Of a stretch of DNA of 64,000 nucleotides, positions 1 through 64,000 are shown piece by piece (the first letter of the stretch is position 1; each line of letters starts with the position of its first letter). The stretch is from a virus (lineage: Duplodnaviria > Caudoviricetes). The stretch covers positions 20,861-84,860 of the IMG/VR virus record IMGVR_UViG_3300020576_002081; one strand, written 5' to 3'. The notes under the pieces were generated by a model. The model was given only the letters and a program-made list of their open reading frames with translations. It searched no databases and was not told the origin of the DNA. A program made the position numbers and the translations under genes.

Positions 1-426
1 GCAGACGATTTAGTAATGTCCTTTAAAGCTCAATACAGTCAATTTGAGAGTGTTATTGTATCTCCTGATAAAGATATATTGGGTATATGTGAAAAGAGCT
101 TTAATCCACGTAAAATGGAGTTTAATTATCATTCTGAAGAAGAAATTGTGGAGAATTTCTGGAAAAGTATGATAGTTGGAGATACTGCTGATAATATTAA
201 AGGAATTCCTGGTAAAGGACCTGCTTTTTTTAAGAATTTAACATTAAATGTTGATGATGAAGAAAGTATTAGAACTTTAATATTTGATGAATACATTAAT
301 CATTTTGGAGAATACGAAGCGATAAAAGAATTTACAAAAAATTATTTAAGTTTAAAAATTGTTGATACTGTGAATTTAGGAGAAATAAAACTTAATGAAG
401 TACTTAAAGTAAATTTTAGTGAGTAA
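1..426 (+). CDS. 5'-3' exonuclease / flap endonuclease (T5 exonuclease / Pol I N-terminal-like), 5'-truncated by window edge
   Basis: Frame is open from base 1 (ADDLVMSF...). Carries SPDKD and the helix-3-turn-helix motif GDTADNIKGIPGKG. Confidence 0.85.
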   Translation, partial: ADDLVMSFKAQYSQFESVIVSPDKDILGICEKSFNPRKMEFNYHSEEEIVENFWKSMIVGDTADNIKGIPGKGPAFFKNLTLNVDDEESIRTLIFDEYINHFGEYEAIKEFTKNYLSLKIVDTVNLGEIKLNEVLKVNFSE

Positions 427-1009
427 AAGAATAGAGATACTAGGTAAAAAAGCAACAAAAACTCATACATTTGTATTACCTATGTGTGATGTAAGTAGTA
501 GGTTATTATCAGATAATTTTATTAATTCTTATATATCAAATGATTGTTTAGTACTGGTGTTTGAATCTATACAAGGTGATAATCCTAGTTATGCTAAATT
601 TTTAAATTATATAAGCTTTAATAATAATTTCCTTAGTTCTGAGAAAGAAGGGGATGAAGAGATATTCTTCTTTAGAATACCACCTCATTATCAAAATGAT
701 TTCCAATTATTTAAAGAAGGTAAATATAGTAAATTTTCAGAGGGGTTTAAAGAATTGCTTATAAAACATTATGGTAGAGTTTCTATACAAAACAATCATA
801 CAGTAACTGTTTATAATACAATATACCCACAGGAATTCAAGAGAAAGCAGATAGCAGAACATTATAATGTGGAGTTAAATTATGTTCCTGAAGAAGTTTT
901 AGATATTCCTAATTTAGAATTTGAAACATACAAATCAATAAAACAAATCGAAGAAGAACAAAATACAAAACAACTAGTATATGACAAAAAGCAACAAAAT
1001 ATTGTCTGA
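419..1009 (+). CDS. hypothetical phage protein
   Basis: 196-aa ORF with GTG start, overlapping both neighbours in an operon-like layout. No motif recognised. Confidence 0.7.
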   Translation: MSKRIEILGKKATKTHTFVLPMCDVSSRLLSDNFINSYISNDCLVLVFESIQGDNPSYAKFLNYISFNNNFLSSEKEGDEEIFFFRIPPHYQNDFQLFKEGKYSKFSEGFKELLIKHYGRVSIQNNHTVTVYNTIYPQEFKRKQIAEHYNVELNYVPEEVLDIPNLEFETYKSIKQIEEEQNTKQLVYDKKQQNIV

Positions 1010-3859
1010 AATTACAATTTTTAACAAATATGCAAAATACAAATCTGAATTAAAACGACGTGAAACTTGGAATGAAATATGTGATAGATATGAAAACATG
1101 TTGGTTCAAAGATATTCTCATTTAGAGGCTGAAATAAAAAACAACATGCTTTATATTAGAAATAAACAAATTTTACCAAGTATGAGAGCTATGCAATTTG
1201 CTGGTGCTCCAATATTTAAAAATGAAAGTAGGATATACAATTGTGCGTATTTTCCTATAGATGATTATAGAGCCTTTAGTGAAGGTATATTTTTGTTGCT
1301 TGGTGGAACAGGAGTTGGTTATTCTATTCAAAAACAACATGTAGCAAAACTACCAACAATAAATAAACCTAATAAATCTAAAAAGTATATGATTACTGAC
1401 AGTTTAGAAGGATAAAAACGCCTGTCCTTATAAAAGCCATTTAATTGCTGGAAACTCCTAAAGACTATAAAACTACAACAAAATATGAAAATATATTTGT
1501 GAATGTTAAAAATTTTTAGTATATTAATAGTATGAAAGAAGATACTATATATGGACAATCAGCAGCTAAGCTCCTTCTAAATGGAGAAAGTTCAACGACT
1601 ATCCCTTCGGGGAGTACTCCTTTAAAAAAGGAGGAAAAGGTGGCATTATTTAATTTTTATGTTTTAATAGATCCAAGAGATAATAAACCTAAATACATAG
1701 GTAGAACAGTAGATCCTAAATCAAGATTAAGAAATCATTTTTATGAAGCTAAAAAGAATAATAAAACTAAAAAAGAAAGATGGTTAAATTTACTTAATAA
1801 ATTAGGTAAAATACCAAAAATGAGAATTCTACATTCAAGAATTTGTTCAATAACAAAAGCAATTGAATTAGAAAAAAGATTAGTTTTATGGTTTAGTAAA
1901 TATTATGATTTAAAAAATCAACCTGATAATTATTTAGGTGCTGTTTTAAATGGAAAAACTGTTCACCAATATAATTTAAAAGGTAAATATTTAGCTAGTT
2001 ATGCTAATAGCAACCAAGCTTATTTAATTACAGGGATAAAAGATTGTAATATAGGAAGAGCTTGTAAAAATTTAGGAAAATACACTTGCAAAAGTGCTGG
2101 TGGATATTTATGGTCATATGAATTATATGATTCATATCCTTATAAATATAATGATAATGTTAAAGATTTTACAGGAAAACCTGTACAAATGTTTTCTAAA
2201 AATTTTGAATTCATAAAAGAATTTAAAACTGCTAGATTAGCATCTGTTGAAACAGGAATTTCTTGGAAATTAATATCTTCTTGTTGTATAAAAAAACATA
2301 TTCCTCGTAAAAGTAATTTTATTTGGAGATTTAAATAATATGATATAGTCTGACTATATTAGAAATAATATAGATTTTGCATCGGGGCTGATGCTGTAAA
2401 AGCTTTAGTTAAATCTTATTTAACAGATAGTCAATATAAACCAAGATTTGATTATGGTGATATAAGACCTAAAGGAACTAGATTAAAAACTGCTGGTGGA
2501 AAAGCTCCAGGACCAGAGCCTTTAAAAATAGCATTAACTCACATTGAAGCTATATTTGAAAGGAAGAATAATGGAGATAAATTAACACCATTAGATTGCC
2601 ACGATATTATGTGCCATTTAGCAGATGCTGTATTATCAGGTGGAATTAGACGTTCAGCAATGATAGCTTTATTTTCACATGACGACCATGAAATGATGGA
2701 ATGTAAGTTTGGTAATTGGTGGGAACATTCACCTATGAGAGGAAGGGCTAATAATTCGTGTGTATTAGATAGGAATGAAATAACTGAAGATCAATTTAAA
2801 GAAATTTGGTCTAAAGTTGAAATGTCTGGTTCAGGTGAACCTGGAGTTTACTGGACAAATAATAAATATTGGGGTACAAATCCGTGTTGTGAAATAGCAC
2901 TTAGACCTTACCAATTCTGCAATCTTTGCGAGGTAAATGTAAGTGATATTCAATCCCAATCAGATTTAAATAAAAGAGTTGAAATAGCCTCTTTCTTTGG
3001 TACTTTACAAGCAGGCTTTACAGATTTCCATTATTTAAGAAGTATATGGAAAAAAACAACTGAAGAAGATGCCTTAATTGGTGTTGGAATGACTGGTATA
3101 GCTAGCGGTAAAGTGTTAGGTTTAAATTTAACAGAAGCTGCTGGTGTAGTAAAGTACGAAAATCAAAGAATAGCTAATATTATTGGTATTAATGTAGCTG
3201 CTAGAACAACAACTATTAAACCTTCGGGTACAACAAGTTGTGTTTTAGGAACAAGTAGTGGTATACACGCTTGGCACAATGATTATTATTTAAGACGTAT
3301 TAGGGTTATGAAAAATGATCCTTTATATGCTTATATGTATATGTATCATGATAAAATGATTGAAGATGATAAACTTAAATCACATGATACAGCAATAATC
3401 ACAATACCACAAGAAGCACCAGAAGGTTCAATATTAAGAACTGAAAGTGCTATGGATTTATTAGAAAGAATTAATAAATTCAATTTAGAATGGGTTAAAG
3501 CAGGTCATAATAAAGGTGATAATACAAACAATGTAAGTGCTACTGTTAGTATTGATAAAAGTAGAATATATGTAGATCCACCACTGTCTAAAATGGACTA
3601 TGAAAATAGATCTGATGAATGGCAAATGGTAGGTAGGTGGATGTGGAATAACAGAAACTATTACAATGGTATTAGTGTACTACCATATGACAATGGTAGT
3701 TACATACAAGCACCTTTTGAAAATTGCACGAAAGAACAATTCTTAGAATTGAGTAAAAATTTAAACGAAATTGATTTAACCAAAGTTATTGAAGATGATG
3801 ATAATGTAAACTTTACAGAGAATCTAGCTTGTGGGCCTGATGGATGTGAGGTTAAATAA
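981..3859 (+). CDS. nrdJ: Class II (adenosylcobalamin-dependent, monomeric RTPR-type) ribonucleotide reductase; spliced, exons 981-1413 and 2385-3859 (635 aa)
   Basis: Exon 1 has LPSMRAMQFAG, RIYNCA and LLGGTGVGYS. Joining T1413 to G2385 restores ...DSLEG-W-ADAVKAL... in frame. Exon 2 has GGKAPGP, SGGIRRSA, NPCCEI, TIKPSGT and a C-terminal CGPDGC redox pair. Confidence 0.93.
1414..2384 (+). mobile_element. Group I intron (IA2-like) in nrdJ, with homing endonuclease in loop L8
   Basis: Exon ends in U and intron ends in G. IGS GCCTGTCCTT pairs with the 5' exon AAGGAT (P1, U-G) and the 3' exon GGGC (P10). Core elements: AATTGCTGGAAA, AATCAGCAG, AAGTTCAACGACTA, ATGATATAGTC. P8 is ATTATTTAA/TTAAATAAT, flanking the ORF. 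Confidence 0.93.
1640..2338 (+). CDS. Intron-encoded GIY-YIG homing endonuclease with two C-terminal NUMOD1-like repeats
   Basis: FYVLIDPRDNKPKYIGRT...R..H (GIY-YIG variant). Repeats VHQYNLKGKYLASY..S..A and VQMFSKNFEFIKEFKT...A. Likely GTG start at 1640 after AAGGAGG; the ORF-track start at 1532 lies inside the intron core. Confidence 0.85.
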   Translation: MALFNFYVLIDPRDNKPKYIGRTVDPKSRLRNHFYEAKKNNKTKKERWLNLLNKLGKIPKMRILHSRICSITKAIELEKRLVLWFSKYYDLKNQPDNYLGAVLNGKTVHQYNLKGKYLASYANSNQAYLITGIKDCNIGRACKNLGKYTCKSAGGYLWSYELYDSYPYKYNDNVKDFTGKPVQMFSKNFEFIKEFKTARLASVETGISWKLISSCCIKKHIPRKSNFIWRFK

Positions 3860-3865
3860 TAAATA

Positions 3866-4372
3866 ATGAGTAAAGAAAACTTTAATTTAGAAAGCTTAAA
3901 TAGACCAGCTAATGCTAAAGAATACGAGGGGATTAAAAAGTCCCCTTGTACTTTACATGATAAAGAAACGCAAATTGCTGAACAAGTTGAAAGATTAAAA
4001 GAAATAAATCAGAAAATTTTGATTAAAGAAGCTTCAAAAGCTTTAAAAAATGATTCTGGAAAGCCTGAATATAGTAATTTACCTAGAAAAGCCTTATTAG
4101 AGGTAGTCAGGGTTATGACATACGGTAAACAAAACTATGGTAAATACAATTATTCTGGTGAAATAGAGTCTAGTAGATTAACAGATGCTTTAGAAAGACA
4201 TCTTAATAAATATCTTATGAATGAAGATATTGATGAATCATCATATCATCATATAGCTCATGTAGCTGCAAATGCTCTAATGTTATTAGATGGTATCTTA
4301 ACCAAACAGGTTATTGATGATCGTAACAAAATATACAAATCTAATGAACAAAAAACAACAACAAATCTATAA
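3866..4372 (+). CDS. dATP/dGTP diphosphohydrolase-domain protein (DUF5664-like)
   Basis: KNDSGKPEYSNLP..AL.EV.RVMTYG..NYG..N...DALERH......DES..HHIAH.AANAL.L pattern. Confidence 0.8.
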   Translation: MSKENFNLESLNRPANAKEYEGIKKSPCTLHDKETQIAEQVERLKEINQKILIKEASKALKNDSGKPEYSNLPRKALLEVVRVMTYGKQNYGKYNYSGEIESSRLTDALERHLNKYLMNEDIDESSYHHIAHVAANALMLLDGILTKQVIDDRNKIYKSNEQKTTTNL

Positions 4373-5399
4373 TTGGTTACTTGAACATCCTGGATACTTA
4401 AAATCAGGTTTTGATAAAATACTTGAAATTAGAAAATGGAACGATAGTCCTATTGATTTAGAAATAGCACTTAAACAAGCTAAATTAGATCATAAAAGTA
4501 AAGTTAATAACTCTGTAACAGCTGAAATTGTAAAAGAAGCTATGAGAATAACTTCAAAAGATGTAATGGCACCTTTAGTAGTTAGAAAAGGTATTATTAA
4601 ACCTTTTAAACAACTTTTACCTAAAAGTGAGGTAATTATACCAAAAACTAATAAAAGTCCTTTAAAACGCCTATATTTTGATTTAGAAACTAGTCCTAAC
4701 ATAGTTTATTCATGGAATGTTGGTTATAAACTTAATATTGGTTATGAGAACATTATTAAAGAAAGAGCTATCATTTGTGCTTGTTATAAATGGGAAGGAA
4801 GTGATGACGTTGGGTATTTAACATGGAATGATGGTGATGATGGAGAATTAGTATATCGTTTGTATGATATATTAATGAGTGCTGATGAAGTAGTTGGTCA
4901 TAATGGTGATAATTATGATTTGAAATGGTTTAGAACTAGATGTTTATTTCATGGTATTATGAATATGCCTGATATTAAATCTATTGATACTTTAAAACTA
5001 TCAAGAAAATCTTTTAGATTTAATTCTAATAGATTAGATTATATTGGTCAATTCTTAAAACTTGGTAAAAAGATGGAAACTGGAGGGTTTGATCTTTGGA
5101 AACGTATAGTTTCTAACAACGATCAAGAAGCTATTAAGAAAATGGTTGAATATTGTATGCAGGATGTTGAATTACTTGAAAAAGTATATAATAAACTTTC
5201 TGGATATAGTAAAGCTAAAACACATGTAGGTGTATTAAATGGTAAATCACCATGTAGTTGTCCTAAATGTGCTAGTGAAAAGACTTATTCAAAAGGTAAC
5301 ATCATATCTAGTTTAGGTACTGTTAAAAAGAAAATGCAATGTATGGATTGTGGTTCTTATTTCACAATAAGTACAAAAGCTTACGAAAGTAGAGATTAA
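4344..5399 (+). CDS. DnaQ/RNase H-like 3'-5' exonuclease with C-terminal Zn ribbon
   Basis: YFDLET (ExoI), VGHNGDNYDL (ExoII), YCMQDV (ExoIII); CPKC...CMDC. Start taken at MNKKQ (4344). Confidence 0.82.
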   Translation: MNKKQQQIYNWLLEHPGYLKSGFDKILEIRKWNDSPIDLEIALKQAKLDHKSKVNNSVTAEIVKEAMRITSKDVMAPLVVRKGIIKPFKQLLPKSEVIIPKTNKSPLKRLYFDLETSPNIVYSWNVGYKLNIGYENIIKERAIICACYKWEGSDDVGYLTWNDGDDGELVYRLYDILMSADEVVGHNGDNYDLKWFRTRCLFHGIMNMPDIKSIDTLKLSRKSFRFNSNRLDYIGQFLKLGKKMETGGFDLWKRIVSNNDQEAIKKMVEYCMQDVELLEKVYNKLSGYSKAKTHVGVLNGKSPCSCPKCASEKTYSKGNIISSLGTVKKKMQCMDCGSYFTISTKAYESRD

Positions 5400-5410
5400 T
5401 TATTAAAAAT

Positions 5411-5440
5411 AAGGCTAGGGAGAAATCCTTAGCCTTTAAT
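5411..5440 (+). terminator. Probable intrinsic terminator
   Basis: Hairpin AAGGCTAGGG-AGAAAT-CCTTAGCCTT followed by a T/A-rich run in the intergenic gap. Confidence 0.6.
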
Positions 5441-5444
5441 TAAA

Positions 5445-5756
5445 TTGAATATGGATATTAGAGAAATTATAACAGAAAAACAACTTCCTTTTTCAGAAGA
5501 AAGGAAGAAAGTTAATGAAATATTAACAGAATTGTTTAATTCTAAACAAAAAGAATTAGAAGATTCATTAGAAGAAACTTGTGAAGTTAATTCACCATTA
5601 ACTTATATGCAACATCATGGTGGAATAGATAGTACTTATTATTTTGGTACAATATGGGGTACTGTAAAAGTATACATAGGAGATTCTCCTGAAGATTCTA
5701 AAGTTGAATTTTTAAAAAATCAAATATTAGGATTAATTAATAAAAATATTAAATGA
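5445..5756 (+). CDS. hypothetical protein
   Basis: 103-aa ORF, co-oriented, fills the gap between genes. Confidence 0.6.
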   Translation: MNMDIREIITEKQLPFSEERKKVNEILTELFNSKQKELEDSLEETCEVNSPLTYMQHHGGIDSTYYFGTIWGTVKVYIGDSPEDSKVEFLKNQILGLINKNIK

Positions 5757-5762
5757 TTAAAT

Positions 5763-6119
5763 ATGAAAAATATAAAAGTAATTAAAGTTAGTAATGAAGG
5801 TTTAGTATTTAACGACGGTACTAAATTATATTCAGATCATGAATCTGACTGTTGTGAACATCATGAATTAACATTTACAGATTTAACAATAGATGATTTT
5901 AAAGATTTAGAATTTGATTTAACAAATGATGATTTCTTTAAAAAAATAAAAGATTATGGAATTGAATTAATTCCTTTAAAAGGATTTCCTGTAAGAATAC
6001 CAGGGCATGGTTACAATAATGGTTATTATGGTACTAATATAGATTTAATTATTGAAAATGCGGAAGCTAAATTTTTTAAAAAATATGATATTACAGATTG
6101 TCAAGTTATTTACGAATAA
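5763..6119 (+). CDS. conserved hypothetical phage protein
   Basis: 118 aa with SDHESDCCE and NNGYYG motifs typical of a widespread small phage family. Confidence 0.65.
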   Translation: MKNIKVIKVSNEGLVFNDGTKLYSDHESDCCEHHELTFTDLTIDDFKDLEFDLTNDDFFKKIKDYGIELIPLKGFPVRIPGHGYNNGYYGTNIDLIIENAEAKFFKKYDITDCQVIYE

Positions 6120-6127
6120 AACAAAAT

Positions 6128-6547
6128 ATGAGAAATATATTCATATGTGATATCGATGGTACAGTAGCTCATAATAATGGTCATAGATCTTTTTATGATG
6201 AGTCTAAGGTATTTGATGATACTCCATTACCAACAGTTGAAATCATTAAATCGTTGATTGCTACTGGTGATAAAATCATATATGTTTCAGGTAGAAAAGA
6301 TTCTTGTAGACAAGAAACTATAAACTGGATAACTAAACATATAGACGATGAACCACCTTTACTATTAATGAGAAAACATAATGATAATAGACCAGATGAA
6401 ATTGTTAAATTAGAGATTTATGAAAAAGAAATTAAACCTCATTATAATATTACTGCTGTTTTTGACGATAGGTTAAAAGTATGTAAAATGTGGTATGATA
6501 TTGGTTTATTTGTATTAAATTGTAATCAAGGATTAATTGAATATTAA
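6128..6547 (+). CDS. HAD-family phosphatase, resembling the 3'-phosphatase domain of T4 polynucleotide kinase
   Basis: CDIDGT (motif I), VSGR (motif II), RPD..VK, VFDDR (motif IV). Confidence 0.85.
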   Translation: MRNIFICDIDGTVAHNNGHRSFYDESKVFDDTPLPTVEIIKSLIATGDKIIYVSGRKDSCRQETINWITKHIDDEPPLLLMRKHNDNRPDEIVKLEIYEKEIKPHYNITAVFDDRLKVCKMWYDIGLFVLNCNQGLIEY

Positions 6548-6549
6548 AT

Positions 6550-7008
6550 ATGAAAAGTATAAAAAGAATACCTATTGTGTTAAAACACATGAATTGGGAA
6601 CTATTTGTTGAACAAAATGTTCCAAACATAACTCAAACTGTTAAAAATCTTCTAGTTAGACGACTAGAAAATAATCATGATAATATCAAGAAAACTTGGG
6701 AAAGATATTATTACTTTAAATTAAGTAAAATTTTAATAGATTTGAATTATTTACCAGCTAGTAATAGATTAGAAGCAGTTAATGAATCAGACTGGTTGGT
6801 TAATAATAAATTATGTAGTCCTGAAGATATCTACTTTTGGTCTAGATCAAGAGATTCAACAGGTAATAAACTTTTAGAACCAGAATTAATTTTATTAAAA
6901 GATTTAAAAAACGATCACATATCAGCAATATTAGATTATTGCGAAGAAAATTCAATAACAATAATAGAAAATTACAAACAATATTTTAAAAAACGTTTAA
7001 ATAAATAA
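6550..7008 (+). CDS. hypothetical protein
   Basis: 152-aa ORF in tight operon. Confidence 0.65.
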   Translation: MKSIKRIPIVLKHMNWELFVEQNVPNITQTVKNLLVRRLENNHDNIKKTWERYYYFKLSKILIDLNYLPASNRLEAVNESDWLVNNKLCSPEDIYFWSRSRDSTGNKLLEPELILLKDLKNDHISAILDYCEENSITIIENYKQYFKKRLNK

Positions 7009-7010
7009 TT

Positions 7011-7895
7011 ATGAGCAACTATAGAATTCAACAATTTATAAATAATCAAGGTACTATATTCACAATGAATGAAAATAACATATCTGTTTTTAGTGATACG
7101 AACGGTCACTCATTTCATTTATTTTATTTATTAAATAAACCATTAACTTTTAAAATTCATTCGGTATTGTTTAGAAATACTACTAATGAAGAATATACTA
7201 GAAAATTTGTTTTAGGAGAAAATGTTTGGGGAGGCACTCCACGTATAAATCATGTTGTAAATAAATTTGATTTTGTTCCTGGTACAGGAGATTTGCTTAT
7301 AAATACTCCTTTAGGTAGCCTTCAACATACGTCTGTAAATAATCGACAAGAAGAAGTTGCTAGATTAGAAGCAGTAGCTCGTGAAAGAGCTTCTAGACAG
7401 CAACAACCTATTGCCCCTCAAACAACAAATCAACCAGCAACACAGAATAATTTCTTCAATGATTTACAAAGAAGAATTTTAGCTGATTATCCTAGAGGGT
7501 TAAGAGTTCAAGGACTTCTTAGAAAATCTAGAGGAGCAGCTGGTAGAAATGAAACTTTAAATCAATTTTTAGTTAAATTCTTTACTGATTGGAATACTAA
7601 TAAGAATACTTTGTTTACTGATGATGATAGTGTTCAAACAGTATCTGGTAGAAGAAGATCTTTAGGTGATTTATTTATGATTATTAAATATTATTATCCT
7701 AGAGTAACTCTTAAAGAATTATTTACAGAACTTAATAATTTGACTTCTAATACTTCAGGCATGAGAACATCTTATTGTTCTACTATTCGTAAAAGAGTAT
7801 GGTATTATTCAAGCTTTTCAAGTAATGATGTTTTAAATACTAATCAAACAGACGAATACGGAAATATTTATTCATCTTATAGCTCAAATATTTAA
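7011..7895 (+). CDS. hypothetical two-domain protein with Q/N-rich linker; C-terminal domain resembles ORF 10087-10572
   Basis: 294 aa; linker RQQQPIAPQTTNQPATQNN. Confidence 0.7.
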   Translation: MSNYRIQQFINNQGTIFTMNENNISVFSDTNGHSFHLFYLLNKPLTFKIHSVLFRNTTNEEYTRKFVLGENVWGGTPRINHVVNKFDFVPGTGDLLINTPLGSLQHTSVNNRQEEVARLEAVARERASRQQQPIAPQTTNQPATQNNFFNDLQRRILADYPRGLRVQGLLRKSRGAAGRNETLNQFLVKFFTDWNTNKNTLFTDDDSVQTVSGRRRSLGDLFMIIKYYYPRVTLKELFTELNNLTSNTSGMRTSYCSTIRKRVWYYSSFSSNDVLNTNQTDEYGNIYSSYSSNI

Positions 7896-7896
7896 T

Positions 7897-8376
7897 ATGA
7901 AAGGAATTATAAAAGAAAAACAAGGTTTATCAGAAGAATATAAGAAAAAAAACGCATTTACTGGTTTCGCTATGATAAATCCAACTACTGCTATGAATGG
8001 TAATATTACATTACCTTTAAGTAATTTTTCAGAAATAGATAAATACGCTAGAGCTTATAGAATAAATTTTACAATAACATCAGAAAATAATGCAATTTGT
8101 GACGTGTGGTGTGAAAATAATCCTACAGGTAATTGTCAATTAGTTAGTATTATATACGCTTTTCAATTAGCATCTTTTGAAAATGGTGCTCAAATGCTTA
8201 AAACAATGGTTAGTACCTATGGAAAATATCTTGCTTTATGTGATATTAATCAAAGATATTCAGAAAATTTTGAAAAGTTGTTTTCAAACAAAGAAGCTAT
8301 ACTTTTTAAAAATAATTATAAGAGTAGTAATAATTCATCAATGTGTATATATTTAATTAATACTAAATTTATTTAA
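7897..8376 (+). CDS. hypothetical protein
   Basis: 159-aa ORF in tight operon. Confidence 0.65.
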   Translation: MKGIIKEKQGLSEEYKKKNAFTGFAMINPTTAMNGNITLPLSNFSEIDKYARAYRINFTITSENNAICDVWCENNPTGNCQLVSIIYAFQLASFENGAQMLKTMVSTYGKYLALCDINQRYSENFEKLFSNKEAILFKNNYKSSNNSSMCIYLINTKFI

Positions 8377-8381
8377 GACTA

Positions 8382-9374
8382 ATGAAAACATTAAATTTAA
8401 TTGACTTAGAGAAGTCTGATATTAAATATAAAATAAGTAAATTTCCTGATGGTCAACAAAATATTGTTATTGATAATTCTCCTGATATAGATGGAGATAA
8501 ATTACCAGGTTATTATTATTTAGCTGGTCGAAGTAGAATATATACTAAAGAAAGTATAACAATTAAATCACGTCTAAACAACTGGTTAGACTTAGAGCTA
8601 ATCAGTTGTTCTATAGCTTGTTTAAAAGAATTAGGAGTAAAAGAAATACACTTGTACGTACCTTATATAGTAGGTGCTAGAAGTGATAGAAAGTTTACTG
8701 AAGGTTCTAACAACTATTTAAGAGATGTTATATGTCCTATATTAACTAGTATGCAATTTGAAACAATAACTTGCTTAGATGCTCATTCTTATTGTTTAGA
8801 AATGGGATTAAAAAATCTTAAAGTTATTAGTAATGAAAACTTAGTTAAGTGGGCCACATTAGATTTATATGATGCAATTGAAGAAAAAGGTCCTAACTCA
8901 AACTACCCTTGTATATTAGTATCACCAGATGCTGGAGCTTCACATAAAATCTATAAATTAGCTAAACAAATTGGTTATAAAGGAGATATTATTACTTGTT
9001 CTAAAGAAAGAGATACTGATGGTAAATTAACTAAAACGGTTGTACCTATTACTGATTCAATAATTAAATCTAAAAAAGATTATATTATTATTGATGATAT
9101 TTGTGATGGTGGTGCTACATTTATTAATATTGCAAAAGAAATTAAATCTACTTTTAGTATTTATAGTAAAACAGAAAAACCTAAAATCTACCTCATAGTA
9201 ACTCATGGTATATTCTCTAAAGGTTTTGATGAATTATCTAAATACTTTGATGGTATTTATTGTACTAATAGTTATAAGGATGTTCCTAAATATTATACAT
9301 CAATAATAAGTGGGGAACAATATCCAGTAAATAAAATAACTAATGAATTAATTAATCAATTAAACGTATTTTAA
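8382..9374 (+). CDS. prs: Ribose-phosphate pyrophosphokinase-like protein; candidate Adps (ADP-ribose pyrophosphate synthetase) of NARP1
   Basis: KFPDGQ, PYIVGARSDRKF, LDAHS, VSPDAGA, KERD, and the PRTase motif IIIDDICDGGATF, plus VTHGIFSKG. Confidence 0.85.
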   Translation: MKTLNLIDLEKSDIKYKISKFPDGQQNIVIDNSPDIDGDKLPGYYYLAGRSRIYTKESITIKSRLNNWLDLELISCSIACLKELGVKEIHLYVPYIVGARSDRKFTEGSNNYLRDVICPILTSMQFETITCLDAHSYCLEMGLKNLKVISNENLVKWATLDLYDAIEEKGPNSNYPCILVSPDAGASHKIYKLAKQIGYKGDIITCSKERDTDGKLTKTVVPITDSIIKSKKDYIIIDDICDGGATFINIAKEIKSTFSIYSKTEKPKIYLIVTHGIFSKGFDELSKYFDGIYCTNSYKDVPKYYTSIISGEQYPVNKITNELINQLNVF

Positions 9375-9375
9375 A

Positions 9376-9633
9376 ATGAGTGTAACAAAACAATTAACTT
9401 CATTAGCTGCTGGTTTAGCTGCAGGAAGTTATACAAATGATTATGTACTTGAACAATTAGGTGGTGATAAATCACTTTTTGATAGAGTATTAGGAATGGC
9501 TGCTGGACTTGGAGTAGGTTCAGTAGCCTCAAGTGTAACCAAATCAATATTAGATTCCGATATTGTTGATGATAGTCCTATAGGAGATATTATTGATAGT
9601 GTAGATGATTTTATTGGTGATATTTTTGACTAA
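9376..9633 (+). CDS. small glycine-zipper-like protein with acidic C-terminus
   Basis: LAAGLAAGS and GMAAGLGVGSVA small-residue helices; tail DSDIVDDSPIGDIIDSVDDFIGDIFD. Confidence 0.6.
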   Translation: MSVTKQLTSLAAGLAAGSYTNDYVLEQLGGDKSLFDRVLGMAAGLGVGSVASSVTKSILDSDIVDDSPIGDIIDSVDDFIGDIFD

Positions 9634-9634
9634 A

Positions 9635-10090
9635 ATGAGATTAGAAGATAATTTAAATAAATATGAACAACGATTACTTCAGGAATGGAGAATGTATGGT
9701 AAAATAATCATCGGTGTAGATTTTGATGACACAATATGTGCATGGAAATTTAAAAGTGATGATGATTTAATAATGATTAGTAAAACAATAGACTTGCTTA
9801 AAATGGCTAAATCTGTTGGTGCTTATATAGTTATATTTACAGCTTCTCCTCCTGAAAGAAACCCTGAAATACAAGAGTATTGTGAAAAAGTTAAATTACC
9901 AATTGATACAATCAATATCACTCCTTTTGAAATACCAGAAGGATATGGTAAACATGGTAAAATATATGCAAATATTTTCATTGATGATAGAGCTGGTTTA
10001 CTAGAAACTATCAATACTTTAGAAAAAATAACTCGAATCATGATGGGAGATAATATGAAAAAATTAACATTAGGAGAAGAAGTACAATGA
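9635..10090 (+). CDS. HAD-superfamily hydrolase
   Basis: IIIGVDFDDTI (motif I), IFTAS, KIYANIFIDDRAG (motif IV). Start taken at 9635. Confidence 0.8.
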   Translation: MRLEDNLNKYEQRLLQEWRMYGKIIIGVDFDDTICAWKFKSDDDLIMISKTIDLLKMAKSVGAYIVIFTASPPERNPEIQEYCEKVKLPIDTINITPFEIPEGYGKHGKIYANIFIDDRAGLLETINTLEKITRIMMGDNMKKLTLGEEVQ

Positions 10091-10572
10091 AAATATATGT
10101 AAAAACACAAGAAAAATTTAAAAATCATAAAGAATTAATAAAATTTTTATTTAAAATTTATACAACGAATGGTTTTCCTGAAACATATTCTAATAAAGAA
10201 TGTACTGTTTTACAGTGTGAAGCTAATAAAATGAGAAGTTTTGATAATATATACTATATTGTTAAAACATATTTCCCAATAATTAGTCATAAAACTGTTT
10301 TTAAAACATTATTACTTTGTAGAAGAAAATCTGGAAACTATTACAATTATCCTAATTTAGGATGTTGTGGTACAATGCGTAGAATTAGATTTACATTTGC
10401 TTATGATACTGAAGCTAATTTTCCAAAAACTTTACATCATTCAATTTTAAATATACAATCATATGAGTCTTTATGGTCTTGGGGAGATTTAGCATCATCA
10501 ATAGGTATTACAACTATAGAAAGTATTAATGAATTTTTTAAAAATAATAAAAATAATTTAATTATAATTTAA
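10087..10572 (+). CDS. hypothetical protein (paralogue of the C-terminal domain of 7011-7895)
   Basis: 161 aa; ATGA overlap with the upstream gene. Confidence 0.65.
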   Translation: MKIYVKTQEKFKNHKELIKFLFKIYTTNGFPETYSNKECTVLQCEANKMRSFDNIYYIVKTYFPIISHKTVFKTLLLCRRKSGNYYNYPNLGCCGTMRRIRFTFAYDTEANFPKTLHHSILNIQSYESLWSWGDLASSIGITTIESINEFFKNNKNNLIII

Positions 10573-10573
10573 T

Positions 10574-11452
10574 ATGTCATTTAAAATAAATAGTCTATAC
10601 TTAACTGATGGTTACAAAGTAGGACATCAAAAAATGTTAGCTCCAGGTACTACTAAATTATATGGTACTTGGATTCCACGTTCAACTAAACATGCACCAA
10701 AAGGTATTACTAAAATAGTATCATTTGGACAGCAATTAGTTTGGAAATGGTTACATGATGAATTTGAGGAGAATTTCTTCCTTACTGAATTAAGAGGAGT
10801 AGGTGGATATGCTGCTTTAAAACACAAAGAAAGCTTAAAACAAAAAGCACTTCAATTTATCAAAGATATGTCTTTATACTTAGGTATGGAGTATGATGGT
10901 AAGCATTTTGAAGAATTGTGGGATTTAGGTTACTTACCTATTAAAGTAAAAGCTTTACCAGAGGGTATTGAAACTAACCCGAATATTCCTCATATGACCT
11001 TTGTAAATACAGTTGATGGATTTGCATGGTTAACTTTATATCTTGAAACAATAGTATCATCATTAGCTTGGAAACCGAGTACAGCAGCTACTATTGCTAA
11101 GTTATATCGTAGACAATGTGAAGAATGGGTTATGAAAACCGATCCTAAACAAGCTTATTTAATTGATTGGATGTGTCATGATTTCTCTGCTAGAGGATTA
11201 GACCCAATGAGTCAATATTTAATTGGTTTAGGTCATACTACTTCATTTAAAGGTAGTGATACTTTACCTGTAATACCTGCAAGTAGATATTTCTATGGAG
11301 TTAAAGAAGATGAAATGCCTATATTTTCAGTAAATGCAAGTGAGCATAGTTGCTCATGCACTAAAATATTTGCAGAAGCAGAAAAGTATTCACAAGTAGA
11401 GGAAATGTTTGACGAAGTGACTAATTCTTGGAAACCAGTAAAATATTTTTAA
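10574..11452 (+). CDS. nadV: Nicotinamide phosphoribosyltransferase-like protein (candidate Namat), N-terminal fragment
   Basis: LTDGYKVGH, WIPRS, FGQQ, LPIKVKALPEG, WLT.YLET, HDFSARG, GH.TSF.GSDT, SVNASEHS. Stops 34 codons after EHS. Confidence 0.88.
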   Translation: MSFKINSLYLTDGYKVGHQKMLAPGTTKLYGTWIPRSTKHAPKGITKIVSFGQQLVWKWLHDEFEENFFLTELRGVGGYAALKHKESLKQKALQFIKDMSLYLGMEYDGKHFEELWDLGYLPIKVKALPEGIETNPNIPHMTFVNTVDGFAWLTLYLETIVSSLAWKPSTAATIAKLYRRQCEEWVMKTDPKQAYLIDWMCHDFSARGLDPMSQYLIGLGHTTSFKGSDTLPVIPASRYFYGVKEDEMPIFSVNASEHSCSCTKIFAEAEKYSQVEEMFDEVTNSWKPVKYF

Positions 11453-11454
11453 TT

Positions 11455-11778
11455 ATGAGTACAACATTCGGAATAAAAGTAAATCCTGAATTGACAGGTT
11501 ATCCTGAAAAAACTTGGAGTAAAAATTTCAGATATTGGACAGAAGAAGAAAACCAATATGATAATGGCGTTTATAAAATAGCATTTAGATTTTTTGGAGG
11601 CAAAAAATATGGGGCTATTATGTATTTTACTTGTCCTATAGCCCATTTATTACCTCTTAACACCCCTGTAATTGCTTTAGATAATACTGCTGGGGATATT
11701 GAAACAATAGGAGATATAATTGAACACATTAAAAATCAAAAAGAGTATCCTGAACAGTTATTAGCAAATAGTGAATAA
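11455..11778 (+). CDS. hypothetical phage protein inserted between the two Nampt-like fragments
   Basis: ATG 2 nt after the upstream stop (MSTTFGIK...). C-terminal motif V.A.DNTA..I.TIGDI. Confidence 0.7.
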   Translation: MSTTFGIKVNPELTGYPEKTWSKNFRYWTEEENQYDNGVYKIAFRFFGGKKYGAIMYFTCPIAHLLPLNTPVIALDNTAGDIETIGDIIEHIKNQKEYPEQLLANSE

Positions 11779-11820
11779 TTTTGTAAATACCAAATTATTT
11801 AACAATTATTTTAATAAAAC

Positions 11821-12189
11821 ATGGAAATAAAAATTGAAGATTATCTTTCGGAAGAAGAAATCAAAGAAATAGTTAAAGAAGAAATTAAAAAACACATTAG
11901 AAATTGTGTTGGAGAAGTTTCTGTATCTCAAGATAAGGCAAGAGTTATGTTATCAGTAATGGCGAAACAAATAGCTAGAGATGGTATTCAAGGACTTATA
12001 CCTAATTTTAAAGAATCTTTAAATGAACATATTAAAGAAGAAATTAAAAACTTGAAATTACATGATTTCTTTACTCATAATATGGGATGGAGAAGTGATG
12101 GTAATAAATTAATTAATTCTATTTTGTCTGATAATAAAGCGTTAATTGATGCTAAAATTAAAGAAATATTTAAAACATTAGAAAAATGA
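11821..12189 (+). CDS. hypothetical protein inserted between the two Nampt-like fragments
   Basis: 122 aa, MEIKIEDYLSEEEIKEI...; ATGA overlap with the next gene. Confidence 0.7.
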   Translation: MEIKIEDYLSEEEIKEIVKEEIKKHIRNCVGEVSVSQDKARVMLSVMAKQIARDGIQGLIPNFKESLNEHIKEEIKNLKLHDFFTHNMGWRSDGNKLINSILSDNKALIDAKIKEIFKTLEK

Positions 12190-13692
12190 AAACAAGAATT
12201 AGACAATTAACAGAACAAGAAAAGCGTTCAAGAGGAGAACAACAAATGATTGCAGATTGGCTTAAAATCTTTCCTAAAGGTATTTTAAGCATAGTTTCAG
12301 ATACATTTGATTTATGGAAACTAATTACTGAATATCTACCTGCTAATAAAAAAGCTATAATGGATAGAGGTCACATTGAAGTAATTAAATTACCATTATT
12401 TAATGGAAAACCTACATATTGTGGTAAAGATTGGGCTATTGGTGATACATTAATTAAAATAGGAACAGCTCATCAATTAGGATATTGGAGCGAAAATGAT
12501 GACCCTGACGATAATGTTTATCAAAACCAAAGAACTAAAGAAACTATAAACTTAACTTTATTAAATGATAAAGGTTCTGAGTATTTTAAATATATTCCTG
12601 GTAAATTAGTAATTAGACCTGATAGTGGTGACCCTGTTGATATTATTTGTGGATTAAATATTCCTGAATTTAAAGATGAATCTGAAATTAGAGATTGTTT
12701 TTATAATATAGATGAAAATAAAGAATTTATTTTTAAATATAAAGAACAATTTTATATAGTTAATTCTAATTATACTATTGAAGAACATATCAGAGAGTAT
12801 GGACAAGAACATTGGAATAAATGGAAAACTTTGTTTGATGCTGTTGAAAGATATGGTTATGTAGAAATTTATAAACCTAAATTTTCTATATCTGAACAAA
12901 AAGGTGTAATTGAACTACTTTGGGACATCTTTGGTGGTACTGTAAATGAACAAGGTTATAAAGTATTAGATCCTCATATTGGAGCAATATATGGTGATAG
13001 TATTACACCTGAACGTCAAAAACAAATCTATGAAAGATTAGCAGCTAAAGGTTTTGCAGCTACTAATATTGTATTAGGTGTAGGTAGTTTTACTTATCAA
13101 TATAATACTAGAGATACATTAGGGTTGAGTTTTCACAACTGCGAGCCCCCTTATACAGTAATGTATATTGAATAATTGGAAGAATTGCTGGGAAGTGTTT
13201 AAAATCATTATCAGCAGCCGAGCTTTAGGGAAGACTAAAGAAGGTTCAGAGACTAGGGACACTACGGTGAGCCCACAGCATCCAACTACTTGTAAATCAA
13301 GTAGATGATATAGTCCAATAAAATTTAACATATGGAATAAACTAAGTAACCTATAAAGTGTCGCAGCTAAAGGTGCTTGGTTTGAAGTTGAAACTTGTAG
13401 TAGAGAAGATTGTAATGGTAGTTCTTGTAAAGCTGAAAGAGGTTCTATTTGTAAACATCATTCTAAAAAATCATACAATATCTACAAAGACCCAGTAACA
13501 GATGATGGTACTAAGAAGTCTTTGAAAGGATTGTTAGCTGTATTTAAAGATGATAAACATGATTACTTTGTTCAAACTGAATGTGCTGGAGAATTAGAAA
13601 ATTCAGGAGAATTACAACTAATCTATGAAGACGGTAAGTTTTATAATCAAACAACATTAGAAGAAATAAGAAACAAATTAAATAAAATTTAA
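12186..13692 (+). CDS. nadV: Nicotinamide phosphoribosyltransferase-like protein (candidate Namat), C-terminal fragment; spliced, exons 12186-13125 and 13361-13692 (423 aa)
   Basis: GEQQMIADWL, SIVSDTFD, KLVIRPDSGDP, GAIYGDSIT, LGVGSFTYQYNTRDTLG. Splicing gives LG-F-AAKGAW, then YKDPVTDDGTKKSLKG and LEEIR. Confidence 0.88.
13126..13360 (+). mobile_element. ORF-less group I intron (235 nt, IA2-like) in the Nampt-like C-terminal fragment
   Basis: U13125 at the 5' splice site and G13360 as the terminal G. IGS CTGCGA-G-CCC pairs with the 3' exon TCGCAG (P10) and the 5' exon GGGT (P1). Core: AATTGCTGGGAA, ATCAGCAG, AGGTTCAGAGACTA, GATGATATAGTC. Hairpins CTTTAG/CTAAAG and CTACTTG/CAAGTAG. Confidence 0.92.
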
Positions 13693-13702
13693 AATAAATA
13701 AT

Positions 13703-14194
13703 ATGTCTGAAAATAGTAAAATCATGGCTGATAAAGTAAAAGTTAATGCTGTAAAAGTTAATCCTTTAAAAAAGAAGGAAATATTAAAATATAAAGATCT
13801 TGATTATAATGTTGAATATTCAACTTTAGAAGAATTAGTAAAGCCTTTAATTTCACGGATTATAGAAGATGAAGATCAATGTAGGAACAACCTTTTGTTT
13901 TCTAAGAAAAAATTTTCTTTTAGAATTACACAATTAGAACATTGTTGTGGAATTAGTGAATTGGGTGGTTTTATTGTTGATAGAACTATAAATATAGAAG
14001 ATTTAGCTAACTTCTTTGATTTATTAGTTGCTGGTATTACAAATCATACTTTAATTATTAATACTAATGGTATTGATGATTCTAAAACTTTAGAAACAGC
14101 ATTAGTTAAATGTAAAAATTGGACTGCTGTTAAAAAATTTAAAAACCATAATTCAAGAAACATGATAACAATCTGGATTAGTAATAATCCTTAA
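13703..14194 (+). CDS. hypothetical protein
   Basis: 163-aa ORF, co-oriented. Confidence 0.65.
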   Translation: MSENSKIMADKVKVNAVKVNPLKKKEILKYKDLDYNVEYSTLEELVKPLISRIIEDEDQCRNNLLFSKKKFSFRITQLEHCCGISELGGFIVDRTINIEDLANFFDLLVAGITNHTLIINTNGIDDSKTLETALVKCKNWTAVKKFKNHNSRNMITIWISNNP

Positions 14195-14218
14195 TAACAA
14201 ATAAAAAACAAACAACAA

Positions 14219-14413
14219 ATGAAAACAAAAAACAACAAATCAGCAAACAAATCAAAAAGTCTTAACAGTCACGTTAAAGTAGCTAAAGGTGTATATCGTA
14301 CACTAAGTGGAAATTATGCAGTAAGACCAACAGTAAATGGAGTACGTTTACATGTAACTTTTACTAACATGAAACAAGCTAAAGCATACTATAAAACAGT
14401 TGTTAATTCTTAA
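14219..14413 (+). CDS. small basic protein, possibly AP2/integrase-arm-like DNA-binding fold
   Basis: KGVYRTLSGNYAVRPTVNGVRLHVTF...AKAY strand-strand-strand-helix pattern; A-rich leader. Confidence 0.55.
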   Translation: MKTKNNKSANKSKSLNSHVKVAKGVYRTLSGNYAVRPTVNGVRLHVTFTNMKQAKAYYKTVVNS

Positions 14414-14418
14414 TTAAT

Positions 14419-14457
14419 AAAACACCCCTACTACATTTTGTAACAGGGGTGTTTTTT
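14419..14457. terminator. Bidirectional intrinsic terminator at the junction of the convergent blocks
   Basis: Inverted repeat AAAACACCCCT...AGGGGTGTTTT with A/T tracts on both sides, located between convergent stop codons. Confidence 0.85.
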
Positions 14458-14481
14458 ATTAGTACCGTAAATATTTAATTG

Positions 14482-17400
14482 TTATTTTTGATAAGGGTCT
14501 TTATTCCAAAGTCTAGCAAAATCTGCTATTGGTTTAATTACAGGAGTTACATTAATTAAACTGGCTAATTCTTTATTTTCACCTTTAAATCTACCTCTTT
14601 TAAATTTATCACCAGTAATTACTGATGGAGTATATTCTATAACTTTAATTAAATCTTGAGCTGTCTTAAGCATTGGAACACTAAGTTTTGCAGGATCTGT
14701 TAACGCTTTAGGGTTATAAAAATACATTAAATCACCACTAATTTGATTTAATTGACTCATTAAAAACTTATATGTTGGATCTTTACGTTTTTTATCATCA
14801 TCAAATCCTATACCTGCTAATACCGTACCTAATAGTAAGGTTAATTCAATCATATTCTTACGCATATTATAAACATCAGTTTCATTAAAAGAATACTTTT
14901 CAATATTCTCAACATCATTCTGAAATTTAGCTATCATATAATTAAATCCTTTAATATAAGTACGATATCTACCTTCAATCTCAACATCTAATCTTTCATC
15001 AAATCTTTTACCACCAAATCTAGATTCAATTGCTGCAGGTATCCATTTTTTAAATTGAAAAGCGGCTCTAAATAAACTATATTGAGTTAAAGCAGCAGCA
15101 TCTTTTTGAGAATATCTACCATGAATTAATTGATTAATTCTATGTATTTTATTAGTAGTTTTAAATATAAAATTATCATCTAACTCATAACCCATTAATT
15201 CAGAATTCCATTCACCACTTTCATTGAAAGCTTCCCACATGCTTATGGTATTACCTTCTTTAGTAGTAACTTTATTATGTAATAACAAAGCAATCATAGT
15301 ACTAGTTTGCATTTGTTTTTCACCCATTCTTTGAGGTAAATACATTAAAGATTTAATCTTATCTTTATATTCATTAGAACCTACATTAATCTTTTCAAGA
15401 TTTTCATAATCATCTAATTCCATTAAAGGATTAAATTTAGCTGCTAATTTATTAAGTTTAGAATCATTCACTAAATTCTCTTTAGAAAATATTTTAATAG
15501 CTTCTAAATATTCTTTAGTAGTAAAATGTCTACCTCCAACAGCTTCAATTAAGTTACCTATATTACCTATAATAAAGTTTACAGACGCATTAAAAGGATT
15601 CAAACCAATTCTTAATAATGATGTATACTTAAGCATAAAATCAATATGAGGAGCATATTTCTCTTCACGTTTCATCTCACCTAATACTTGCATTTTAATA
15701 AATGAATCAATCATTTCATTAAGTTTAGTATCTTCACCATATACTGATTTATTCTTATTAGTATTCTTAATAAATTCTTGTTGTTTAACTAACTCTTGAA
15801 ACAATCTTGCTTTAGGTAAAACATCAGTCATTTCTTCATATGAATTAGCAAAATAAGCATATTTAAGTAAAACACTACCTAAATCTTTAGATTTAATATC
15901 TTTACTTAATTTACCTAAGTATTTAACAGGTACACTATCCTTTTCAAGATTTTCATCAAATATTCTATCATTATCAGAATAATCATTAATTTCTAACATA
16001 TGATTTGCACCATCTTTTAATTTAGATAACATAGTCTTATCAGACTTCATTATATCCATCAAAGTTCTTTCAACTATATTAGGTATAAAATTAGAATTTT
16101 GTTTATATTGTTCAGGTAATTTATCATTAACCTCGGCAATTATTCCTTTAAAGAAATTATAAAATTCTTTTAATTCTTTAGTATTTTGAATAGTTTCATA
16201 ATCCTTATTATTATACTTATTATCTCTAGGTATAAATTCTTTAGTAGCAGAATTATACGTAGCTAATTTACTTCTTATTAAGAAACCATTAGGTTCTTTA
16301 AAAGAATCAGATATTTTTTTATAGAATTCGGTTGTATAAGGTTTAGTTAAAACTAAAGTACCTTTATGTTCTTGTAAGAAAATTTTATAAATATCTGTAC
16401 CAGATAAACCTCTAGATTTTTGATAATCAGTTAACTTATTAACAGCATTATTAATTCTTTCAAAAGACTTCTTATTTTCAACTTCAATCTTATTCTGAGC
16501 CTTTTTAATTAATAACCCTATAGTTTTACCTAAATAGTTTTTAACATCAGCTAATGTACCAAAATTAGCTTCTGCAGCTGAAATATCAGTATCTAATTGA
16601 TTAAATATACTTTCATCAAATTCTTTACCAGTTAATCCTTGCATTTCATCTAAAACAAACACTTTAGCGAATTGTAAAGTATCATTTAATAATATACCTA
16701 CTCTATCTTTAACACCAATCATATTTTCAAACATGTGTAAAACTTTAACAGTTCTTTCAATCTTATCTACATTAGGTTTATTACCAGATTCTACAACTTG
16801 TTTAAGTTTATTAACATACTCTTCAATCTCATCTAAAGTTTCATTAGCAAGATTTAAAAGTACTTGTTTATTACCATTTTCACTAATTTCTTTTAAACTA
16901 GCTTCAATTTTAAGTATTTTTTCATTGGTTTTTAAGAATTCATCACTAGAAGGTTCTAATTTAGACAAATCTGATTTTAATTTACCTAATAATCCTTTAT
17001 AATATACATATTGAGGTCTAATATCTTTAGCTATGATATTCTTATTATTAACACTAAACATCTTAATAAAAAGGTCTGTACTCTCAACTTCTTTAGTTGA
17101 AAGTATCATTTTAGCTAATTCTTTAGATAAATTATCAAGTTCAGACTGTATATTATAGTTTGGTTTAAATAACCTTACAAAAGCATCTAACATTCTTTTT
17201 ATAGTTTCCCATAAAGCAAAACCAGGTTCATTTAACAATTCTTCAGGTGTATTAGCTTCAGCTATAACTTTAGCTACTAATTTACCTAAATATTCGTGTT
17301 TTAAGAGAGTTTCATCATTATTATATGTATCTATATAGGTTTGACCTAAAAAGCCTCTATAATCGACTTTATTCATTAAATTAAAGGCTCTTTTAACTAA

Positions 17401-18702
17401 TGTATGATCTTCGCCCAAAGCTAATGTTAAATAATGAGCTAATTCTTCTGGAAAAGTATCAGTTTCAGCTAACTTTTGATTAATTTTAATAACTTTTTTA
17501 ACAGAATCATAAAAACCATTAACTTCATTATTATTATCATCAAGAACCTTTTCTATAAATTCAACCTTAATATTATTAACTTTTGCAAAATCTTGTAATA
17601 ATGTAGACATTCTAGAAGTAATATCATTTTTTTTATCTACCGTGGATTTTTTTGAAAATAAGATTTTATTAAGATATTCAGGTTTAATTTCTACTTCATT
17701 CCAAGTATTACCATATTCATCAGTAATTATATTAGGTAAATAACCATTCTTTTTAAGAATATTAGTTACAGTATTTTCATAGAAATTAAAAATAGGTTTT
17801 AAAGCACCAAATCCTTCAGTTTCAACTCTTTCAAGTTCTTGTTTAAGTTGATTTATTTCTTGTTTAGAAGATTTAGACATAAATTCATAAGCAACTTCTT
17901 TACCTTCTTTTTCATTATAAACTTTTGTAGTAAATGCTACATTAGGATATTCTTTAGTTGATTCTTTTTTATGAACTTGATTATCTACTATTTTATAAGT
18001 TTTATTAAAAAATTCATCCGAAGCTATTTCTTTAAGTTTATTTTCAAGTTCCTTAATCCTATCTTCTTTCTGTTTCTTAAACTCTTCTAAAGTACTATGA
18101 CCTTCAACTTTACTGGCTGTATTACCTGTAGGAAATAATACTTTCTCATATCCTTTCTTAGCACTATCTTGTATAATAGATTTAATAAAGAATGTTACCC
18201 AATTGTTGTTTTTGTTTAGAAGTTGTAGGAATTGATTAGAATTAATATTCTTATTATAAATATCATTTTCTACTTTTTCAATTTCTTTAATTTTTCTATT
18301 TTCATTTTCAATAGAACCTTCTTCTCTTTCTATTCTTTCTTTTAAATAAGATAAGGCATATTCTTTATCAAATTTACCTTCTTTAGCTTCCTTACTATAA
18401 GGATTTTCTGCAATAGGTATAGTACCACCTCTAATTCCTTCAGATTCAACACTTGCTACATATCTACCTGCATTATTTGGTAAAATAATTTTATAATTAT
18501 TATCTTTTATAGCTTGTATTGCTTTTTCAAAATTTACTATATTATCTTCATAATTTTTTATAGAAGAAAGATATACCTGTTTATTTGTAGGTACTTTATC
18601 AAACTTAGACAAAGTACTATTTTTTAAAGTAGGTATCACTTTACTTATAAATTCTTCTTTAGAAGAATATGTTGTTCCTTTATATATGTATTTACAAGCC
18701 AT
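14482..18702 (-). CDS. Large virion cargo/ejection protein (polyvalent-protein-like)
   Basis: 1406 aa, mostly helical, in the cluster downstream of the virion RNAP. Degenerate zincin motif PEELAH; KGYEKVLFPTG. Confidence 0.75.
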   Translation of the reverse strand: MACKYIYKGTTYSSKEEFISKVIPTLKNSTLSKFDKVPTNKQVYLSSIKNYEDNIVNFEKAIQAIKDNNYKIILPNNAGRYVASVESEGIRGGTIPIAENPYSKEAKEGKFDKEYALSYLKERIEREEGSIENENRKIKEIEKVENDIYNKNINSNQFLQLLNKNNNWVTFFIKSIIQDSAKKGYEKVLFPTGNTASKVEGHSTLEEFKKQKEDRIKELENKLKEIASDEFFNKTYKIVDNQVHKKESTKEYPNVAFTTKVYNEKEGKEVAYEFMSKSSKQEINQLKQELERVETEGFGALKPIFNFYENTVTNILKKNGYLPNIITDEYGNTWNEVEIKPEYLNKILFSKKSTVDKKNDITSRMSTLLQDFAKVNNIKVEFIEKVLDDNNNEVNGFYDSVKKVIKINQKLAETDTFPEELAHYLTLALGEDHTLVKRAFNLMNKVDYRGFLGQTYIDTYNNDETLLKHEYLGKLVAKVIAEANTPEELLNEPGFALWETIKRMLDAFVRLFKPNYNIQSELDNLSKELAKMILSTKEVESTDLFIKMFSVNNKNIIAKDIRPQYVYYKGLLGKLKSDLSKLEPSSDEFLKTNEKILKIEASLKEISENGNKQVLLNLANETLDEIEEYVNKLKQVVESGNKPNVDKIERTVKVLHMFENMIGVKDRVGILLNDTLQFAKVFVLDEMQGLTGKEFDESIFNQLDTDISAAEANFGTLADVKNYLGKTIGLLIKKAQNKIEVENKKSFERINNAVNKLTDYQKSRGLSGTDIYKIFLQEHKGTLVLTKPYTTEFYKKISDSFKEPNGFLIRSKLATYNSATKEFIPRDNKYNNKDYETIQNTKELKEFYNFFKGIIAEVNDKLPEQYKQNSNFIPNIVERTLMDIMKSDKTMLSKLKDGANHMLEINDYSDNDRIFDENLEKDSVPVKYLGKLSKDIKSKDLGSVLLKYAYFANSYEEMTDVLPKARLFQELVKQQEFIKNTNKNKSVYGEDTKLNEMIDSFIKMQVLGEMKREEKYAPHIDFMLKYTSLLRIGLNPFNASVNFIIGNIGNLIEAVGGRHFTTKEYLEAIKIFSKENLVNDSKLNKLAAKFNPLMELDDYENLEKINVGSNEYKDKIKSLMYLPQRMGEKQMQTSTMIALLLHNKVTTKEGNTISMWEAFNESGEWNSELMGYELDDNFIFKTTNKIHRINQLIHGRYSQKDAAALTQYSLFRAAFQFKKWIPAAIESRFGGKRFDERLDVEIEGRYRTYIKGFNYMIAKFQNDVENIEKYSFNETDVYNMRKNMIELTLLLGTVLAGIGFDDDKKRKDPTYKFLMSQLNQISGDLMYFYNPKALTDPAKLSVPMLKTAQDLIKVIEYTPSVITGDKFKRGRFKGENKELASLINVTPVIKPIADFARLWNKDPYQK

Positions 18703-19430
18703 TATTTACCAAATTTTATTTTACTACGTTTAATTGCACTTATAGCACCTTTTGTAACATTATATAGTTTACCTATTTGTTCAAAAGTAAGTTCTTTTTT
18801 ATCTATTAAGTCTAAAATTTCTAATCTTTGTTGTTCTGTTAGTTTTTGTAACCTTGAAAATTGATTAGTTCTATTAATTAAATGTTTTTCGTTTTCAGAA
18901 ATTACATAATTAGGTACATCATTCCAACTTCTACCAGATTTTATTTCAGATATTGTGGTAATACCTACATTATAAGTTTCTGATATTTTTCTTAAAGGTG
19001 TGTTATAAGCAATTAATTTTTTAATTTCTATTACATTTTTTAATGTAAGTTTAGAATTTCTTTGACCTGCTTTAAACAACTCTATTCTTTTTTTAGACAT
19101 TTTTTCTTTTATAGAATCATCATATTCTAAAGAATCTCCTCCTGTTGTTAAATTCATACCCAAATCATTTACTTTTCTGAATGAATTAAATTGTATTATA
19201 TATTTAGCCTCAAGAGTATTAAGTTCTTTTTTTGTAAAGTTTCCTATTTCTAAAATATCAAATTTATGATTTTCTATACCATACTTTAAAAAACTTCTAT
19301 ATAATAACAACTGATTTTTACAACATTGTAATTTTTTATACCTACTAATTCTTTCATTTACATTTTTAGATTGACCAATGTAAATACTTCCTTTTGGATT
19401 TTCTATTTTATATATTCCTGATTTATTCAT
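18702..19430 (-). CDS. Free-standing GIY-YIG homing endonuclease with NUMOD3/HTH-like C-terminal domains
   Basis: SGIYKIENPKGSIYIGQS....R...Y, LE..YI, G.NLT.GG. Start taken at MNKSG (19430). Confidence 0.88.
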   Translation of the reverse strand: MNKSGIYKIENPKGSIYIGQSKNVNERISRYKKLQCCKNQLLLYRSFLKYGIENHKFDILEIGNFTKKELNTLEAKYIIQFNSFRKVNDLGMNLTTGGDSLEYDDSIKEKMSKKRIELFKAGQRNSKLTLKNVIEIKKLIAYNTPLRKISETYNVGITTISEIKSGRSWNDVPNYVISENEKHLINRTNQFSRLQKLTEQQRLEILDLIDKKELTFEQIGKLYNVTKGAISAIKRSKIKFGK

Positions 19431-19434
19431 ACTG

Positions 19435-19466
19435 CAAAGATACAAAAAGTATATTAGAAATCCAAA
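19435..19466 (-). promoter_or_regulatory. Bacteroidota primary-sigma-type promoter (TTTG-N20-TATCTTTG) for the free-standing endonuclease
   Basis: On the minus strand, TTTG (19466-19463), a 20-nt spacer, TATCTTTG (19442-19435), then ATG 4 nt downstream. Matches the TTTG-N19-21-TAnnTTTG consensus. Confidence 0.7.
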
Positions 19467-21077
19467 TTAATTACAATCTATTTTTAAATCCCCCGACTTT
19501 TGTAAGTCTTTGATAATCTGTTCAATATCTCCTAAATTTCTTCCTTTTTGGTAGAGGTCAGATTGTACTTCTAATATTCTACGAGTTTTAGGATTTCCTT
19601 TTAATAAATCAGATAAATATCCTGTTGTACTAATTACTTTAGATTTATCTACTTTAGCTACAGTAGCATCTATATCTGATTTCCAATCTTCAAATCCATA
19701 AGTAGCTCCCCTAGCATCAAATCTTTTCTTAAATTCATCTTTAGGTATAGTAATTACTTTGTCAAATTCAGACATTCTTTCTTTTAGAATATTAGTATTT
19801 GAAACAAATAATCTTTTACCTTCTTTTTTAGCTTGTACTTTTAATCTATCAAATAGATTAAGCATAAATTGATTATATTCTTTAGGTTTTCTCCCTTTAT
19901 ATTCTTGTCTTGTTTCAGAACCTCTATTTTTATCTATAAAAGCATTAACTTCATCTGCATAATCATCATCTAAAGTAATAAAATCATTACTTCCTTTTTG
20001 TTTTAAATAACTTTTTCCAATAGTAGGATGCCCAAATATTACTTTATCATTTTTAGTTATAGGATTATATTGAGCAGTTTCACTATTTAAAAAATCATCT
20101 TCTTCTTTCCAACCAACTACTTTATTTTCTTTATCATCACTTCTAAACCAGCCAATACCATTATCAGTAGCAAATTGAGCATGACCTTTAATAGAAGGAA
20201 CTATTTGAGGAGTAGCTATTTCATTCTCTGTATAGTTAGTACCTCCTGGAACTGTTAAATTGGAATAATGTGAACTATTTCTATCTATTATTTTAGGTAA
20301 TAATTTCTTAGCAGTTTCATTAAACTCTCTTTTAGTTATCTTTTTATCATCTTTATAAAAATAAGTATGTTCTTCTCCATCAAATTCCAGTTCAGTTCTT
20401 TGTGTATATTTACTTCCTTCATATTCAAAATCTTCATAACCACTATTTCCTCCATAATCTGCTAATTCAGCATTGTCTTTAAATCTATAATCTGTTTTAT
20501 CTTTAGCAGTATTAATCTCAATAGTATAACTATAATTAGCTAATAAATCAGTAACAATTTCTTCTCTATTAGTTTTATTTAAACCTAATATTAATTCTTT
20601 TTGATATTTAGATATAGCAAGCTCAGTAAGAATTTTATTCAAATCCCATTTATTCTTTTCACCTTTATCAAATATTTGTTTAGCTTTATCAGATTGTAAT
20701 ATATCAATAGCTTTTATACCCTGATTAACATCATTTTCTTTTAAACTAAATAATTTTCTTTGATTAGGATTATTAGTATATTTAGGTAATAAATTCTTAA
20801 CATTAACATACACATGTTGTCTATTGGTAGGAGTTTTAGTCCAACCAACAACTGGTGTACCGTATTCAGAATTAATAGCACCAACTAATCTCCTACCATC
20901 ATTTATCTTACTTATATTATTAGAATGTTCAAATAATATTTGGTTCCACATATCAAATAACTTTGATTTATGTAATTTATCAAATATCTCATTATGAACA
21001 TTGTTTAATTGTTCACGAACATTCTCATCATTAGTGATGTTCTTAATATAACTTTTTATTTCACACTTTTTACTCAT
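19467..21077 (-). CDS. Virion cargo / polyvalent-type protein with an inserted P-loop kinase-like domain
   Basis: 536 aa; Walker A-like GHPTIGKS (20033-20010); RILEVQSD. Confidence 0.75.
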   Translation of the reverse strand: MSKKCEIKSYIKNITNDENVREQLNNVHNEIFDKLHKSKLFDMWNQILFEHSNNISKINDGRRLVGAINSEYGTPVVGWTKTPTNRQHVYVNVKNLLPKYTNNPNQRKLFSLKENDVNQGIKAIDILQSDKAKQIFDKGEKNKWDLNKILTELAISKYQKELILGLNKTNREEIVTDLLANYSYTIEINTAKDKTDYRFKDNAELADYGGNSGYEDFEYEGSKYTQRTELEFDGEEHTYFYKDDKKITKREFNETAKKLLPKIIDRNSSHYSNLTVPGGTNYTENEIATPQIVPSIKGHAQFATDNGIGWFRSDDKENKVVGWKEEDDFLNSETAQYNPITKNDKVIFGHPTIGKSYLKQKGSNDFITLDDDYADEVNAFIDKNRGSETRQEYKGRKPKEYNQFMLNLFDRLKVQAKKEGKRLFVSNTNILKERMSEFDKVITIPKDEFKKRFDARGATYGFEDWKSDIDATVAKVDKSKVISTTGYLSDLLKGNPKTRRILEVQSDLYQKGRNLGDIEQIIKDLQKSGDLKIDCN

Positions 21078-21078
21078 T

Positions 21079-24000
21079 TTAACAATCTTCAGGGTTTTTA
21101 GTAGTTCCTTCTTCAGGATTTATATCTTCATTTATAAAATTCTCATTTACTTCACCAAATAAATTATTAGCATAACCTTCATATTCTTCATTAGGAATAT
21201 TCTCTTCAAGTACAGGTTTGTTTAATTTTTCAATATTCTCATCTACTTGTTTATCATTATTATACTTTAAATAAGATTTCTCTATATTAATATAAGGATT
21301 TATTTCAAATAAATAGCCTGGTTTACCTAAAATTGTTGTTTTTTCATAAGAAAAATCATCAGTTTTAACATAAATTTCAGGTTTTCTATTAAATTTATCA
21401 TAAACACTTATATATTTAGGAGTATTTAATACTCTACCATCTTCATTATAAGTATACCAAATCATATCGTTTGCTCTACCTGCAGCTTTAACTAAAGCTT
21501 CGTTAGTAACAAGTTTATTAGGTAACGGTTCATTAGATTTAACATTAAACATTTCACCATCAAATTTCTTAGTAAAATCTTTACTATTATTTCTGATAAT
21601 TAAATCTACTAATCTAGCTTCATCAACACCTGATAAAACAACCATATCATCTTTTAGGTTAGATATAAGATTCTTTCTATAATCGTTATAACCTAAATCT
21701 TTAAGTATTTCAGGACTAATAAATTGTGAATAGCTATTTAAACCTCTAAAGAATCCTGTAGTTAAGAATGAATGTTTAATAAAATCAATAGCTAATGGTT
21801 TAGTATTTACATTTCTATATAAAGCTGTAAAAGCTTCAATAATATTATTTTTAACTTGTAAATCTAATCTATTACCTTTAGATTGTATATACCAAATCTT
21901 ATTTTGCTTATCTAATTCAATTTTAATATTTTGAATAAATAAGTTATTTTTAATTTGTTCGTAAGTATTAGCTCCAATCTTAAGATCTTTATTATTAGTA
22001 TCTTTAATATTCTTAATCATTACAGGAAACTTATTTAATAAATGATTGTAATTATCAGGAACATCTTTAAATACATCAGTCATATAATCAGTATAAGTTC
22101 TAATGAAGTTATTCATATATTGTCTTTCTTCAATAGATACTTCATTTAAAGATTTCTTACTTTGATTCTTAATAACAGCATTCTTAATATTCATATAAGC
22201 ATTTGTTGAATAAGGAAAGTAAGATTCAAACCAATCTAAAGCATACTCATGAGTAGACCATGTTTCTTTCAAACTAGGTACTGAGTCAATATTAAAACCT
22301 TTAACAATATTAGAACCGTTAATATTATCAAGAATATCTCTCTTAGCTATAATATCTTCAATATTAGGACCTACTTCTTTGTTTATAGCAAAGAATTTAT
22401 TAATCTTAACAAGTTCTTTAGCTATAGATTCAATATTCTTAAATTGATTTAATACTCTAACTTGATAACTATAATATTCTAATAATTCTAAAGGATTAGC
22501 TTTTTTAAAACTTAATTTATTCTTACCTTCAACAGAATGACCTTTTAATATTTCATCACCATCAATCCTGTAGGTTTCGATAATATTGAGCATATCTTTT
22601 TCATTAATATCAACATGTTCAGGTTTATTACTATTCATAACTTTAATATAACCTTGATAAGTAGGATTATCTTTATCCTCTAACTTATCTAAAGAACTTT
22701 CAGCTAATTTAGTATAAGAATCAATTAAATCATCTATTTGTAAATAACCTTCATTAACATCTTTAACCTTATTCTTATTACCAGCTAATATTTTACTTAA
22801 GTGTTTAACAGCAGGTTGTGAAGTAAACATTAAAGCAGTTTTCATATTAACACCAGATCTAATCATAGTTGCTAATACATCTATAGTATTATTATTAATA
22901 CCAAGTGGTTCAAGTAAAGGATTCTTAATATCATCTAATATAGCAGCCATGATACTAGCTAATTCATCGGCAATAAGTTTCCCATTATCAGTGTATAAAC
23001 CACTGAAGTTTGTTCTGTTAGAACCATTTATATTAACACTTCTAGTAATATCTAAACTACCATCTTCATTATAATCAGTACTATTTAAATCCATTAATAC
23101 ACCATATGAATGACCAGATACGTGTAAAGCAGCTTGTCCTTTCAAAGCAATACCAATGTGATTTCTTTCTTTAAAATCTCTTTGTGTTCTAGAGCTAAAG
23201 AAATTATATTCATCATAATTAGGAAAATAAGTCTTTTGAAAATTCTCAAGTTGAGTAAATCCAGATGGAGAAACTAATAAATGTAAGTTATTTATGCTAG
23301 TCAATAAAGTTAAATAGTTATCAACTATATTGTTATTTCTACTAGCTCTAACATTTTGTTCTTTAACACTAAGCTCTTCAAAATCTTCATAACTTAATTT
23401 TTCTTTAGGACTAACGGTATATGAATATTGATAATATCTACTTTGAGTAGACTTCTTATCAGTACCAGTATAATATTTATAAGGTATTAAATTATTATTT
23501 TCATCCTTAAAGAATTCTTTACCAAAGAAATAAACCTTATCAAAGTCAAAGTCAGCTCCAAATTGAGTTGTTACTTCATAAGGTAATAATATAAAGTTAC
23601 CCATAGTTGGAGGTAAGAATTTAACAACTTTAATAGGCATCATTGAGTGTAAACCTTCAGTAGGAATACGATAAGCTATCAATTGTTTTAACTCATCTGG
23701 TATAGAATCTATATCAATAAGATTACCTTTTTTATCAAAGAATTCTTTAGTCCAAGCAGGCATAGCACATTCAGCATAAGATATCTTACCATCTTCTGGT
23801 TTAATCCATTTAAGATCTGTTTGTAAATCTAAAGCTTCTTGTGGAAGATTATCTTGTTGTTCAGCTAAGTTTTTATATTTAAAACCTAAAGCAGTAGCTT
23901 GTACTGCACTACCACCAACACTAAACTTTTGTTTAATAACATTATTAGTAAATATACTACTAATCATATTTTCAACTTGTGTAGCAATATTACCAGAGTC

Positions 24001-27000
24001 TAAAGCATATTCAAAATTACCGTTAACTATATTTAATATCTCTTCAACATTAATTGTAGCTCCACGTTTAGTAACCATTTCTTTAATAAAATGAGCAAAA
24101 TTAATGTTAGATTTAACATCCATTTTATCTTTAAGTTCTTTAAGAGAATCAGCTAAATTCTCAGCTTCCATATTAAGAATGTTACTTATTATAACATCAC
24201 CTTTAATATCATTATATAATTTAGATTTATCTATTGAACCTAAAATTAACATTTTAAGTTGCCTCATAGAATCATTACCTTCATCCATATGATCTGGATT
24301 ATCTACTTGTACACCGAAGTTATCAGTACTTAAATCTAATTTAAGGTACTCTACATCATCACTAATCGTATTTCTAAAGCCTATAGCAGCTTTAAATGAT
24401 GATTCATGAGCAATCATATCAACACCATCAGTAAGCATTTGTTCACGCTTCTTAGCAAGTAAAGGATTTAAATCACAATATCCTTTAAATAAAGGTAACA
24501 TTGCACATTTAACCTGTTCAAACTTTTGTTTTTCAAATTTAGGATCAAATCTGTTACCAAAGTAATATGGTTTAATACCACCTAATAAACGATGTAATGA
24601 TTCTTTAATATTACCTTTAGAACCATTTTCAATTATATCAAAAGCTTCTTGCATTTCAGAAGTCCACGTACCTCTTGCAACATGTATTCTTTTATAGAAT
24701 TCAGGTGATATATATACTTGAGCATCAGTAACATTTATACCTTCTGAATACTTACCAGCAATTTCTTCTATCTCAGCATCAGTAAAACCTTGAGATTTTA
24801 AAGTATCAACAATAGAATTATAACTTTCAGAAGCTACTTCAACGTCTTTAACAACAACAGTTTTAATAATTTTATTTATAAAATTACCAAATACAGTCAT
24901 TGCTTGACTTTGATAAGTACGCTTTTGTAAATCTTTAGGTTTATATTGAGCAAAATCACCATTAAATATATTACTAAATTCAATATTGTGCAATAAAGTA
25001 TTAAGGCTAAAATTAGCTATAAGATGTTTTATTTGTCTATCTTGAACCTCTTCAGAATTTTCAACTTGCTCTTGTATACCATCAACAAATTTAGTTTCAG
25101 AAGTTAATTGTAAAGATTTATTTTTATATAAACCATTAGGTAATCTTTCAATTAAACCTTTTCTTTCAAATTCTTTAACAGATTCTTTATAATCTTTATT
25201 AAGTTCAGCTTCTAATAATTTCATTATACTTTGTCTAGTATCAAGATTATCAAAAGCTTTAATTATATCATTTTTATTAGCTGAAGATTCAAATATTTCT
25301 TTAGTCATAGCTAATACCTTATTATTAAACCCTAAAGAAAAATAATTAAACTTGTAAGCTTGACCATCAAATAAAGTAGGTATAACATCCCAATCAAGTT
25401 TATCTTCAAGTATCATATTAGATAACTTTTTAAAACTAGATTTAGACATATGATAATGTTCTTCTAATTCATTTAAATTATATTTACCTTCACCTTTATT
25501 AGCTATAATATCATTTTTAACATTATTAGCTTTAGCTATTCTAATAGCTTCAGATAATACAACATTATAGTATTTATTAAAGATAGGTGATTTCCTTAAA
25601 TCTAAGTCAGAACCATCAACAGGATCTATAGCCACATCATATCTACTAGCATCAATTATTACACACATTGTTTTATCAGATGGTGTAATATATATGTATT
25701 TGCTAACAGGCATTGTAGTTTGTTTTTGACTATTAACAGCGGTATTTTGGAATAAAGCTACTTCAGTATTCAAATAATCTTTAGGTGTTAATGAAGTAAA
25801 TCCAACACCTTCTCTAGAACCTCTTTCATCTTTAAAACTATCCATATAACTAACTTTAAAAGACTCTCTATATTCTTTATTATCAAGAGCTTCTAATAAA
25901 TTAGATTTGTAGTAAAAATCATCTTTTTGTAAGTCTGCTTTCCAAAGTTTAAACTTATCTCTATTTTTAATTTTAGCAACAGTCTTACTAATAAACGATG
26001 GTAATTGTATTGTATAAATATTCTTATTCTCACCATTAATAAACGATGAGGTATATTTTTCCATTAAGTTATCTACTTCATAAGCTACTAATTGTGATAA
26101 AGCTTTACGACCTTCTTTCTCTTCATTAATAGGAAAATCAGAAGCATACCATTTCATTAATGTAGTTACTTGATTCTTCCAAACAGATATGTCTGAAGAT
26201 AATATCTTTTTAAGTACTTCAGGAGTATATTCTATACCTACTTTATTTAATAAAGCATTAACAGATTCGTAAGATATGAGCTTACTAAATAATTTATCCC
26301 AAGCTTGTAATACATCTTTAGCTTTAGAAGCATCAATAACCCTATTACCATCTTTATCATAATAACCTACAACATCTTTAGTAGGGTCTGCAACATTAAT
26401 TTCAAACTGATTAAATATTTCACGACCTAAACTACTTCTATTAGCATCAATTATCTTATAACTATAATTACCATTTTCATTATCAAACTTAATAAGTGTA
26501 TAAGCTAATTGTTGTTTACTAAAGTTAGTTTTAAAATCATTAACTAATAAATCAAATTGCTCTTGTGACATTTCAGAAGGTTTATTAGATAACTTATCTA
26601 TAATTTGATTTAAGACAGGTCTGTTTATAGCAAGCTCCTTAAGAACATTCAATTGTTCAGACAATTCATATTTATCAATAAGATTACGTTCTATGTAATA
26701 ATATAAATCTGAAAATTCATGGTATTGAGTAACACCCAAATTATCTTTAACAACATTACCATCTTTAATAATAGGTATTGATGATAAGAATAATTTAAGT
26801 CTTGTACTAGCAGAACTTAAACCACTAATACTAGTCCATTCACCTAAACCTTTAACAGTTTTAGATTCTAAACTATAAGTTTCAATATCTTCAACAGATT
26901 CTTGAGTTAAGTCTGTTTTAAATTCTAAAACACCTTCCTCTTGAACTTCAATCTCCTCTTTAATAGTATTATAACCTAAAACTAATTTAGATTTTATATT

Positions 27001-30000
27001 TCTATATTCAAGATATTTCTTAACTTCATTCCATATATCAGGAAAGTTAACAATAATTCTAGCACATTCTTTTTCATCAGCTTCTGAAAGTTTACCAGAA
27101 ACTAATTCTTTTTTGTAAGAATCTTGTATATTTTTAAGAATAGTAAAAGAATCTACCTTTTGTTCATTAAAAATAGCTTGTTGATATTCAGCCAGAAATT
27201 TGTTCCCTATTGATTTAACAATCTTAACCTTAGTACTAACACCTAATTTACTATTAAGTGCTTTAGAATAAGCGTATTCGTTAAATAAAGACCTATTTAC
27301 AACACTATTAGACTTACTATTTAAAGTAGCTAATCTACCAGCATTAATATTTGAAAATAAATCATCTATGGTTGTGGTATCATTTGATTTAAATATTCTA
27401 TAAAAGTTGAATATTTTATTAAAAAAATCTTTAATCTTGTTTCCAAGTTTAACCCAAAAGTTACTATCATTTCTATCATAAGCGTATTTTGCAAAATCAT
27501 CAGCTAACTTCTCTTCATAATAAAGATAAAGAAGTTGCTCACTACTATATTTATTTTTTAAACTTTGTTTTAAGTTATTAATTTCTAATTCAGTTGGTTG
27601 AGGATATTTAGAAACAGCTTCATTAATTATATCTTGACGTTGTTTAATAGTCAATAGATTTCTAAACACACCATGAAAAGCTTCGTGATATGCAGTTTTC
27701 ATACCTGCTCCCTCGAATAGGTATATAGTACTATCTCTAAATAAACCAAAAGAATCAATCATTACATCTTTTAATTGATATATACTATCAACATCTGATA
27801 ATTTTAATTGAGGTAATCTACTAGATAACCACTTTTGAAATTTAACTTTATTTAATAAAGTGTTATCATGATTGATAGATAAAGCATTATCATCATTAAT
27901 AGGAGTGTCTAAATCAATAGATTTTAATTTATCTTTAACCTTACTGTTTAAATCAGTATCATTAATAGATGGTTGTAATTGATCTAACTCTATATTATCT
28001 TGGGCAGAAGCTTCATTTAATTTTTTAGATATTGATTGAGTATATTCTATATAAGGTTGGACAAAGTATTCCCCTTCAAATGTAGTAACATTTGTTAATA
28101 AGGATTTACGATTTTTCATATCTTCTTGGAAAGAAGGTTTGTTAATATCGTTTATTGAAATATTTTGTTTAACACCTTTCAATCCTTCTAAGAAAGATTT
28201 ATTTTTAAACTTATTGTTTTGAAATTCATCAAGTGTTACTAAACCATTAGCATTCCAAAGTTTAATTACACCACCTTCTTTTTTAATTGTAATAGGTACT
28301 CCTCTTTTAAATTCAGTACTATATACATAAGGTTGTAATCTTCTTATTATATCATTAGGTTCATTATCATTATTTGATGTAGATAAAACTTCACTTATCT
28401 TATCTAAAGTTTCTTTATTTAAAACATTAGGATAAACAGGTATTGGACTCCAATCACCATTTAAATCTTTTACTAACTGAAATACTCTACCTTTTTTAGA
28501 ATCAAACTTATTTAACTTAGCTAATCTTAAGTTAATAGTATTAATAGTTCCTTCATCTAAATCAGTATTATCAGGTAATGTTAATTTACCTAATGAATTA
28601 GAATAAACAAATACTAATTGATTTTCAATCTTATCTTTAGGTCTAGCAGTTTCTAATACATCAAATACAGGATCTATTCTACCTTGTTTATCTAATTTAG
28701 TATATAGATTACCAGTACCTTTATCAAGTACTTTTTCTACAACTTCTTTATTAGAATTAAGTTCTTTTATAATATATTTTCTATAAGTTATTAAACCATC
28801 TCTAAGTCTTTTAGATAAATCAGGATCAGATGATTTAGTAGATATTTCATGAGGTTGTTGAACAAATCCTAATAAATCATTGTCTTTATAAATACCAATA
28901 TGTTTACCATCATAATCTTTAAGTCCTTCATATAAAGAAGAAATCTCAGGAGATACTTCTACGAATTTAAAATTAATAGTATCACCAATTTTAATATCAT
29001 TTATACTCTTAATATTAATATTAGAAGTATTATCTAATTTAGGAAAACCTTCTTGACGTTTAAACTTAAAGAAATCATTGTCAAAATAATGCTCAAATAA
29101 GTGCATCATAGCAACATTATTCTTTCTATTTATACCTTTAGATTCAACTTGATTATCGGTAATAGGATGTTTTTGACTTACTTCATCATCAATAACTAAT
29201 TGATTATTTTCTGATACAACGTCTTGTTCATGTTCATTATCAACATTAATATCAGATTGTTGTATGTTATTATTTTCTAAAGTTGCTAATTCTGCATCGT
29301 ATTTAGCATTGATTTTATCATACTGTCTTGATTTACCAATTTGACTATCAAATTTTTGTTTTTGTTGTTCTAGATAAGTATCTGCATCTTCTTTGTTATT
29401 AAACACTCTTGTTCTTAATATAGGAGCTTTAGATTGTTTACCATCTTTCATTTCCCCATACTCAAGAACTCTGTCTATTATAGTATAACCTTCCCCTTCA
29501 TTTTCTGCAATATTTGCGTCAAAATTATCAGCAGTTTGAACATCTTGAACAATTACGAGCATTCCGTCATTATACTCTTGACCAACTTTAAAGGAATTAG
29601 GATTGTCTTTGTTTATAGGTGTTCCTTTAGTAGATTTTTTTACAGATTCTTTTTCTCTCTCCGTAAAAGATTTTAACTCTTCTTGTCTTCTTCTTTCTAT
29701 ATCAGCTTTTTTACCTTCCACATCTTTCAATGCACTACTAGACTCCTCTTCACTTTCTTTTAAACTACCTTCGCCATAAAATGATTTATTGTCATAAATA
29801 ACATAGAATGGAGATACTTTTTCGTTAGCAATAATATGATTAACAATTTTAACCCCTTTTACTTCTGGATTTGATTTCTGAAAATCATTAAACAGGGAGA
29901 TAATAGCAGGGTTTTCATTTGCTCTTTCAGTTCCATTATATTCTTTTGCAGGGTCATTCCCAATATAAGAACCGCTGTCTGGCTTATTGAACTTGTATCC

Positions 30001-33000
30001 TTTAGATTTTAATTCTTCATAAATTTCTTTCTCTGTTTTGTTAGTATCAATTACAACAAAATCAGAATCTTTAACCTCTCCCTTAATTGGATTACCATAT
30101 CTCTTTTGCAAGAATGGAGTTGTATCAGTAGATACTGCCAGCCCATCACCAAATTGACTTACTTGATTTTTGCCTCTTTGGAAATTACCAAAATCAAAAT
30201 CTTTAACATCTACTTTTGTGTGGTGAAATACTGGCACTACATCTTTCAATGCACTACCAGATACTCCCGAAGTTTCTCCTAAAGCAGCTAATTCTGCATC
30301 ATCAATTTGTTTTTCTAATTCAGGAGTTAATCTGTTAATTTCTTTTAGTGCATCTTTTGCTTGTTGTTTAGTAAATTCTCCTTTTTTTACTTTATCAATA
30401 TATTCTGCATCATATTTAGCATTGATTTCAGAAATTCTTTGTTTTTTTAAATCTAATAATTGAGTTAATCCCTCTTTACTAGTATTAATTCCTTCTTTTT
30501 TAAGGATATTTATAGCTTTAGTAAAATCATTTATTGTTATATAATAACCATTACCCGATGGGTTTGGTTTAAAAATATTTTTTAATGATTGATATTTTTC
30601 AGGAAATGCTTCTGTTAATAAATCTATTAATGTTTTGAATATTTGTATTCTATTACCAGTTAAAGATTTTCCTTCCTTTCTATCTGTTATAGCACCTTCT
30701 TCATTATAAGATGTTAATTTTGTATCATTAGCATATCCAGAAAAGGCTTGCTCTGGTGTATTTTTAAATAAATCTAACTTTCTTCTTCTTTCTATATCAG
30801 CTTTTTTAGCTTCTATGCTTGTTTCAGTAGTAGCTGTAGATTCTAATGCTTGTAGTTCTGCATCATATTTAGCATTGATTTCATTTAAGAAATTACCATT
30901 AACCTGATAATTAATTTCCCCATTTAATCTTGCTTGTAAAAAATTTCTTAAAGCACTAACTGAATTACCAATCGAATGTACATAACCTCTGCTAGCTAAT
31001 GTTTGTTGTAATCTATCAACATTCCATCCTTTTTCACTAGCTTTATTTATAATTAATTCTATTTCATCAATTTCATCTTGAGTTAATTCTGTATTAGAAC
31101 CTTCAGGATTATATTTAACAAAAGCATTAGCTCTTCTTCCTTCATATTTACTTAATTCCTCTTGTCTTCTTCTTTTTATATCAGCTTTTTTAGATTCTAA
31201 ATTTTTATTTAATAATTCGCTAAATGTAGGTGGCGCAACTTCTTTATCTTGAAACTCTTTTAATTTAGCTTCGATATGTGTTTTATTATTAGCATAAAAC
31301 TCTTGTGTTTCAGCATCATTAGTTACAGTACCATTTTTAATAGCTTCAGCAAAAGTAGTTATAATTTTATCTAAATTTTTAGCTTTATCAATTAAACTCT
31401 TTCTTTGATTATCATTAACTAACGGATCATTTTTAAGTTTATTATGTAAAGAATTAAATTCATCTATTGTCATGCTTTCTAAAGCAACATCAACATCTGA
31501 TTTAACTTCATCTAAAACTTGTTTATCTTTTTGCTTTTTAACAGCTTCTTTTTCAGCATTTTGAACGTCTTTAACAATCTTTTCAGACTTAATTTTTTGT
31601 TCAATAAACTCATTTAAAGCTTTAATTTGCTCTGATGTATTTTGTAAAGAATTATACTTTTCTTTAGATTGTTCTAATAATTTATTTAAACCATCAATTT
31701 GTTTTTGATATTTAGCAACTTGTATTTGATTTTGAGGTAAATCATTGAATATAACAGAATTATATTTACTTAACTCATTATTTAAATCTTGAATTTTTTC
31801 TTTATAAAATACTTGTTTAGATACTTCTTGAAATGAAGCATTGAACATCTTATCAAGATATTCTTCATAACCTTCTCTACCTTCAAGTGCTTTAACAGAA
31901 GCAAATTGACTAACAACATTCATTGTATCATTATATAAACCTAATAATTGTTTAGCTTTATTCTTCTGTTCAGTTTTATATTTATTCTCATCAAGGATAT
32001 CAAGTTGATTAATTTTACTAGCTGTTAAACTAGCATTATCAATCTTATCATTAAGCAATTCTAAACCAACATCACCAAGTTTTAAAAATGGTATTGCAGC
32101 TCTTGTAAAGATTTTATTATCTAAATAATCATGTAAAACTTTATCATCATTTAATGCTGATAAGTCTTTTAATTTACTTTCTGTAATTTCATTAATGAAA
32201 TCTTCAGTAGCTTCTTTAAGTTTAGTAGGGTTAATAGATGTTTGAACACCATTTTCATCCCTATCATATATTTCATTATCTCCACTAAATCCTTCAAAGT
32301 TATCTTTGATTAATTGTGAGATAGTACCAAAATTCTCATTACGATATTCTTGATCTGCTTTTCTCTGTTTAAATGTACCTACAGCTCCACCAAATGAACC
32401 TAATACTAAATCCAACACAACTGATTTAAGACCCTCTGTTGTATTCATAGTAGTAAGAAATTCATTAGCCACACCTTTTATAAAACCTAAATCGGTCTTA
32501 CCAGTTGCTTTAGCTACTTCATAATTTTCAATAGATGTTTGACCACCTCCCTCAACACCTTCTGGTAAAGCTGATCCAAATATTGATTTAGAATATTGTT
32601 TAAGAGCATCTTTTTTAATAACAGGATTCTCCATTAACTTACCAGAAGCATCTTTAAATTCATCCAATATTGATTTATCAGCTTTAAATCTACCTAATAA
32701 ATTCTTATTCATAATAGCATTAGGTAATACTAATAAAGCTATGTTAGCATAAAAAGTTGCTTTACATGCTTCAGCAATTTGTTCAGGACTAGCTCCTTCA
32801 GCTTTAAGTCTATCTGCTACACCTTTAGCTTCAGCTAATGCTTCTACAGAACTATTTAAAAGCGTTAAGGTGCCTAATTCAATATCTTTAGATAACTCAA
32901 CACCAACTCCTAATTTAGATATCTTAGAAGCCAAATTTAAGCCTTTTAAAGCAGCTCCTGGAAAAATCAGACCTAATAAATAACCAACACCATCAGCTCC

Positions 33001-33495
33001 TTCACTTGACCAAAACGATGTACTAGCTATATTGTCTAATATACCACCTTTACCAGACTTATAAGAATGATAAACAGGTATTTCATTTTTAATGGAATCG
33101 TCTAATGATTCTAAGGTATTTAACCAAGCATTATCTAAAGCTTGATCTAAAGTAACTCCTTTACCACCTTTAGATATATTATCTAATGACCATTCTCCTA
33201 AAGAGTATAAATAAGCTGGAGTTTTACCTATTTCAACAGCAGCTTTAGAAGCTGCTCTTAAAACACCTAAACCAATTTGACCTAAACCAGATTGCTTCTC
33301 ACCTCTTAAATATTGGTAATCACCTGATTTTACAAATTCAGAATTTAAATTTTTATCATCATATTCACTATTACCAAAAGTTGTATTTCCAAGAGTTTCT
33401 AATGTCGAACCTTTTTTATCTAATTCGTTAGTTCCAATATTAAATTTTTTTGAATTTAAAAGTCTTTCTGATAGTGGTTTGTTGTTATCTGGCAT
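21079..33495 (-). CDS. Giant virion RNA polymerase polyprotein (~4,138 aa), crAss-like two-barrel RNAP
   Basis: YRIPTEG...GADFDFDK catalytic motif (23559-23536), TDAQVYISP, QVKCAM, zincin YHEAFH (27690-27670). Start taken at MPDNNK (33495). Confidence 0.9.
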   Translation of the reverse strand: MPDNNKPLSERLLNSKKFNIGTNELDKKGSTLETLGNTTFGNSEYDDKNLNSEFVKSGDYQYLRGEKQSGLGQIGLGVLRAASKAAVEIGKTPAYLYSLGEWSLDNISKGGKGVTLDQALDNAWLNTLESLDDSIKNEIPVYHSYKSGKGGILDNIASTSFWSSEGADGVGYLLGLIFPGAALKGLNLASKISKLGVGVELSKDIELGTLTLLNSSVEALAEAKGVADRLKAEGASPEQIAEACKATFYANIALLVLPNAIMNKNLLGRFKADKSILDEFKDASGKLMENPVIKKDALKQYSKSIFGSALPEGVEGGGQTSIENYEVAKATGKTDLGFIKGVANEFLTTMNTTEGLKSVVLDLVLGSFGGAVGTFKQRKADQEYRNENFGTISQLIKDNFEGFSGDNEIYDRDENGVQTSINPTKLKEATEDFINEITESKLKDLSALNDDKVLHDYLDNKIFTRAAIPFLKLGDVGLELLNDKIDNASLTASKINQLDILDENKYKTEQKNKAKQLLGLYNDTMNVVSQFASVKALEGREGYEEYLDKMFNASFQEVSKQVFYKEKIQDLNNELSKYNSVIFNDLPQNQIQVAKYQKQIDGLNKLLEQSKEKYNSLQNTSEQIKALNEFIEQKIKSEKIVKDVQNAEKEAVKKQKDKQVLDEVKSDVDVALESMTIDEFNSLHNKLKNDPLVNDNQRKSLIDKAKNLDKIITTFAEAIKNGTVTNDAETQEFYANNKTHIEAKLKEFQDKEVAPPTFSELLNKNLESKKADIKRRRQEELSKYEGRRANAFVKYNPEGSNTELTQDEIDEIELIINKASEKGWNVDRLQQTLASRGYVHSIGNSVSALRNFLQARLNGEINYQVNGNFLNEINAKYDAELQALESTATTETSIEAKKADIERRRKLDLFKNTPEQAFSGYANDTKLTSYNEEGAITDRKEGKSLTGNRIQIFKTLIDLLTEAFPEKYQSLKNIFKPNPSGNGYYITINDFTKAINILKKEGINTSKEGLTQLLDLKKQRISEINAKYDAEYIDKVKKGEFTKQQAKDALKEINRLTPELEKQIDDAELAALGETSGVSGSALKDVVPVFHHTKVDVKDFDFGNFQRGKNQVSQFGDGLAVSTDTTPFLQKRYGNPIKGEVKDSDFVVIDTNKTEKEIYEELKSKGYKFNKPDSGSYIGNDPAKEYNGTERANENPAIISLFNDFQKSNPEVKGVKIVNHIIANEKVSPFYVIYDNKSFYGEGSLKESEEESSSALKDVEGKKADIERRRQEELKSFTEREKESVKKSTKGTPINKDNPNSFKVGQEYNDGMLVIVQDVQTADNFDANIAENEGEGYTIIDRVLEYGEMKDGKQSKAPILRTRVFNNKEDADTYLEQQKQKFDSQIGKSRQYDKINAKYDAELATLENNNIQQSDINVDNEHEQDVVSENNQLVIDDEVSQKHPITDNQVESKGINRKNNVAMMHLFEHYFDNDFFKFKRQEGFPKLDNTSNINIKSINDIKIGDTINFKFVEVSPEISSLYEGLKDYDGKHIGIYKDNDLLGFVQQPHEISTKSSDPDLSKRLRDGLITYRKYIIKELNSNKEVVEKVLDKGTGNLYTKLDKQGRIDPVFDVLETARPKDKIENQLVFVYSNSLGKLTLPDNTDLDEGTINTINLRLAKLNKFDSKKGRVFQLVKDLNGDWSPIPVYPNVLNKETLDKISEVLSTSNNDNEPNDIIRRLQPYVYSTEFKRGVPITIKKEGGVIKLWNANGLVTLDEFQNNKFKNKSFLEGLKGVKQNISINDINKPSFQEDMKNRKSLLTNVTTFEGEYFVQPYIEYTQSISKKLNEASAQDNIELDQLQPSINDTDLNSKVKDKLKSIDLDTPINDDNALSINHDNTLLNKVKFQKWLSSRLPQLKLSDVDSIYQLKDVMIDSFGLFRDSTIYLFEGAGMKTAYHEAFHGVFRNLLTIKQRQDIINEAVSKYPQPTELEINNLKQSLKNKYSSEQLLYLYYEEKLADDFAKYAYDRNDSNFWVKLGNKIKDFFNKIFNFYRIFKSNDTTTIDDLFSNINAGRLATLNSKSNSVVNRSLFNEYAYSKALNSKLGVSTKVKIVKSIGNKFLAEYQQAIFNEQKVDSFTILKNIQDSYKKELVSGKLSEADEKECARIIVNFPDIWNEVKKYLEYRNIKSKLVLGYNTIKEEIEVQEEGVLEFKTDLTQESVEDIETYSLESKTVKGLGEWTSISGLSSASTRLKLFLSSIPIIKDGNVVKDNLGVTQYHEFSDLYYYIERNLIDKYELSEQLNVLKELAINRPVLNQIIDKLSNKPSEMSQEQFDLLVNDFKTNFSKQQLAYTLIKFDNENGNYSYKIIDANRSSLGREIFNQFEINVADPTKDVVGYYDKDGNRVIDASKAKDVLQAWDKLFSKLISYESVNALLNKVGIEYTPEVLKKILSSDISVWKNQVTTLMKWYASDFPINEEKEGRKALSQLVAYEVDNLMEKYTSSFINGENKNIYTIQLPSFISKTVAKIKNRDKFKLWKADLQKDDFYYKSNLLEALDNKEYRESFKVSYMDSFKDERGSREGVGFTSLTPKDYLNTEVALFQNTAVNSQKQTTMPVSKYIYITPSDKTMCVIIDASRYDVAIDPVDGSDLDLRKSPIFNKYYNVVLSEAIRIAKANNVKNDIIANKGEGKYNLNELEEHYHMSKSSFKKLSNMILEDKLDWDVIPTLFDGQAYKFNYFSLGFNNKVLAMTKEIFESSANKNDIIKAFDNLDTRQSIMKLLEAELNKDYKESVKEFERKGLIERLPNGLYKNKSLQLTSETKFVDGIQEQVENSEEVQDRQIKHLIANFSLNTLLHNIEFSNIFNGDFAQYKPKDLQKRTYQSQAMTVFGNFINKIIKTVVVKDVEVASESYNSIVDTLKSQGFTDAEIEEIAGKYSEGINVTDAQVYISPEFYKRIHVARGTWTSEMQEAFDIIENGSKGNIKESLHRLLGGIKPYYFGNRFDPKFEKQKFEQVKCAMLPLFKGYCDLNPLLAKKREQMLTDGVDMIAHESSFKAAIGFRNTISDDVEYLKLDLSTDNFGVQVDNPDHMDEGNDSMRQLKMLILGSIDKSKLYNDIKGDVIISNILNMEAENLADSLKELKDKMDVKSNINFAHFIKEMVTKRGATINVEEILNIVNGNFEYALDSGNIATQVENMISSIFTNNVIKQKFSVGGSAVQATALGFKYKNLAEQQDNLPQEALDLQTDLKWIKPEDGKISYAECAMPAWTKEFFDKKGNLIDIDSIPDELKQLIAYRIPTEGLHSMMPIKVVKFLPPTMGNFILLPYEVTTQFGADFDFDKVYFFGKEFFKDENNNLIPYKYYTGTDKKSTQSRYYQYSYTVSPKEKLSYEDFEELSVKEQNVRASRNNNIVDNYLTLLTSINNLHLLVSPSGFTQLENFQKTYFPNYDEYNFFSSRTQRDFKERNHIGIALKGQAALHVSGHSYGVLMDLNSTDYNEDGSLDITRSVNINGSNRTNFSGLYTDNGKLIADELASIMAAILDDIKNPLLEPLGINNNTIDVLATMIRSGVNMKTALMFTSQPAVKHLSKILAGNKNKVKDVNEGYLQIDDLIDSYTKLAESSLDKLEDKDNPTYQGYIKVMNSNKPEHVDINEKDMLNIIETYRIDGDEILKGHSVEGKNKLSFKKANPLELLEYYSYQVRVLNQFKNIESIAKELVKINKFFAINKEVGPNIEDIIAKRDILDNINGSNIVKGFNIDSVPSLKETWSTHEYALDWFESYFPYSTNAYMNIKNAVIKNQSKKSLNEVSIEERQYMNNFIRTYTDYMTDVFKDVPDNYNHLLNKFPVMIKNIKDTNNKDLKIGANTYEQIKNNLFIQNIKIELDKQNKIWYIQSKGNRLDLQVKNNIIEAFTALYRNVNTKPLAIDFIKHSFLTTGFFRGLNSYSQFISPEILKDLGYNDYRKNLISNLKDDMVVLSGVDEARLVDLIIRNNSKDFTKKFDGEMFNVKSNEPLPNKLVTNEALVKAAGRANDMIWYTYNEDGRVLNTPKYISVYDKFNRKPEIYVKTDDFSYEKTTILGKPGYLFEINPYINIEKSYLKYNNDKQVDENIEKLNKPVLEENIPNEEYEGYANNLFGEVNENFINEDINPEEGTTKNPEDC
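29280..31195 (-). repeat. Interspersed direct repeats bounding variable cassettes in the RNAP polyprotein
   Basis: Repeat A (encodes KKADIERRR) at 29681-29713, 30781-30808 and 31160-31192. Repeat B (encodes INAKYDAE) at 29290-29316, 30403-30430 and 30856-30883. Repeat C (19 nt, ACATCTTTCAATGCACTAC) at 29720-29738 and 30239-30257. Confidence 0.9.
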
Positions 33496-33496
33496 A

Positions 33497-35353
33497 TTAG
33501 TCTTGTAAGTCTTTAAACGATGTGTTGTCTGATGCAATATTGTATAAATCTGTTGAACCAACTTCAGTACTGTAATAAAGTTGATTTAAATATGTAAGCA
33601 TACTAGCTTGAGTTCTAAATGATATAGGTTCTTTAATTTTAGAGTTTTTACCTGGAGTTAACAAATAACCTGATTTCTTTTCACCAGTATTAGGGTTTGT
33701 AATACCAAATGTTTCTAAAGTACCCATATTAGGTATTTCAGTTTTATCTATCATTTCAACATCTTTATTTGCTAAATCTGGAGTTCCTTTAATTAAACCA
33801 GTTTCCCAACTAGCTCCTTTTAATCCTATAGACGCTACTTTATTATGGAAACCATCATCAACTACAGCTCTTGGTCTAACCATAATTGGTTGAATAGTAC
33901 CATCTTTTTTCTTAATATAACCATCTCTATTCATATTACCTTTAGGAGTATGTCTAAAGTTATTTAAAACAACTTCATCACCTTCTTTTAATACAGGTTT
34001 TTCAGCTAATGGTTGATCTGGTTGTTCAACATCCATTAAATCATAATTATTCCAATTTCTCTTAAGTTTTTCACTTTCAACTTTAGATATTGGTGCAGAC
34101 ATTTGTTCATCCGCAATTCTAGTTTTACTGAACGCATTATATTTATTTATAATTTCATCAAAGTTTTTATGATTAACTTCTTTATTATAACCAATAGATT
34201 TAGCTATTTCTCCAACTACTTTACCTAATTGCTTAGCTTTATCAGTAGCGTCTTTATAACCAACTATTGTTGAAACTCTTCTACCATTAACATCTACTAC
34301 ATCATAAATAGGTTCTTTCTCAGAAACATTTTTCCAATCAACATTTAATTTAGTTGAACCATCTGAATTTTTAGTTTCAGATAATATACCTGAATCTTTC
34401 AATTCATGAAAATCTTTATTATCAGCAGTTAAATCTAATGTTTGACTTTCTAAAGGACTACCATATAAAGAATTCTTTTGATTTTCTTCATCATGTAATG
34501 TTTTCCAAGCACGATTAACTTCTTCTGAATAACCTTTTTTACCTTTACTAAATATTTGTTCAGATGCAGAACTATACAATAAATTAACAGCTGCTTCATA
34601 AATATCTTTTTGACTAGCTTTAGGATAGTCAAATTTAACTTTTTCAATAAAGTCTTGTCCTTCAGGACTATCTAAGAATCCATCAGCTTTTTGGTAAGCT
34701 TCTTTTAAAACTTTATTACTGCTAATTGTTTCAACACCATTTTTATAACCTCTAGTTATACCATCTTTACCAACAATAACATTATCAATATCTGAACCAT
34801 CAGCAGCAATCTTACCCATTAATTTTTTAGCAGCTTCAGCATGATTAGCAGCAGACTTAATACCTGTAGACCTATAAGGTGTAAATTCACCATCTTTATA
34901 AGATGAATTAAATTTAGATATATTATCATTCCAATAACCATATTTATTTTCAGAAGATAACTTTCTTAAATTTTTCAAATCATCATTATAATAAGCATAT
35001 GAAGTTTCAAGTTCATTTCTTAAAGGATCATTTCTATAAGTTTTAATTAGATTATCTAACTTTAATTTATTAGAATAATCTGTTGGATTCTTAAGCCAGT
35101 TTTGAGCTAATTCATCTAATTGAGAATTATATTGATCTAATAATTCTTTCTTTTTAAAATTATGTTTATCAATAGCATTAACTTTAAGAATCTCATCTTT
35201 AGCTGATGATATATCAGAACCTGCTTGTTTATATTTATCAGAGTAATCTTTAGCTAAATTAGTTAAAGCCTCTAATGGTTTACCCACGTATTGTTCAGGT
35301 ACGAATGTACTAACATATCTTTGTGGTTGGGGTTGATCGAAACGATTAGCCAT
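33497..35353 (-). CDS. Virion cargo/ejection protein
   Basis: MANRFDQPQPQRYVSTFVP N-terminus and position upstream of the RNAP gene, as in crAss-like cargo clusters. Confidence 0.7.
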   Translation of the reverse strand: MANRFDQPQPQRYVSTFVPEQYVGKPLEALTNLAKDYSDKYKQAGSDISSAKDEILKVNAIDKHNFKKKELLDQYNSQLDELAQNWLKNPTDYSNKLKLDNLIKTYRNDPLRNELETSYAYYNDDLKNLRKLSSENKYGYWNDNISKFNSSYKDGEFTPYRSTGIKSAANHAEAAKKLMGKIAADGSDIDNVIVGKDGITRGYKNGVETISSNKVLKEAYQKADGFLDSPEGQDFIEKVKFDYPKASQKDIYEAAVNLLYSSASEQIFSKGKKGYSEEVNRAWKTLHDEENQKNSLYGSPLESQTLDLTADNKDFHELKDSGILSETKNSDGSTKLNVDWKNVSEKEPIYDVVDVNGRRVSTIVGYKDATDKAKQLGKVVGEIAKSIGYNKEVNHKNFDEIINKYNAFSKTRIADEQMSAPISKVESEKLKRNWNNYDLMDVEQPDQPLAEKPVLKEGDEVVLNNFRHTPKGNMNRDGYIKKKDGTIQPIMVRPRAVVDDGFHNKVASIGLKGASWETGLIKGTPDLANKDVEMIDKTEIPNMGTLETFGITNPNTGEKKSGYLLTPGKNSKIKEPISFRTQASMLTYLNQLYYSTEVGSTDLYNIASDNTSFKDLQD

Positions 35354-35438
35354 AGTGTTTATTTTAAACAAATAAAGCTTTTAACATTGCTGAAAAAAGC
35401 TTTACAAAGTTAAGAATTATTTTGTTAAGTTGTATATA

Positions 35439-37163
35439 TTATTTGTATAATTTTGCAAATTCTGGATCATTTAATATCTCAGGGTATTTAGCAGCTATAA
35501 TTTTAAGATAATCAGTATCTCTTTGAGCCAACTTATCATTAGTATCTTTATTGATTTTACCAGCTTGATAATCTCTATATTGACCCATAATGTTTTGACC
35601 AATATTACTATAAGCAGAACCTTTAAGGTTTCTAGCTTGAGCTTGATTTTGTAAATTAGCAATAGTTTCTCTATCACCAACACCTGCATTATAATAAGCG
35701 GCTTGATTCTTTAAATTAGCATTTTGAGCATTATAATTAGCTTGTATATTAGAATTAGCCATCATTTGATTTATAGCTAAATCTTTACGATTTTGTAGGT
35801 ATGTAGAGCTATTACCAACTGAAGCATTTTTAATATTAGTAGCAGCCATTTTACCTTGCATATTATTGTAACGTAAAGCTGGGTTAACATCTAATAACTC
35901 AGGAGTAACTCTATTATATTTTTCAACATCTACTGTATTAGATCTTTGTAAATCATACATATTACCTGCATTTTGAGCAGCTCCTAAACCTAATTGCTTC
36001 AATATATCACCATAAGGAATCTTAGGTGTAGAAGGTCCATTATCTTTAAAATCTTCTTTCTGACCATCATATTTCCAATAATTATGTTGATAACCTTGAG
36101 CTTGATATTTATCATACAAACTTTTATTATAGTCTGTTTTAAAGTTATCATTAAAAGCATCACTAGGATCTTCATCATTCATCATTTGAAGAGGTTGTTT
36201 TTCAGATTCTAATAATCCACCACCACCACCACCAAATTTTTTAATACCACCATATTTAAAACTTTCAGAATCTAAACCAATTCTTTTAGCATAATTTTCT
36301 AATTTAGATTGTTTAAGTTTTTCTTGTTCTTGAAATAAAGCTAAAGATTGTTTCATTTTAGCTTCTTTCATTAACTGAGCTGTTAATTTTTGAAGGTTAT
36401 TAGATTTTTTATCTTCAAATAACTTATCTTCTTTATTAGTATTATATTTTTTATTTAAATCAGCGAATGTTTTAGAAGAACCTTTAGGTTTAAGTTTATC
36501 GCTAAATACTATTTCACCATTATCAAGGGTAGTTTTAATACCGCCTTGTTCATGGCTAGGACCATTATATTGAGTAAATTCTCCATTTGGAGCAATAGTA
36601 TTCTCTTGTTTTTCAAGTTCAGCATTAGGTGACATATTAACACCGCCGTTAGCATAACCAACTGTACCACTACCTTGAGGCATCTGATTCATAAAAGGGG
36701 ACATTAAGCCAAAAGCGTTTAAGCCTAAACCACCTAATTGTTGACCAGCCATATCAATTTTATTAGCAGTATTTTGAGATTTCATATAAGCCTCATTACC
36801 ACCAGTTTCATCAGCAGGGTTAAAATTACCAGCCACACCTTGAACACCTTTACCTAATCCATAACCTAATTGAGCACCAAGCATAGGATTACCTAATCCA
36901 GCACCTATTACAGCACCTGCTACACCAGTAGCTATTGGGGCTATACCTTTAGTTATACCACCTGTTATATTAGTAATTTGACCAAATTTCTCAGCCGATT
37001 TACCTTTATAACTCTCTTCACCAATAACATTGTCTAAACCAATTACTGATAAAGCATTATCAGCAGTAGCTTTAAGAACGTTACCTGTAAAAGACTTAGC
37101 ATTGTCTAGTTTAGAACCACCAAATTTATATTTAGGTATTTTTTTAGTATTTTTATTTTTCAT
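35439..37163 (-). CDS. Virion cargo protein (crAss-like, KY..GG repeats, Gly-rich hydrophobic segments)
   Basis: KYKFGG, YANGG, KYGG; AELEKQE..., GPSHEQGGI, IVFSDKL. Confidence 0.72.
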   Translation of the reverse strand: MKNKNTKKIPKYKFGGSKLDNAKSFTGNVLKATADNALSVIGLDNVIGEESYKGKSAEKFGQITNITGGITKGIAPIATGVAGAVIGAGLGNPMLGAQLGYGLGKGVQGVAGNFNPADETGGNEAYMKSQNTANKIDMAGQQLGGLGLNAFGLMSPFMNQMPQGSGTVGYANGGVNMSPNAELEKQENTIAPNGEFTQYNGPSHEQGGIKTTLDNGEIVFSDKLKPKGSSKTFADLNKKYNTNKEDKLFEDKKSNNLQKLTAQLMKEAKMKQSLALFQEQEKLKQSKLENYAKRIGLDSESFKYGGIKKFGGGGGGLLESEKQPLQMMNDEDPSDAFNDNFKTDYNKSLYDKYQAQGYQHNYWKYDGQKEDFKDNGPSTPKIPYGDILKQLGLGAAQNAGNMYDLQRSNTVDVEKYNRVTPELLDVNPALRYNNMQGKMAATNIKNASVGNSSTYLQNRKDLAINQMMANSNIQANYNAQNANLKNQAAYYNAGVGDRETIANLQNQAQARNLKGSAYSNIGQNIMGQYRDYQAGKINKDTNDKLAQRDTDYLKIIAAKYPEILNDPEFAKLYK

Positions 37164-37236
37164 GTCCGTATTATTAATATAACATTTTATAAGTTATCTA
37201 CCAAATATTATCTGATATATTCTATAACATTGATTG

Positions 37237-40200
37237 TTATCTATCAGATGTTCTATAAGTAGTTTTAATATTACTTATGATAAATCTATTATTAGAAGCA
37301 TTATCATATTCTAAATCTACAATCATATACTTATCCTTAATTCTATCACCAAAACTAGTCTTAGTTAGTATAGAAGAATCAAATATCGAGTAGGTATTTA
37401 TATTATTAGAGTCAAAATTAACCTTATTTCTAGGTATTTGTATATTCCAACCTTGTTCAACCTTTCTTAAATTACCTGTTATAGCAGTATTATCTAATTC
37501 TACCCAATCAGAATTTTGATATTCATTATATACTCTAACACGATTAAACGTATCGTCGAGTTGATTAACATTATCAGATTCTTGTAAAGTATCATTTAAA
37601 TCATCAATATAAACCCTATTATCCTTAATAGATTCAGTAGTCCAAGATAAGTTATCATATACCTTAGTTTTAGTAGGATTATCATTAATATTAACCTTTA
37701 ATGAACTAGGATATACAGCATCGTAGAATGTACAATAATTACCTTTATCATGCATATATAACTTACTTCTAACACCTGTTGTAGAATAATCTTTAGGTGT
37801 ATATAGATAAACTCTGTTGTTTATATATATGTAAGGAGTAAATGAATAAAATGATGTAAAAGCATCTGTTAAATCTGAATAAGCTAAAGTATACTTCTCA
37901 TCAACAATCTCAGTTTCCTCACCAGAATTCATAGCTGCTTGATTTAAAAAAGTATATAAAAACTCATTATTTTTATAATCGTAAGTAGTTAAGATACCTT
38001 TGTATAATATCGGATTATCATTAACCCTAATAGTATCATGTAATATCTTATTCATAAATCCTCTATTACCTTTAGAATCAGATATGGGATTTAAGGTTTC
38101 ACCGTTAAATAAATATATTTTATTATGTCTGATATCAACAAATGTTATATTCTCAGGTGATTTACTAATAGACCATTGATGTTTACTACCTATATCAACT
38201 GAATGATAAAAGTGTTTTTCTAATGTAGAACCAGTACCTAATTGTAAAGGTAAGTTGTTTTGATCGGTTATTATAGATGTAGGATTAACATACAATATAG
38301 ATAATGCTGTATCTTGTATAGCATACATATTATTCTTAAGAGTAATTAAAGCATTAATACCACCATAATTACCATCCACATCATAATAATTATTAACTGG
38401 TACATCAGACCAACTATCACTTGTATCACCATTTATCTTAACATCAGACCAATATACTCTATTACTAAACATTGAAGTACTATTAAATCCTTCAGGTTTA
38501 GGTAAATATGTTTTTAAGTTATTAGGGAATGAGTAACCTTCATCGTAGAAGAATTCATCATTACCACTAGCGTAAGTACCATCATTTTGATTTAAATCAG
38601 CATTAACATGTACACCTCTTCTTAAATCTACATTATAAACAGACTGTGTTGGAAAATACCAAGTTTGAGAATGTTTAGTAGGAGCAGGAGATATATCACC
38701 ACTAAAGTTTTTAATAGCTTTTTGTACATCTAATATACCATAAAATATATCACCACCAAATACTTTAAGTTTAGTACTACCAGCATTAGTTATTTTATAT
38801 AATGCTCCTGTAGATATATATTCATTATTAGTTCTAGCTAAATAAGTTCTACCACCATATTGACTAATAAGATTGCTAGGTTTGTAATGCATAGCTAATA
38901 ATTTAGAATCACCATCTACAACATCATGTCCAGATTCATTATAATCTTCCCAAGTAACAGGAGTTGTTGAATCAACACCTAAAACTATTGTTGGAGAACC
39001 TACTGAATAAGCATCACTATCAAATGAACTAGCATTATTACCATCCCATTGATAATTATGATTTTTATAAACACCCCCAGCAATACCTATCATAGGTGTT
39101 TCACCACCTTGTGAACAATATTCACCTTGAGTCAAATTTTTAATTTGTTGACTATTACTATAAATTAAATCATTATAAATGAATTTAGAAGTAGCATAAT
39201 ATTTATTAATATAATAGTATTCTTCATATGAACCTAATGAACCAGGAGCAGTATCTGGCCACATAGCAGCATTAGTTGTACGAGTATATTTTTCAGTAAA
39301 TATTAACTTATCACCATTTGATATTTGTGAAGCAGATTGCTTAGCAAGGTAATCAAATGAATGATATGTTAAAACATTATTTGGAGCTTGACATTGTGTT
39401 GAACCATCATAAGTAGCAGGGTCTAAAGCATCAACACCACCAGGCACAATATAATGTGACATTGGTAAGAAGAAATTACTACTTTGACTTCCTCTACCCA
39501 TCATAGTTTGATTAACTAAACCAGTTGTAGGAATAGTTTTATCTTTATCTTGTCTATCAACTCTAACTATTTCATAACCATCTATTAGGTTATATAATTC
39601 ATCAGGTATGTTTACTTCAAATTGAATATAAGGTATATTTAAATATGTATCAGTACCGTCTATAATAAGACTTCTAAAGTCTGTTGCTGGTACACCACTA
39701 TCAGTAACTCCAGCTAAATCTGGATCAATAGGATCGTTATAGTTTGGAAATTTAATATCTCCAATCCATTTAGCAAAATAACTAGTACCAGTTTTAGATT
39801 TAAAAACTATACCAAATCTATATATTTCATTAGGTTGGTAACTTCTAAAATTACCTGAGAAGTATTCTAAACCTAAAGTCATTTTAGCATTATTATTATA
39901 ATACTTTTGTTCAGAAGAACCATTGTTAAATGTAGGATATAATCCAGTTAAAGTATTACTAATAGCTCCAGCAGTTCTATAACCATTCTTCCAAACTTGT
40001 GTAGAAGCATTATTATCCCTAGTAGTACCTCTTTCAGTATTACCAAGAGTAACTGTTGTTGGAGTATATGTATTTAAATCAGCTCTAAATAATACTGAGC
40101 CGAAACTATATTTAATGTTAGGTCCTTCACCACCAATTAAAGAACTATTCTTTTTGAAAATGAAAGACCTAGTATATAGTGGATCATCATCTGTAGACAT

Positions 40201-41799
40201 ACCTAAATTAAAAACAGGTATGTTGTCGGATGACTCTGATATACTATTGTAATCAGAATTTGAATTTATAATGTAGGTTGTAGCAATAGTTTCAGTGTTA
40301 AATCTTTTAACTCTTATAATATTACCGTTACCTCCAAATCCAAACCTATATGTTCTAGTGTCATAAGTATCTAAATATTCTCCTAAGCTATTTTTAATAT
40401 TAGCATAAAACAATCTATTATCTTTTTGTTCAATTGATTTACAGTGTGTAAATGTAGTATTTTCAATTAAGAATTCACTAACTGTAACATCAATCATATT
40501 ATCAGTATCGTTAGTAAATGTAGTACTTATAGTACTATTTGTACCAATTATTTGCTCTTCATATTTATAAATATTAAATACATCTCTTTCAGTATTTAAT
40601 CTAACTATTACAAAGAATTCAATTTTATCAAAATTAGTATCAACACCATTAACTTCCCAAGTTATAGTTTTATCAACAGTTGTTGAATCACCAGCTATAG
40701 ATGAAAAATTAGGTAAAGGACTTATAAATAAACTTGTTTCTTGTGGTATTAATGTTACAAGATTAGATGGTATTGAATAGTTTGTTAAACCACCATTATT
40801 CTTAACCAATCTATAAGCACATTGATATGTATTAGCACATGTTAATTGATTAACTGAACCACCATCATTAATTTCTTTGAGTGTAGGTACAGAAAGCTCA
40901 ATACTATTTTTTAAATCAACTAAAGATGGTTCAATAGCCATTAAGTTAGCATCTGCTAAATTTACAGACCTAACAGGATTTAAAAAATCAGACCAATACA
41001 ATCTTTTAATTGTGGGTAATTCATACCTACCAATAATTGCTGTAGGAGGTATAGGAGCATTCTTAGTGAGATTTAAATATGAATTATACATTAACTTAAG
41101 TTTTGTAACTTGAGTTAATTCATTATAATCTAATTCCCAAATTTGACCTAGTTTAGAACTATTTATACTACCAGTAGTTAATAGATAGTTAGTATCATTT
41201 ATACTTGTTGAACCTAATATAATCACAGACTCACTAGAACTTTGTTGAGGTACATAATATGTTGATACAGCAGTTAATTCACCTGTAGGAGTAATAAAAC
41301 CTATATCAGAACCATCTTGTAATTTAATAGTACTAACTACAGGATTAGTAGATTGGATTGTACTACAAAGTCTATATTCAGGATTTTGATATATATAAAT
41401 ATAATCATTACTATAAGCTACAGCAAATGTTCTAGCAGGATTATAAGTACCATTATAACAGTTTGATAAGTTCTTAATATAAGAAGCTACATCAGAAGGT
41501 GTAGTGTTTTCAAATATATCAATAACAGCAGTAGTATTACCATTAATAGTCAATGTTACTTTACCTGGGTAAAATACACCATCTACATCATATGTTTTAC
41601 TTATTTTTAATTTATAGACACCTCTTAAATTAGGAAACGTAACCTCACAATTATTTCCTTGAACATTAGATAACGAACCGTTTGATTCACCTAATGTTGT
41701 AACAGGTCTTAAATTTAAAGCTTTTAAGTATTTATCATTATTTTGAATGTACTTAGATAAATCTGAGTTCATTCCTAAGAACATATTTATTTTTTCCAT
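37237..41799 (-). CDS. Tail muzzle/stabilisation protein (P22 gp10-like)
   Basis: 1520 aa; N-terminal F.GMNSD.S......Y..A.N.R; beta-rich; located between cargo and ring genes. Confidence 0.75.
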   Translation of the reverse strand: MEKINMFLGMNSDLSKYIQNNDKYLKALNLRPVTTLGESNGSLSNVQGNNCEVTFPNLRGVYKLKISKTYDVDGVFYPGKVTLTINGNTTAVIDIFENTTPSDVASYIKNLSNCYNGTYNPARTFAVAYSNDYIYIYQNPEYRLCSTIQSTNPVVSTIKLQDGSDIGFITPTGELTAVSTYYVPQQSSSESVIILGSTSINDTNYLLTTGSINSSKLGQIWELDYNELTQVTKLKLMYNSYLNLTKNAPIPPTAIIGRYELPTIKRLYWSDFLNPVRSVNLADANLMAIEPSLVDLKNSIELSVPTLKEINDGGSVNQLTCANTYQCAYRLVKNNGGLTNYSIPSNLVTLIPQETSLFISPLPNFSSIAGDSTTVDKTITWEVNGVDTNFDKIEFFVIVRLNTERDVFNIYKYEEQIIGTNSTISTTFTNDTDNMIDVTVSEFLIENTTFTHCKSIEQKDNRLFYANIKNSLGEYLDTYDTRTYRFGFGGNGNIIRVKRFNTETIATTYIINSNSDYNSISESSDNIPVFNLGMSTDDDPLYTRSFIFKKNSSLIGGEGPNIKYSFGSVLFRADLNTYTPTTVTLGNTERGTTRDNNASTQVWKNGYRTAGAISNTLTGLYPTFNNGSSEQKYYNNNAKMTLGLEYFSGNFRSYQPNEIYRFGIVFKSKTGTSYFAKWIGDIKFPNYNDPIDPDLAGVTDSGVPATDFRSLIIDGTDTYLNIPYIQFEVNIPDELYNLIDGYEIVRVDRQDKDKTIPTTGLVNQTMMGRGSQSSNFFLPMSHYIVPGGVDALDPATYDGSTQCQAPNNVLTYHSFDYLAKQSASQISNGDKLIFTEKYTRTTNAAMWPDTAPGSLGSYEEYYYINKYYATSKFIYNDLIYSNSQQIKNLTQGEYCSQGGETPMIGIAGGVYKNHNYQWDGNNASSFDSDAYSVGSPTIVLGVDSTTPVTWEDYNESGHDVVDGDSKLLAMHYKPSNLISQYGGRTYLARTNNEYISTGALYKITNAGSTKLKVFGGDIFYGILDVQKAIKNFSGDISPAPTKHSQTWYFPTQSVYNVDLRRGVHVNADLNQNDGTYASGNDEFFYDEGYSFPNNLKTYLPKPEGFNSTSMFSNRVYWSDVKINGDTSDSWSDVPVNNYYDVDGNYGGINALITLKNNMYAIQDTALSILYVNPTSIITDQNNLPLQLGTGSTLEKHFYHSVDIGSKHQWSISKSPENITFVDIRHNKIYLFNGETLNPISDSKGNRGFMNKILHDTIRVNDNPILYKGILTTYDYKNNEFLYTFLNQAAMNSGEETEIVDEKYTLAYSDLTDAFTSFYSFTPYIYINNRVYLYTPKDYSTTGVRSKLYMHDKGNYCTFYDAVYPSSLKVNINDNPTKTKVYDNLSWTTESIKDNRVYIDDLNDTLQESDNVNQLDDTFNRVRVYNEYQNSDWVELDNTAITGNLRKVEQGWNIQIPRNKVNFDSNNINTYSIFDSSILTKTSFGDRIKDKYMIVDLEYDNASNNRFIISNIKTTYRTSDR

Positions 41800-42509
41800 T
41801 AGTGTCTAAATTTTCTTTCTGGATTAATATTTTTCTGAAAGAAATGATTTTCATCATTTTGATTTGGAATAAGTCTTGTCCAAACGTTTTTAATATTTCT
41901 TAAGTGTCTTTCATCAGGTAAATTAGCTGCTCCTCTAGCACTATTAACATAGAACAAATATTCTTGTTCAGATTTATTTAATACTTTATCAGGAACATTA
42001 CCTTTTCTCCATTCTCTATAATCAAGCATATATGTAACATAAGCTGCACAAGCTTTCATAAAATATACTTCATCTGGTACTAAAGGATAACCTTCATTAT
42101 CAACTGGTACACCTAAGTAGGTTAAACATATTTCAGTTATAGGTTCAGTATCTTTTATATCAGTAATAATCATATTATCACTTATATAAAAATGATAATC
42201 TGTACAACATGTAGGTATTTTACAATCAGGACAATCATAGTTATTTAATTGACTACTTGAACTAAATGATAAAGGTTTATTACCACAAGATATATAAACT
42301 AATTTTTCAAAGTTAGCTGGTAGTTGAGCTTTACCATCAGCAAGTTGTATAATTTTAATATTCTCTTCATATTGAGAATAAGCACCTACTACAGAAAGTA
42401 CTTCACCTATCCACTCATAAACATGAGCTTCATTTATTTCAGTTGTTAAGTTTAAATCCCTATAAATTTTATTTATAACGGCTTTAGCACTTGTAAATTT
42501 GTATATCAT
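41799..42509 (-). CDS. Tail ring / tubular protein (P22 gp4-like)
   Basis: VYEWIGEVL, GKAQLPANF..L, Y.GVPVD.EG.PL.P; position matches crAss-like gene order. Confidence 0.7.
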   Translation of the reverse strand: MIYKFTSAKAVINKIYRDLNLTTEINEAHVYEWIGEVLSVVGAYSQYEENIKIIQLADGKAQLPANFEKLVYISCGNKPLSFSSSSQLNNYDCPDCKIPTCCTDYHFYISDNMIITDIKDTEPITEICLTYLGVPVDNEGYPLVPDEVYFMKACAAYVTYMLDYREWRKGNVPDKVLNKSEQEYLFYVNSARGAANLPDERHLRNIKNVWTRLIPNQNDENHFFQKNINPERKFRH

Positions 42510-42946
42510 TAGTTATAAAAGTCAAGTTTTTTATTATTAACAGCATCAGCAATAAGTCTAGATGCCTTTCTACAAGGTTTGAAAGCATAATGTCTTTTAC
42601 CTCTAACTACACATTTAGACTTATTCCAAGTCCATCTGTAACCGTAAGGTGCGCCAAAATAAACTCTTTGACCAAGTTCTTTAGATTTTTTAAAATCAAT
42701 TCTCCAAGATTTTTTATTTTCTTCTTCATAATTAACTTCAAATTTCTTAATATATAATTCACCAAGTCTAAAAGGTAATTTTAACACTTCTGAATTATAT
42801 ACTATTTTATCTCTACAACGAGTATTAAAGTCTTTTAAAACTTTACTAAATGTTGAATAAGATTGATATTTAATATTCTTTGTAATACAACTTTCTTTGT
42901 AGAAAGCATAAAAGTCTTTAAGACTAACGTTTTTAGTATACCCCAT
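42509..42946 (-). CDS. IHF/HU-like DNA-binding protein
   Basis: LKLPFRLGEL.IKK arm motif; conserved position between ring genes in crAss-like phages. Confidence 0.65.
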   Translation of the reverse strand: MGYTKNVSLKDFYAFYKESCITKNIKYQSYSTFSKVLKDFNTRCRDKIVYNSEVLKLPFRLGELYIKKFEVNYEEENKKSWRIDFKKSKELGQRVYFGAPYGYRWTWNKSKCVVRGKRHYAFKPCRKASRLIADAVNNKKLDFYN

Positions 42947-42948
42947 AT

Positions 42949-43641
42949 TTAGTTTTTAATAGATACTGTTTGGTCAAAATTATCATTAGCGTTATTAGTA
43001 GTATCTCTAGGCATCTGAATAAATGGATAAACTTTAGTTTTAAGTACAATATTAGTTATATCACTAGCCATTTGAAAGCTACAAGGATAAGGAGAATTAG
43101 GACTATAGCATGTTGAACCACTACATGAAGTAAAAGCCGTAAGCTTTGAAGGATCTTCAAATATAGCCCAAACATTGATAGTATCTAAGTATTCATTATT
43201 AATAATGTAAATATAGTTATTTTTTAAATACCATTTAGGTTTATTTTTAGTATATTTTGAATATACACCATATTTACTCTCAAAAGGAGTAGTTTTACTT
43301 ATAATATCACCATTAGGTGCTTCAACTCTTACTATAAAGTTATCAGCACTAGTTTCAATAGTATCTGGTATTTTTCTAACAGTTCTTAATATTTTACAAT
43401 TAGTTTCTATTTCACAACACTCAGACTTATCAACTTCGTCTAGTTGAAGACAAGTTAAATTTTGTAACCAACTATCACTAATATCTTTTCGCTTTTGAAT
43501 ACTTTGAGCAATAAGCATAGCTCTTGTTTGGTTTACCCAAAACCTTATTTGACTATCTTCTATACGAAAATCAGTTGGGTTAGATCCAGATGTTGCACTA
43601 TTCCTAATATCAGCGACTATTGTATTTTCTGTTAAGTTCAT
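42949..43641 (-). CDS. Tail ring protein
   Basis: 230 aa; I.FWVNQ.RA.LI, Y..NNYIYI, V.AIFEDP, YP pattern; position. Confidence 0.65.
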   Translation of the reverse strand: MNLTENTIVADIRNSATSGSNPTDFRIEDSQIRFWVNQTRAMLIAQSIQKRKDISDSWLQNLTCLQLDEVDKSECCEIETNCKILRTVRKIPDTIETSADNFIVRVEAPNGDIISKTTPFESKYGVYSKYTKNKPKWYLKNNYIYIINNEYLDTINVWAIFEDPSKLTAFTSCSGSTCYSPNSPYPCSFQMASDITNIVLKTKVYPFIQMPRDTTNNANDNFDQTVSIKN

Positions 43642-43651
43642 TATTTAAAAT

Positions 43652-43673
43652 TAAAAAAGGGGTATTATCCCCT
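43652..43673 (-). terminator. Probable intrinsic terminator after the lysis module
   Basis: Minus strand AGGGG-ATAATA-CCCCT followed by TTTTT. Confidence 0.6.
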
Positions 43674-43734
43674 AGTATTAATATATCATATTTTATAATA
43701 TTATCATAATATAAAGCATAATAATCATTATTAT

Positions 43735-44298
43735 CTATTTATACCAGATAGTATATTTATAACCTACCATAGGTATTTTATTAAAAGGATCATACGCAGC
43801 ACTATAAGTATTTCTCTTTATAGTTAAATCTAAAGCAGGATATAAGCTTTTAGGAGTTGCATTTAAACCAATCTTTAATTGATATTTAGGTAATTTAGGT
43901 ATTTCCTTAGTTATTATAACTTTTGTACTATCATATATCTTTAAAGGTACTAATAACTTATAAGATAACGATCTACTAGCTAAATAACCTAAAACAGTAT
44001 CGTGGTTATATATAACTATATTACTATCTCTAAGAGTATCTTTATACAGTCTATATTGTCTAATATTTGAATAAACAGTAGTATCTATAGGTTTATCTAT
44101 TAATAAAGGCTTAAATATCACTTTTTCTTTGAATTTAAACACCCTTATGGTATCTCTAATAGTATCAACCTTATGTAGTATTAAAGTGTCTGTATTAGGC
44201 TTATTTTGAGTATTAGCTATATTACCACAATTCCTACCTAATAGAAATATAAGCATTAAGCTAAACCCTATAAAAAACCACTTAATTTTGTTGTTCAT
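43735..44298 (-). CDS. Membrane-anchored protein, spanin-like candidate
   Basis: N-terminal hydrophobic helix followed by Cys (FLLGRNC); repeated DT-rich strands; lies in the lysis module. Confidence 0.5.
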   Translation of the reverse strand: MNNKIKWFFIGFSLMLIFLLGRNCGNIANTQNKPNTDTLILHKVDTIRDTIRVFKFKEKVIFKPLLIDKPIDTTVYSNIRQYRLYKDTLRDSNIVIYNHDTVLGYLASRSLSYKLLVPLKIYDSTKVIITKEIPKLPKYQLKIGLNATPKSLYPALDLTIKRNTYSAAYDPFNKIPMVGYKYTIWYK

Positions 44299-44584
44299 CT
44301 TTTTTCTCCTTTTGTATTACGTTTAAAGTATATCCACATATTAATAATTCAGCACTTGCCCATAATAAGAAATCAGATATTGAATGGACATGATTATATA
44401 AAGCATATCTAGACCCTATTTGAAATGTTAAAAAAGCAGTACCTGTTTGAAATCTTTTATAGCTAAAAAATGATGGAATATTAGAATACATTTTAAGTAA
44501 TTCTTTAATACCCCATTTAATATTATTCCAACCGAAAAATCCGTTTACCAAATAATATTTAAAATCTTTATTTCCAGAGTTCAT
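44282..44584 (-). CDS. Small membrane protein (lysis module)
   Basis: Two hydrophobic segments; overlaps both neighbours. Confidence 0.55.
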   Translation of the reverse strand: MNSGNKDFKYYLVNGFFGWNNIKWGIKELLKMYSNIPSFFSYKRFQTGTAFLTFQIGSRYALYNHVHSISDFLLWASAELLICGYTLNVIQKEKKDEQQN

Positions 44585-45038
44585 ATTTAGGTTTTTTATT
44601 TATAAGTCTACATCTTAAAGTTTCTTTTACATTTTTACCTTCATCAAAGGCTACATGTACCCAATCAGGATTTTTATCATCACCATATTCCCAAATAAGT
44701 TCAGCATACTCAAGATTATCTTTAATATAATGAAATATTTGTGCATTAGTTACTTTACCAAAAGTATCATCTAAATCTAATGCTTTACCACTACAATGAT
44801 AACTAGTTAAACTAGCACCTGGAGTCGCATCATTTAAAGCTTTACCTCTATAACCACATGATATAAATATTGGATTACCGCCTAATCCTGCACGTAATGG
44901 CTCAAAAACATTATTTAAAACCTTTTTAAGATTCTCTAAATGCTCAGGAGTAGGAGTATTATCTATACCTAGTTTACTTGCTGTTTGACTTTTAGTTACT
45001 TCTTTTAAAGTAACATGTTCACTTAATTTTATGTCCAT
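44568..45038 (-). CDS. Endolysin, peptidase M15 family
   Basis: I.ISCGYR...LN...GAS..S.H..G.A.D, LIWE, WVHV. Start taken at MDIKL (45038). Confidence 0.85.
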   Translation of the reverse strand: MDIKLSEHVTLKEVTKSQTASKLGIDNTPTPEHLENLKKVLNNVFEPLRAGLGGNPIFISCGYRGKALNDATPGASLTSYHCSGKALDLDDTFGKVTNAQIFHYIKDNLEYAELIWEYGDDKNPDWVHVAFDEGKNVKETLRCRLINKKPKYELWK

Positions 45039-45051
45039 ACTTTTAAATTTG

Positions 45052-45165
45052 TTACAACAACCCATCAGAATTAACCATATACCTAATATTATTTTCATCA
45101 GTATAAACTCTATCTTTAACTAATTTCTTAGTTCTTTCTAGTTTTTTTAATTCTGATAGTTTCAT
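45052..45165 (-). CDS. small hypothetical protein (37 aa), not in the ORF track
   Basis: MKLSELKKLERTKKLVKDRVYTDENNIRYMVNSDGLL; fills the gap exactly, starting 1 nt after the upstream stop. Confidence 0.5.
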   Translation of the reverse strand: MKLSELKKLERTKKLVKDRVYTDENNIRYMVNSDGLL

Positions 45166-45166
45166 A

Positions 45167-45442
45167 TTATTCTATTTCTAATTTAGTTTTTTTAGGTAAA
45201 ATAGCATTAGATAATTTAAAAAAATTTGTTTTATTATTAGCGTTTACCTTATCATTACTTAATATATAAGAATCAACTTTTTGAGAAAGTTCTATTTTAG
45301 CTTTTTCAAGTTCAGAAATACGATATTCATGATTATCCATTATTGTATTAATCTTATCAATATTATATACGAAAGAACTAACTGCACCTAATATATATAT
45401 AACTTCTTTTGTAGAAAAGTTTAAATCGAAAAATCTTGCCAT
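45167..45442 (-). CDS. Holin-like / TM plus coiled-coil protein
   Basis: One N-terminal hydrophobic helix then a coiled coil, upstream of the endolysin. Confidence 0.5.
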   Translation of the reverse strand: MARFFDLNFSTKEVIYILGAVSSFVYNIDKINTIMDNHEYRISELEKAKIELSQKVDSYILSNDKVNANNKTNFFKLSNAILPKKTKLEIE

Positions 45443-45461
45443 ATTACATTTTAATTTTATG

Positions 45462-45647
45462 TTAATTGTTATGTTCTTTTAAAATAGAAGTATAAACATG
45501 TGTTTCACTAACTGATGTTAGTACTGAAGAAATAGTATTACATGTATTACTTATTTGAGCATCGGATAATTGTGTTTCATATCCAAGCTCTTGCTTTTTT
45601 TGGTCAAGCGCTGACGCAATTAAATTTTCAATTTCTAGTATAGTCAT
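45462..45647 (-). CDS. hypothetical protein
   Basis: 61-aa ORF overlapping the upstream gene. Confidence 0.5.
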   Translation of the reverse strand: MTILEIENLIASALDQKKQELGYETQLSDAQISNTCNTISSVLTSVSETHVYTSILKEHNN

Positions 45648-45973
45648 GGTTTAAATTTAAGAATTTTATTGTAAAAAAGATTGAATATTACTATCCATTC
45701 AAAGCCAAATAAAAGATAATCACAATATCCCAAGATAGGCTTGTAAAATAACGGAACGGCCAAAAGGCAAAGTAACATCAATGACTTAGAAATATGCCAC
45801 GCATTGAATTTATAACGTGTAAACGGCACAAATTTACCCATCCACATTGAGTCATCCCAAAAGTAAGGATTCAATCCTCTGAACTGCGAACTGTTATACT
45901 GAATGGTATCTTTTGTTTTATCCATCACAGCGTTGAGCATGGCCGCAAAAAATATGAGAATAAAACTAAGCAT
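45644..45973 (-). CDS. Multi-pass membrane protein
   Basis: Three hydrophobic segments; AWH..KS motif; GC-richer codon usage. Confidence 0.6.
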   Translation of the reverse strand: MLSFILIFFAAMLNAVMDKTKDTIQYNSSQFRGLNPYFWDDSMWMGKFVPFTRYKFNAWHISKSLMLLCLLAVPLFYKPILGYCDYLLFGFEWIVIFNLFYNKILKFKP

Positions 45974-46181
45974 TGTAAGATTTATTTGATAAATAAATAG
46001 AGGCGATTAAAGCTCCTGTAACAACAATAAACCCAAAAACCCAACATGCAAAATCAAAGCCCATTTCTACATCAGGTAAGTATTTAAACAACACCCCCTC
46101 AATAACACCAGCAACCAACAAAATAAACCAGTTAATAGGATTAGAAAAATAGTATTTTATTTTGGAAATCATTTTATTCAA
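45966..46181 (-). CDS. Two-TM membrane protein
   Basis: 71 aa with two hydrophobic helices. Confidence 0.55.
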   Translation of the reverse strand: MNKMISKIKYYFSNPINWFILLVAGVIEGVLFKYLPDVEMGFDFACWVFGFIVVTGALIASIYLSNKSYNA

Positions 46182-46416
46182 TAGCTATAAATTCATCTTT
46201 TTCTTTATTGTAAAAATCCCCTATACAGGCATATTTTCCTCTAAAAGAAAAATTATAAGAGGTCTGAACCCAATTTGTTTTTTCTCCTAAAAGTTTTTTA
46301 CAGAACTCAATTCCTTTTTGTTCGTCCTCCACACCGTCCACTAACAGCTCAGAATTTGCAATTACAATTACTCTTAGAACCTTTCCTTCCTTATCTATTT
46401 CTGCAAAATTTGCCAT
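46174..46416 (-). CDS. Small protein of the type that follows Gly-rich tail fibres (fibre accessory/chaperone candidate)
   Basis: MANFAEID...V.RVIV...E..G..FC..L.G..W.QTSYN..FRGKYA.IG..Y....D.F pattern. Confidence 0.65.
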   Translation of the reverse strand: MANFAEIDKEGKVLRVIVIANSELLVDGVEDEQKGIEFCKKLLGEKTNWVQTSYNFSFRGKYACIGDFYNKEKDEFIAIE

Positions 46417-46417
46417 A

Positions 46418-47365
46418 TTATATAGGTTTATAATATTTAACATAAATTATTCCACTTCCGCCGCTTCCGCCACGGATAAAACCACCTCCACCGCCGCTAC
46501 CTCTATTTGCTGTTCCATTCGATCCGGTTGTGATGGTGCCGTTACCACCTCCTCCTGAACCACCTAATCCAGGGGAACCTGTGCCATCATTTCCACCACC
46601 ACCACCACCACAATAAGTTATTGACACTCCTGATATGGATGATGCTAATCCGTTACCACCATTCCCACTATTTGGTCCTGAATTAACATTAGGAGCGGAA
46701 GATCCTTTTCCACCACCGCCTGCCGGATTGAAAAGAGCCCAATTACAAGTTCCTCCTGCATTACCCTCTCCAACAATACCTGGTGCGCCTGAAGCTCCTG
46801 CTATTTGAGCACCTCCGCCGCCTGAACCACCCTGTCCACCTGATCTTAGGTTGCCGTTCCATCCAGCGCCATTTACAGTTGCACCTCCGCCTCCACCTGT
46901 AGAGGTTACGCCAAAAACAGAAGAATCATTTCCTTTGTTTGGCGACCCTCCCGGTATTTGACCAGCACCTCCACTTCCTACAATGGCGAGATGACTACCA
47001 ACAACCGCTGTTTGAGTGAATGTTTTAAATCCGCCCGCACCAGCACCAGCAACTCCACCACCTCCGCCACCAGCTATAAGTAAAACCTCACACTCGTTAT
47101 TTGCTGGATCTGTTGCGAGTTGCGTTATTTCTAAAGTATCGCTTGAACTAAAAGTATGCACAACATAATCACCATCTATGGTTATAACACCTCCGGTCGC
47201 TTCGAGATATTTGACTACAGGAGGGTCTGATAATTGTGAATCTCTAATAGAATCAACATTATTAAACATTCTTGTAAAATTATTAGTTAATCCATATCTA
47301 ATATTAGATATGAAAGAACTCCCTCTTAAAGAAGCTTTTTTAATATTTCTTTTTATATTAGCCAT
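46418..47365 (-). CDS. Glycine-rich tail fibre/spike protein
   Basis: ATGG.I...G.Y.VHTF.SS, .L.IAGGGGG, GGGGG repeats, GGSGII.VKY C-terminus. Confidence 0.78.
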   Translation of the reverse strand: MANIKRNIKKASLRGSSFISNIRYGLTNNFTRMFNNVDSIRDSQLSDPPVVKYLEATGGVITIDGDYVVHTFSSSDTLEITQLATDPANNECEVLLIAGGGGGGVAGAGAGGFKTFTQTAVVGSHLAIVGSGGAGQIPGGSPNKGNDSSVFGVTSTGGGGGATVNGAGWNGNLRSGGQGGSGGGGAQIAGASGAPGIVGEGNAGGTCNWALFNPAGGGGKGSSAPNVNSGPNSGNGGNGLASSISGVSITYCGGGGGGNDGTGSPGLGGSGGGGNGTITTGSNGTANRGSGGGGGFIRGGSGGSGIIYVKYYKPI

Positions 47366-47367
47366 TA

Positions 47368-47727
47368 TTACTTATAGTATTCAATTTGTATTGAATGGGT
47401 ACCTGATTGAGCTTGAATAGCTCTAAAATTAATTAAATTTTGATATCCTTGAATATCAAATAATTCTAAATCAGCTCTAGGAATTCCTTCAGAAGTTGTA
47501 GGGGCACTTAAAGCACCTAACTGCTTATATCTTATAGCAGTACCAGTAGCATCTGATTCTACAACACATAATGCATATTTAGCATCATTTGGTACAGTCA
47601 TTGATACTCCACCTGAAGTACTATCAACTGTTAATTTTTGAAAACCACACGCTACTAAATTATATTTAGCTAGACGAACTAGTTCTCTACTATACGATTT
47701 ATTATTATCTATATTTACTTGAGCCAT
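47368..47727 (-). CDS. hypothetical virion-associated protein
   Basis: 119 aa, beta-rich, in the tail module. Confidence 0.55.
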   Translation of the reverse strand: MAQVNIDNNKSYSRELVRLAKYNLVACGFQKLTVDSTSGGVSMTVPNDAKYALCVVESDATGTAIRYKQLGALSAPTTSEGIPRADLELFDIQGYQNLINFRAIQAQSGTHSIQIEYYK

Positions 47728-47736
47728 TTTATTTTG

Positions 47737-48000
47737 TTATTCGCAATCACAAAGTTTACATATTGTTTTTGCATTGTTAAGTATATTTTCAAATTCATCT
47801 GATGTTAAACAATTAATTGCTCCTTCAGATAAATCATATTTTAAAAGTAAATCTATATAATCATTTAAAAGAAGTACATTATCAATTTTAGATTTACAAG
47901 ATGTATCACCATTAGTTAGGTTAATAGATAATGTATAAGCTTGTTCTGCTGAACAACACTTAAGTCTTACTATGATAGATTTTAATTCTACTTGAGTCAT
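47737..48000 (-). CDS. Cys-rich tail hub-like small protein
   Basis: 87 aa with CC and a terminal CKLCDC. Confidence 0.55.
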   Translation of the reverse strand: MTQVELKSIIVRLKCCSAEQAYTLSINLTNGDTSCKSKIDNVLLLNDYIDLLLKYDLSEGAINCLTSDEFENILNNAKTICKLCDCE

Positions 48001-48437
48001 TATGCTTGGTAATCGTTAACTAATATTGCTGATGTTATATAACCATCAATTATACCCACATTAGCACCGCCTAATTCAAAATCATATACAAATTCAATCT
48101 TAACAGCATCACCTGTTTTTAAAGTAATTGGACTTAATATAACATCTTTTAAATTAAAGAAGTACTCACCAGTAGCATTAGCCTCTACTCTTGTTTCATA
48201 TAATGGTAATCTAGTACCTCCTATAATTAGATTAACTTGTACATAACAAGCTTCTAATCCAGACGTTTCAAGCCATTTTATAGCAAAATTACCATCTTCA
48301 ATTTTAAGAGTTTGATTACTTGCTACTGTAAAAAGAGTTGTTGACGATGCACTAGCAAGAGGTGATATTGTACCATAAACACCATAAGTTTTAGCTTTGG
48401 TAGGATTAGGTAAAGAATTTTGTGTATTTAAAGCCAT
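48000..48437 (-). CDS. hypothetical virion protein (jelly-roll-like)
   Basis: 145 aa, beta-rich, I.LKTGD.V motif. Confidence 0.55.
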   Translation of the reverse strand: MALNTQNSLPNPTKAKTYGVYGTISPLASASSTTLFTVASNQTLKIEDGNFAIKWLETSGLEACYVQVNLIIGGTRLPLYETRVEANATGEYFFNLKDVILSPITLKTGDAVKIEFVYDFELGGANVGIIDGYITSAILVNDYQA

Positions 48438-48456
48438 TTTATTTTAATTTTAATTG

Positions 48457-49086
48457 TTAAGGTAATGTAGCTAAATAAGCTTTTAAATCTACTGCAGTTA
48501 TGAACTCATAACCAGTATCACTAGAATTTCTAATAAGTATTGAATATGCACCATTACCAGTTGCAGGTATTCCATTACCATCTATAGTTTCATAACTATA
48601 ACCATCAGCCCCTTTAACACCACCTGGACTTATTAAAGAACCAGGAGTAAATATAGGAGTATTCCCAGTATATAGTAAATCTAAAACTGTTATTGTAGTA
48701 TTAGTATTAAGTATTAATACTTTGTAATAACCAGATCCTTCAATATACAATATTTGGTCTAATCCCATCCAACTAGTAGATACACAATTAATTAAGTATG
48801 TATCGGCCCCTATTGATGATGAACCACTAACTGTTGTATAAGCATTTTTACCTGTTGAACCAGTTGGGCCATCATTACCAGTATCACCTTTATCACCTTT
48901 AGGAATAGTAAAATTTAATGTTGCTGCTGTAGAAGTACCTGAGTTAGTTATCGCAACACTTGAACCTGCAGCACCTGTGGTAACAGTACCCACTGTTATA
49001 GTACCAGCAGGACCTTGTGGACCAGTTGGTCCTTGAGGGCCAGAAGATACTTCTGTTGAATTTATATTATCGTCGCAATTGCACAT
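48457..49086 (-). CDS. Collagen-like tail fibre protein
   Basis: G-X-Y repeats GPQGPTGPQGPAG and KGDKGDTGNDGPTGSTG; LNFTIPKG. Confidence 0.75.
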   Translation of the reverse strand: MCNCDDNINSTEVSSGPQGPTGPQGPAGTITVGTVTTGAAGSSVAITNSGTSTAATLNFTIPKGDKGDTGNDGPTGSTGKNAYTTVSGSSSIGADTYLINCVSTSWMGLDQILYIEGSGYYKVLILNTNTTITVLDLLYTGNTPIFTPGSLISPGGVKGADGYSYETIDGNGIPATGNGAYSILIRNSSDTGYEFITAVDLKAYLATLP

Positions 49087-49116
49087 GTTTATATATTAAT
49101 ATACGTTATTTTTTGA

Positions 49117-49701
49117 TTAGTTGCAAGTTTTACAGTCAGAATTTCTACAAATTTTTTGTAAAACAGTCTTAATTTTATTAAATTTGGTTGTATCAAAGCA
49201 TCCAGCAGCGTTTTTTAATGATTGTAGTAATGCTTTAGCTCTAGTATAAGTTTCTAACCTATCATTATTAGCTTCATTGCACATACATTCATCTAACTCT
49301 ATTAGGTTTAATAATTTAGATACGCAACATTCTGTATTACAATAGAAATAATATGATACATTTCCACTATATTCATCATCTTGATCGTCTACTAAATCAT
49401 AAATAAACTCCCAATAACCATCTTCAATAGATGTTCTATTTAAATCTCCTAAATCAATAGTATATTCTAAATCAGTATTTGTAGTTGGATAATCACCAGT
49501 AGCAAATAAATCTATTGTGTAAGTAACTCCGTTAGGGTCTACAACAGATAATACTGCAGATACTATATTAGTAGTATCAATGTTAGGTGTACCATACCCT
49601 CCTGTATTTGTGGTTGCATTATAAACACCTGTTGTTTCACGAAAAGTTAACGTTGAACAATTAGATGCTAAGCATAATTTTATTTTTGGTATTAAAGCCA
49701 T
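49117..49701 (-). CDS. Tail hub/collar-like structural protein
   Basis: 194 aa; ETTG.Y...N.GGYG.PN, DG.W...Y; Cys-rich C-terminus; position. Confidence 0.55.
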   Translation of the reverse strand: MALIPKIKLCLASNCSTLTFRETTGVYNATTNTGGYGTPNIDTTNIVSAVLSVVDPNGVTYTIDLFATGDYPTTNTDLEYTIDLGDLNRTSIEDGYWEFIYDLVDDQDDEYSGNVSYYFYCNTECCVSKLLNLIELDECMCNEANNDRLETYTRAKALLQSLKNAAGCFDTTKFNKIKTVLQKICRNSDCKTCN

Positions 49702-49712
49702 ATTATTAATTT

Positions 49713-49754
49713 AAAAAAGCCCAAACCGTTATAGTTTAATACAACAGCTTGGGC
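49713..49754 (-). terminator. Probable intrinsic terminator
   Basis: Minus strand GCCCAAGCTGTT...AACGGTTTGGGC followed by TTTTT. Confidence 0.65.
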
Positions 49755-49778
49755 CAAACAACAAAGGGGTAAAAAGTA

Positions 49779-51047
49779 TTAAATTGAAATGTTGGCGAAA
49801 GCTCTAGGAGTACTAGCCATCCAAGTGTCTAATATAGCTTTCAGATCTGTACCAGCAAGGGAGAGTCCTGAGTATGCATCACCAGCGTCTAATGCTGGAA
49901 CTGCTATAGTCACAATCTTATTAGATACTGCAACAACACCTGTTGGTCCATTGATAGCATCATTATATTCGATTGTAATCATATCATATTTGTATCTCAC
50001 TTTAGTAGCTGCAGAAGCTGGACTAGTTGTTAATACTGAAGTAAGTATTGCTACAGTAGAACTGATAAAATACTTAATTGTATAATTAACACCGTCAATC
50101 TCAACCTTCTCACCAGCTCTTAATATAGAAGCTACAGTCAAGTCAAAAGTTACTTTATCTTGTCCAGAAGTACCTGTCGCAACAGGAGTAATAGCTGCAC
50201 TTAATTGGTAACTAGTAGTTGTTGAATAATCAAGAGCTGGAATTGGCCATAATCTACGATTAACAACACCTTCTTTACTTAAGCATTTATTTTCTAAAGT
50301 GTAAATTTGATTGTATGTTCCAGAACCAGAATCAAAAGCTTGTATTTGAGTACAAGTAGTTGTAGTACCAAAACCAGAAGCATCATTTACGAATACTGAG
50401 AAATATACTTGATTTAATGTATAAGTTACACTTAAGTATTGCTCAATTTCTTTAGCGGTAATTTCAACACCGTAATTAGTAGCTCCAGTTACACCATATA
50501 CGCCAGTACCATCACCTACAACAATTGCAGATATTTCAGTTCTATAAGAACCGTTGTTGATAGAAGCAGCGATTTGTGTAGCAATACTCAATTGAGTAGC
50601 TGAGCTAGATGATGTAAAATTAACGTGTTGAACTTCAGGTCTTTCTGAATACAACTGTTTATCGTTTTTAAAACGAATTACGAATTCATAGTTTGTACTA
50701 TCATTAACTTCAATAGTACCAGTAGCTGTTTTACGGTTATAACCGATAGACCATACTTCAGGAACTGAAGGTGCATATGAAGTACCTTTGTAACTAATTA
50801 CTGAACTACCATCAATTTTAGTTGATTTCTTCAAGTAAAAATTACCATCACTGTTAGTTTTTCCTTCAACAATGAAAATAGAAGGTTGTGTTGATATTGT
50901 ATCTGCTCCAGCAGGATTTAAAGCGGTCCAATCTGAACCATATACTGCTACATCACCAGATGATACTGATGTAATAGCTGCGTTATTTGCTGGGCAAGCA
51001 GTACCATCACTAATAAAAATGTTTTGTACTCTGTTTAAGTTATTCAT
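49779..51047 (-). CDS. Auxiliary capsid / major structural protein
   Basis: 422 aa, Thr/Ser/Ala-rich; highly-expressed-type codon usage; downstream of the MCP and ring genes. Confidence 0.6.
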   Translation of the reverse strand: MNNLNRVQNIFISDGTACPANNAAITSVSSGDVAVYGSDWTALNPAGADTISTQPSIFIVEGKTNSDGNFYLKKSTKIDGSSVISYKGTSYAPSVPEVWSIGYNRKTATGTIEVNDSTNYEFVIRFKNDKQLYSERPEVQHVNFTSSSSATQLSIATQIAASINNGSYRTEISAIVVGDGTGVYGVTGATNYGVEITAKEIEQYLSVTYTLNQVYFSVFVNDASGFGTTTTCTQIQAFDSGSGTYNQIYTLENKCLSKEGVVNRRLWPIPALDYSTTTSYQLSAAITPVATGTSGQDKVTFDLTVASILRAGEKVEIDGVNYTIKYFISSTVAILTSVLTTSPASAATKVRYKYDMITIEYNDAINGPTGVVAVSNKIVTIAVPALDAGDAYSGLSLAGTDLKAILDTWMASTPRAFANISI

Positions 51048-51097
51048 TTGTTTTAAAGTTTAAAATTTCTTAATTTATTTATTTATTTATTTAATTA

Positions 51098-51703
51098 TTA
51101 TCCTGCGAATGGAGTTGCTACAACACCGCTTGATTGAGTTACACCTTCTACTGACCAAAGATTAGCTCCTAAGCCTTTAAGTCTAATTACAGACCCTTTT
51201 AAGAATGATGTAGTAGTTGCATTACCAGTAATTTGATAATTGCTAGATCCATTTGGACGCCATACTGCAACAGCATTAGAACTATCTGTATCAACATTCA
51301 ATAAACTACCAATCATTAAATCTGCTGAAGTTGCTCCTGTTATACTATTAGAGTTAGAAGTATTACTTATAGAAGTAATAAATGTGAATTCTAAACCTGC
51401 GGCTGCAGTAGGTAATGTATAAGTTGTTCCAGCTAATCTATCAAAAAGAAAAGTTGTACCACTTTGAGCAGCAGTAATAGTTACTGTAGCTCCACTACCA
51501 CTAACGATAGTTTTCTTTTGACCTGTTATTGTAACACCACTACCACTTGTTTTTTCAGTAATAGAATTTGCTTTAACAACACCAGATGTAGACGAAACCT
51601 CATTTACTTTAGTTATAATCTCATCAATTTTACTTGATAAAATTTTTGTATTAGGTATTTGCGCGCCTAAAAATGATTTAGGACTTGTTTTTGCTATATT
51701 CAT
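51098..51703 (-). CDS. Head fibre / decoration protein
   Basis: T.TAAQSG..F.F......T.TLP.AAAGL.FTF motif typical of capsid decoration proteins. Confidence 0.65.
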   Translation of the reverse strand: MNIAKTSPKSFLGAQIPNTKILSSKIDEIITKVNEVSSTSGVVKANSITEKTSGSGVTITGQKKTIVSGSGATVTITAAQSGTTFLFDRLAGTTYTLPTAAAGLEFTFITSISNTSNSNSITGATSADLMIGSLLNVDTDSSNAVAVWRPNGSSNYQITGNATTTSFLKGSVIRLKGLGANLWSVEGVTQSSGVVATPFAG

Positions 51704-51723
51704 TATTTAATTTTTTAATATTA

Positions 51724-52437
51724 TTATTCTTTTTGATTATCTATCACTTGTGTAAAAGTACCAGTTCTCTTAGCTTCAATATTCTCTAAAGCTATTTTAA
51801 CAGCTTCATCTATAATTTCTTGATGCATATGATCTGCTAAAACAAATGTTTGATTATCTACTAATGATACAGGTGTTGGTTTACTAACATATCTGTATAT
51901 ATATTTTAATAATATACAATCATCACTAGGTATTAATTCAACATTGTTTTGAAACATTAACCTAAGTATCTTTTCATTATCTGGACCTTTAAAAGGATCT
52001 TTTTTAATCCTTTCATATTCCATATGAGTTATTGGTCTAACTTCAACTTCAGAACCTATTAGAATATCACCACCTGGTAAAACTATATTTTCATTACAAG
52101 ATGAACATTCAACATAAGCTTTTTCCCAAACAGTAAACCAATGATCTTCTGCTAATTCAAAGAATACACCTTTAGATGAACTATTATCCGCTAAACCAGC
52201 AGTTTGAGGATTTACTGCAGATGTTTTAAGTATTTCTCTTAAATCTTCAGTTCTTTTTTGTTCTTCCTCAAAAGAGCTACGTTTGATATTATTCTTACCG
52301 TATCTCTGCTTTATAATTCTTTCCTGAGCTTGATTTAATAATAAATCTACTTCTTCAGGTAAATAATTAGGATAATTTAAAGCACCATCTTTATCCATGC
52401 TAAATTTAAAGTTTCTATGTGCTTCAGATATAGTCAT
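51724..52437 (-). CDS. Head-tail ring (adaptor) protein
   Basis: M...E.H..F....DK, E.D..LN.AQ, Y.Y..KP..., H.EI.D.AV..AL. Confidence 0.7.
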   Translation of the reverse strand: MTISEAHRNFKFSMDKDGALNYPNYLPEEVDLLLNQAQERIIKQRYGKNNIKRSSFEEEQKRTEDLREILKTSAVNPQTAGLADNSSSKGVFFELAEDHWFTVWEKAYVECSSCNENIVLPGGDILIGSEVEVRPITHMEYERIKKDPFKGPDNEKILRLMFQNNVELIPSDDCILLKYIYRYVSKPTPVSLVDNQTFVLADHMHQEIIDEAVKIALENIEAKRTGTFTQVIDNQKE

Positions 52438-52442
52438 GTTTA

Positions 52443-53249
52443 TTAAGCTTCTTTTTTAGTTTTTTTAAGTTTAGTTTGTAAAGCTAAGACTGTACTTTGA
52501 TTTTTAATATCATTAATCCATTCTGAAGCTTCATTAATACTATTAGCAATAGTATCATCACCATACTTAATTGAATTACCTTTACGAGTTAATACTTTCT
52601 TTTCAAGTAATTCGTATATGAAAATCTTATTCTTAAGTTCTTTATCAGTAATTATGTCAAAAAACATTTTAGGGTTTTTCTTCATTTCCTGCATTAATTG
52701 AGCTTGACAAACATCAGTACTCATTAAATCAGTACTTGGTTTACCAAAGAGTCTTAAAGTACCTCTAACTTCATCTGGAGTTAAACTTAATATAAGTTTC
52801 ATTCCTTCAAGTTCAAAGTTAATAGCTTTCAATTCTTCTTTAGCTTTAGCTTCTTTATCATCAATATAAAATACAATACCAGGTTTTGTTCTTTCTAATT
52901 CAGAATTAGCTACGTCTGTATGTGCTAAAAGCACTTTATATCTTAATTGACTAATAGGATCGTCTAAAAACAATTGAGTTGTTTTAGTGTTAAAAAGCCT
53001 TATAGCGTGATCTACGTTAAAAACTTCTCCCCACCACTTACTATTTTTAGATAATTCACCAGGTTTTAAATCTAATTTCTTTTCGTAATAGGTTTCTTCT
53101 TCAGGATTCAATCCTGTGTTATAACCTCTTTTACCAATTTGACAACTTAAAGTTGTTGTTGATTTAGGATAAGATACTAAACCAAAATATCCTACTTTAG
53201 GATTTCTCTTAATCTCAATAGATTCGGGTCCTTCAAATTTAAATTCCAT
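52443..53249 (-). CDS. Conserved crAss-like protein downstream of the major capsid gene
   Basis: 268 aa; ..TGL..EEE..YE..L, L.L.DP...L.YK.L; position. Confidence 0.6.
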   Translation of the reverse strand: MEFKFEGPESIEIKRNPKVGYFGLVSYPKSTTTLSCQIGKRGYNTGLNPEEETYYEKKLDLKPGELSKNSKWWGEVFNVDHAIRLFNTKTTQLFLDDPISQLRYKVLLAHTDVANSELERTKPGIVFYIDDKEAKAKEELKAINFELEGMKLILSLTPDEVRGTLRLFGKPSTDLMSTDVCQAQLMQEMKKNPKMFFDIITDKELKNKIFIYELLEKKVLTRKGNSIKYGDDTIANSINEASEWINDIKNQSTVLALQTKLKKTKKEA

Positions 53250-53298
53250 ACTTTTACTTACTTTTGTTTGTTTATTGTTTACCTTTTGTTTTAAAAAT

Positions 53299-53325
53299 AA
53301 AAGGTGTTTAAAGGCACACCTTTTA
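53299..53325 (-). terminator. Probable terminator/stabilising hairpin after the major capsid gene
   Basis: Minus strand AAAAGGTGT-GCCTTTAA-ACACCTTTT followed by a T-rich run. Confidence 0.65.
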
Positions 53326-53340
53326 AAGCCTGTATTTTAA

Positions 53341-54801
53341 TTAGGATATTGATTCTACATCGAGAATTAATTGACCAGCATCAGTTGGATCTTTTAACAT
53401 GATACCACATTCACTAAGTACGTGGAATTCATAACCATCAACTGGACTAGCAGAAGTACCGTTTTTCTTCATTCCAAATGGTGAGCACAATCCTTCAATG
53501 TAAGTTGAAGCCATTTCACGACCATTATGGTATACTTTCATAACATTAGATTCACCATTAGAGTTCATCTTGAAGTTAAGGAAAGTAGCTTTGTAAGATT
53601 CAGCAGGTTTACCTTCTTGTGGATGTAAAGTTCTATTTCTTACAACATCATTATAAAGAGGACATTCTTTTAATGTAATTCTATCACCATTCAAACCTAC
53701 ATAAGTCTTAAATTGACCACCGAGAGCAAGTTCTTGACCTGAACCAGTAATAAATTTAGTATCGATTAAGTTGAAGTTAGAAGCAGAACGTTTCATTGCT
53801 TGATCGAACAAGTTCATGAATTGTCTACCGCAAAGAGCTACATATTCACGTGGACCATCTTCAGTACCGTTATATGATAAATCATCCATGAAATCACGAA
53901 TAACTTTCTCAGTTAAAGTAGTGTATTTACGTTTATTAGCAGGAGCAATTTGTTCTTCCAAACCAGCACCAGAATAAATTGGATTACCAGAAACACCTTT
54001 CATTGATGTAGTACCGTTTTTACTAACGTTACCTTTACCATAAATGTAAGCAATTTCCATTTCATCCATCCATTGTGCCCAGAATTCCCACTCAGCGTAT
54101 TTAACCCAAGTATAAGAAATTTCTTTACCTTCAGGATTCATCAATCCAATTTTCAATACTTTAGCTTGAGCAGCACCAGATACAGAATACATTTTTCTAA
54201 ATGTAGTCATGTAATTCTCCATCATAAACGGTGTTGCATAAGTAGTATCTCCAGAAGTACGAGAATGATCGTGTTCAACAATGTTGTAATCTTTTGATAA
54301 TTCTTTACCAACAGCTAACAAAGATTGAGGTACATATAATGTAGGATCTTTAGTAACTAATTGTAAAGTGTATACATAATCAACTCCATCAGTATATGGT
54401 TCATCCATTACACGTAAAGCATATTGGGTATCATCTGGTACGATAACATCACCGATAGAGAACCATTTTTCAGGTAAACCTACACGGAAAGTTGTTTGAG
54501 CAATACCAGGTGTTGAACCACCATCGTTATAAGTTGATTGAGCTACTGAAATAGGCACAGCTTTTTTGCTATCACCCATCAAAGGCCAACGGTAGACAAT
54601 ATTATCTAATCCTTTGGTTCTACCAGTACCGCCTGTTAAAAATGAAAGAGCGTTTTTATAACCATTCATTTTGTTATATACACGTACAATCACTTCTGAA
54701 GCCATAGCTGGTTCAGTTAAGAAAAATTGTGATAAGTGAGTTGCCTCAGTAAGGCCTGTGTGCCAGTTACCAGTACTTATCTGTAAATCGTTTAGTTGCA
54801 T
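53341..54801 (-). CDS. Major capsid protein (HK97 fold, crAss-like)
   Basis: 486 aa; Y.W.L.G, N.MTTFRK.Y..SG, G.GL..QI; follows the scaffold and portal genes; strong codon bias. Confidence 0.85.
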   Translation of the reverse strand: MQLNDLQISTGNWHTGLTEATHLSQFFLTEPAMASEVIVRVYNKMNGYKNALSFLTGGTGRTKGLDNIVYRWPLMGDSKKAVPISVAQSTYNDGGSTPGIAQTTFRVGLPEKWFSIGDVIVPDDTQYALRVMDEPYTDGVDYVYTLQLVTKDPTLYVPQSLLAVGKELSKDYNIVEHDHSRTSGDTTYATPFMMENYMTTFRKMYSVSGAAQAKVLKIGLMNPEGKEISYTWVKYAEWEFWAQWMDEMEIAYIYGKGNVSKNGTTSMKGVSGNPIYSGAGLEEQIAPANKRKYTTLTEKVIRDFMDDLSYNGTEDGPREYVALCGRQFMNLFDQAMKRSASNFNLIDTKFITGSGQELALGGQFKTYVGLNGDRITLKECPLYNDVVRNRTLHPQEGKPAESYKATFLNFKMNSNGESNVMKVYHNGREMASTYIEGLCSPFGMKKNGTSASPVDGYEFHVLSECGIMLKDPTDAGQLILDVESIS

Positions 54802-54828
54802 TTTTATTTATATTTAAGTTTATAAGTT

Positions 54829-55962
54829 CTATCTTAATGTTTTGAAGCCAGCAAAAGGATTGTTTTTATCATCATGCTCTTCGGAACTACCTGAAGATAT
54901 TTTCTCCTTAGTAGTTTTGGTATAGTTTTTAAGCACTTTACCAAGCTTATTTGATACTCTACTTTCAACTTGTTTCTCTAAGCTTGAAATATCAAAGTTA
55001 TTCATTGATTGTAAAGCAAAAAGTAATGAAGCTTCTCTATCACTTTCAATAGCTTGTTGATAAGCTGTTTTACCAGTTTTCTTATCTACAGCAGTTAAAT
55101 GATCCCAAAGCTTTTCTTTAAGTTTAGGAGTTAACTTGAAACCTTTAATCTCTTCTTTAGACATTAAATCTTTCTTAAAGTTATCCCAGTATTCTTTTTG
55201 CTCTTGCTTCTTTTGAGCGTCTTTAGCTTTTTGAGATTCAATCAGTTGTTCTTTTTGTTGAGATTCATACTTCTTTAGTTTATTTAAAGCTGAAGCAGCT
55301 CTTTTCTCTAAAGTACCATTCTCTCTCCACTCTTTAACAATGTCTTGTATATCTTCTTCACTTTCACCAGCTAATCTTAATGATTCAGTAACAGCTAATT
55401 CTTGTTTACTTTCGTTATCTACAGAGAAGTTATCCCATGAATGATTACCGTAGTAAACATCTAAAAACTGTTTTGGAGTACCACCACTCTGAATGAATTC
55501 GAGCATTTTTGAATACTCTTCAGGTAAAGCTTCTACCCATTTGTTAATTCTATTTTCAATAGTTTTATTAACTAGTTTTTCTAAACCTTCTTCAGAATCG
55601 TTGAAATCTTCATCAGTATCATCAAAATCAATTACACCTTTATCGTGTAATACTCTAGTGAATTCTTTAAATGGAGAATCTTTCGTATCATCGCTTTCAA
55701 CATCATCAGCATTTTCTTCAGTTTCAGATTCAATTAAATCTTCAACTTCAGTTTTTTGCTTCTTAGCAGTTTTCTCAGCAATCTTAGCTAATTTAGCATC
55801 AGCTTCACGCATTCTTTTATCCTCTTCAGTTTCATCAATGATCTCATCATTATCAGTTTTGATCTCATCATTTTCTACAGGAGGTATAAATTCTCCTTTA
55901 ATTAAGTTAAATCCAGCAAATGGATTAACATCTTCTTGTTTTGTACTTTTACCTTTACTCAT
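54829..55962 (-). CDS. Capsid scaffolding protein
   Basis: 377 aa; very acidic N-terminal half and coiled coil; immediately upstream of the MCP gene. Confidence 0.7.
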   Translation of the reverse strand: MSKGKSTKQEDVNPFAGFNLIKGEFIPPVENDEIKTDNDEIIDETEEDKRMREADAKLAKIAEKTAKKQKTEVEDLIESETEENADDVESDDTKDSPFKEFTRVLHDKGVIDFDDTDEDFNDSEEGLEKLVNKTIENRINKWVEALPEEYSKMLEFIQSGGTPKQFLDVYYGNHSWDNFSVDNESKQELAVTESLRLAGESEEDIQDIVKEWRENGTLEKRAASALNKLKKYESQQKEQLIESQKAKDAQKKQEQKEYWDNFKKDLMSKEEIKGFKLTPKLKEKLWDHLTAVDKKTGKTAYQQAIESDREASLLFALQSMNNFDISSLEKQVESRVSNKLGKVLKNYTKTTKEKISSGSSEEHDDKNNPFAGFKTLR

Positions 55963-55965
55963 GTT

Positions 55966-56008
55966 GTATACTATTTAATATAATGATTATTATTATATAT
56001 GCAAATTT
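55966..56008 (-). promoter_or_regulatory. Candidate phage promoter motif, copy 1
   Basis: Minus strand AATTTGCA-TA-TATAATAATAA-TCA-TTATATT-AAATA-GTATA, near-identical to 63423-63464. Confidence 0.55.
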
Positions 56009-56052
56009 TTTTGCAAAAATGTTTGATAAGCTTATAGCGTTAAGTTAAATGT

Positions 56053-56457
56053 CTATTTTAGATATTTAAGCTTATATATAGTTTGGTAGCATAACATTGT
56101 CAACTCATCAAGTTGGTTTTGAATCCAAGTTTCCTTAAAAAGATTGTATATTTTACCATTATCTAACAAATTAGCTAATTCACTTATTGTTTTAATTGGT
56201 TCAACATTACCATTAGATGAACTAACAGTAATATTAATTAAACCATATTTACCTTGATAAGATTCTATTAAGGAATCTATAGCTCCTAATAAAGAATCAT
56301 AGAACTCATTTAAAGCTTTATGTTCAGCATATGAACCTGCTTGACCAGGATTAGATGGTTTTAAATGTCTAAGGTGTATAGTATCTCTTAAAGAGAATAA
56401 ATTACCAAAGAATTCTTCTGGTCCTAATTTAATTTGTTTATTTATATCTAAAGCCAT
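56053..56457 (-). CDS. Ferritin/Dps-like four-helix protein (DUF5856-like)
   Basis: HL.H......YAEHKAL.EFYD.L....D.LIE..QG.YG, N..DE...L...T.YKL..L. Confidence 0.75.
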   Translation of the reverse strand: MALDINKQIKLGPEEFFGNLFSLRDTIHLRHLKPSNPGQAGSYAEHKALNEFYDSLLGAIDSLIESYQGKYGLINITVSSSNGNVEPIKTISELANLLDNGKIYNLFKETWIQNQLDELTMLCYQTIYKLKYLK

Positions 56458-58997
56458 TATTTACTTGATTTAGGTTTAGCTTTAGCTTTTGATCTAGCTA
56501 TAGCAAGTTTAACTTTCTCTATTTTCTCTTTAGCAGCAAGTTCCTTTTCTTTCATTTTAAGCTCTTTTTCTTGCATAAGCTCTTGTGATTTATTTTGAAC
56601 TTTAATTGCTTCAATCTTTTTATTTTCAATATCTTGCTTCATTCTAAGTTCTTTTTCTTTAATAGACATTTCTCTTTGATGTTTCTCTTTATCAAGATTC
56701 ATCTTAGATTGTTCAGAATAAGCTTTAGATGCTAAATCTCTTTCTTGTAAAGATAGTTTAGCTATTTCAACAGGATCAGGTATACCATCATTATCCATAT
56801 CAGTAGGTCCTACTATAGAACGCATAGCGTTTATTTCAGCAACCATGATCTTAGTTTCATTATTAGTATCAATCTCATATTGTTTTAAATCTCTTTCTTT
56901 TTGCTTTTCTTCAAGTTGCATAGCTATTTGTTTTTCTTGAGAAGCTAATTGTTGTTGTTGCATTTCTTTATCGCGTTCATATTTAGCAGCTTCACCTCTT
57001 TGTAGTGTTCTAACTATGTCTGCAGGATTATCGTTGATTATAGTGTCTATTAAGGTGCTTAAATCAGCTTTATCAGAGTTTAATGCGGCTTGTGATAATT
57101 GTTTAAGTGATTCAAGTATCATTAAGTCTTTAGATGTGTTAGATATAAACACATTAAATTCAGAATTATCAAGTTGTGCTTCTTCTAATTCTAATAATTC
57201 AATACCCATATCATCTAAGATATATTGTATTTTCTTACCTTCTCTATAAGCTATCTTAGCACATTCAATTAATGCTGTATAAACTCTACGTTTAACTTCA
57301 TCATGTGAATCAAATAGGTATTCTGTAATTAAAGCTGATTGTTGTACGCTTCTTTCAACATTACCTACTAACTCTCTATTTTCAATAGCTCCTAATCTTT
57401 GAGGACTAACCCCACTAATAAATGCTATTTGTTGTCTAATATAATTTAAAGTATCAATGTATTGTTGTATAGTGTTAGCTAAACTTAAGTCAATTGATTG
57501 AAATTGATTAAAGTTAGATAACTTACCTATATGAGAACCTTTCTTTCCTTCTTCAAAACTATTAACGAATCCTATCTTCATAGCTTTAAGGTAATACATC
57601 CATCTATCAATATCTATACCTTCACTTCTTGGTATTTGAGCTAAATCCATTAACATAATCTTACCTTGATCGCTAGCAAATGCTAATTCTAATCTGTAAG
57701 CTATAATGTTATATAAATATTGATAAGGTTTAATTCTATCAACAAGAGATACTGATACACTATTTGTAGCATTATAAATTAAACCTGTATAACCAAGTTT
57801 ACAATGATATGGATTATCCATACGTCTACGTTGATTTGGTTTAGGCTGTACATTAACAAATATGTTATCACCTATCTTAACACCTTCCCAAGCTTCACTT
57901 ACCCAAATTTCTTCAGTAGTTGCTGATGGAAAAGATTGTTTAAATATGGCTAAGTTAAATGATTCATCTACTAATTGTTCAACAGGTAAATCATTTTCAT
58001 CTAAGTAGTTTAAGTAATAGAGTTTCTTCATAGATTTCCATTCTATTCTAACAACTCTTATTAATTCAGAATTAAAAGAACCTGCTGTACTATTAATACT
58101 AGCAAAGTTAGATAAACCTGTATCAACAACACCGCCTTGTTTATCAATAGTGAATGTTGGATTTATATTAGCTAAACTATATGCTGAAGTAAATCTCTTT
58201 GCTATAGCTTCTATTTCAGATACTTGAGTGGGAGTTAAATCACTACCAAATTCATCAATGATTGAATTAGGTGCTAACATTCTAATTTCAATTACTGCTA
58301 ACGCATCATCAATAAAATCTGTATCTCCATCTAAAACAACAGTTGTGTTTAAAGGATTACATCTTCTAAATATAACCTCGTCATTACCTACCCCTGTCCA
58401 ATAAATTTCTTCACCAGCTATTAAAGCATCTTTCCAACCTTTCTTAAACTGTTCTTTAGTATTTAAATACTTCTTAAGATGTTTTAAAAGCTTATTAGCC
58501 TGTGATTCTATCAAGTCTGACACATTATGCTTCTCATACTTAATAATCTGTTCTGGAGTAGGTAATGGATTATTAGGATCAACAGTACTAGGATCTATCT
58601 CAGCTTGTAATTTATGTTTAAGTAACTCAACAATCTTTTGTTTAATAGCTGCTTGCTTTCTATTGATATCATTTGTACTTTCAGATATAACTATACAATT
58701 ATCATTTCTCTTAGTTTCTTCTCCGATAAGTAGGTTTAAAGGTGGAGAGGTCACGTCATAATGTTGCAAAGTAGCAGGAAACTCATTATCTCCTAAACCT
58801 AATGGATTACATACATATTCTAAATCAGCCTTGTTGAATCTTCCATTAAACAAATCATAATTTATTTTCTTATTATAATTTGTGGATCTATTCGTAGATA
58901 CTGAACTGTATGATAGTTTTTCATAGTAATTAATAGTATCTTTCTTCCAAGATTCTGTTTTCTTACTTATTGGTAATTTTTGATTTGGTAAAGGCAT
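56457..58997 (-). CDS. Portal protein
   Basis: 846 aa; follows TerL; crAss-like P.Q.LP...KT..W N-terminus, GE..KR, D.L.AGEE.Y; long coiled-coil C-terminus. Confidence 0.85.
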   Translation of the reverse strand: MPLPNQKLPISKKTESWKKDTINYYEKLSYSSVSTNRSTNYNKKINYDLFNGRFNKADLEYVCNPLGLGDNEFPATLQHYDVTSPPLNLLIGEETKRNDNCIVISESTNDINRKQAAIKQKIVELLKHKLQAEIDPSTVDPNNPLPTPEQIIKYEKHNVSDLIESQANKLLKHLKKYLNTKEQFKKGWKDALIAGEEIYWTGVGNDEVIFRRCNPLNTTVVLDGDTDFIDDALAVIEIRMLAPNSIIDEFGSDLTPTQVSEIEAIAKRFTSAYSLANINPTFTIDKQGGVVDTGLSNFASINSTAGSFNSELIRVVRIEWKSMKKLYYLNYLDENDLPVEQLVDESFNLAIFKQSFPSATTEEIWVSEAWEGVKIGDNIFVNVQPKPNQRRRMDNPYHCKLGYTGLIYNATNSVSVSLVDRIKPYQYLYNIIAYRLELAFASDQGKIMLMDLAQIPRSEGIDIDRWMYYLKAMKIGFVNSFEEGKKGSHIGKLSNFNQFQSIDLSLANTIQQYIDTLNYIRQQIAFISGVSPQRLGAIENRELVGNVERSVQQSALITEYLFDSHDEVKRRVYTALIECAKIAYREGKKIQYILDDMGIELLELEEAQLDNSEFNVFISNTSKDLMILESLKQLSQAALNSDKADLSTLIDTIINDNPADIVRTLQRGEAAKYERDKEMQQQQLASQEKQIAMQLEEKQKERDLKQYEIDTNNETKIMVAEINAMRSIVGPTDMDNDGIPDPVEIAKLSLQERDLASKAYSEQSKMNLDKEKHQREMSIKEKELRMKQDIENKKIEAIKVQNKSQELMQEKELKMKEKELAAKEKIEKVKLAIARSKAKAKPKSSK

Positions 58998-59007
58998 TTA
59001 TATAATT

Positions 59008-61074
59008 TTAGCGATTGTTTTTCTTAAATAATTTTCTTGAAAAGAAAGGGTCCATTTCAAGTAATGTTCTTGGTTGTAATTCTTGTAATTGTAAATTATG
59101 CATTTCTTTAGCTTGTAATATACAAAGCATTAATGCTATAACTCTATCAGTATTAACTTCTCTATCATAAGCAATTAATTCTTTTAGAATAGGTATTGAT
59201 TTAATTGTGTGTAGATTTAATATTTTAGTATCATCTGCACCACTTCTTTCTTCATATAACCATTGCTTCAAGTATATCTCACATTGATCTTTAATACCTG
59301 TAGCACTACCAGCTCCTCTATTCATATGTATACCATATCCTCTATTAACTCTAGAGTCTTTAACAATATCTTTAATGATTTGAGGTTGTTCACATAAATA
59401 CTGTAAACTATTCTTCATTTCAAAATATGCTTTCAAACCTTTAAGTTGATTTTCATAAAGTGCTTTAGCATTATAGTACATACATAATCTTCTACATGTT
59501 TCATAGAACTCATCAGCTTTTTCAGGTCTACCTGTATATTCAGCTACTACTATATCGTATGTTTGAGCATTGGTTAAGAATCTCTTATAAACAATACATG
59601 AACCTAATGAATCACTACTTTCAGCTTTATCTTGATCGAAAGGGTCAATCCCTATAATGTATAAACCAAAAGGTGGATCAGTTATTGGATCTTCATAAAT
59701 AACTACACAACCTGTTTTAGAATCTTCTTTGTTTAAAGGGTAAGCTGTTATATCTTTTAAATCAGGATTAAGCTTAGCTTTTATGATATTATTGTTATCA
59801 AAGTATAATTCTACTTTCTTTTTATCTTCTCTTAATGATGGAGTAGTTTCTAATTTACTTAACCACTCTAACATTTCAATTGATGAGAATACTGCTGATT
59901 TATCTCTTAAGAAACCTTCTCTCCAAGTTAAAGGGAATTGAGTAATTGTACCATGATGCGCTTTAAAGTCTAAACCACCTTTGGCTTTTTCTCTAAGATA
60001 CATGATATCATCTACTGCAGCTTCTTGATTAGAGTTACCTTCTTCATCTATCATTGGTTGTCTAAACCATTTAGACTTAGGATTCATACAGTATCCTTCT
60101 CTACCTTTTGAAGCTGAACTGAAATAACCAACTTTAATGTTAGGATTTTCATTATCTTCAAACTCTAACATATTGTATTTACTAGGATTTGTAAATATCT
60201 CATAGAAATACTTACTACCTGAATCCATATCAGAGGAGCTACCAAACATAATTGTTACTCCTGAATAGTTAGAACCTGCTTTAATAAGTGGTTCTGTAAA
60301 TGAATAGGTATCTGTTATATTAGGGAATACACCTGCTTCATCAAGTATTAATTTACTAGCTGATTTACCTACAGCTGCTGTTGGATTATCTTTAAAGCTA
60401 ATTGCTCTTACAGAGCTTTTATAACCTTTCCATACTTTAACTCCACCAGCATCATATTGATACCTAGCTATAATATTATCTTTTAAATCAGGATTTCTTT
60501 GTTTCCTAAATTCAGTATGTTCGTTTAACCAATTTAAATTCTCAATAGTCATTCTCATGGTTTCTAAACCAAAAGATGATAAGAAAGTACCTATTATTGA
60601 ATTAGAACCTGGGAAGAATGAAAACTCCCAAGCACATATAGCAGCAGCTTTATAAGACCAACCTTGACGTCTACCTTTTAAAGCAACTAAACATTTTTGG
60701 TTCTTTTCACAATACTCAATCATGTGAAAATACTCATAATCTAAATCTACAAAATTAGGAAACATTTCTGTTTTCTTACCAGTAGATTTATCATAACCTG
60801 ATATTCTGCAGAAGTTTAAATAAAAGAAATGATGTCCTGTTATTCTAATACCTACAGAATTAGTAAAACCATGTAAACATTTATCTCTAACTTCTTTCCA
60901 GAAATTAACATACTCTTCAGTACCTTCTAGATATTGAGTATAGAATCCTGTTTCATTAAAAGCTTCTGCTAAATAATAAAACTCTTTAGAGTTAGTAAAT
61001 TTATCTACATAAGGTACATAAGGATTTACTGTGTTTATAAGTCTATCTTCTGTAATATTAGTTTCCATCTTCAA
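59008..61074 (-). CDS. terL: Terminase large subunit
   Basis: ITG.H.FYLN, LKGRRQGWS (Walker A), LILDEAG (Walker B), IGIDPF nuclease motif, NTDRV. Confidence 0.9.
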   Translation of the reverse strand: MKMETNITEDRLINTVNPYVPYVDKFTNSKEFYYLAEAFNETGFYTQYLEGTEEYVNFWKEVRDKCLHGFTNSVGIRITGHHFFYLNFCRISGYDKSTGKKTEMFPNFVDLDYEYFHMIEYCEKNQKCLVALKGRRQGWSYKAAAICAWEFSFFPGSNSIIGTFLSSFGLETMRMTIENLNWLNEHTEFRKQRNPDLKDNIIARYQYDAGGVKVWKGYKSSVRAISFKDNPTAAVGKSASKLILDEAGVFPNITDTYSFTEPLIKAGSNYSGVTIMFGSSSDMDSGSKYFYEIFTNPSKYNMLEFEDNENPNIKVGYFSSASKGREGYCMNPKSKWFRQPMIDEEGNSNQEAAVDDIMYLREKAKGGLDFKAHHGTITQFPLTWREGFLRDKSAVFSSIEMLEWLSKLETTPSLREDKKKVELYFDNNNIIKAKLNPDLKDITAYPLNKEDSKTGCVVIYEDPITDPPFGLYIIGIDPFDQDKAESSDSLGSCIVYKRFLTNAQTYDIVVAEYTGRPEKADEFYETCRRLCMYYNAKALYENQLKGLKAYFEMKNSLQYLCEQPQIIKDIVKDSRVNRGYGIHMNRGAGSATGIKDQCEIYLKQWLYEERSGADDTKILNLHTIKSIPILKELIAYDREVNTDRVIALMLCILQAKEMHNLQLQELQPRTLLEMDPFFSRKLFKKNNR

Positions 61075-61366
61075 ATAAACCTACTTTAACGTTACCTCTA
61101 GCTTTACCCTTCATATCTTCTTCTAACTGAACTTTCTTTTCAAGTATAGCTAATGTTTCAAAAGCCTTACCTAATCTTTCAACAGCATTTAAGATACTAT
61201 CTGATTTCTTTTTAGCTTCACTAATATCTTCATTTTCTTCAAACTCAATATTATCTAAATGATCTTTTAGTTTAAATAATGCTAATCTACAAGATTCAAG
61301 CATCGCTTCAGCAACACTTCTATTAGCATCTTTATTCTTACTTTTTACTTCCTTTTGTTTACTCAT
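61058..61366 (-). CDS. Terminase small subunit candidate
   Basis: 102-aa helical protein directly upstream of and overlapping terL. Confidence 0.5.
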   Translation of the reverse strand: MSKQKEVKSKNKDANRSVAEAMLESCRLALFKLKDHLDNIEFEENEDISEAKKKSDSILNAVERLGKAFETLAILEKKVQLEEDMKGKARGNVKVGLFEDGN

Positions 61367-61374
61367 TGTTTATG

Positions 61375-61626
61375 TTAAAGTATTAATTTATTAGGTTTAT
61401 CATCATTAGCTAGGTGTTCAGGTACTAATATATTAGGTCGTTGTGTTGTATTATACCAGTTACTAAAAAACATCATAGCTTCTTCTAATGCCGCTATTCT
61501 TTCTTCTTGCTTCTTAATTATTTGTTCTTGATAAAGTAAAGCTGAACCAATCTTAAATTGCCCTTCTATTGTAAATCTTTCAATTATATTCTTTTGATCT
61601 AAAGGTTTTGAATTATCTATTTCCAT
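61375..61626 (-). CDS. hypothetical coiled-coil protein
   Basis: 83-aa ORF in operon. Confidence 0.55.
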   Translation of the reverse strand: MEIDNSKPLDQKNIIERFTIEGQFKIGSALLYQEQIIKKQEERIAALEEAMMFFSNWYNTTQRPNILVPEHLANDDKPNKLIL

Positions 61627-61877
61627 TATTCTACAGTATAAACTTCATCTTCCCTAACAGTTAAATATTTAATTTCATTAAGTATAACTTCTATACCTAC
61701 ATGTTTATTAAAATGAACTATATCACCTTCTTTAATTTCTTTAACTTCACCACCTATTGATACTACTTTACCTTTACTAGGTTTATCTTCAGCTTTTGGT
61801 TGAAGTATAATACCTGATTTAGTAGTTGTTTCAATTGGTGTTGGATCTATTAATATTCTTTTACCTATTGATTTCAT
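61626..61877 (-). CDS. groES: Co-chaperonin GroES
   Basis: G.RILI.P, TKSGII mobile loop, G.VVSIG, EGD.V.F.K..G.E, .YL.VRE.E. Confidence 0.88.
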   Translation of the reverse strand: MKSIGKRILIDPTPIETTTKSGIILQPKAEDKPSKGKVVSIGGEVKEIKEGDIVHFNKHVGIEVILNEIKYLTVREDEVYTVE

Positions 61878-62161
61878 TATTCGCTTGTTGTTAATATTTG
61901 ATGTAACGCTTTACTGAATCTTTCTACAAAAACTTCGTTACTTGATAATTCATTATATTCTAAATTATCTAATACAGTATGTACTAATTCATGTAAATAT
62001 GTTATTTCTTTTTGTTCTTTATTAAGACTTTTCTTAACTTTAATTCTTTTATGTTGAATACTATGTTCTCCCCAATTATCTTCTTTATCTACTTTGTGTG
62101 GTTGAGTTACTTTATAAGTTAACCCAAATATCTTAAACTTTTTAGGGATTACTATGTCCAT
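61877..62161 (-). CDS. Small HExxH metallopeptidase-like protein
   Basis: ITYLHELVHTVL...E.FVE motif. Confidence 0.65.
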   Translation of the reverse strand: MDIVIPKKFKIFGLTYKVTQPHKVDKEDNWGEHSIQHKRIKVKKSLNKEQKEITYLHELVHTVLDNLEYNELSSNEVFVERFSKALHQILTTSE

Positions 62162-62445
62162 TATTTATATTTTTTAGATTTACCTGCTAAGCCTACTATT
62201 GCAATAGACCTATTTAATTTTAATTTCTTTAACTCTTCATAAGGTTTATTAACTTTATAATGAATATCGTTTTCATATACTGAAGAATACTTCTTGATAT
62301 GCTTACCTAATCTATCTACATATTCTTCTAATTGAATATTATCTAAATCAAATATCTTTTTAATTCTATCATTCCTGATTAATACTTTAGGTTTAGGACC
62401 TCCAGTAGTAATATCAATTATTATTTCAAGTTCATGTTCCCTCAT
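62161..62445 (-). CDS. hypothetical protein
   Basis: 94-aa ORF in operon. Confidence 0.55.
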   Translation of the reverse strand: MREHELEIIIDITTGGPKPKVLIRNDRIKKIFDLDNIQLEEYVDRLGKHIKKYSSVYENDIHYKVNKPYEELKKLKLNRSIAIVGLAGKSKKYK

Positions 62446-62446
62446 A

Positions 62447-62731
62447 TTAAAACTTACCTAAAGGACATTTAGAATCACTCCTGGTTTTAGCTGGTAAAAA
62501 ACAACCACAACCATTCTGTATACTACCTTTCAATCTTAATTGTTCGTTATATTCAAACGTTTCTACTACAATACCTTGCTTATGCTTAGAACAATAGTTA
62601 TTAACGTTTAATGGACAGCTAGCACAAATAGAAGCTTTCTTTTCAGCTTCTTCTTTAGTAGCATCATTATTGAACAGGTAGTTCCCCCATCCCTGAATTA
62701 TGTTCTTTAGGTTTTTTTTGAATTCTTCCAT
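62447..62731 (-). CDS. Cys-rich (Zn-binding-like) conserved phage protein
   Basis: CASCP...C...GCGC.L.AKTR....CP.GK. Confidence 0.65.
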   Translation of the reverse strand: MEEFKKNLKNIIQGWGNYLFNNDATKEEAEKKASICASCPLNVNNYCSKHKQGIVVETFEYNEQLRLKGSIQNGCGCFLPAKTRSDSKCPLGKF

Positions 62732-62924
62732 TTTGATAAGCTATAAAAAATGTTGTTGGTTTAACTTTACCTAATCCTTTAAAATGTACTTCTCTTAAAT
62801 CTTTACTTTGCATATGATTAACTAAAACTTTAAATTGAGAATCTATAATCTTTTCTAAGTCAAACCTAGATAAATTATAATCCTTTTTCATATCAGTTAT
62901 TATATCATCAATTAAGTGATTCAT
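62667..62924 (-). CDS. HU/IHF-like DNA-binding protein
   Basis: Two helices then V.F.GLGK, resembling the HU fold. Confidence 0.55.
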   Translation of the reverse strand: MNHLIDDIITDMKKDYNLSRFDLEKIIDSQFKVLVNHMQSKDLREVHFKGLGKVKPTTFFIAYQNGRIQKKPKEHNSGMGELPVQ

Positions 62925-63084
62925 GAGGTACTTTTAAAGTTATTAATTCAATATAATCTTTTGTATAATTAATCTTAAATTTAAAACCTAAATGTTTACT
63001 TTCATAATATTTTAAACCATTAAACAAACTATTTAAAAATTCATCAAAATCTTGAATATCTTCAAATCTATATCTAGTTATCAT
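62911..63084 (-). CDS. small hypothetical protein (57 aa), not in the ORF track
   Basis: MITRYRFEDIQDFDEFLNSLF...; overlaps both neighbours and fills the gap. Confidence 0.5.
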
Positions 63085-63409
63085 TTATACCAAATTCAAA
63101 ACTTATTTTACCTTCTTTAATTATGTCTATAATAGTAGGATTTATATAATATACCTTACTATTATTAGGATGATCTAATAATACACCTTTAGTCCTAAGA
63201 CTCTTGATATAATTATTAGTCATAAATTTATCTTTATTAAGTACTTTTCTTATGTGTTCTCTAGTATCTATATTAACCTCTAACATGTTATTGTTAATCA
63301 TAGCACAAAGTATCTTAATCTCAAAATTTGTTAGGTTTAAGAGAAAGTTGATACTCATTAGTACAGCTTTAACATATGTTTCTTTAGTTACTGGTATTTT
63401 ATATTCCAT
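63074..63409 (-). CDS. RepL-like winged-helix DNA-binding protein
   Basis: LT..E..IL, helix-turn-helix NNYIKSLR.KG.L, terminal Y.INP typical of RepL-like domains. Confidence 0.6.
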   Translation of the reverse strand: MEYKIPVTKETYVKAVLMSINFLLNLTNFEIKILCAMINNNMLEVNIDTREHIRKVLNKDKFMTNNYIKSLRTKGVLLDHPNNSKVYYINPTIIDIIKEGKISFEFGINDN

Positions 63410-63422
63410 TTTATTTACCCCT

Positions 63423-63464
63423 TATACAATCAATATAACATTTATTATTATATGTTGCAAATTT
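63423..63464 (-). promoter_or_regulatory. Candidate phage promoter motif, copy 2
   Basis: Minus strand AATTTGCA-ACA-TATAATAATAA-ATG-TTATATT-GATT-GTATA. Confidence 0.55.
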
Positions 63465-63479
63465 ATTTTATAATTTTAT

Positions 63480-63780
63480 TTGTTATCTGGACATGGTATT
63501 CCCCTTCTAACCGAGTTTAAATTACTTTAAACCTACTTTAGCCTTATAAGTTATAACAAATCAGTCTTTAGCCCTAGTTATTACTAACTATCTGGAAACT
63601 TGTTTGGTGTGCTCACCAGGATACTTCATACCTAATGTTCCAGCTATTTGTCTTTCCTTGTATTAAGGTCTGTTTTTGAGGTATCGGGGACAACTTTATC
63701 CTATTTGGTAATACAACCCGACGTCTAAGCTCCTATTTAATTTCTCCTTCAGAGCTGGTGTAGTTACAAACTACCCTCTA
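63480..63780 (-). ncRNA. Candidate structured non-coding RNA / leader
   Basis: GC-richer ORF-free 300 nt with multiple stems, two of them capped by GUAA tetraloops, downstream of a TATATTTG element. Confidence 0.5.
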
Positions 63781-63783
63781 ATA

Positions 63784-63791
63784 CAAATATA
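63784..63791 (-). promoter_or_regulatory. Bacteroidota -7 element (TATATTTG) upstream of the candidate RNA
   Basis: Matches TAnnTTTG at the start of the non-coding region; no clear -33 TTTG. Confidence 0.45.
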
Positions 63792-63829
63792 CGATTAATT
63801 TTTGATATTTCCTAATTTATTTTGATAAA

Positions 63830-64000
63830 TTAATCATTGGTAAAATCATCCTCTCCCATGATAACTTTCTTAAAATACTCAGCTTTCTCATAATTAATAG
63901 CTTCTTGGTTAATGTGACTAAAAGCTTCATCATCAAACCAATCATAGAATCTCTTACGTGTTACTCTAGGTTTAAGATATATTACTTTTCTACCATCTAT
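63830..64000 (-). CDS. hypothetical protein, 5'-truncated by window edge
   Basis: Open frame IDGRKVIYLKPRVTRKRFYDWF...DFTND* running from base 64000. Confidence 0.5.
   Translation of the reverse strand: MDGRKVIYLKPRVTRKRFYDWFDDEAFSHINQEAINYEKAEYFKKVIMGEDDFTND

Follow-up and report, generated by a model that had tools for sequence, protein, structure and literature searches.

The Namat gene of a crAss-like phage is divided into two separate proteins by a mobile gene cassette in its catalytic loop

Introduction

The closest described counterpart of the split Namat gene reported here is the nrdA-a/mobE/nrdA-b region of Aeromonas phage Aeh1, an example of 'genes in pieces' (Friedrich et al., 2007; Crona et al., 2011, PMC3045599). 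At both loci an enzyme gene is interrupted beside active-site residues by a cassette, with a free-standing HNH-type endonuclease gene in Aeh1 and in relatives of the present phage, the halves appear as separately translated chains, and the new termini carry short, oppositely charged tails that are absent from uninterrupted homologues. For Aeh1 it was proposed that the tails came with the endonuclease, and experiments showed that they are essential, yet dispensable for the heterodimer itself (PMC3045599). The topoisomerase genes 39/60 of phage T4, split by mobA, likewise represent an enzyme gene cut by a free-standing endonuclease gene, and charged, tail-like extensions were described there by Crona et al. 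(PMC3045599). T4 gene 60 has a 50-nt translational bypass, whereas the Namat break shows no such gap or bypass signal; a bypass of the gene 60 type was rejected for Namat, since the gap measures 0.86 kb and the leader has its own ATG. In 'fractured genes' (Dassa et al., 2009, PMC2677866) the order is the same, a split intein being combined with a free-standing endonuclease gene between the gene halves, and the added peptides were proposed to attract each other electrostatically. The Namat peptides, in contrast, fall far short of the length of an intein and do not have the intein catalytic residues, and no covalent ligation would be expected.

Of the solved structures, the single-chain NARP1 ligase SpbetaL1 Namat (9W5X/9W5W; PMC12774641) is the best match to both halves of the split enzyme (E=1e-44 and 1e-56). 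The two have in common the catalytic His motif and the selectivity-clamp helix signature of Namat, GS-X-Φ1-X-Φ2-X-Φ3-TRD with aromatic X (PMC12774641). SpbetaL1 Namat, however, is encoded by one gene, without the tail, leader, intron or captured ORF of the enzyme described below.

Enzyme identity and layout of the split gene

The window, i.e., the whole 64,000-nt stretch of phage DNA analysed, carries a Namat gene that encodes two separate proteins, with a mobile gene cassette sitting in the catalytic loop. By homology the split enzyme is Namat, a nicotinamide ADP-ribose transferase and the Nampt-like ligase of the NAD+ reconstitution pathway NARP1, for which an NAD+-rebuilding anti-defence function, with ADPR-PP and nicotinamide as substrates, would be expected. 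We base this assignment on the GSFTYQYNTRD form of the selectivity-clamp signature in the C-fragment, on 9W5X as the best solved match, and on a nearby PRPS-like gene (8382-9374, plus strand; Pfam Pribosyltran, E=4.7e-6), the likely Adps partner of NARP1. A homologue of the latter directly adjoins the Namat N-fragment in the related contig L004 and lies near Namat in L043, L048, L054, and L056. The coding pieces, all on the plus strand, together contain every Nampt-like core motif (HDFSARG, ASEHS, SIVSDTFD, VIRPDSGDP, AIYGDSI, and TRDTLG). The N-fragment core (10574-11371, aa 1-266), with HDFSARG and the catalytic ASEHS, is 82% identical to residues 1-276 of the homologue from Leptolyngbya phage Lbo-JY46, matches phrog_448 (E=4e-64), and aligns over residues 9-251 of 9W5X. 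The middle piece (12234-13125), recognised by tblastn and by Pfam NAPRTase (E=1e-14), holds SIVSDTFD, VIRPDSGDP, AIYGDSI, and GSFTYQYNTRD, and the last exon (13361-13692) shows 59% identity to residues 441-545 of the Lbo-JY46 protein. The latter two pieces are separated by an ORF-less group I intron of 235 nt (13126-13360, plus strand) with a P7-type hallmark (GTTCAGAGACTA) at 13244; the 5' exon, ending at 13125, has U as its last base and the intron has G, and joining of the exons restores ...TRDTLG-F-AAKGAW.

Searches by tblastn with the uninterrupted homologues of Lbo-JY46 and of Tenacibaculum phage PTm1 place the first break between TKIF, ending at 11371, and GEQQ, starting at 12234, with only two residues (TV) of the homologues absent. 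The N-fragment ORF (10574-11452, 292 aa) runs through ...SVNASEHSCSCTKIF into a tail, AEAEKYSQVEEMFDEVTNSWKPVKYF, followed by a stop codon, and the C-fragment ORF (12186-13175) opens with a leader, MKTRIRQLTEQEKRSR, that is followed by GEQQMIADWL...SIVSDTFD. The 862-nt gap thus consists of the 26-aa tail with its stop, two intact ORFs (orfA and orfB), and the start codon with the 16-aa leader. The host gene is continuous in relatives, whereas the break has a stop and a start codon of its own: among 12 related viral contigs covering this position, 11 have either an uninterrupted ...HSVSTTKIFTVGEQQ... or a longer loop.

The Namat split is neither a one-off nor an assembly artefact, because its junctions are bridged by contigs from three studies (10733-11880, 11291-12215, and 11270-12230, with 0-4 differences) and other assemblies, made independently, share it (L004, L019, L048, L054-L056, L058, L063, and L065). 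A first-pass annotation had read the locus as one enzyme gene split in two with a pair of ORFs at the break; the ORF layout and the homologue searches agree on this. That annotation had also named an assembly chimera as a potential refutation, which the bridging contigs and the recurrence dispel, and had envisaged the same split point with different passenger genes in related phages, which was indeed found; it had also mentioned a downstream intron, and this interruption proved to be real. No split Nampt was encountered among the cultured phages checked: that of Aeromonas phage LAh_9 is uninterrupted, and two candidates were rejected, BSwM-KMM1 having a frameshift only and Staphylococcus phage O1-102 carrying an intein.

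Tail, leader, and exchangeable cargo

The acidic tail (11372-11452 including the stop, plus strand) and the basic leader with its own ATG (12186-12233, plus strand) are both absent from uninterrupted homologues. Among the best 120 metagenomic homologues of each half, the same 26-aa tail ends 28 N-fragment protein clusters (net charge -2 to -4, pI 4.4), and the MK[TK]R[IT]R-type leader of the window starts 32 C-fragment clusters (net charge +2 to +5, pI 10.9). The positions of the stop and the start at the break are invariant across the clusters, and the tail keeps conserved aromatic and acidic positions. Judged from these comparisons, tail and leader belong to the cassette and not to the enzyme. 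The conservation of the tail could partly stem from an overlap with the antisense 3' end of the HNH gene described below, but the tail persists in the window, L048, and L057, none of which has the HNH gene. A 10-nt inverted repeat between tail DNA and leader DNA of the window was dismissed as chance, as it is not conserved in L004.

What lies between the halves differs among phages: an HNH endonuclease gene on the reverse strand or a deleted remnant of it, orfA, orfB, or further ORFs. In the window, orfA (11455-11778, plus strand, 107 aa) occupies a variable slot. Its homologues (48-95% identity) occur at the same place in L048 and as free-standing genes elsewhere; its AlphaFold2 model (pLDDT 81) resembles only uncharacterised proteins of Cellulophaga and Flavobacterium phages, and this confident fold has no match in the PDB. 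After a conserved spacer (11779-11820), which lies inside a block shared with L004 (92% identity, beginning at 11768), follows orfB (11821-12189, plus strand), encoding a helical protein of 122 aa. It is 89-92% identical in L004, L019, L055, and, free-standing, in L020; homologues in other phages (55-65% identity) adjoin replication genes, and the cassettes of L048, L054, L056, and L065 lack it. Its dN/dS of 0.06-0.21 was accompanied by no useful match in Pfam, PHROG, or GenBank phages and by matches to unnamed viral clusters only in the protein atlas; the AlphaFold2 model (pLDDT 60) was too poor for a fold search. The orfB stop overlaps the C-fragment start as ATGA in the window, and the same overlap in L004, L019, and L055 suggests coupled translation.

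In L004, L019, L056, and L065 the orfA slot is taken by a reverse-strand HNH endonuclease gene. These ORFs match phrog_1035 (endonuclease VII; E=1e-17), with an additional match of the L019 copy to an HNH family (phrog_2255; E=1.1e-7), and their motif reads HIDHIIP...N..PLW..DN. Only residues 1-32 and 192-209 of the HNH gene are retained in L055, a remnant that fits the usual decay of homing endonuclease genes. The window cassette contains no nuclease or HNH remnant recognisable by tblastn, and orfA and orfB lack a nuclease signature. Comparison across these phages identifies orfA and orfB as exchangeable cargo and the insert as a mobile cassette linked to a homing endonuclease, the gene of which is present in relatives and has apparently been replaced in the window.

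Movement of the cassette

In L019 and L065 the Namat flanking the insert is only 41-46% identical to that of the window, whereas the cassette DNA is ~90% and orfB 92% identical. In a tree of N-cores the split condition is scattered, and well-supported branches force at least five changes. A second Namat site in L057 is split by the same tail/leader pair without cargo, in the order …KGFA|CTKVEEEYDEETQTWKIIRYY and stop, a 29-nt spacer, and MKKTRIRELTNDEKNAIG|TKGFA…; this copy measures only ~150 nt. Site 1 of L057 holds an in-frame scar, KIFANAAKYTQVEEQFNEIEKRSLGEQ, which retains one half each of tail and leader at the protein level. The split is thus inherited and spread in many phages, its halves are intact, and tail and leader travel with the cassette.

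We put the probability at roughly 0.8 that the locus as a whole is explained by an HNH-linked cassette in the Namat loop that yields two non-covalently reassembling chains. A homing-endonuclease-associated cassette would have inserted into the loop after the catalytic-histidine strand of a phage Namat, bringing a 26-codon acidic tail and stop, a cargo slot (with the reverse-strand HNH gene in relatives and orfA and orfB in the window), a start codon, and a 16-codon basic leader. Since the cassette supplies the stop for the upstream half and the start for the downstream half, Namat would be made as two chains, the second of which would also require splicing of the group I intron. The chains would reassemble into the normal Nampt fold and may form an active enzyme, perhaps aided by the oppositely charged tail and leader as in Aeh1 NrdA-a/NrdA-b, while the HNH enzyme would spread the cassette by homing. 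As the window cassette lacks a recognisable nuclease, homing is deduced from the relatives only.

Predicted assembly of the two chains and alternative explanations

A confident complex of the two fragments was obtained by structure prediction. With the L004 halves and alignments, the two-chain model scored 0.87, against 0.00 for the best of three controls; 58 of 80 solved complexes reach this mark, as do 2 of 110 mismatched pairs. Contact agreement between runs was at least 97%, partner pLDDT at least 85, and the interface comprises about 385 contacts, including tail residues 269-292 and leader residues 1-16. This result reflects likeness to solved Nampt/Namat structures, since the halves belong to one known fold. 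The prediction does not distinguish a contribution of the tails from the fit that halves of a single fold would have in any case.

It is conceivable, though we consider it unlikely, that the halves self-assemble and that tail and leader are neutral by-products of read-through into the insert and of the use of any available start codon. Halves of one fold with so large an interface may need no help, the Aeh1 tails are dispensable for the NrdA-a/NrdA-b heterodimer (PMC3045599), and other split types have different, less charged tails (in type 2 the tail has charge 0 and the leader +1). However, all 28 clusters have a tail of exactly 26 aa, with conserved aromatic and acidic positions and a dN/dS of ~0.2, 9 of its 11 most conserved positions are among the predicted contact residues, and the pair is kept in Namat of only 41-46% identity and at a second site. 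With their opposite charges, tail and leader probably keep the two halves in contact. A pseudogene, with Namat inactivated by the cassette and its halves left to decay, is clearly improbable: the many insertions in the window copy would be in keeping with decay, but all catalytic motifs are intact, as are the halves in dozens of clusters, and the overlap of orfB stop and C-fragment ATG in four phages suggests coupled translation. Moreover, dN/dS values between window and L004 (0.18 for the N-core, ~0.2 for the tail, and 0.075 for a C-block, at dS ~0.6) indicate purifying selection on the two halves as well as on the tail, and neither stops nor frameshifts have arisen in the halves of cassette copies that differ by dS ~0.3. 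Some of the selection measured between window and L004 may be older than the insertions. The elevated dN/dS or frameshifts in relatives that would have spoken against the first-pass annotation were thus not seen (0.08-0.18 for the halves), and its proposal of a functional two-chain enzyme rather than a pseudogene, with terminal peptides that may dock the chains, to be modelled as a complex, gains from the intact and recurrent halves, this selection, the conserved charge-complementary peptides, and the joint model.

Reassembly of two chains would be unnecessary if the 862-nt gap were a group I or II intron with internal ORFs, spliced to give a single chain. A true group I intron lies 0.9 kb downstream in the same gene, U precedes the break, and G precedes GEQQ. 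Rfam (E<=1 over 10000-14500; gathering score over the whole window) gave no match at the first break, but this silence means little and was given no weight, because the same search misses the 235-nt intron. An intron is nevertheless very improbable, as there is no P7-type hallmark within 11372-12233, both boundaries show the evolution of coding sequence, stop and ATG being fixed, the cargo can include a reverse-strand gene, the cargo-free copy of L057 is too small for an intron core, and the in-frame scar still encodes one half each of tail and leader. One run labelled RNA-Seq showed no join across the first break; this run behaves like DNA. Hardly any credence can be given to a split intein, in which tail and leader would ligate the halves. 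The half-endonuclease gene-half layout is that of fractured genes (PMC2677866), and genes of this family can carry inteins: Staphylococcus phage O1-102 has one at IPA|TEHS, and L056 and L063 have one at RPD|SGD. With 42 aa in all, however, tail and leader are too small to make up a HINT fold, the tail begins with Ala and the leader ends in RSR or RSL before Gly instead of showing His-Asn followed by Cys/Ser/Thr, and no Pfam intein family matches. The statement of the first-pass annotation that neither intron nor intein lies at the break therefore stands: the P7 hallmark, Pfam intein matches, and HINT-sized peptides are all absent.

Comparison with genes in pieces and implications

To our knowledge, Aeh1 NrdA is the only case in which peptides of a mobile element have been shown experimentally to rescue the gene that the element cut. 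On sequence grounds, the Namat arrangement joins the genes-in-pieces kind (Aeh1 NrdA; Crona et al., 2011) as a further member, from which it differs in several respects. Its host enzyme is Namat, an NAD+ ligase with an anti-defence role; the charges are the other way round, with an acidic tail and a basic leader; it has an exchangeable cargo slot and in-frame scars; and sequence comparison reveals the tails moving with the cassette, into Namat of 41-46% identity and to a second site. The Aeh1 tails, on the other hand, have been tested biochemically, whereas those of Namat are described from sequence and model. The Namat locus offers a second, much better sampled system, with dozens of natural alleles, among which cargo exchange, decay of the nuclease, insertion at a second site, and an in-frame scar are all represented, and which would permit a direct test of the portability of the tails as assembly modules.

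Tentatively, and with somewhat less than even confidence, the tail/leader pair may be regarded as a portable, self-contained 'protein clasp' of a selfish cassette that re-joins whatever the cassette cuts, making the insertion nearly harmless; the clasp would work at more than one site of Namat, cassette loss would leave in-frame loop insertions, and cargo could fuse into the enzyme as new domains. If this is true, the clasp would represent a third route beside introns and inteins, and some variable loops of phage Namat would be scars of past cassettes. Across all viral contigs the leader pattern occurs nowhere except before Namat C-fragments, and there is therefore no evidence of the clasp splitting other genes. 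The locus also points to a way in which proteins may acquire loops and domains from selfish elements. Tolerance of a split at a defined loop by a phage counter-defence enzyme (NARP1) is useful for split-enzyme design and also for annotation, because half-genes are easily missed or called pseudogenes.

Other insertions in the enzyme gene

The Namat gene of the window is unusually loaded, with a captured ORF of 77 aa, a long variable loop, a Cys-rich insert, and the intron. The activity of the window enzyme could be impaired by its insertions even if other split alleles work. The 77-aa in-frame insert (12369-12599, plus strand) is a small phage gene that has been fused in its entirety with that of the enzyme: its residues 4-76 are 78% identical to the free-standing 77-aa protein P0254, while a protein atlas search with it was uninformative. 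Relatives without this insert were seen as DNA contigs, and DNA contigs also contain intron-less alleles of Namat.

The Split Namat Gene and Its Recurrence

The break in the Namat gene was mapped by tblastn, the queries being two uninterrupted enzymes, one from Leptolyngbya phage Lbo-JY46 and one from Tenacibaculum phage PTm1. Homology stops after ...SVNASEHSCSCTKIF (11371) and restarts at GEQQMIADWL (12234), only the residues TV being unmatched across this first break. The N-fragment (10574-11452; 292 aa) is followed by orfA (11455-11778), by orfB (11821-12189), the stop of which overlaps the next ATG as ATGA, and by the C-fragment reading frame (12186-13175; 329 aa), positions that bear out the ORF layout of the first-pass annotation. 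The same comparison revealed an in-frame insert of 77 aa (12369-12599) and a switch of reading frame at 13125, with the final 110 codons in a different frame from 13361. The IMG/VR source record is 84.9 kb long with an estimated completeness of 93%.

The C-fragment contains GSFTYQYNTRD, in agreement with the signature GS-X-Φ-X-Φ-X-Φ-TRD that separates Namat from Nampt (PMC12774641), and for both halves human NAMPT is a far poorer match than the SpbetaL1 Namat structures 9W5X/9W5W. A PRPS-like gene is located at 8382-9374, and in the related viral contig L004 its homologue directly adjoins the N-fragment. Based on this signature, the structural matches and the PRPS-like neighbor, we interpret the gene as encoding the NARP1 ligase (Namat). 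Sequence comparison recovered the complete set of catalytic motifs across the pieces, as had been proposed for the two halves.

Contigs of three studies span the junctions with 0-4 differences, which argues against an assembly chimera, and the same split with the same tail and leader was encountered in nine independent assemblies (L004, L019, L048, L054, L055, L056, L058, L063, and L065). Among the best 120 homologues of each half in a large protein collection, a 26-aa tail of identical type (consensus AEAEKYSQVEEQFNEATQQWEAVRYF) ends 28 N-fragment clusters and MKTRIRQLTEQEKRS[LR] opens 32 C-fragment clusters. The split is neither an artefact nor a one-off.

A Mobile Cassette with Portable Tails

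The first-pass annotation suggested searching related phages for the same split point with different passengers, and the cargo indeed differs: a reverse-strand ORF of 216-222 aa plus orfB (L004, L019), this ORF alone (L056, L065), an internally deleted remnant of it plus orfB (L055), orfA plus orfB (the window), orfA plus another ORF (L048), or a 196-aa ORF (L054). The reverse-strand ORF carries the motif HIDHIIP...N..PLW..DN and matches phrog_1035 (endonuclease VII; E = 1e-17), the L019 copy additionally matching an HNH family (phrog_2255; E = 1.1e-7). Both orfA and orfB are small genes of an ordinary phage type, with free-standing copies elsewhere. In L019 and L065 the cassette DNA is ~90% identical to that of the window (orfB 92%), whereas the flanking Namat is merely 41-46% identical. 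In a quick, weakly resolved tree of the N-core, split and uninterrupted alleles are interspersed, and well-supported branches by themselves force at least five changes. This scatter, with a cassette far more alike than the flanking Namat, is at odds with one vertical origin of the split but fits homing-driven spread and deletion-driven loss. The insert between the halves is a mobile cassette.

Tail and leader are part of this cassette, for which contig L057 provides the clearest evidence. Its Namat runs uninterrupted through the usual site, where it reads KIFANAAKYTQVEEQFNEIEKRSLGEQ, the first half of the tail joined in frame to the leader end as a deletion scar. Later in the gene, a tail and leader of the same type cause a split at a second site (…EAKGFA|CTKVEEEYDEETQTWKIIRYY*, followed by a 29-nt spacer and MKKTRIRELTNDEKNAIG|TKGFASTNIV…), with zero cargo. 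Across all viral contigs, the leader pattern was not found outside the front of Namat C-fragments. The same loop is split with unrelated tails by an I-HmuI-like HNH in L046 and a GIY-YIG-like ORF in L044, which are independent splits by other nucleases. A 45-aa loop insertion in uninterrupted enzymes (L013, P0048, P0051) shows homology to the L044-type tail and leader, so that such loops may be old scars. The uninterrupted allele P0030 (508 aa) reads SEHSCSCTKIFTVGEQQ, a Cys-Ser-Cys variant otherwise found beside the cassette, suggesting that the cassette was lost or that split and unsplit alleles recombined.

Function of the Halves and Alternative Explanations

An intron at the first break is contradicted by boundaries conserved as coding sequence, reverse-strand cargo, a cargo-free copy of ~150 nt, and the in-frame scar. 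A split intein formed by tail and leader fails on both size and catalytic residues, so that the earlier claim of neither an intron core nor an intein signature at the break holds. That the halves are a pseudogene is contradicted by purifying selection and recurrence, although this is less decisive for the single, heavily decorated allele of the window. Comparison of the window with L004, at dS ~0.6, gave dN/dS values of 0.18 (N-core), 0.075 (a conserved C-block), and ~0.2 (26-codon tail); cassette copies have diverged to dS ~0.3, yet none of the halves contains a stop or frameshift. The elevated dN/dS or frameshifts in relatives that would have spoken against a functional enzyme were thus not observed.

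The proposed modeling of the halves as a complex was carried out with those of L004. The prediction scored 0.87, whereas the highest-scoring of three controls stayed at 0.00; among reference pairs, 58 of 80 solved complexes but just 2 of 110 mismatched pairs attain this mark. Since the two chains together make up a single known fold, the pass reflects likeness to solved Nampt/Namat structures. Contact agreement between runs was at least 97% and partner pLDDT at least 85. Residues 269-292 of the tail and 1-16 of the leader lie in the confident predicted interface, as do 9 of the 11 tail positions with the highest conservation. Tail length is 26 aa in all 28 cases and net tail charge is -2 to -4, while leaders carry +2 to +5. 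That the tails are neutral and dispensable for the enzyme seems rather unlikely.

The arrangement corresponds to that of nrdA-a/mobE/nrdA-b in Aeh1, where oppositely charged tails arose with the mobE insertion and are essential for activity; similar tails were predicted on other fragmented genes (PMC3045599). The split Namat would be a further case of this known arrangement, although the need for the tails is established in Aeh1, whereas tail and leader are known here from sequence comparison and prediction. Our literature search found no paper describing a split Namat or Nampt. What seems new is the comparative evidence of portable tails.

Other Insertions in Namat Genes

The intact intron annotated downstream of the split is confirmed as a 235-nt element (13126-13360) that obeys group I rules: U ends the 5' exon, G ends the intron, the hallmark GTTCAGAGACTA is present, and joining restores TRDTLG-F-AAKGAW. 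Rfam 15 at the gathering score gave zero matches across the 64-kb window, this intron included. It thus escapes the curated models and, consequently, Rfam silence at the first break carries no weight. At the same site, after TRDTLG, L063 has an insert of ~1.1 kb (2125-3264), which may be the same intron plus an ORF. In L057 (4402-5915), the cargo-free split at KGFA is followed by a 14-codon Namat micro-exon and a ~1-kb element that harbors one ORF with DUF723 and another of GIY-YIG-like type; U ends its 5' exon, G ends the intron, and joining restores LGIG-S-FTYQMNTRD, so it is probably a group I intron.

The 77-aa insert (12369-12599) lies between AIMDR and GKLVIRPDSGDP and is 78% identical (residues 4-76) to the free-standing 77-aa phage protein P0254, with P0255 and P0256 as further homologues. 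Here an entire small gene has become fused to the enzyme; insert-free alleles are present in DNA contigs. P0056 (374 aa) has a type-2 N-fragment fused directly (…NIFAA|KGAWFEV…) to the final Namat segment, the whole middle being absent, which reflects either a deletion or an artefact of assembly or gene calling. Staphylococcus phage O1-102 (L041; 1200-3638) encodes an 812-aa Nampt-like ORF with an intein and endonuclease domain at ...ASIPA|C...SGN|TEHS, 12 residues upstream of the first break site. Another intein, at VIRPD|C...GN|SGDP, is found in MKTRIR-leader C-fragments of L056 (2993-4813) and L063 (around 662-2125); given this co-occurrence of leader and intein, cassette, intein, and intron can accumulate in one gene.

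Follow-up and report, generated by a model that had tools for sequence, protein, structure and literature searches.

Why should one giant phage protein enclose unrelated domains between copies of the same two short peptides? The question is raised by an open reading frame (ORF) in the window (the whole stretch of DNA analysed here, 64 kb) with three copies each of motif A (KKADI[EK]RRR) and motif B (INAKYDAE). A preliminary description of this DNA had proposed that these brackets are recombination anchors, which allow three unrelated domains to be gained, lost and shuffled in frame like the cassettes of an integron. The features of the locus, listed along the protein, are as follows.

21079..33561, minus strand: giant ORF, 4160 aa from a TTG (ORF list, translation)
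31165..31191, minus strand: bracket A1, KKADIKRRR, aa 791-799 (motif search); here the N-terminal stalk helix predicted for cassette 1 starts
30880..31164, minus strand: cassette 1 (C1) interior, aa 800-894; small alpha/beta domain, function unassigned
30856..30879, minus strand: bracket B1, INAKYDAE, aa 895-902 (motif search)
30781..30807, minus strand: bracket A2, KKADIERRR, aa 919-927; 16 aa past B1, with a Thr/Ser-rich linker between
30427..30780, minus strand: cassette 2 (C2) interior, aa 928-1045; rare, with a clear homologue in P0010 (contig L001)
30403..30426, minus strand: bracket B2, INAKYDAE, aa 1046-1053 (motif search)
30256..30402, minus strand: B2 extension, aa 1054-1102; helical, ends in a partial B motif, DDAELAAL (30280-30303)
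30238..30255, minus strand: SALKDV linker repeat, copy 1, aa 1103-1108
29737..30237, minus strand: X-core, the fourth module, aa 1109-1275; inserted in the B-to-A linker
29719..29736, minus strand: SALKDV linker repeat, copy 2, aa 1276-1281
29686..29712, minus strand: bracket A3, KKADIERRR, aa 1284-1292 (motif search)
29314..29685, minus strand: cassette 3 (C3) interior, aa 1293-1416; beta-rich domain, function unassigned
29290..29313, minus strand: bracket B3, INAKYDAE, aa 1417-1424 (motif search); backbone resumes at aa 1427
27673-27687, minus strand: HEAFH motif of the giant ORF, aa 1959-1963
23539-23553, minus strand: DFDFD motif of the giant ORF, aa 3337-3341
18702-19445: GIY-YIG homing endonuclease gene, near the giant gene

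The real start of the giant gene is probably the ATG at 33495, giving 4138 aa, because the database copy of the protein (P0002) has that length; the identical 4138-aa protein is on record in two contigs. The gene lies on the same strand as those for TerL, portal and MCP, and DFDFD has the form of the DFDxD catalytic motif of crAss-like virion RNA polymerase (RNAP) polyproteins of the phi14:2 gp65-gp66-gp67 type. The motif and the gene context identify the ORF as a crAss-like virion polyprotein; both the motif and the polyprotein fusion have been described in crAss-like phages (Drobysheva preprint; Yutin 2021). No Pfam family matched the giant protein, in which HEAFH marks a possible zincin-like metallopeptidase. 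Searches of the GenBank phage collection returned no match to the protein of the cassette region (aa 780-1430, tblastn) or to the DNA of the giant gene (megablast).

The brackets are conserved in DNA as well as in peptide. Repeat A is identical at 28/28 nt between 29686-29713 and 30781-30808 and at 32/33 nt between 29681-29713 and 31160-31192; repeat B is identical at 28/28 nt between 30403-30430 and 30856-30883, with 25/27 nt shared with 29290-29316. Each motif pattern has three matches in the window, with none expected from 100 dinucleotide-preserving shuffles, and the repeats are thus present just as first described. The conservation of synonymous positions needs a qualification. Some of the identity is plain codon bias in a genome of 28% G+C, the probability of drawing the same codon being 0.47-0.85 per residue and about 0.03-0.05 per whole motif. 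Codon bias does not account, however, for two choices made in all three B copies: ATC, a rare codon that serves 5% of Ile residues, and GCA, which serves 20% of Ala residues. The bracket peptides are kept with different codons in phage contigs whose G+C content ranges from 25 to 48%, and the primary constraint is therefore on the protein; the DNA identity that permits recombination may have arisen as a by-product and not under selection as an anchor. The exact motif B 24-mer of the window makes up 29 of the 120 INAKYDAE sites in IMG/VR. The brackets adjoin linkers rich in Thr, Ser and Pro. We found no published description of them in the literature.

The sequences between the brackets share no evident similarity, as the preliminary description had stated: the best pairwise BLASTP match among module interiors has E = 0.45. 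Comparison of the cassettes with Pfam, PHROGs, PDB and BFVD gave nothing significant. Thirteen other giant proteins carry homologues of C1, in nearly every case immediately flanked by A and B, and homologues of C3 are present in 11 other giant proteins; none of the latter was found among proteins of 79-254 aa. The count of three segments has to be revised to four modules, since a further one, with a different bracket, had been missed in the 230-aa linker stretch between B2 and A3. This stretch begins with the B2 extension, which is 91-93% identical in three other proteins (P0003, P0041 and P0051) and there, too, directly follows a B motif. The X-core that comes next lies between two identical copies of a 19-bp direct repeat (29720-29738 and 30239-30257), which encodes SALKDV, and has homologues in 28 of the 57 giant proteins retrieved. 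SALKDV belongs to the conserved B-to-A linker and is uninterrupted in other proteins; the duplication is therefore explained by recombination between linker copies.

The X-core is possibly a diverged ADP-ribosyltransferase (ART) of the ART-PolyVal type. Its ESM Atlas feature score to clusters carrying PF18760 (ART-PolyVal) was 0.91; hmmscan found no PF18760 match in any of 10 homologues, and hhalign aligned 17 columns only, around VxHxT..F..F, with a probability of 1.3%. We looked for the H-Y-D pattern of these enzymes (His in strand 1, Tyr in strand 2 and Asp in strand 5). The conserved HHT and YVIYD would suit the His and the Asp, and the expected Tyr position is occupied by N or A.

The number of modules at this one backbone site is 0, 1 or 4. 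The closest backbone relatives (L138 and L139; 42-50% aa identity), which are two separate contig records, contain no A or B motif and are colinear with the window protein once aa 800-1424 are omitted. A single cassette occupies this site in P0010 (32-37% aa identity). Cassette number thus varies among relatives, as had been anticipated.

Modules have also moved between backbones. Five unrelated phage backbones each contain one module of the window as an isolated block of 77-99.8% nucleotide identity. In L001, the contig that encodes P0010, 414 nt comprising A2, the C2 interior and B2 are 99.76% identical, against 66-76% for the rest of the gene. The other four contigs carry a block from A1 through C1 to A2 (L128, 97.6%), a C1 block (L129, 90.3%), the X-core (L130, 98.2%) and C3 from A3 to B3 (L131, 76.9%); outside these blocks only short motif sequences align, apart from one further short match in L128. 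Of the ten block ends, nine are no more than 11 nt away from a motif (P = 4e-6 by a rough binomial estimate). These identity blocks support in-frame exchange of whole cassettes, with the motifs marking their ends, and in this respect the shuffling initially proposed is borne out. Shuffling may not be fully free, because some neighbouring modules travel together: the C1-to-X region forms a single alignment with P0026 and P0032 (roughly 37% identical), as does the stretch from X to C3 with P0009, P0011 and P0022 (roughly 45-47%).

Using the brackets as queries to catalogue the intervening domains, as the preliminary description had suggested, uncovered a large pool. A profile search of 1.84 billion representative proteins (E <= 1e-3, 50%-identity clusters) matched at least 186 protein clusters. 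Motif A was followed by motif B as the next motif downstream in 67 of 72 cases, enclosing interiors of 27-327 aa. The 123 distinct interiors fell into 62 BLASTP-unrelated families, nearly all lacking a Pfam match. Together, the array and its exchanged domains in other phages point to a shared pool of mostly unassigned, probably injected, phage proteins.

The antiparallel helical stalk proposed for the two peptides agrees with prediction. The AlphaFold2 (AF2) model of C1 (pLDDT 84.5, pTM 0.70) is mainly helical with two short strands and has its A1-side helix at model residues 6-31. A second model, in which the C3 part has a pLDDT of 77-91, is beta-rich in C3 and places the A3-side helix at model residues 237-273. 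For both models the best structural matches are antiparallel two-helix hairpins, aligned from the first to the last helix with middling Z scores of about 8-9 (for example 5izs_A, 68 residues at an rmsd of 1.8 Å). Pairing also fits the charge of the helices, basic for A and acidic for B. The two models suggest that A and B pack against each other in opposite directions to form a stalk, which carries the domain at its tip. Both also align with the antiparallel two-helix stalks of the SMC hinge, dynein and Ndc80/Nuf2, at Z scores of about 7.4-8.2 that show no more than a common arrangement; these have no sequence relation to the cassettes, and the likeness is a structural analogy only.

Our preferred reading, to which we assign a probability of roughly three in four, is that the region is a hot spot with four modules, namely hairpin cassettes and a SALKDV-flanked ART-like domain, that are swapped by homologous recombination at shared brackets. 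Residues from about 791 to 1426 would be an insertion hot spot in a flexible linker, where four self-contained modules have accumulated. In the three hairpin cassettes, a basic helix (IEAKKADIERRRQEEL) is predicted to pair antiparallel with an acidic helix (INAKYDAELAALE), presenting an unrelated domain of 95-124 aa at the tip; since the predicted hairpin brings the ends of the cassette together, the linker could gain or lose a cassette with the rest of the protein undisturbed. The fourth module, the ART-like domain, sits in the B-to-A linker between the SALKDV repeats. Because many giant proteins of phages have kept the bracket peptides, co-occurring phages share 24-50-nt stretches of near-identical, in-frame DNA, and general homologous recombination across these could swap, add or delete whole modules in frame. 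The high depth of the motif words in four public metagenome runs, given below, fits such sharing; contigs of these runs do not bridge the repeats, and the candidate joints have flanks of 21-35 nt, a length that the repeats can yield by themselves. The record, which is 93% complete, encodes no tyrosine or serine recombinase, RecT or ERF, and one AAA_24 (Sak4-type) ORF; the earlier view that no dedicated recombinase is involved is consistent with this content as regards site-specific enzymes. From what is known of crAss-like phages, we infer that the array region is packaged and ejected with the RNAP and that the cassette domains act on the host as effectors.

A broader proposal, which we hold tentatively and rate somewhat below an even chance, is that the A/B hairpin and SALKDV form a community-wide connector standard, through which unrelated phages re-sort a shared pool of injected domains in frame, selected by the arms race with host defences. 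Such a pool would comprise dozens of small injected domains in crAss-like virion RNAP polyproteins and other giant virion proteins. The hairpin might also be a handle for display, unfolding or cleavage during ejection.

Could the brackets instead be chiefly processing sites? A putative zincin-like protease (HEAFH, aa 1959) or a head protease would cut at or beside A and B and release the domains after packaging or ejection, so that bracket conservation would reflect protease specificity and bracket recombination would be a side effect. Iyer et al. (2017, PMC5512222) proposed that zincin-like metallopeptidase domains split polyvalent proteins into their functional parts, and crAss-like polyproteins are expected to be cleaved (Drobysheva et al. 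preprint). The Thr/Ser/Pro-rich linkers beside the motifs are in keeping with cutting there, and HExxH occurs in 72 of 115 bracket-carrying proteins of at least 2000 aa; it is a short motif, however, and absent from the other 43. A structural clasp explains two distinct motifs with predicted mutual pairing more readily than a single protease specificity does, and we consider this explanation unlikely. It is in any case compatible with cassette exchange, which is established independently. The idea that the modules are diverged tandem duplicates of one domain, which the preliminary description had set against its own reading, is hardly credible despite the tandem array with shared ends: the interiors lack pairwise similarity, the predicted secondary structures of C1 and C3 differ, and for each interior other proteins contain separate homologues, at up to 97-100% identity. 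We rejected it within the sensitivity of BLASTP and AF2.

The exact 19-bp repeat around the X-core and the nearby GIY-YIG gene might suggest autonomous in-frame elements moving by transposition or homing, with the SALKDV and bracket repeats as target-site duplications or element ends. However, Pfam detected no Hint/splicing, nuclease or transposase domain in the four modules of the window, whose cassettes are 95-170 aa long, or in 36 A-to-B cassettes, and hence neither of the marks of inteins and homing elements (Hint or an embedded endonuclease). Moreover, 19 bp is long for a target-site duplication, and recombination between copies of the elsewhere uninterrupted linker accounts for it; mobility of this kind is very improbable. 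More improbable still is an assembly artefact, by which short repeats of co-occurring phages would have produced chimeric metagenome contigs. Contigs assembled at k=31 from X15, the best covered of four public metagenome runs, do break at the motifs; across the four runs the summed depth in motif bins was mostly about 5-35 times that of neighbouring bins, and several of the contigs compared come from similar wastewater or freshwater samples. Reads, and the larger k values in common use for metagenome assembly, nevertheless exceed the 24-50 nt of the identical stretches; the 4138-aa protein is on record in two contigs, the empty site was assembled twice, and cassette homologues of 40-90% identity keep the brackets in dozens of independent assemblies (JGI, ENA, Logan).

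If the brackets mark exchangeable injected domains, a simple sequence signature would open a large catalogue of candidate host-takeover and anti-defence proteins; even in our small sample they number 62 unrelated families or more, which hardly ever have a known fold or family and are beyond the reach of homology searches. It would also indicate that giant virion proteins evolve by plugging in modules, each with its two ends brought together on a helical stalk, and would offer a natural rule for designing cargo insertions in proteins that phages deliver. A practical point for metagenomics is that short-k assemblies of crAss-like phages are broken or tangled at the shared brackets.

Integrons, to which the array had initially been likened, also hold arrays of exchangeable units from a shared pool. 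Every defining integron feature is nonetheless absent: the record has no PF00589 match for an IntI tyrosine recombinase, attC and attI sites are lacking, the modules belong in frame to a single ORF rather than being separate promoterless genes in a promoter-led array, and the repeats are coding brackets rather than imperfect inverted repeats. Exchange here would proceed by general homologous recombination.

Among known systems, the nearest are polyvalent proteins and the recombination guided by motifs that is reported for polymorphic toxins and tail fibres. Polymorphic toxin systems are treated by Zhang et al. (2012, PMC3482391). Polyvalent proteins are giant proteins of phages and conjugative elements made of unrelated domains, among which a zincin-like protease and ARTs are frequent; their genes adjoin those of the virion, and the proteins are presumed to be delivered together with the DNA (Iyer, Burroughs, Anand, de Souza, Aravind 2017, PMC5512222). 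That paper notes mosaicism and possible cassette recombination for one kinase locus; we found in it no bracket helices, hairpin scaffold, linker motifs or breakpoints, and the strings 'linker' and 'shuffl' have no occurrences. The build is the same here, with four unrelated modules and protease-like and RNAP regions in one phage polypeptide. Pfam detected none of the polyvalent signature families (ART-PolyVal, Kinase-PolyVal, LPDs, PBECR) in the window protein; the cassette-sharing proteins P0054, P0005 and P0013 have Kinase-PolyVal, ART-PolyVal, LPD3, PBECR2, LPD23 and NADAR among their families.

In the T-even tail fibre proteins gp37/gp38, 'His boxes', conserved in-frame motifs, are said to be crossover points between phages, reportedly from work by Tetart et al. 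in 1998. The likeness lies in short in-frame motifs that flank variable segments and in module swapping between phages. Tail fibres, however, swap receptor-binding segments of one fold family, whereas the array carries unrelated folds on a common predicted coiled-coil stalk, inside a protein that is presumably packaged.

In polymorphic toxins, a short peptide marks the border between constant and variable parts (VENN in CdiA, PxxxxDPxGL in Rhs), and the DNA of this motif is thought to guide recombination with other cassettes, which brings many unrelated domains into the same slot; the Rhs motif is a cleavage site too. These toxins have one C-terminal slot, an immunity gene per toxin and silent cassettes downstream, whereas the modules of the window are internal (aa 791-1426 of 4160), have no immunity genes or small ORFs between them, occupy several slots bracketed on both sides, and are exchanged between phages. 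As a connector standard, the brackets would do internally, and in several slots, what the diversification of polymorphic toxins does at one.

The window belongs to an 84,860-bp IMG/VR record with an estimated completeness of 93%. It has a G+C content of 28% and carries phage genes for the large terminase, portal, major head protein and a large virion structural protein. The array lies in a giant ORF, in which motif A, KKADI(E/K)RRR, opens and motif B, INAKYDAE, closes each cassette:

21079-33561, minus strand: giant ORF, 4160 aa if counted from the TTG at 33561
aa 800-894: cassette C1, between motif copies A1 (aa 791) and B1 (aa 895)
aa 928-1045: cassette C2, between A2 (aa 919) and B2 (aa 1046)
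aa 1109-1275: X-core, in the linker from B2 to A3
aa 1293-1416: cassette C3, between A3 (aa 1284) and B3 (aa 1417)

The start codon of the giant gene is probably the ATG at 33495, 22 codons after the TTG, because the database copy of the protein (P0002) starts there and has 4138 aa. Read from the TTG, the gene overlaps the upstream ORF (33497-35371); read from the ATG, it leaves an overlap of 3 nt only. With HEAFH at aa 1959 and DFDFD further along at aa 3337, the protein appears to follow the plan described for crAss-like phages, whose single polyprotein joins a zincin-like protein and the virion RNA polymerase to a third protein (Drobysheva et al. preprint; Yutin et al. 2021). The giant protein matched no Pfam family, and nothing in the GenBank phage collection matched the protein of the cassette region (aa 780-1430, tblastn) or the DNA of the giant gene (megablast). 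No backbone relative of the protein was found in IMG/VR.

Each repeat pattern had three matches in the window and none in 100 shuffles, and the repeat identities reported in the preliminary description were reproduced (28/28, 32/33, 28/28 and 25/27 nt). The interiors were, as it had claimed, mutually unrelated (best pairwise E = 0.45); a reading of them as tandem duplicates was rejected. We considered the possibility that codon bias accounts for the conservation of the boundaries at synonymous positions. Much of it is indeed explained in this way: the probability of drawing the same codon is 0.47-0.85 per residue, and bias is adequate for most of the DNA identity of motif A. As the whole cause of the identity of motif B, codon bias was rejected, since two rare codons, ATC (5% of Ile codons) and GCA (20% of Ala codons), stand in all three copies. 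Codon bias also fails to explain the Ala codons at 120 INAKYDAE sites in IMG/VR, where GCT or GCC is nearly always used for the first Ala and mostly GCA or GCC for the second.

The three A/B cassettes were correctly recognized at the outset, but a fourth module between B2 and A3 had been missed. It occupies the 230 aa from B2 to A3; its first part prolongs B2 as a helix and terminates in a partial B motif, DDAELAAL. The X-core of ≈167 aa comes next, and an exact direct repeat of 19 bp, which codes for SALKDV, flanks it on both sides. In other proteins, the linker without an insert reads ...AELA(T/A)LEETSGVSG-SALKDV-EGKKADIERRR, and two giant proteins from the database search (P0003 and P0004) have domains other than the X-core between two SALKDV copies. 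With the X-core and these other domains placed between SALKDV copies, the B-to-A linker constitutes a slot of a second kind.

Two metagenome contigs, L138 and L139, were the closest backbone relatives found; their amino acid identity in the backbone is 42-50%, and they have neither motif A nor motif B. In the alignment, query residues 57-802 match subject residues 47-839, and query residues 1427-1842 match subject residues 838-1252; the window protein minus aa 800-1424 aligns straight across an acidic low-complexity linker in the two contigs. At that same site, a single cassette is present in another giant protein, P0010 (32-37% amino acid identity). With no cassette in L138 and L139, one in P0010 and four modules in the window, a single backbone position holds a variable number of modules (0, 1 or 4). 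The preliminary description had named invariance among relatives as the outcome that would speak against shuffling, and the comparison favors shuffling.

A protein search with aa 780-1430 gave 57 giant proteins of 2.3-7.1 thousand aa. Most match one module only and a few match two or three adjacent ones. Some modules are 86-98% identical, and the remainder of these module-sharing proteins is 22-37% identical or unalignable. Five loci were compared at the DNA level.

DNA blocks shared between the window and five loci (positions in the window protein)
L001: C2, aa 916-1053; 414 nt, 99.76% nt identity
L128: A1 through C1 to A2, aa 790-926; 412 nt, 97.6% nt identity
L129: C1, aa 787-903; 350 nt, 90.3% nt identity
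L130: X, aa 1087-1268; 546 nt, 98.2% nt identity
L131 (43% G+C): C3, aa 1283-1425; 429 nt, 76.9% nt identity

Outside its block, the L001 gene is just 66-76% identical to that of the window; in L128-L131, only short motif sequences align, together with one further short match in L128. A motif lies within 11 nt of nine of the ten block ends, a criterion that ≈20% of the positions in the region satisfy (binomial P = 4e-6, a rough, post hoc value). After INAKYDAE, L001 resembles the B3 tail of the window (40/41 nt) and not the B2 tail, which is what a crossover within motif B would leave. These isolated blocks bear out the proposal of in-frame shuffling with the repeats as boundaries, and show that cassettes move between backbones with their ends at the brackets.

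Longer stretches are also shared. One ≈37%-identical alignment covers the C1-to-X region in P0026 and P0032, and one of ≈45-47% identity covers X to C3 in P0009, P0011 and P0022; in the DNA alignment for P0009 (L123), the C3 slot holds an unrelated interior. Some module neighborhoods seem to have been kept over long divergence, and particular modules may move or function as a set. Cassette 3 is common to the giant proteins of L131 and of L133, which are unrelated phages; both have a ferritin-like gene (PF00210) directly 3' of the giant gene (L131:7726-8019 and L133:8910-9198).

Four public metagenome runs, drawn from different studies, were compared with the window: a river run, an activated-sludge run, one that is unlabelled and one whose organism label is a code. 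All are k=31 contigs, none of which spans a repeat. In the best-covered run, X15, the contigs stop at the motifs, and the depth was 975 at 29610-29740 and about 28 alongside. Motif bins mostly had about 5 to 35 times the summed depth of adjacent bins, and this was so in all four runs. The high depth and the contig ends show that the bracket words are common to many co-occurring sequences. The C3, X-core and C2 interiors were found at 98.6-100% identity in three further studies. The listed joints are not proof of deletion variants, because k=31 contigs bridge no repeat and the sides of the joints are 21-35 nt, a size that repeated motifs themselves can produce. Zero depth of the backbone in X5 and X9 and of cassette 1 in X3, X5 and X9 is not readable as absence.

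The brackets are widespread. More than 117 IMG/VR contigs (25-48% G+C) match a degenerate DNA pattern for INAKYDAE, always within long ORFs, and the exact motif B 24-mer of the window occurs at 29 of the 120 sites. The consensus order is a Thr/Ser/Pro-rich linker, (D/E)IEAKKADIERRRQEEL, the domain, (K/E)INAKYDAELAALE and a Thr/Pro/Gln/Glu-rich linker. Among 369 long ORFs, the next motif downstream of A is B in 67 of 72 cases, interiors are mostly 50-145 aa long, and B-to-A gaps are of two sizes, 10-27 aa and about 200-230 aa. When 36 bracketed cassettes were combined into a profile and searched against 1.84 billion representative proteins, 186 clusters (50% identity) were hit at E ≤ 1e-3; the bracket signal is so short that this number is a lower bound. 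The 199 collected proteins have 123 distinct interiors, which sort into 62 BLASTP-unrelated families; the median length is 103 aa. Pfam gave only chance-level rows for the 36 cassettes. Carriers include true polyvalent proteins, such as P0054 (PBECR2, LPD3, ART-PolyVal and Kinase-PolyVal), and among the 115 carriers of ≥2000 aa, DFDxD is present in 47 and HExxH in 72.

The AlphaFold2 model of cassette 1, made from a 12-row alignment, was confident (pLDDT 84.5, pTM 0.70) and runs from a long N-terminal helix (A1) through a small α/β domain to a C-terminal helix, also long, from B1 onward. The model of X and C3 was weaker overall (pLDDT 68.7), with a good C3 part (pLDDT 77-91) in which helix A3 is followed by a beta-rich domain and helix B3. 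The best structural matches of both models (VIA-align) were antiparallel two-helix hairpins or stalks from first to last helix, such as 5izs_A (68 residues, rmsd 1.8 Å), the SMC hinge, the dynein stalk and Ndc80/Nuf2; these are generic helical matches, taken as geometry and not homology. The prediction is thus an antiparallel pairing of A and B that carries the domain at its tip, in line with the stalk envisaged in the preliminary description. The A helix is basic and the B helix acidic, which fits such packing. Foldseek against PDB and BFVD gave no match at E ≤ 0.001 and no fold match for any interior, and a sequence profile search of PDB gave none; BFVD rows naming ART or polyvalent proteins were weak (E about 0.15-2.2) and have no evidential value.

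The X-core is the commonest module (28 of the 57 giant proteins) and adjoins ART-PolyVal clusters in a language-model search of the ESM Atlas (score 0.91). Two conserved stretches of the X-core, VxHHT...F..F and YVIYD, would match the His and Asp in the H-Y-D active-site pattern of ART-PolyVal (Iyer et al. 2017, PMC5512222). HMMER (Pfam) gave no confirming match and hhalign against the ART-PolyVal region of P0054 aligned 17 columns with a probability of 1.3%, so the X-core is no more than a candidate ART-PolyVal-type domain. Searched individually against Pfam and PHROGs, the modules gave chance-level rows only. C2 had no informative homologues; C3 had no usable match in the ESM Atlas and no stand-alone homologues among proteins of 79-254 aa.

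Three other groups of genes in the window were noted:

2609-3859, plus strand: ribonucleotide reductase ORF, covering just positions 270-697 of a 701-position profile
8382-9374, 10574-11452 and 12186-13175, plus strand: NAD salvage genes, ribose-phosphate pyrophosphokinase, then nicotinamide phosphoribosyltransferase
18702-19445, minus strand: GIY-YIG-type homing endonuclease match (247 aa, PHROG E = 1e-19)

The nicotinamide phosphoribosyltransferase appears split, its two ORFs corresponding to profile positions 11-271 and 312-407 of 500; an intron or homing element could lie in the ≈730 nt between them. The ribonucleotide reductase gene may likewise be split. The stop of the giant gene lies about 1.6 kb upstream of the GIY-YIG ORF, which has a large gene of unknown function on either side.

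No paper describing the brackets was found, and the string AKYDAEL was absent from the literature searched; among the crAss-like and polyvalent-protein literature, the brackets are not described in the Drobysheva preprint, Yutin et al. 2021 or Iyer et al. 2017. The array had been likened to an integron, which it is not, and an intein or homing reading was rejected. The absence of a dedicated recombinase was confirmed in so far as the 93%-complete record holds no tyrosine or serine recombinase; RecT and ERF were not found either. The only recombination-type protein of the families searched (AAA_24, RecT, ERF, tyrosine/serine recombinases) is an AAA_24 (Sak4-type, RecA-core) ORF outside the window (G000:C1:16701-17273, E = 9e-26). 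The most economical mechanism would be general homologous recombination over the 24-50 nt of in-frame DNA that are shared, and the bracket peptides would be kept because they form the stalk, possibly also for processing. Motif-guided recombination has been reported for polymorphic toxins and for T-even tail fibres, and is a near principle to the bracket exchange proposed here. Among the nearest known principles to the array itself are the polyvalent proteins (Iyer et al. 2017, PMC5512222).
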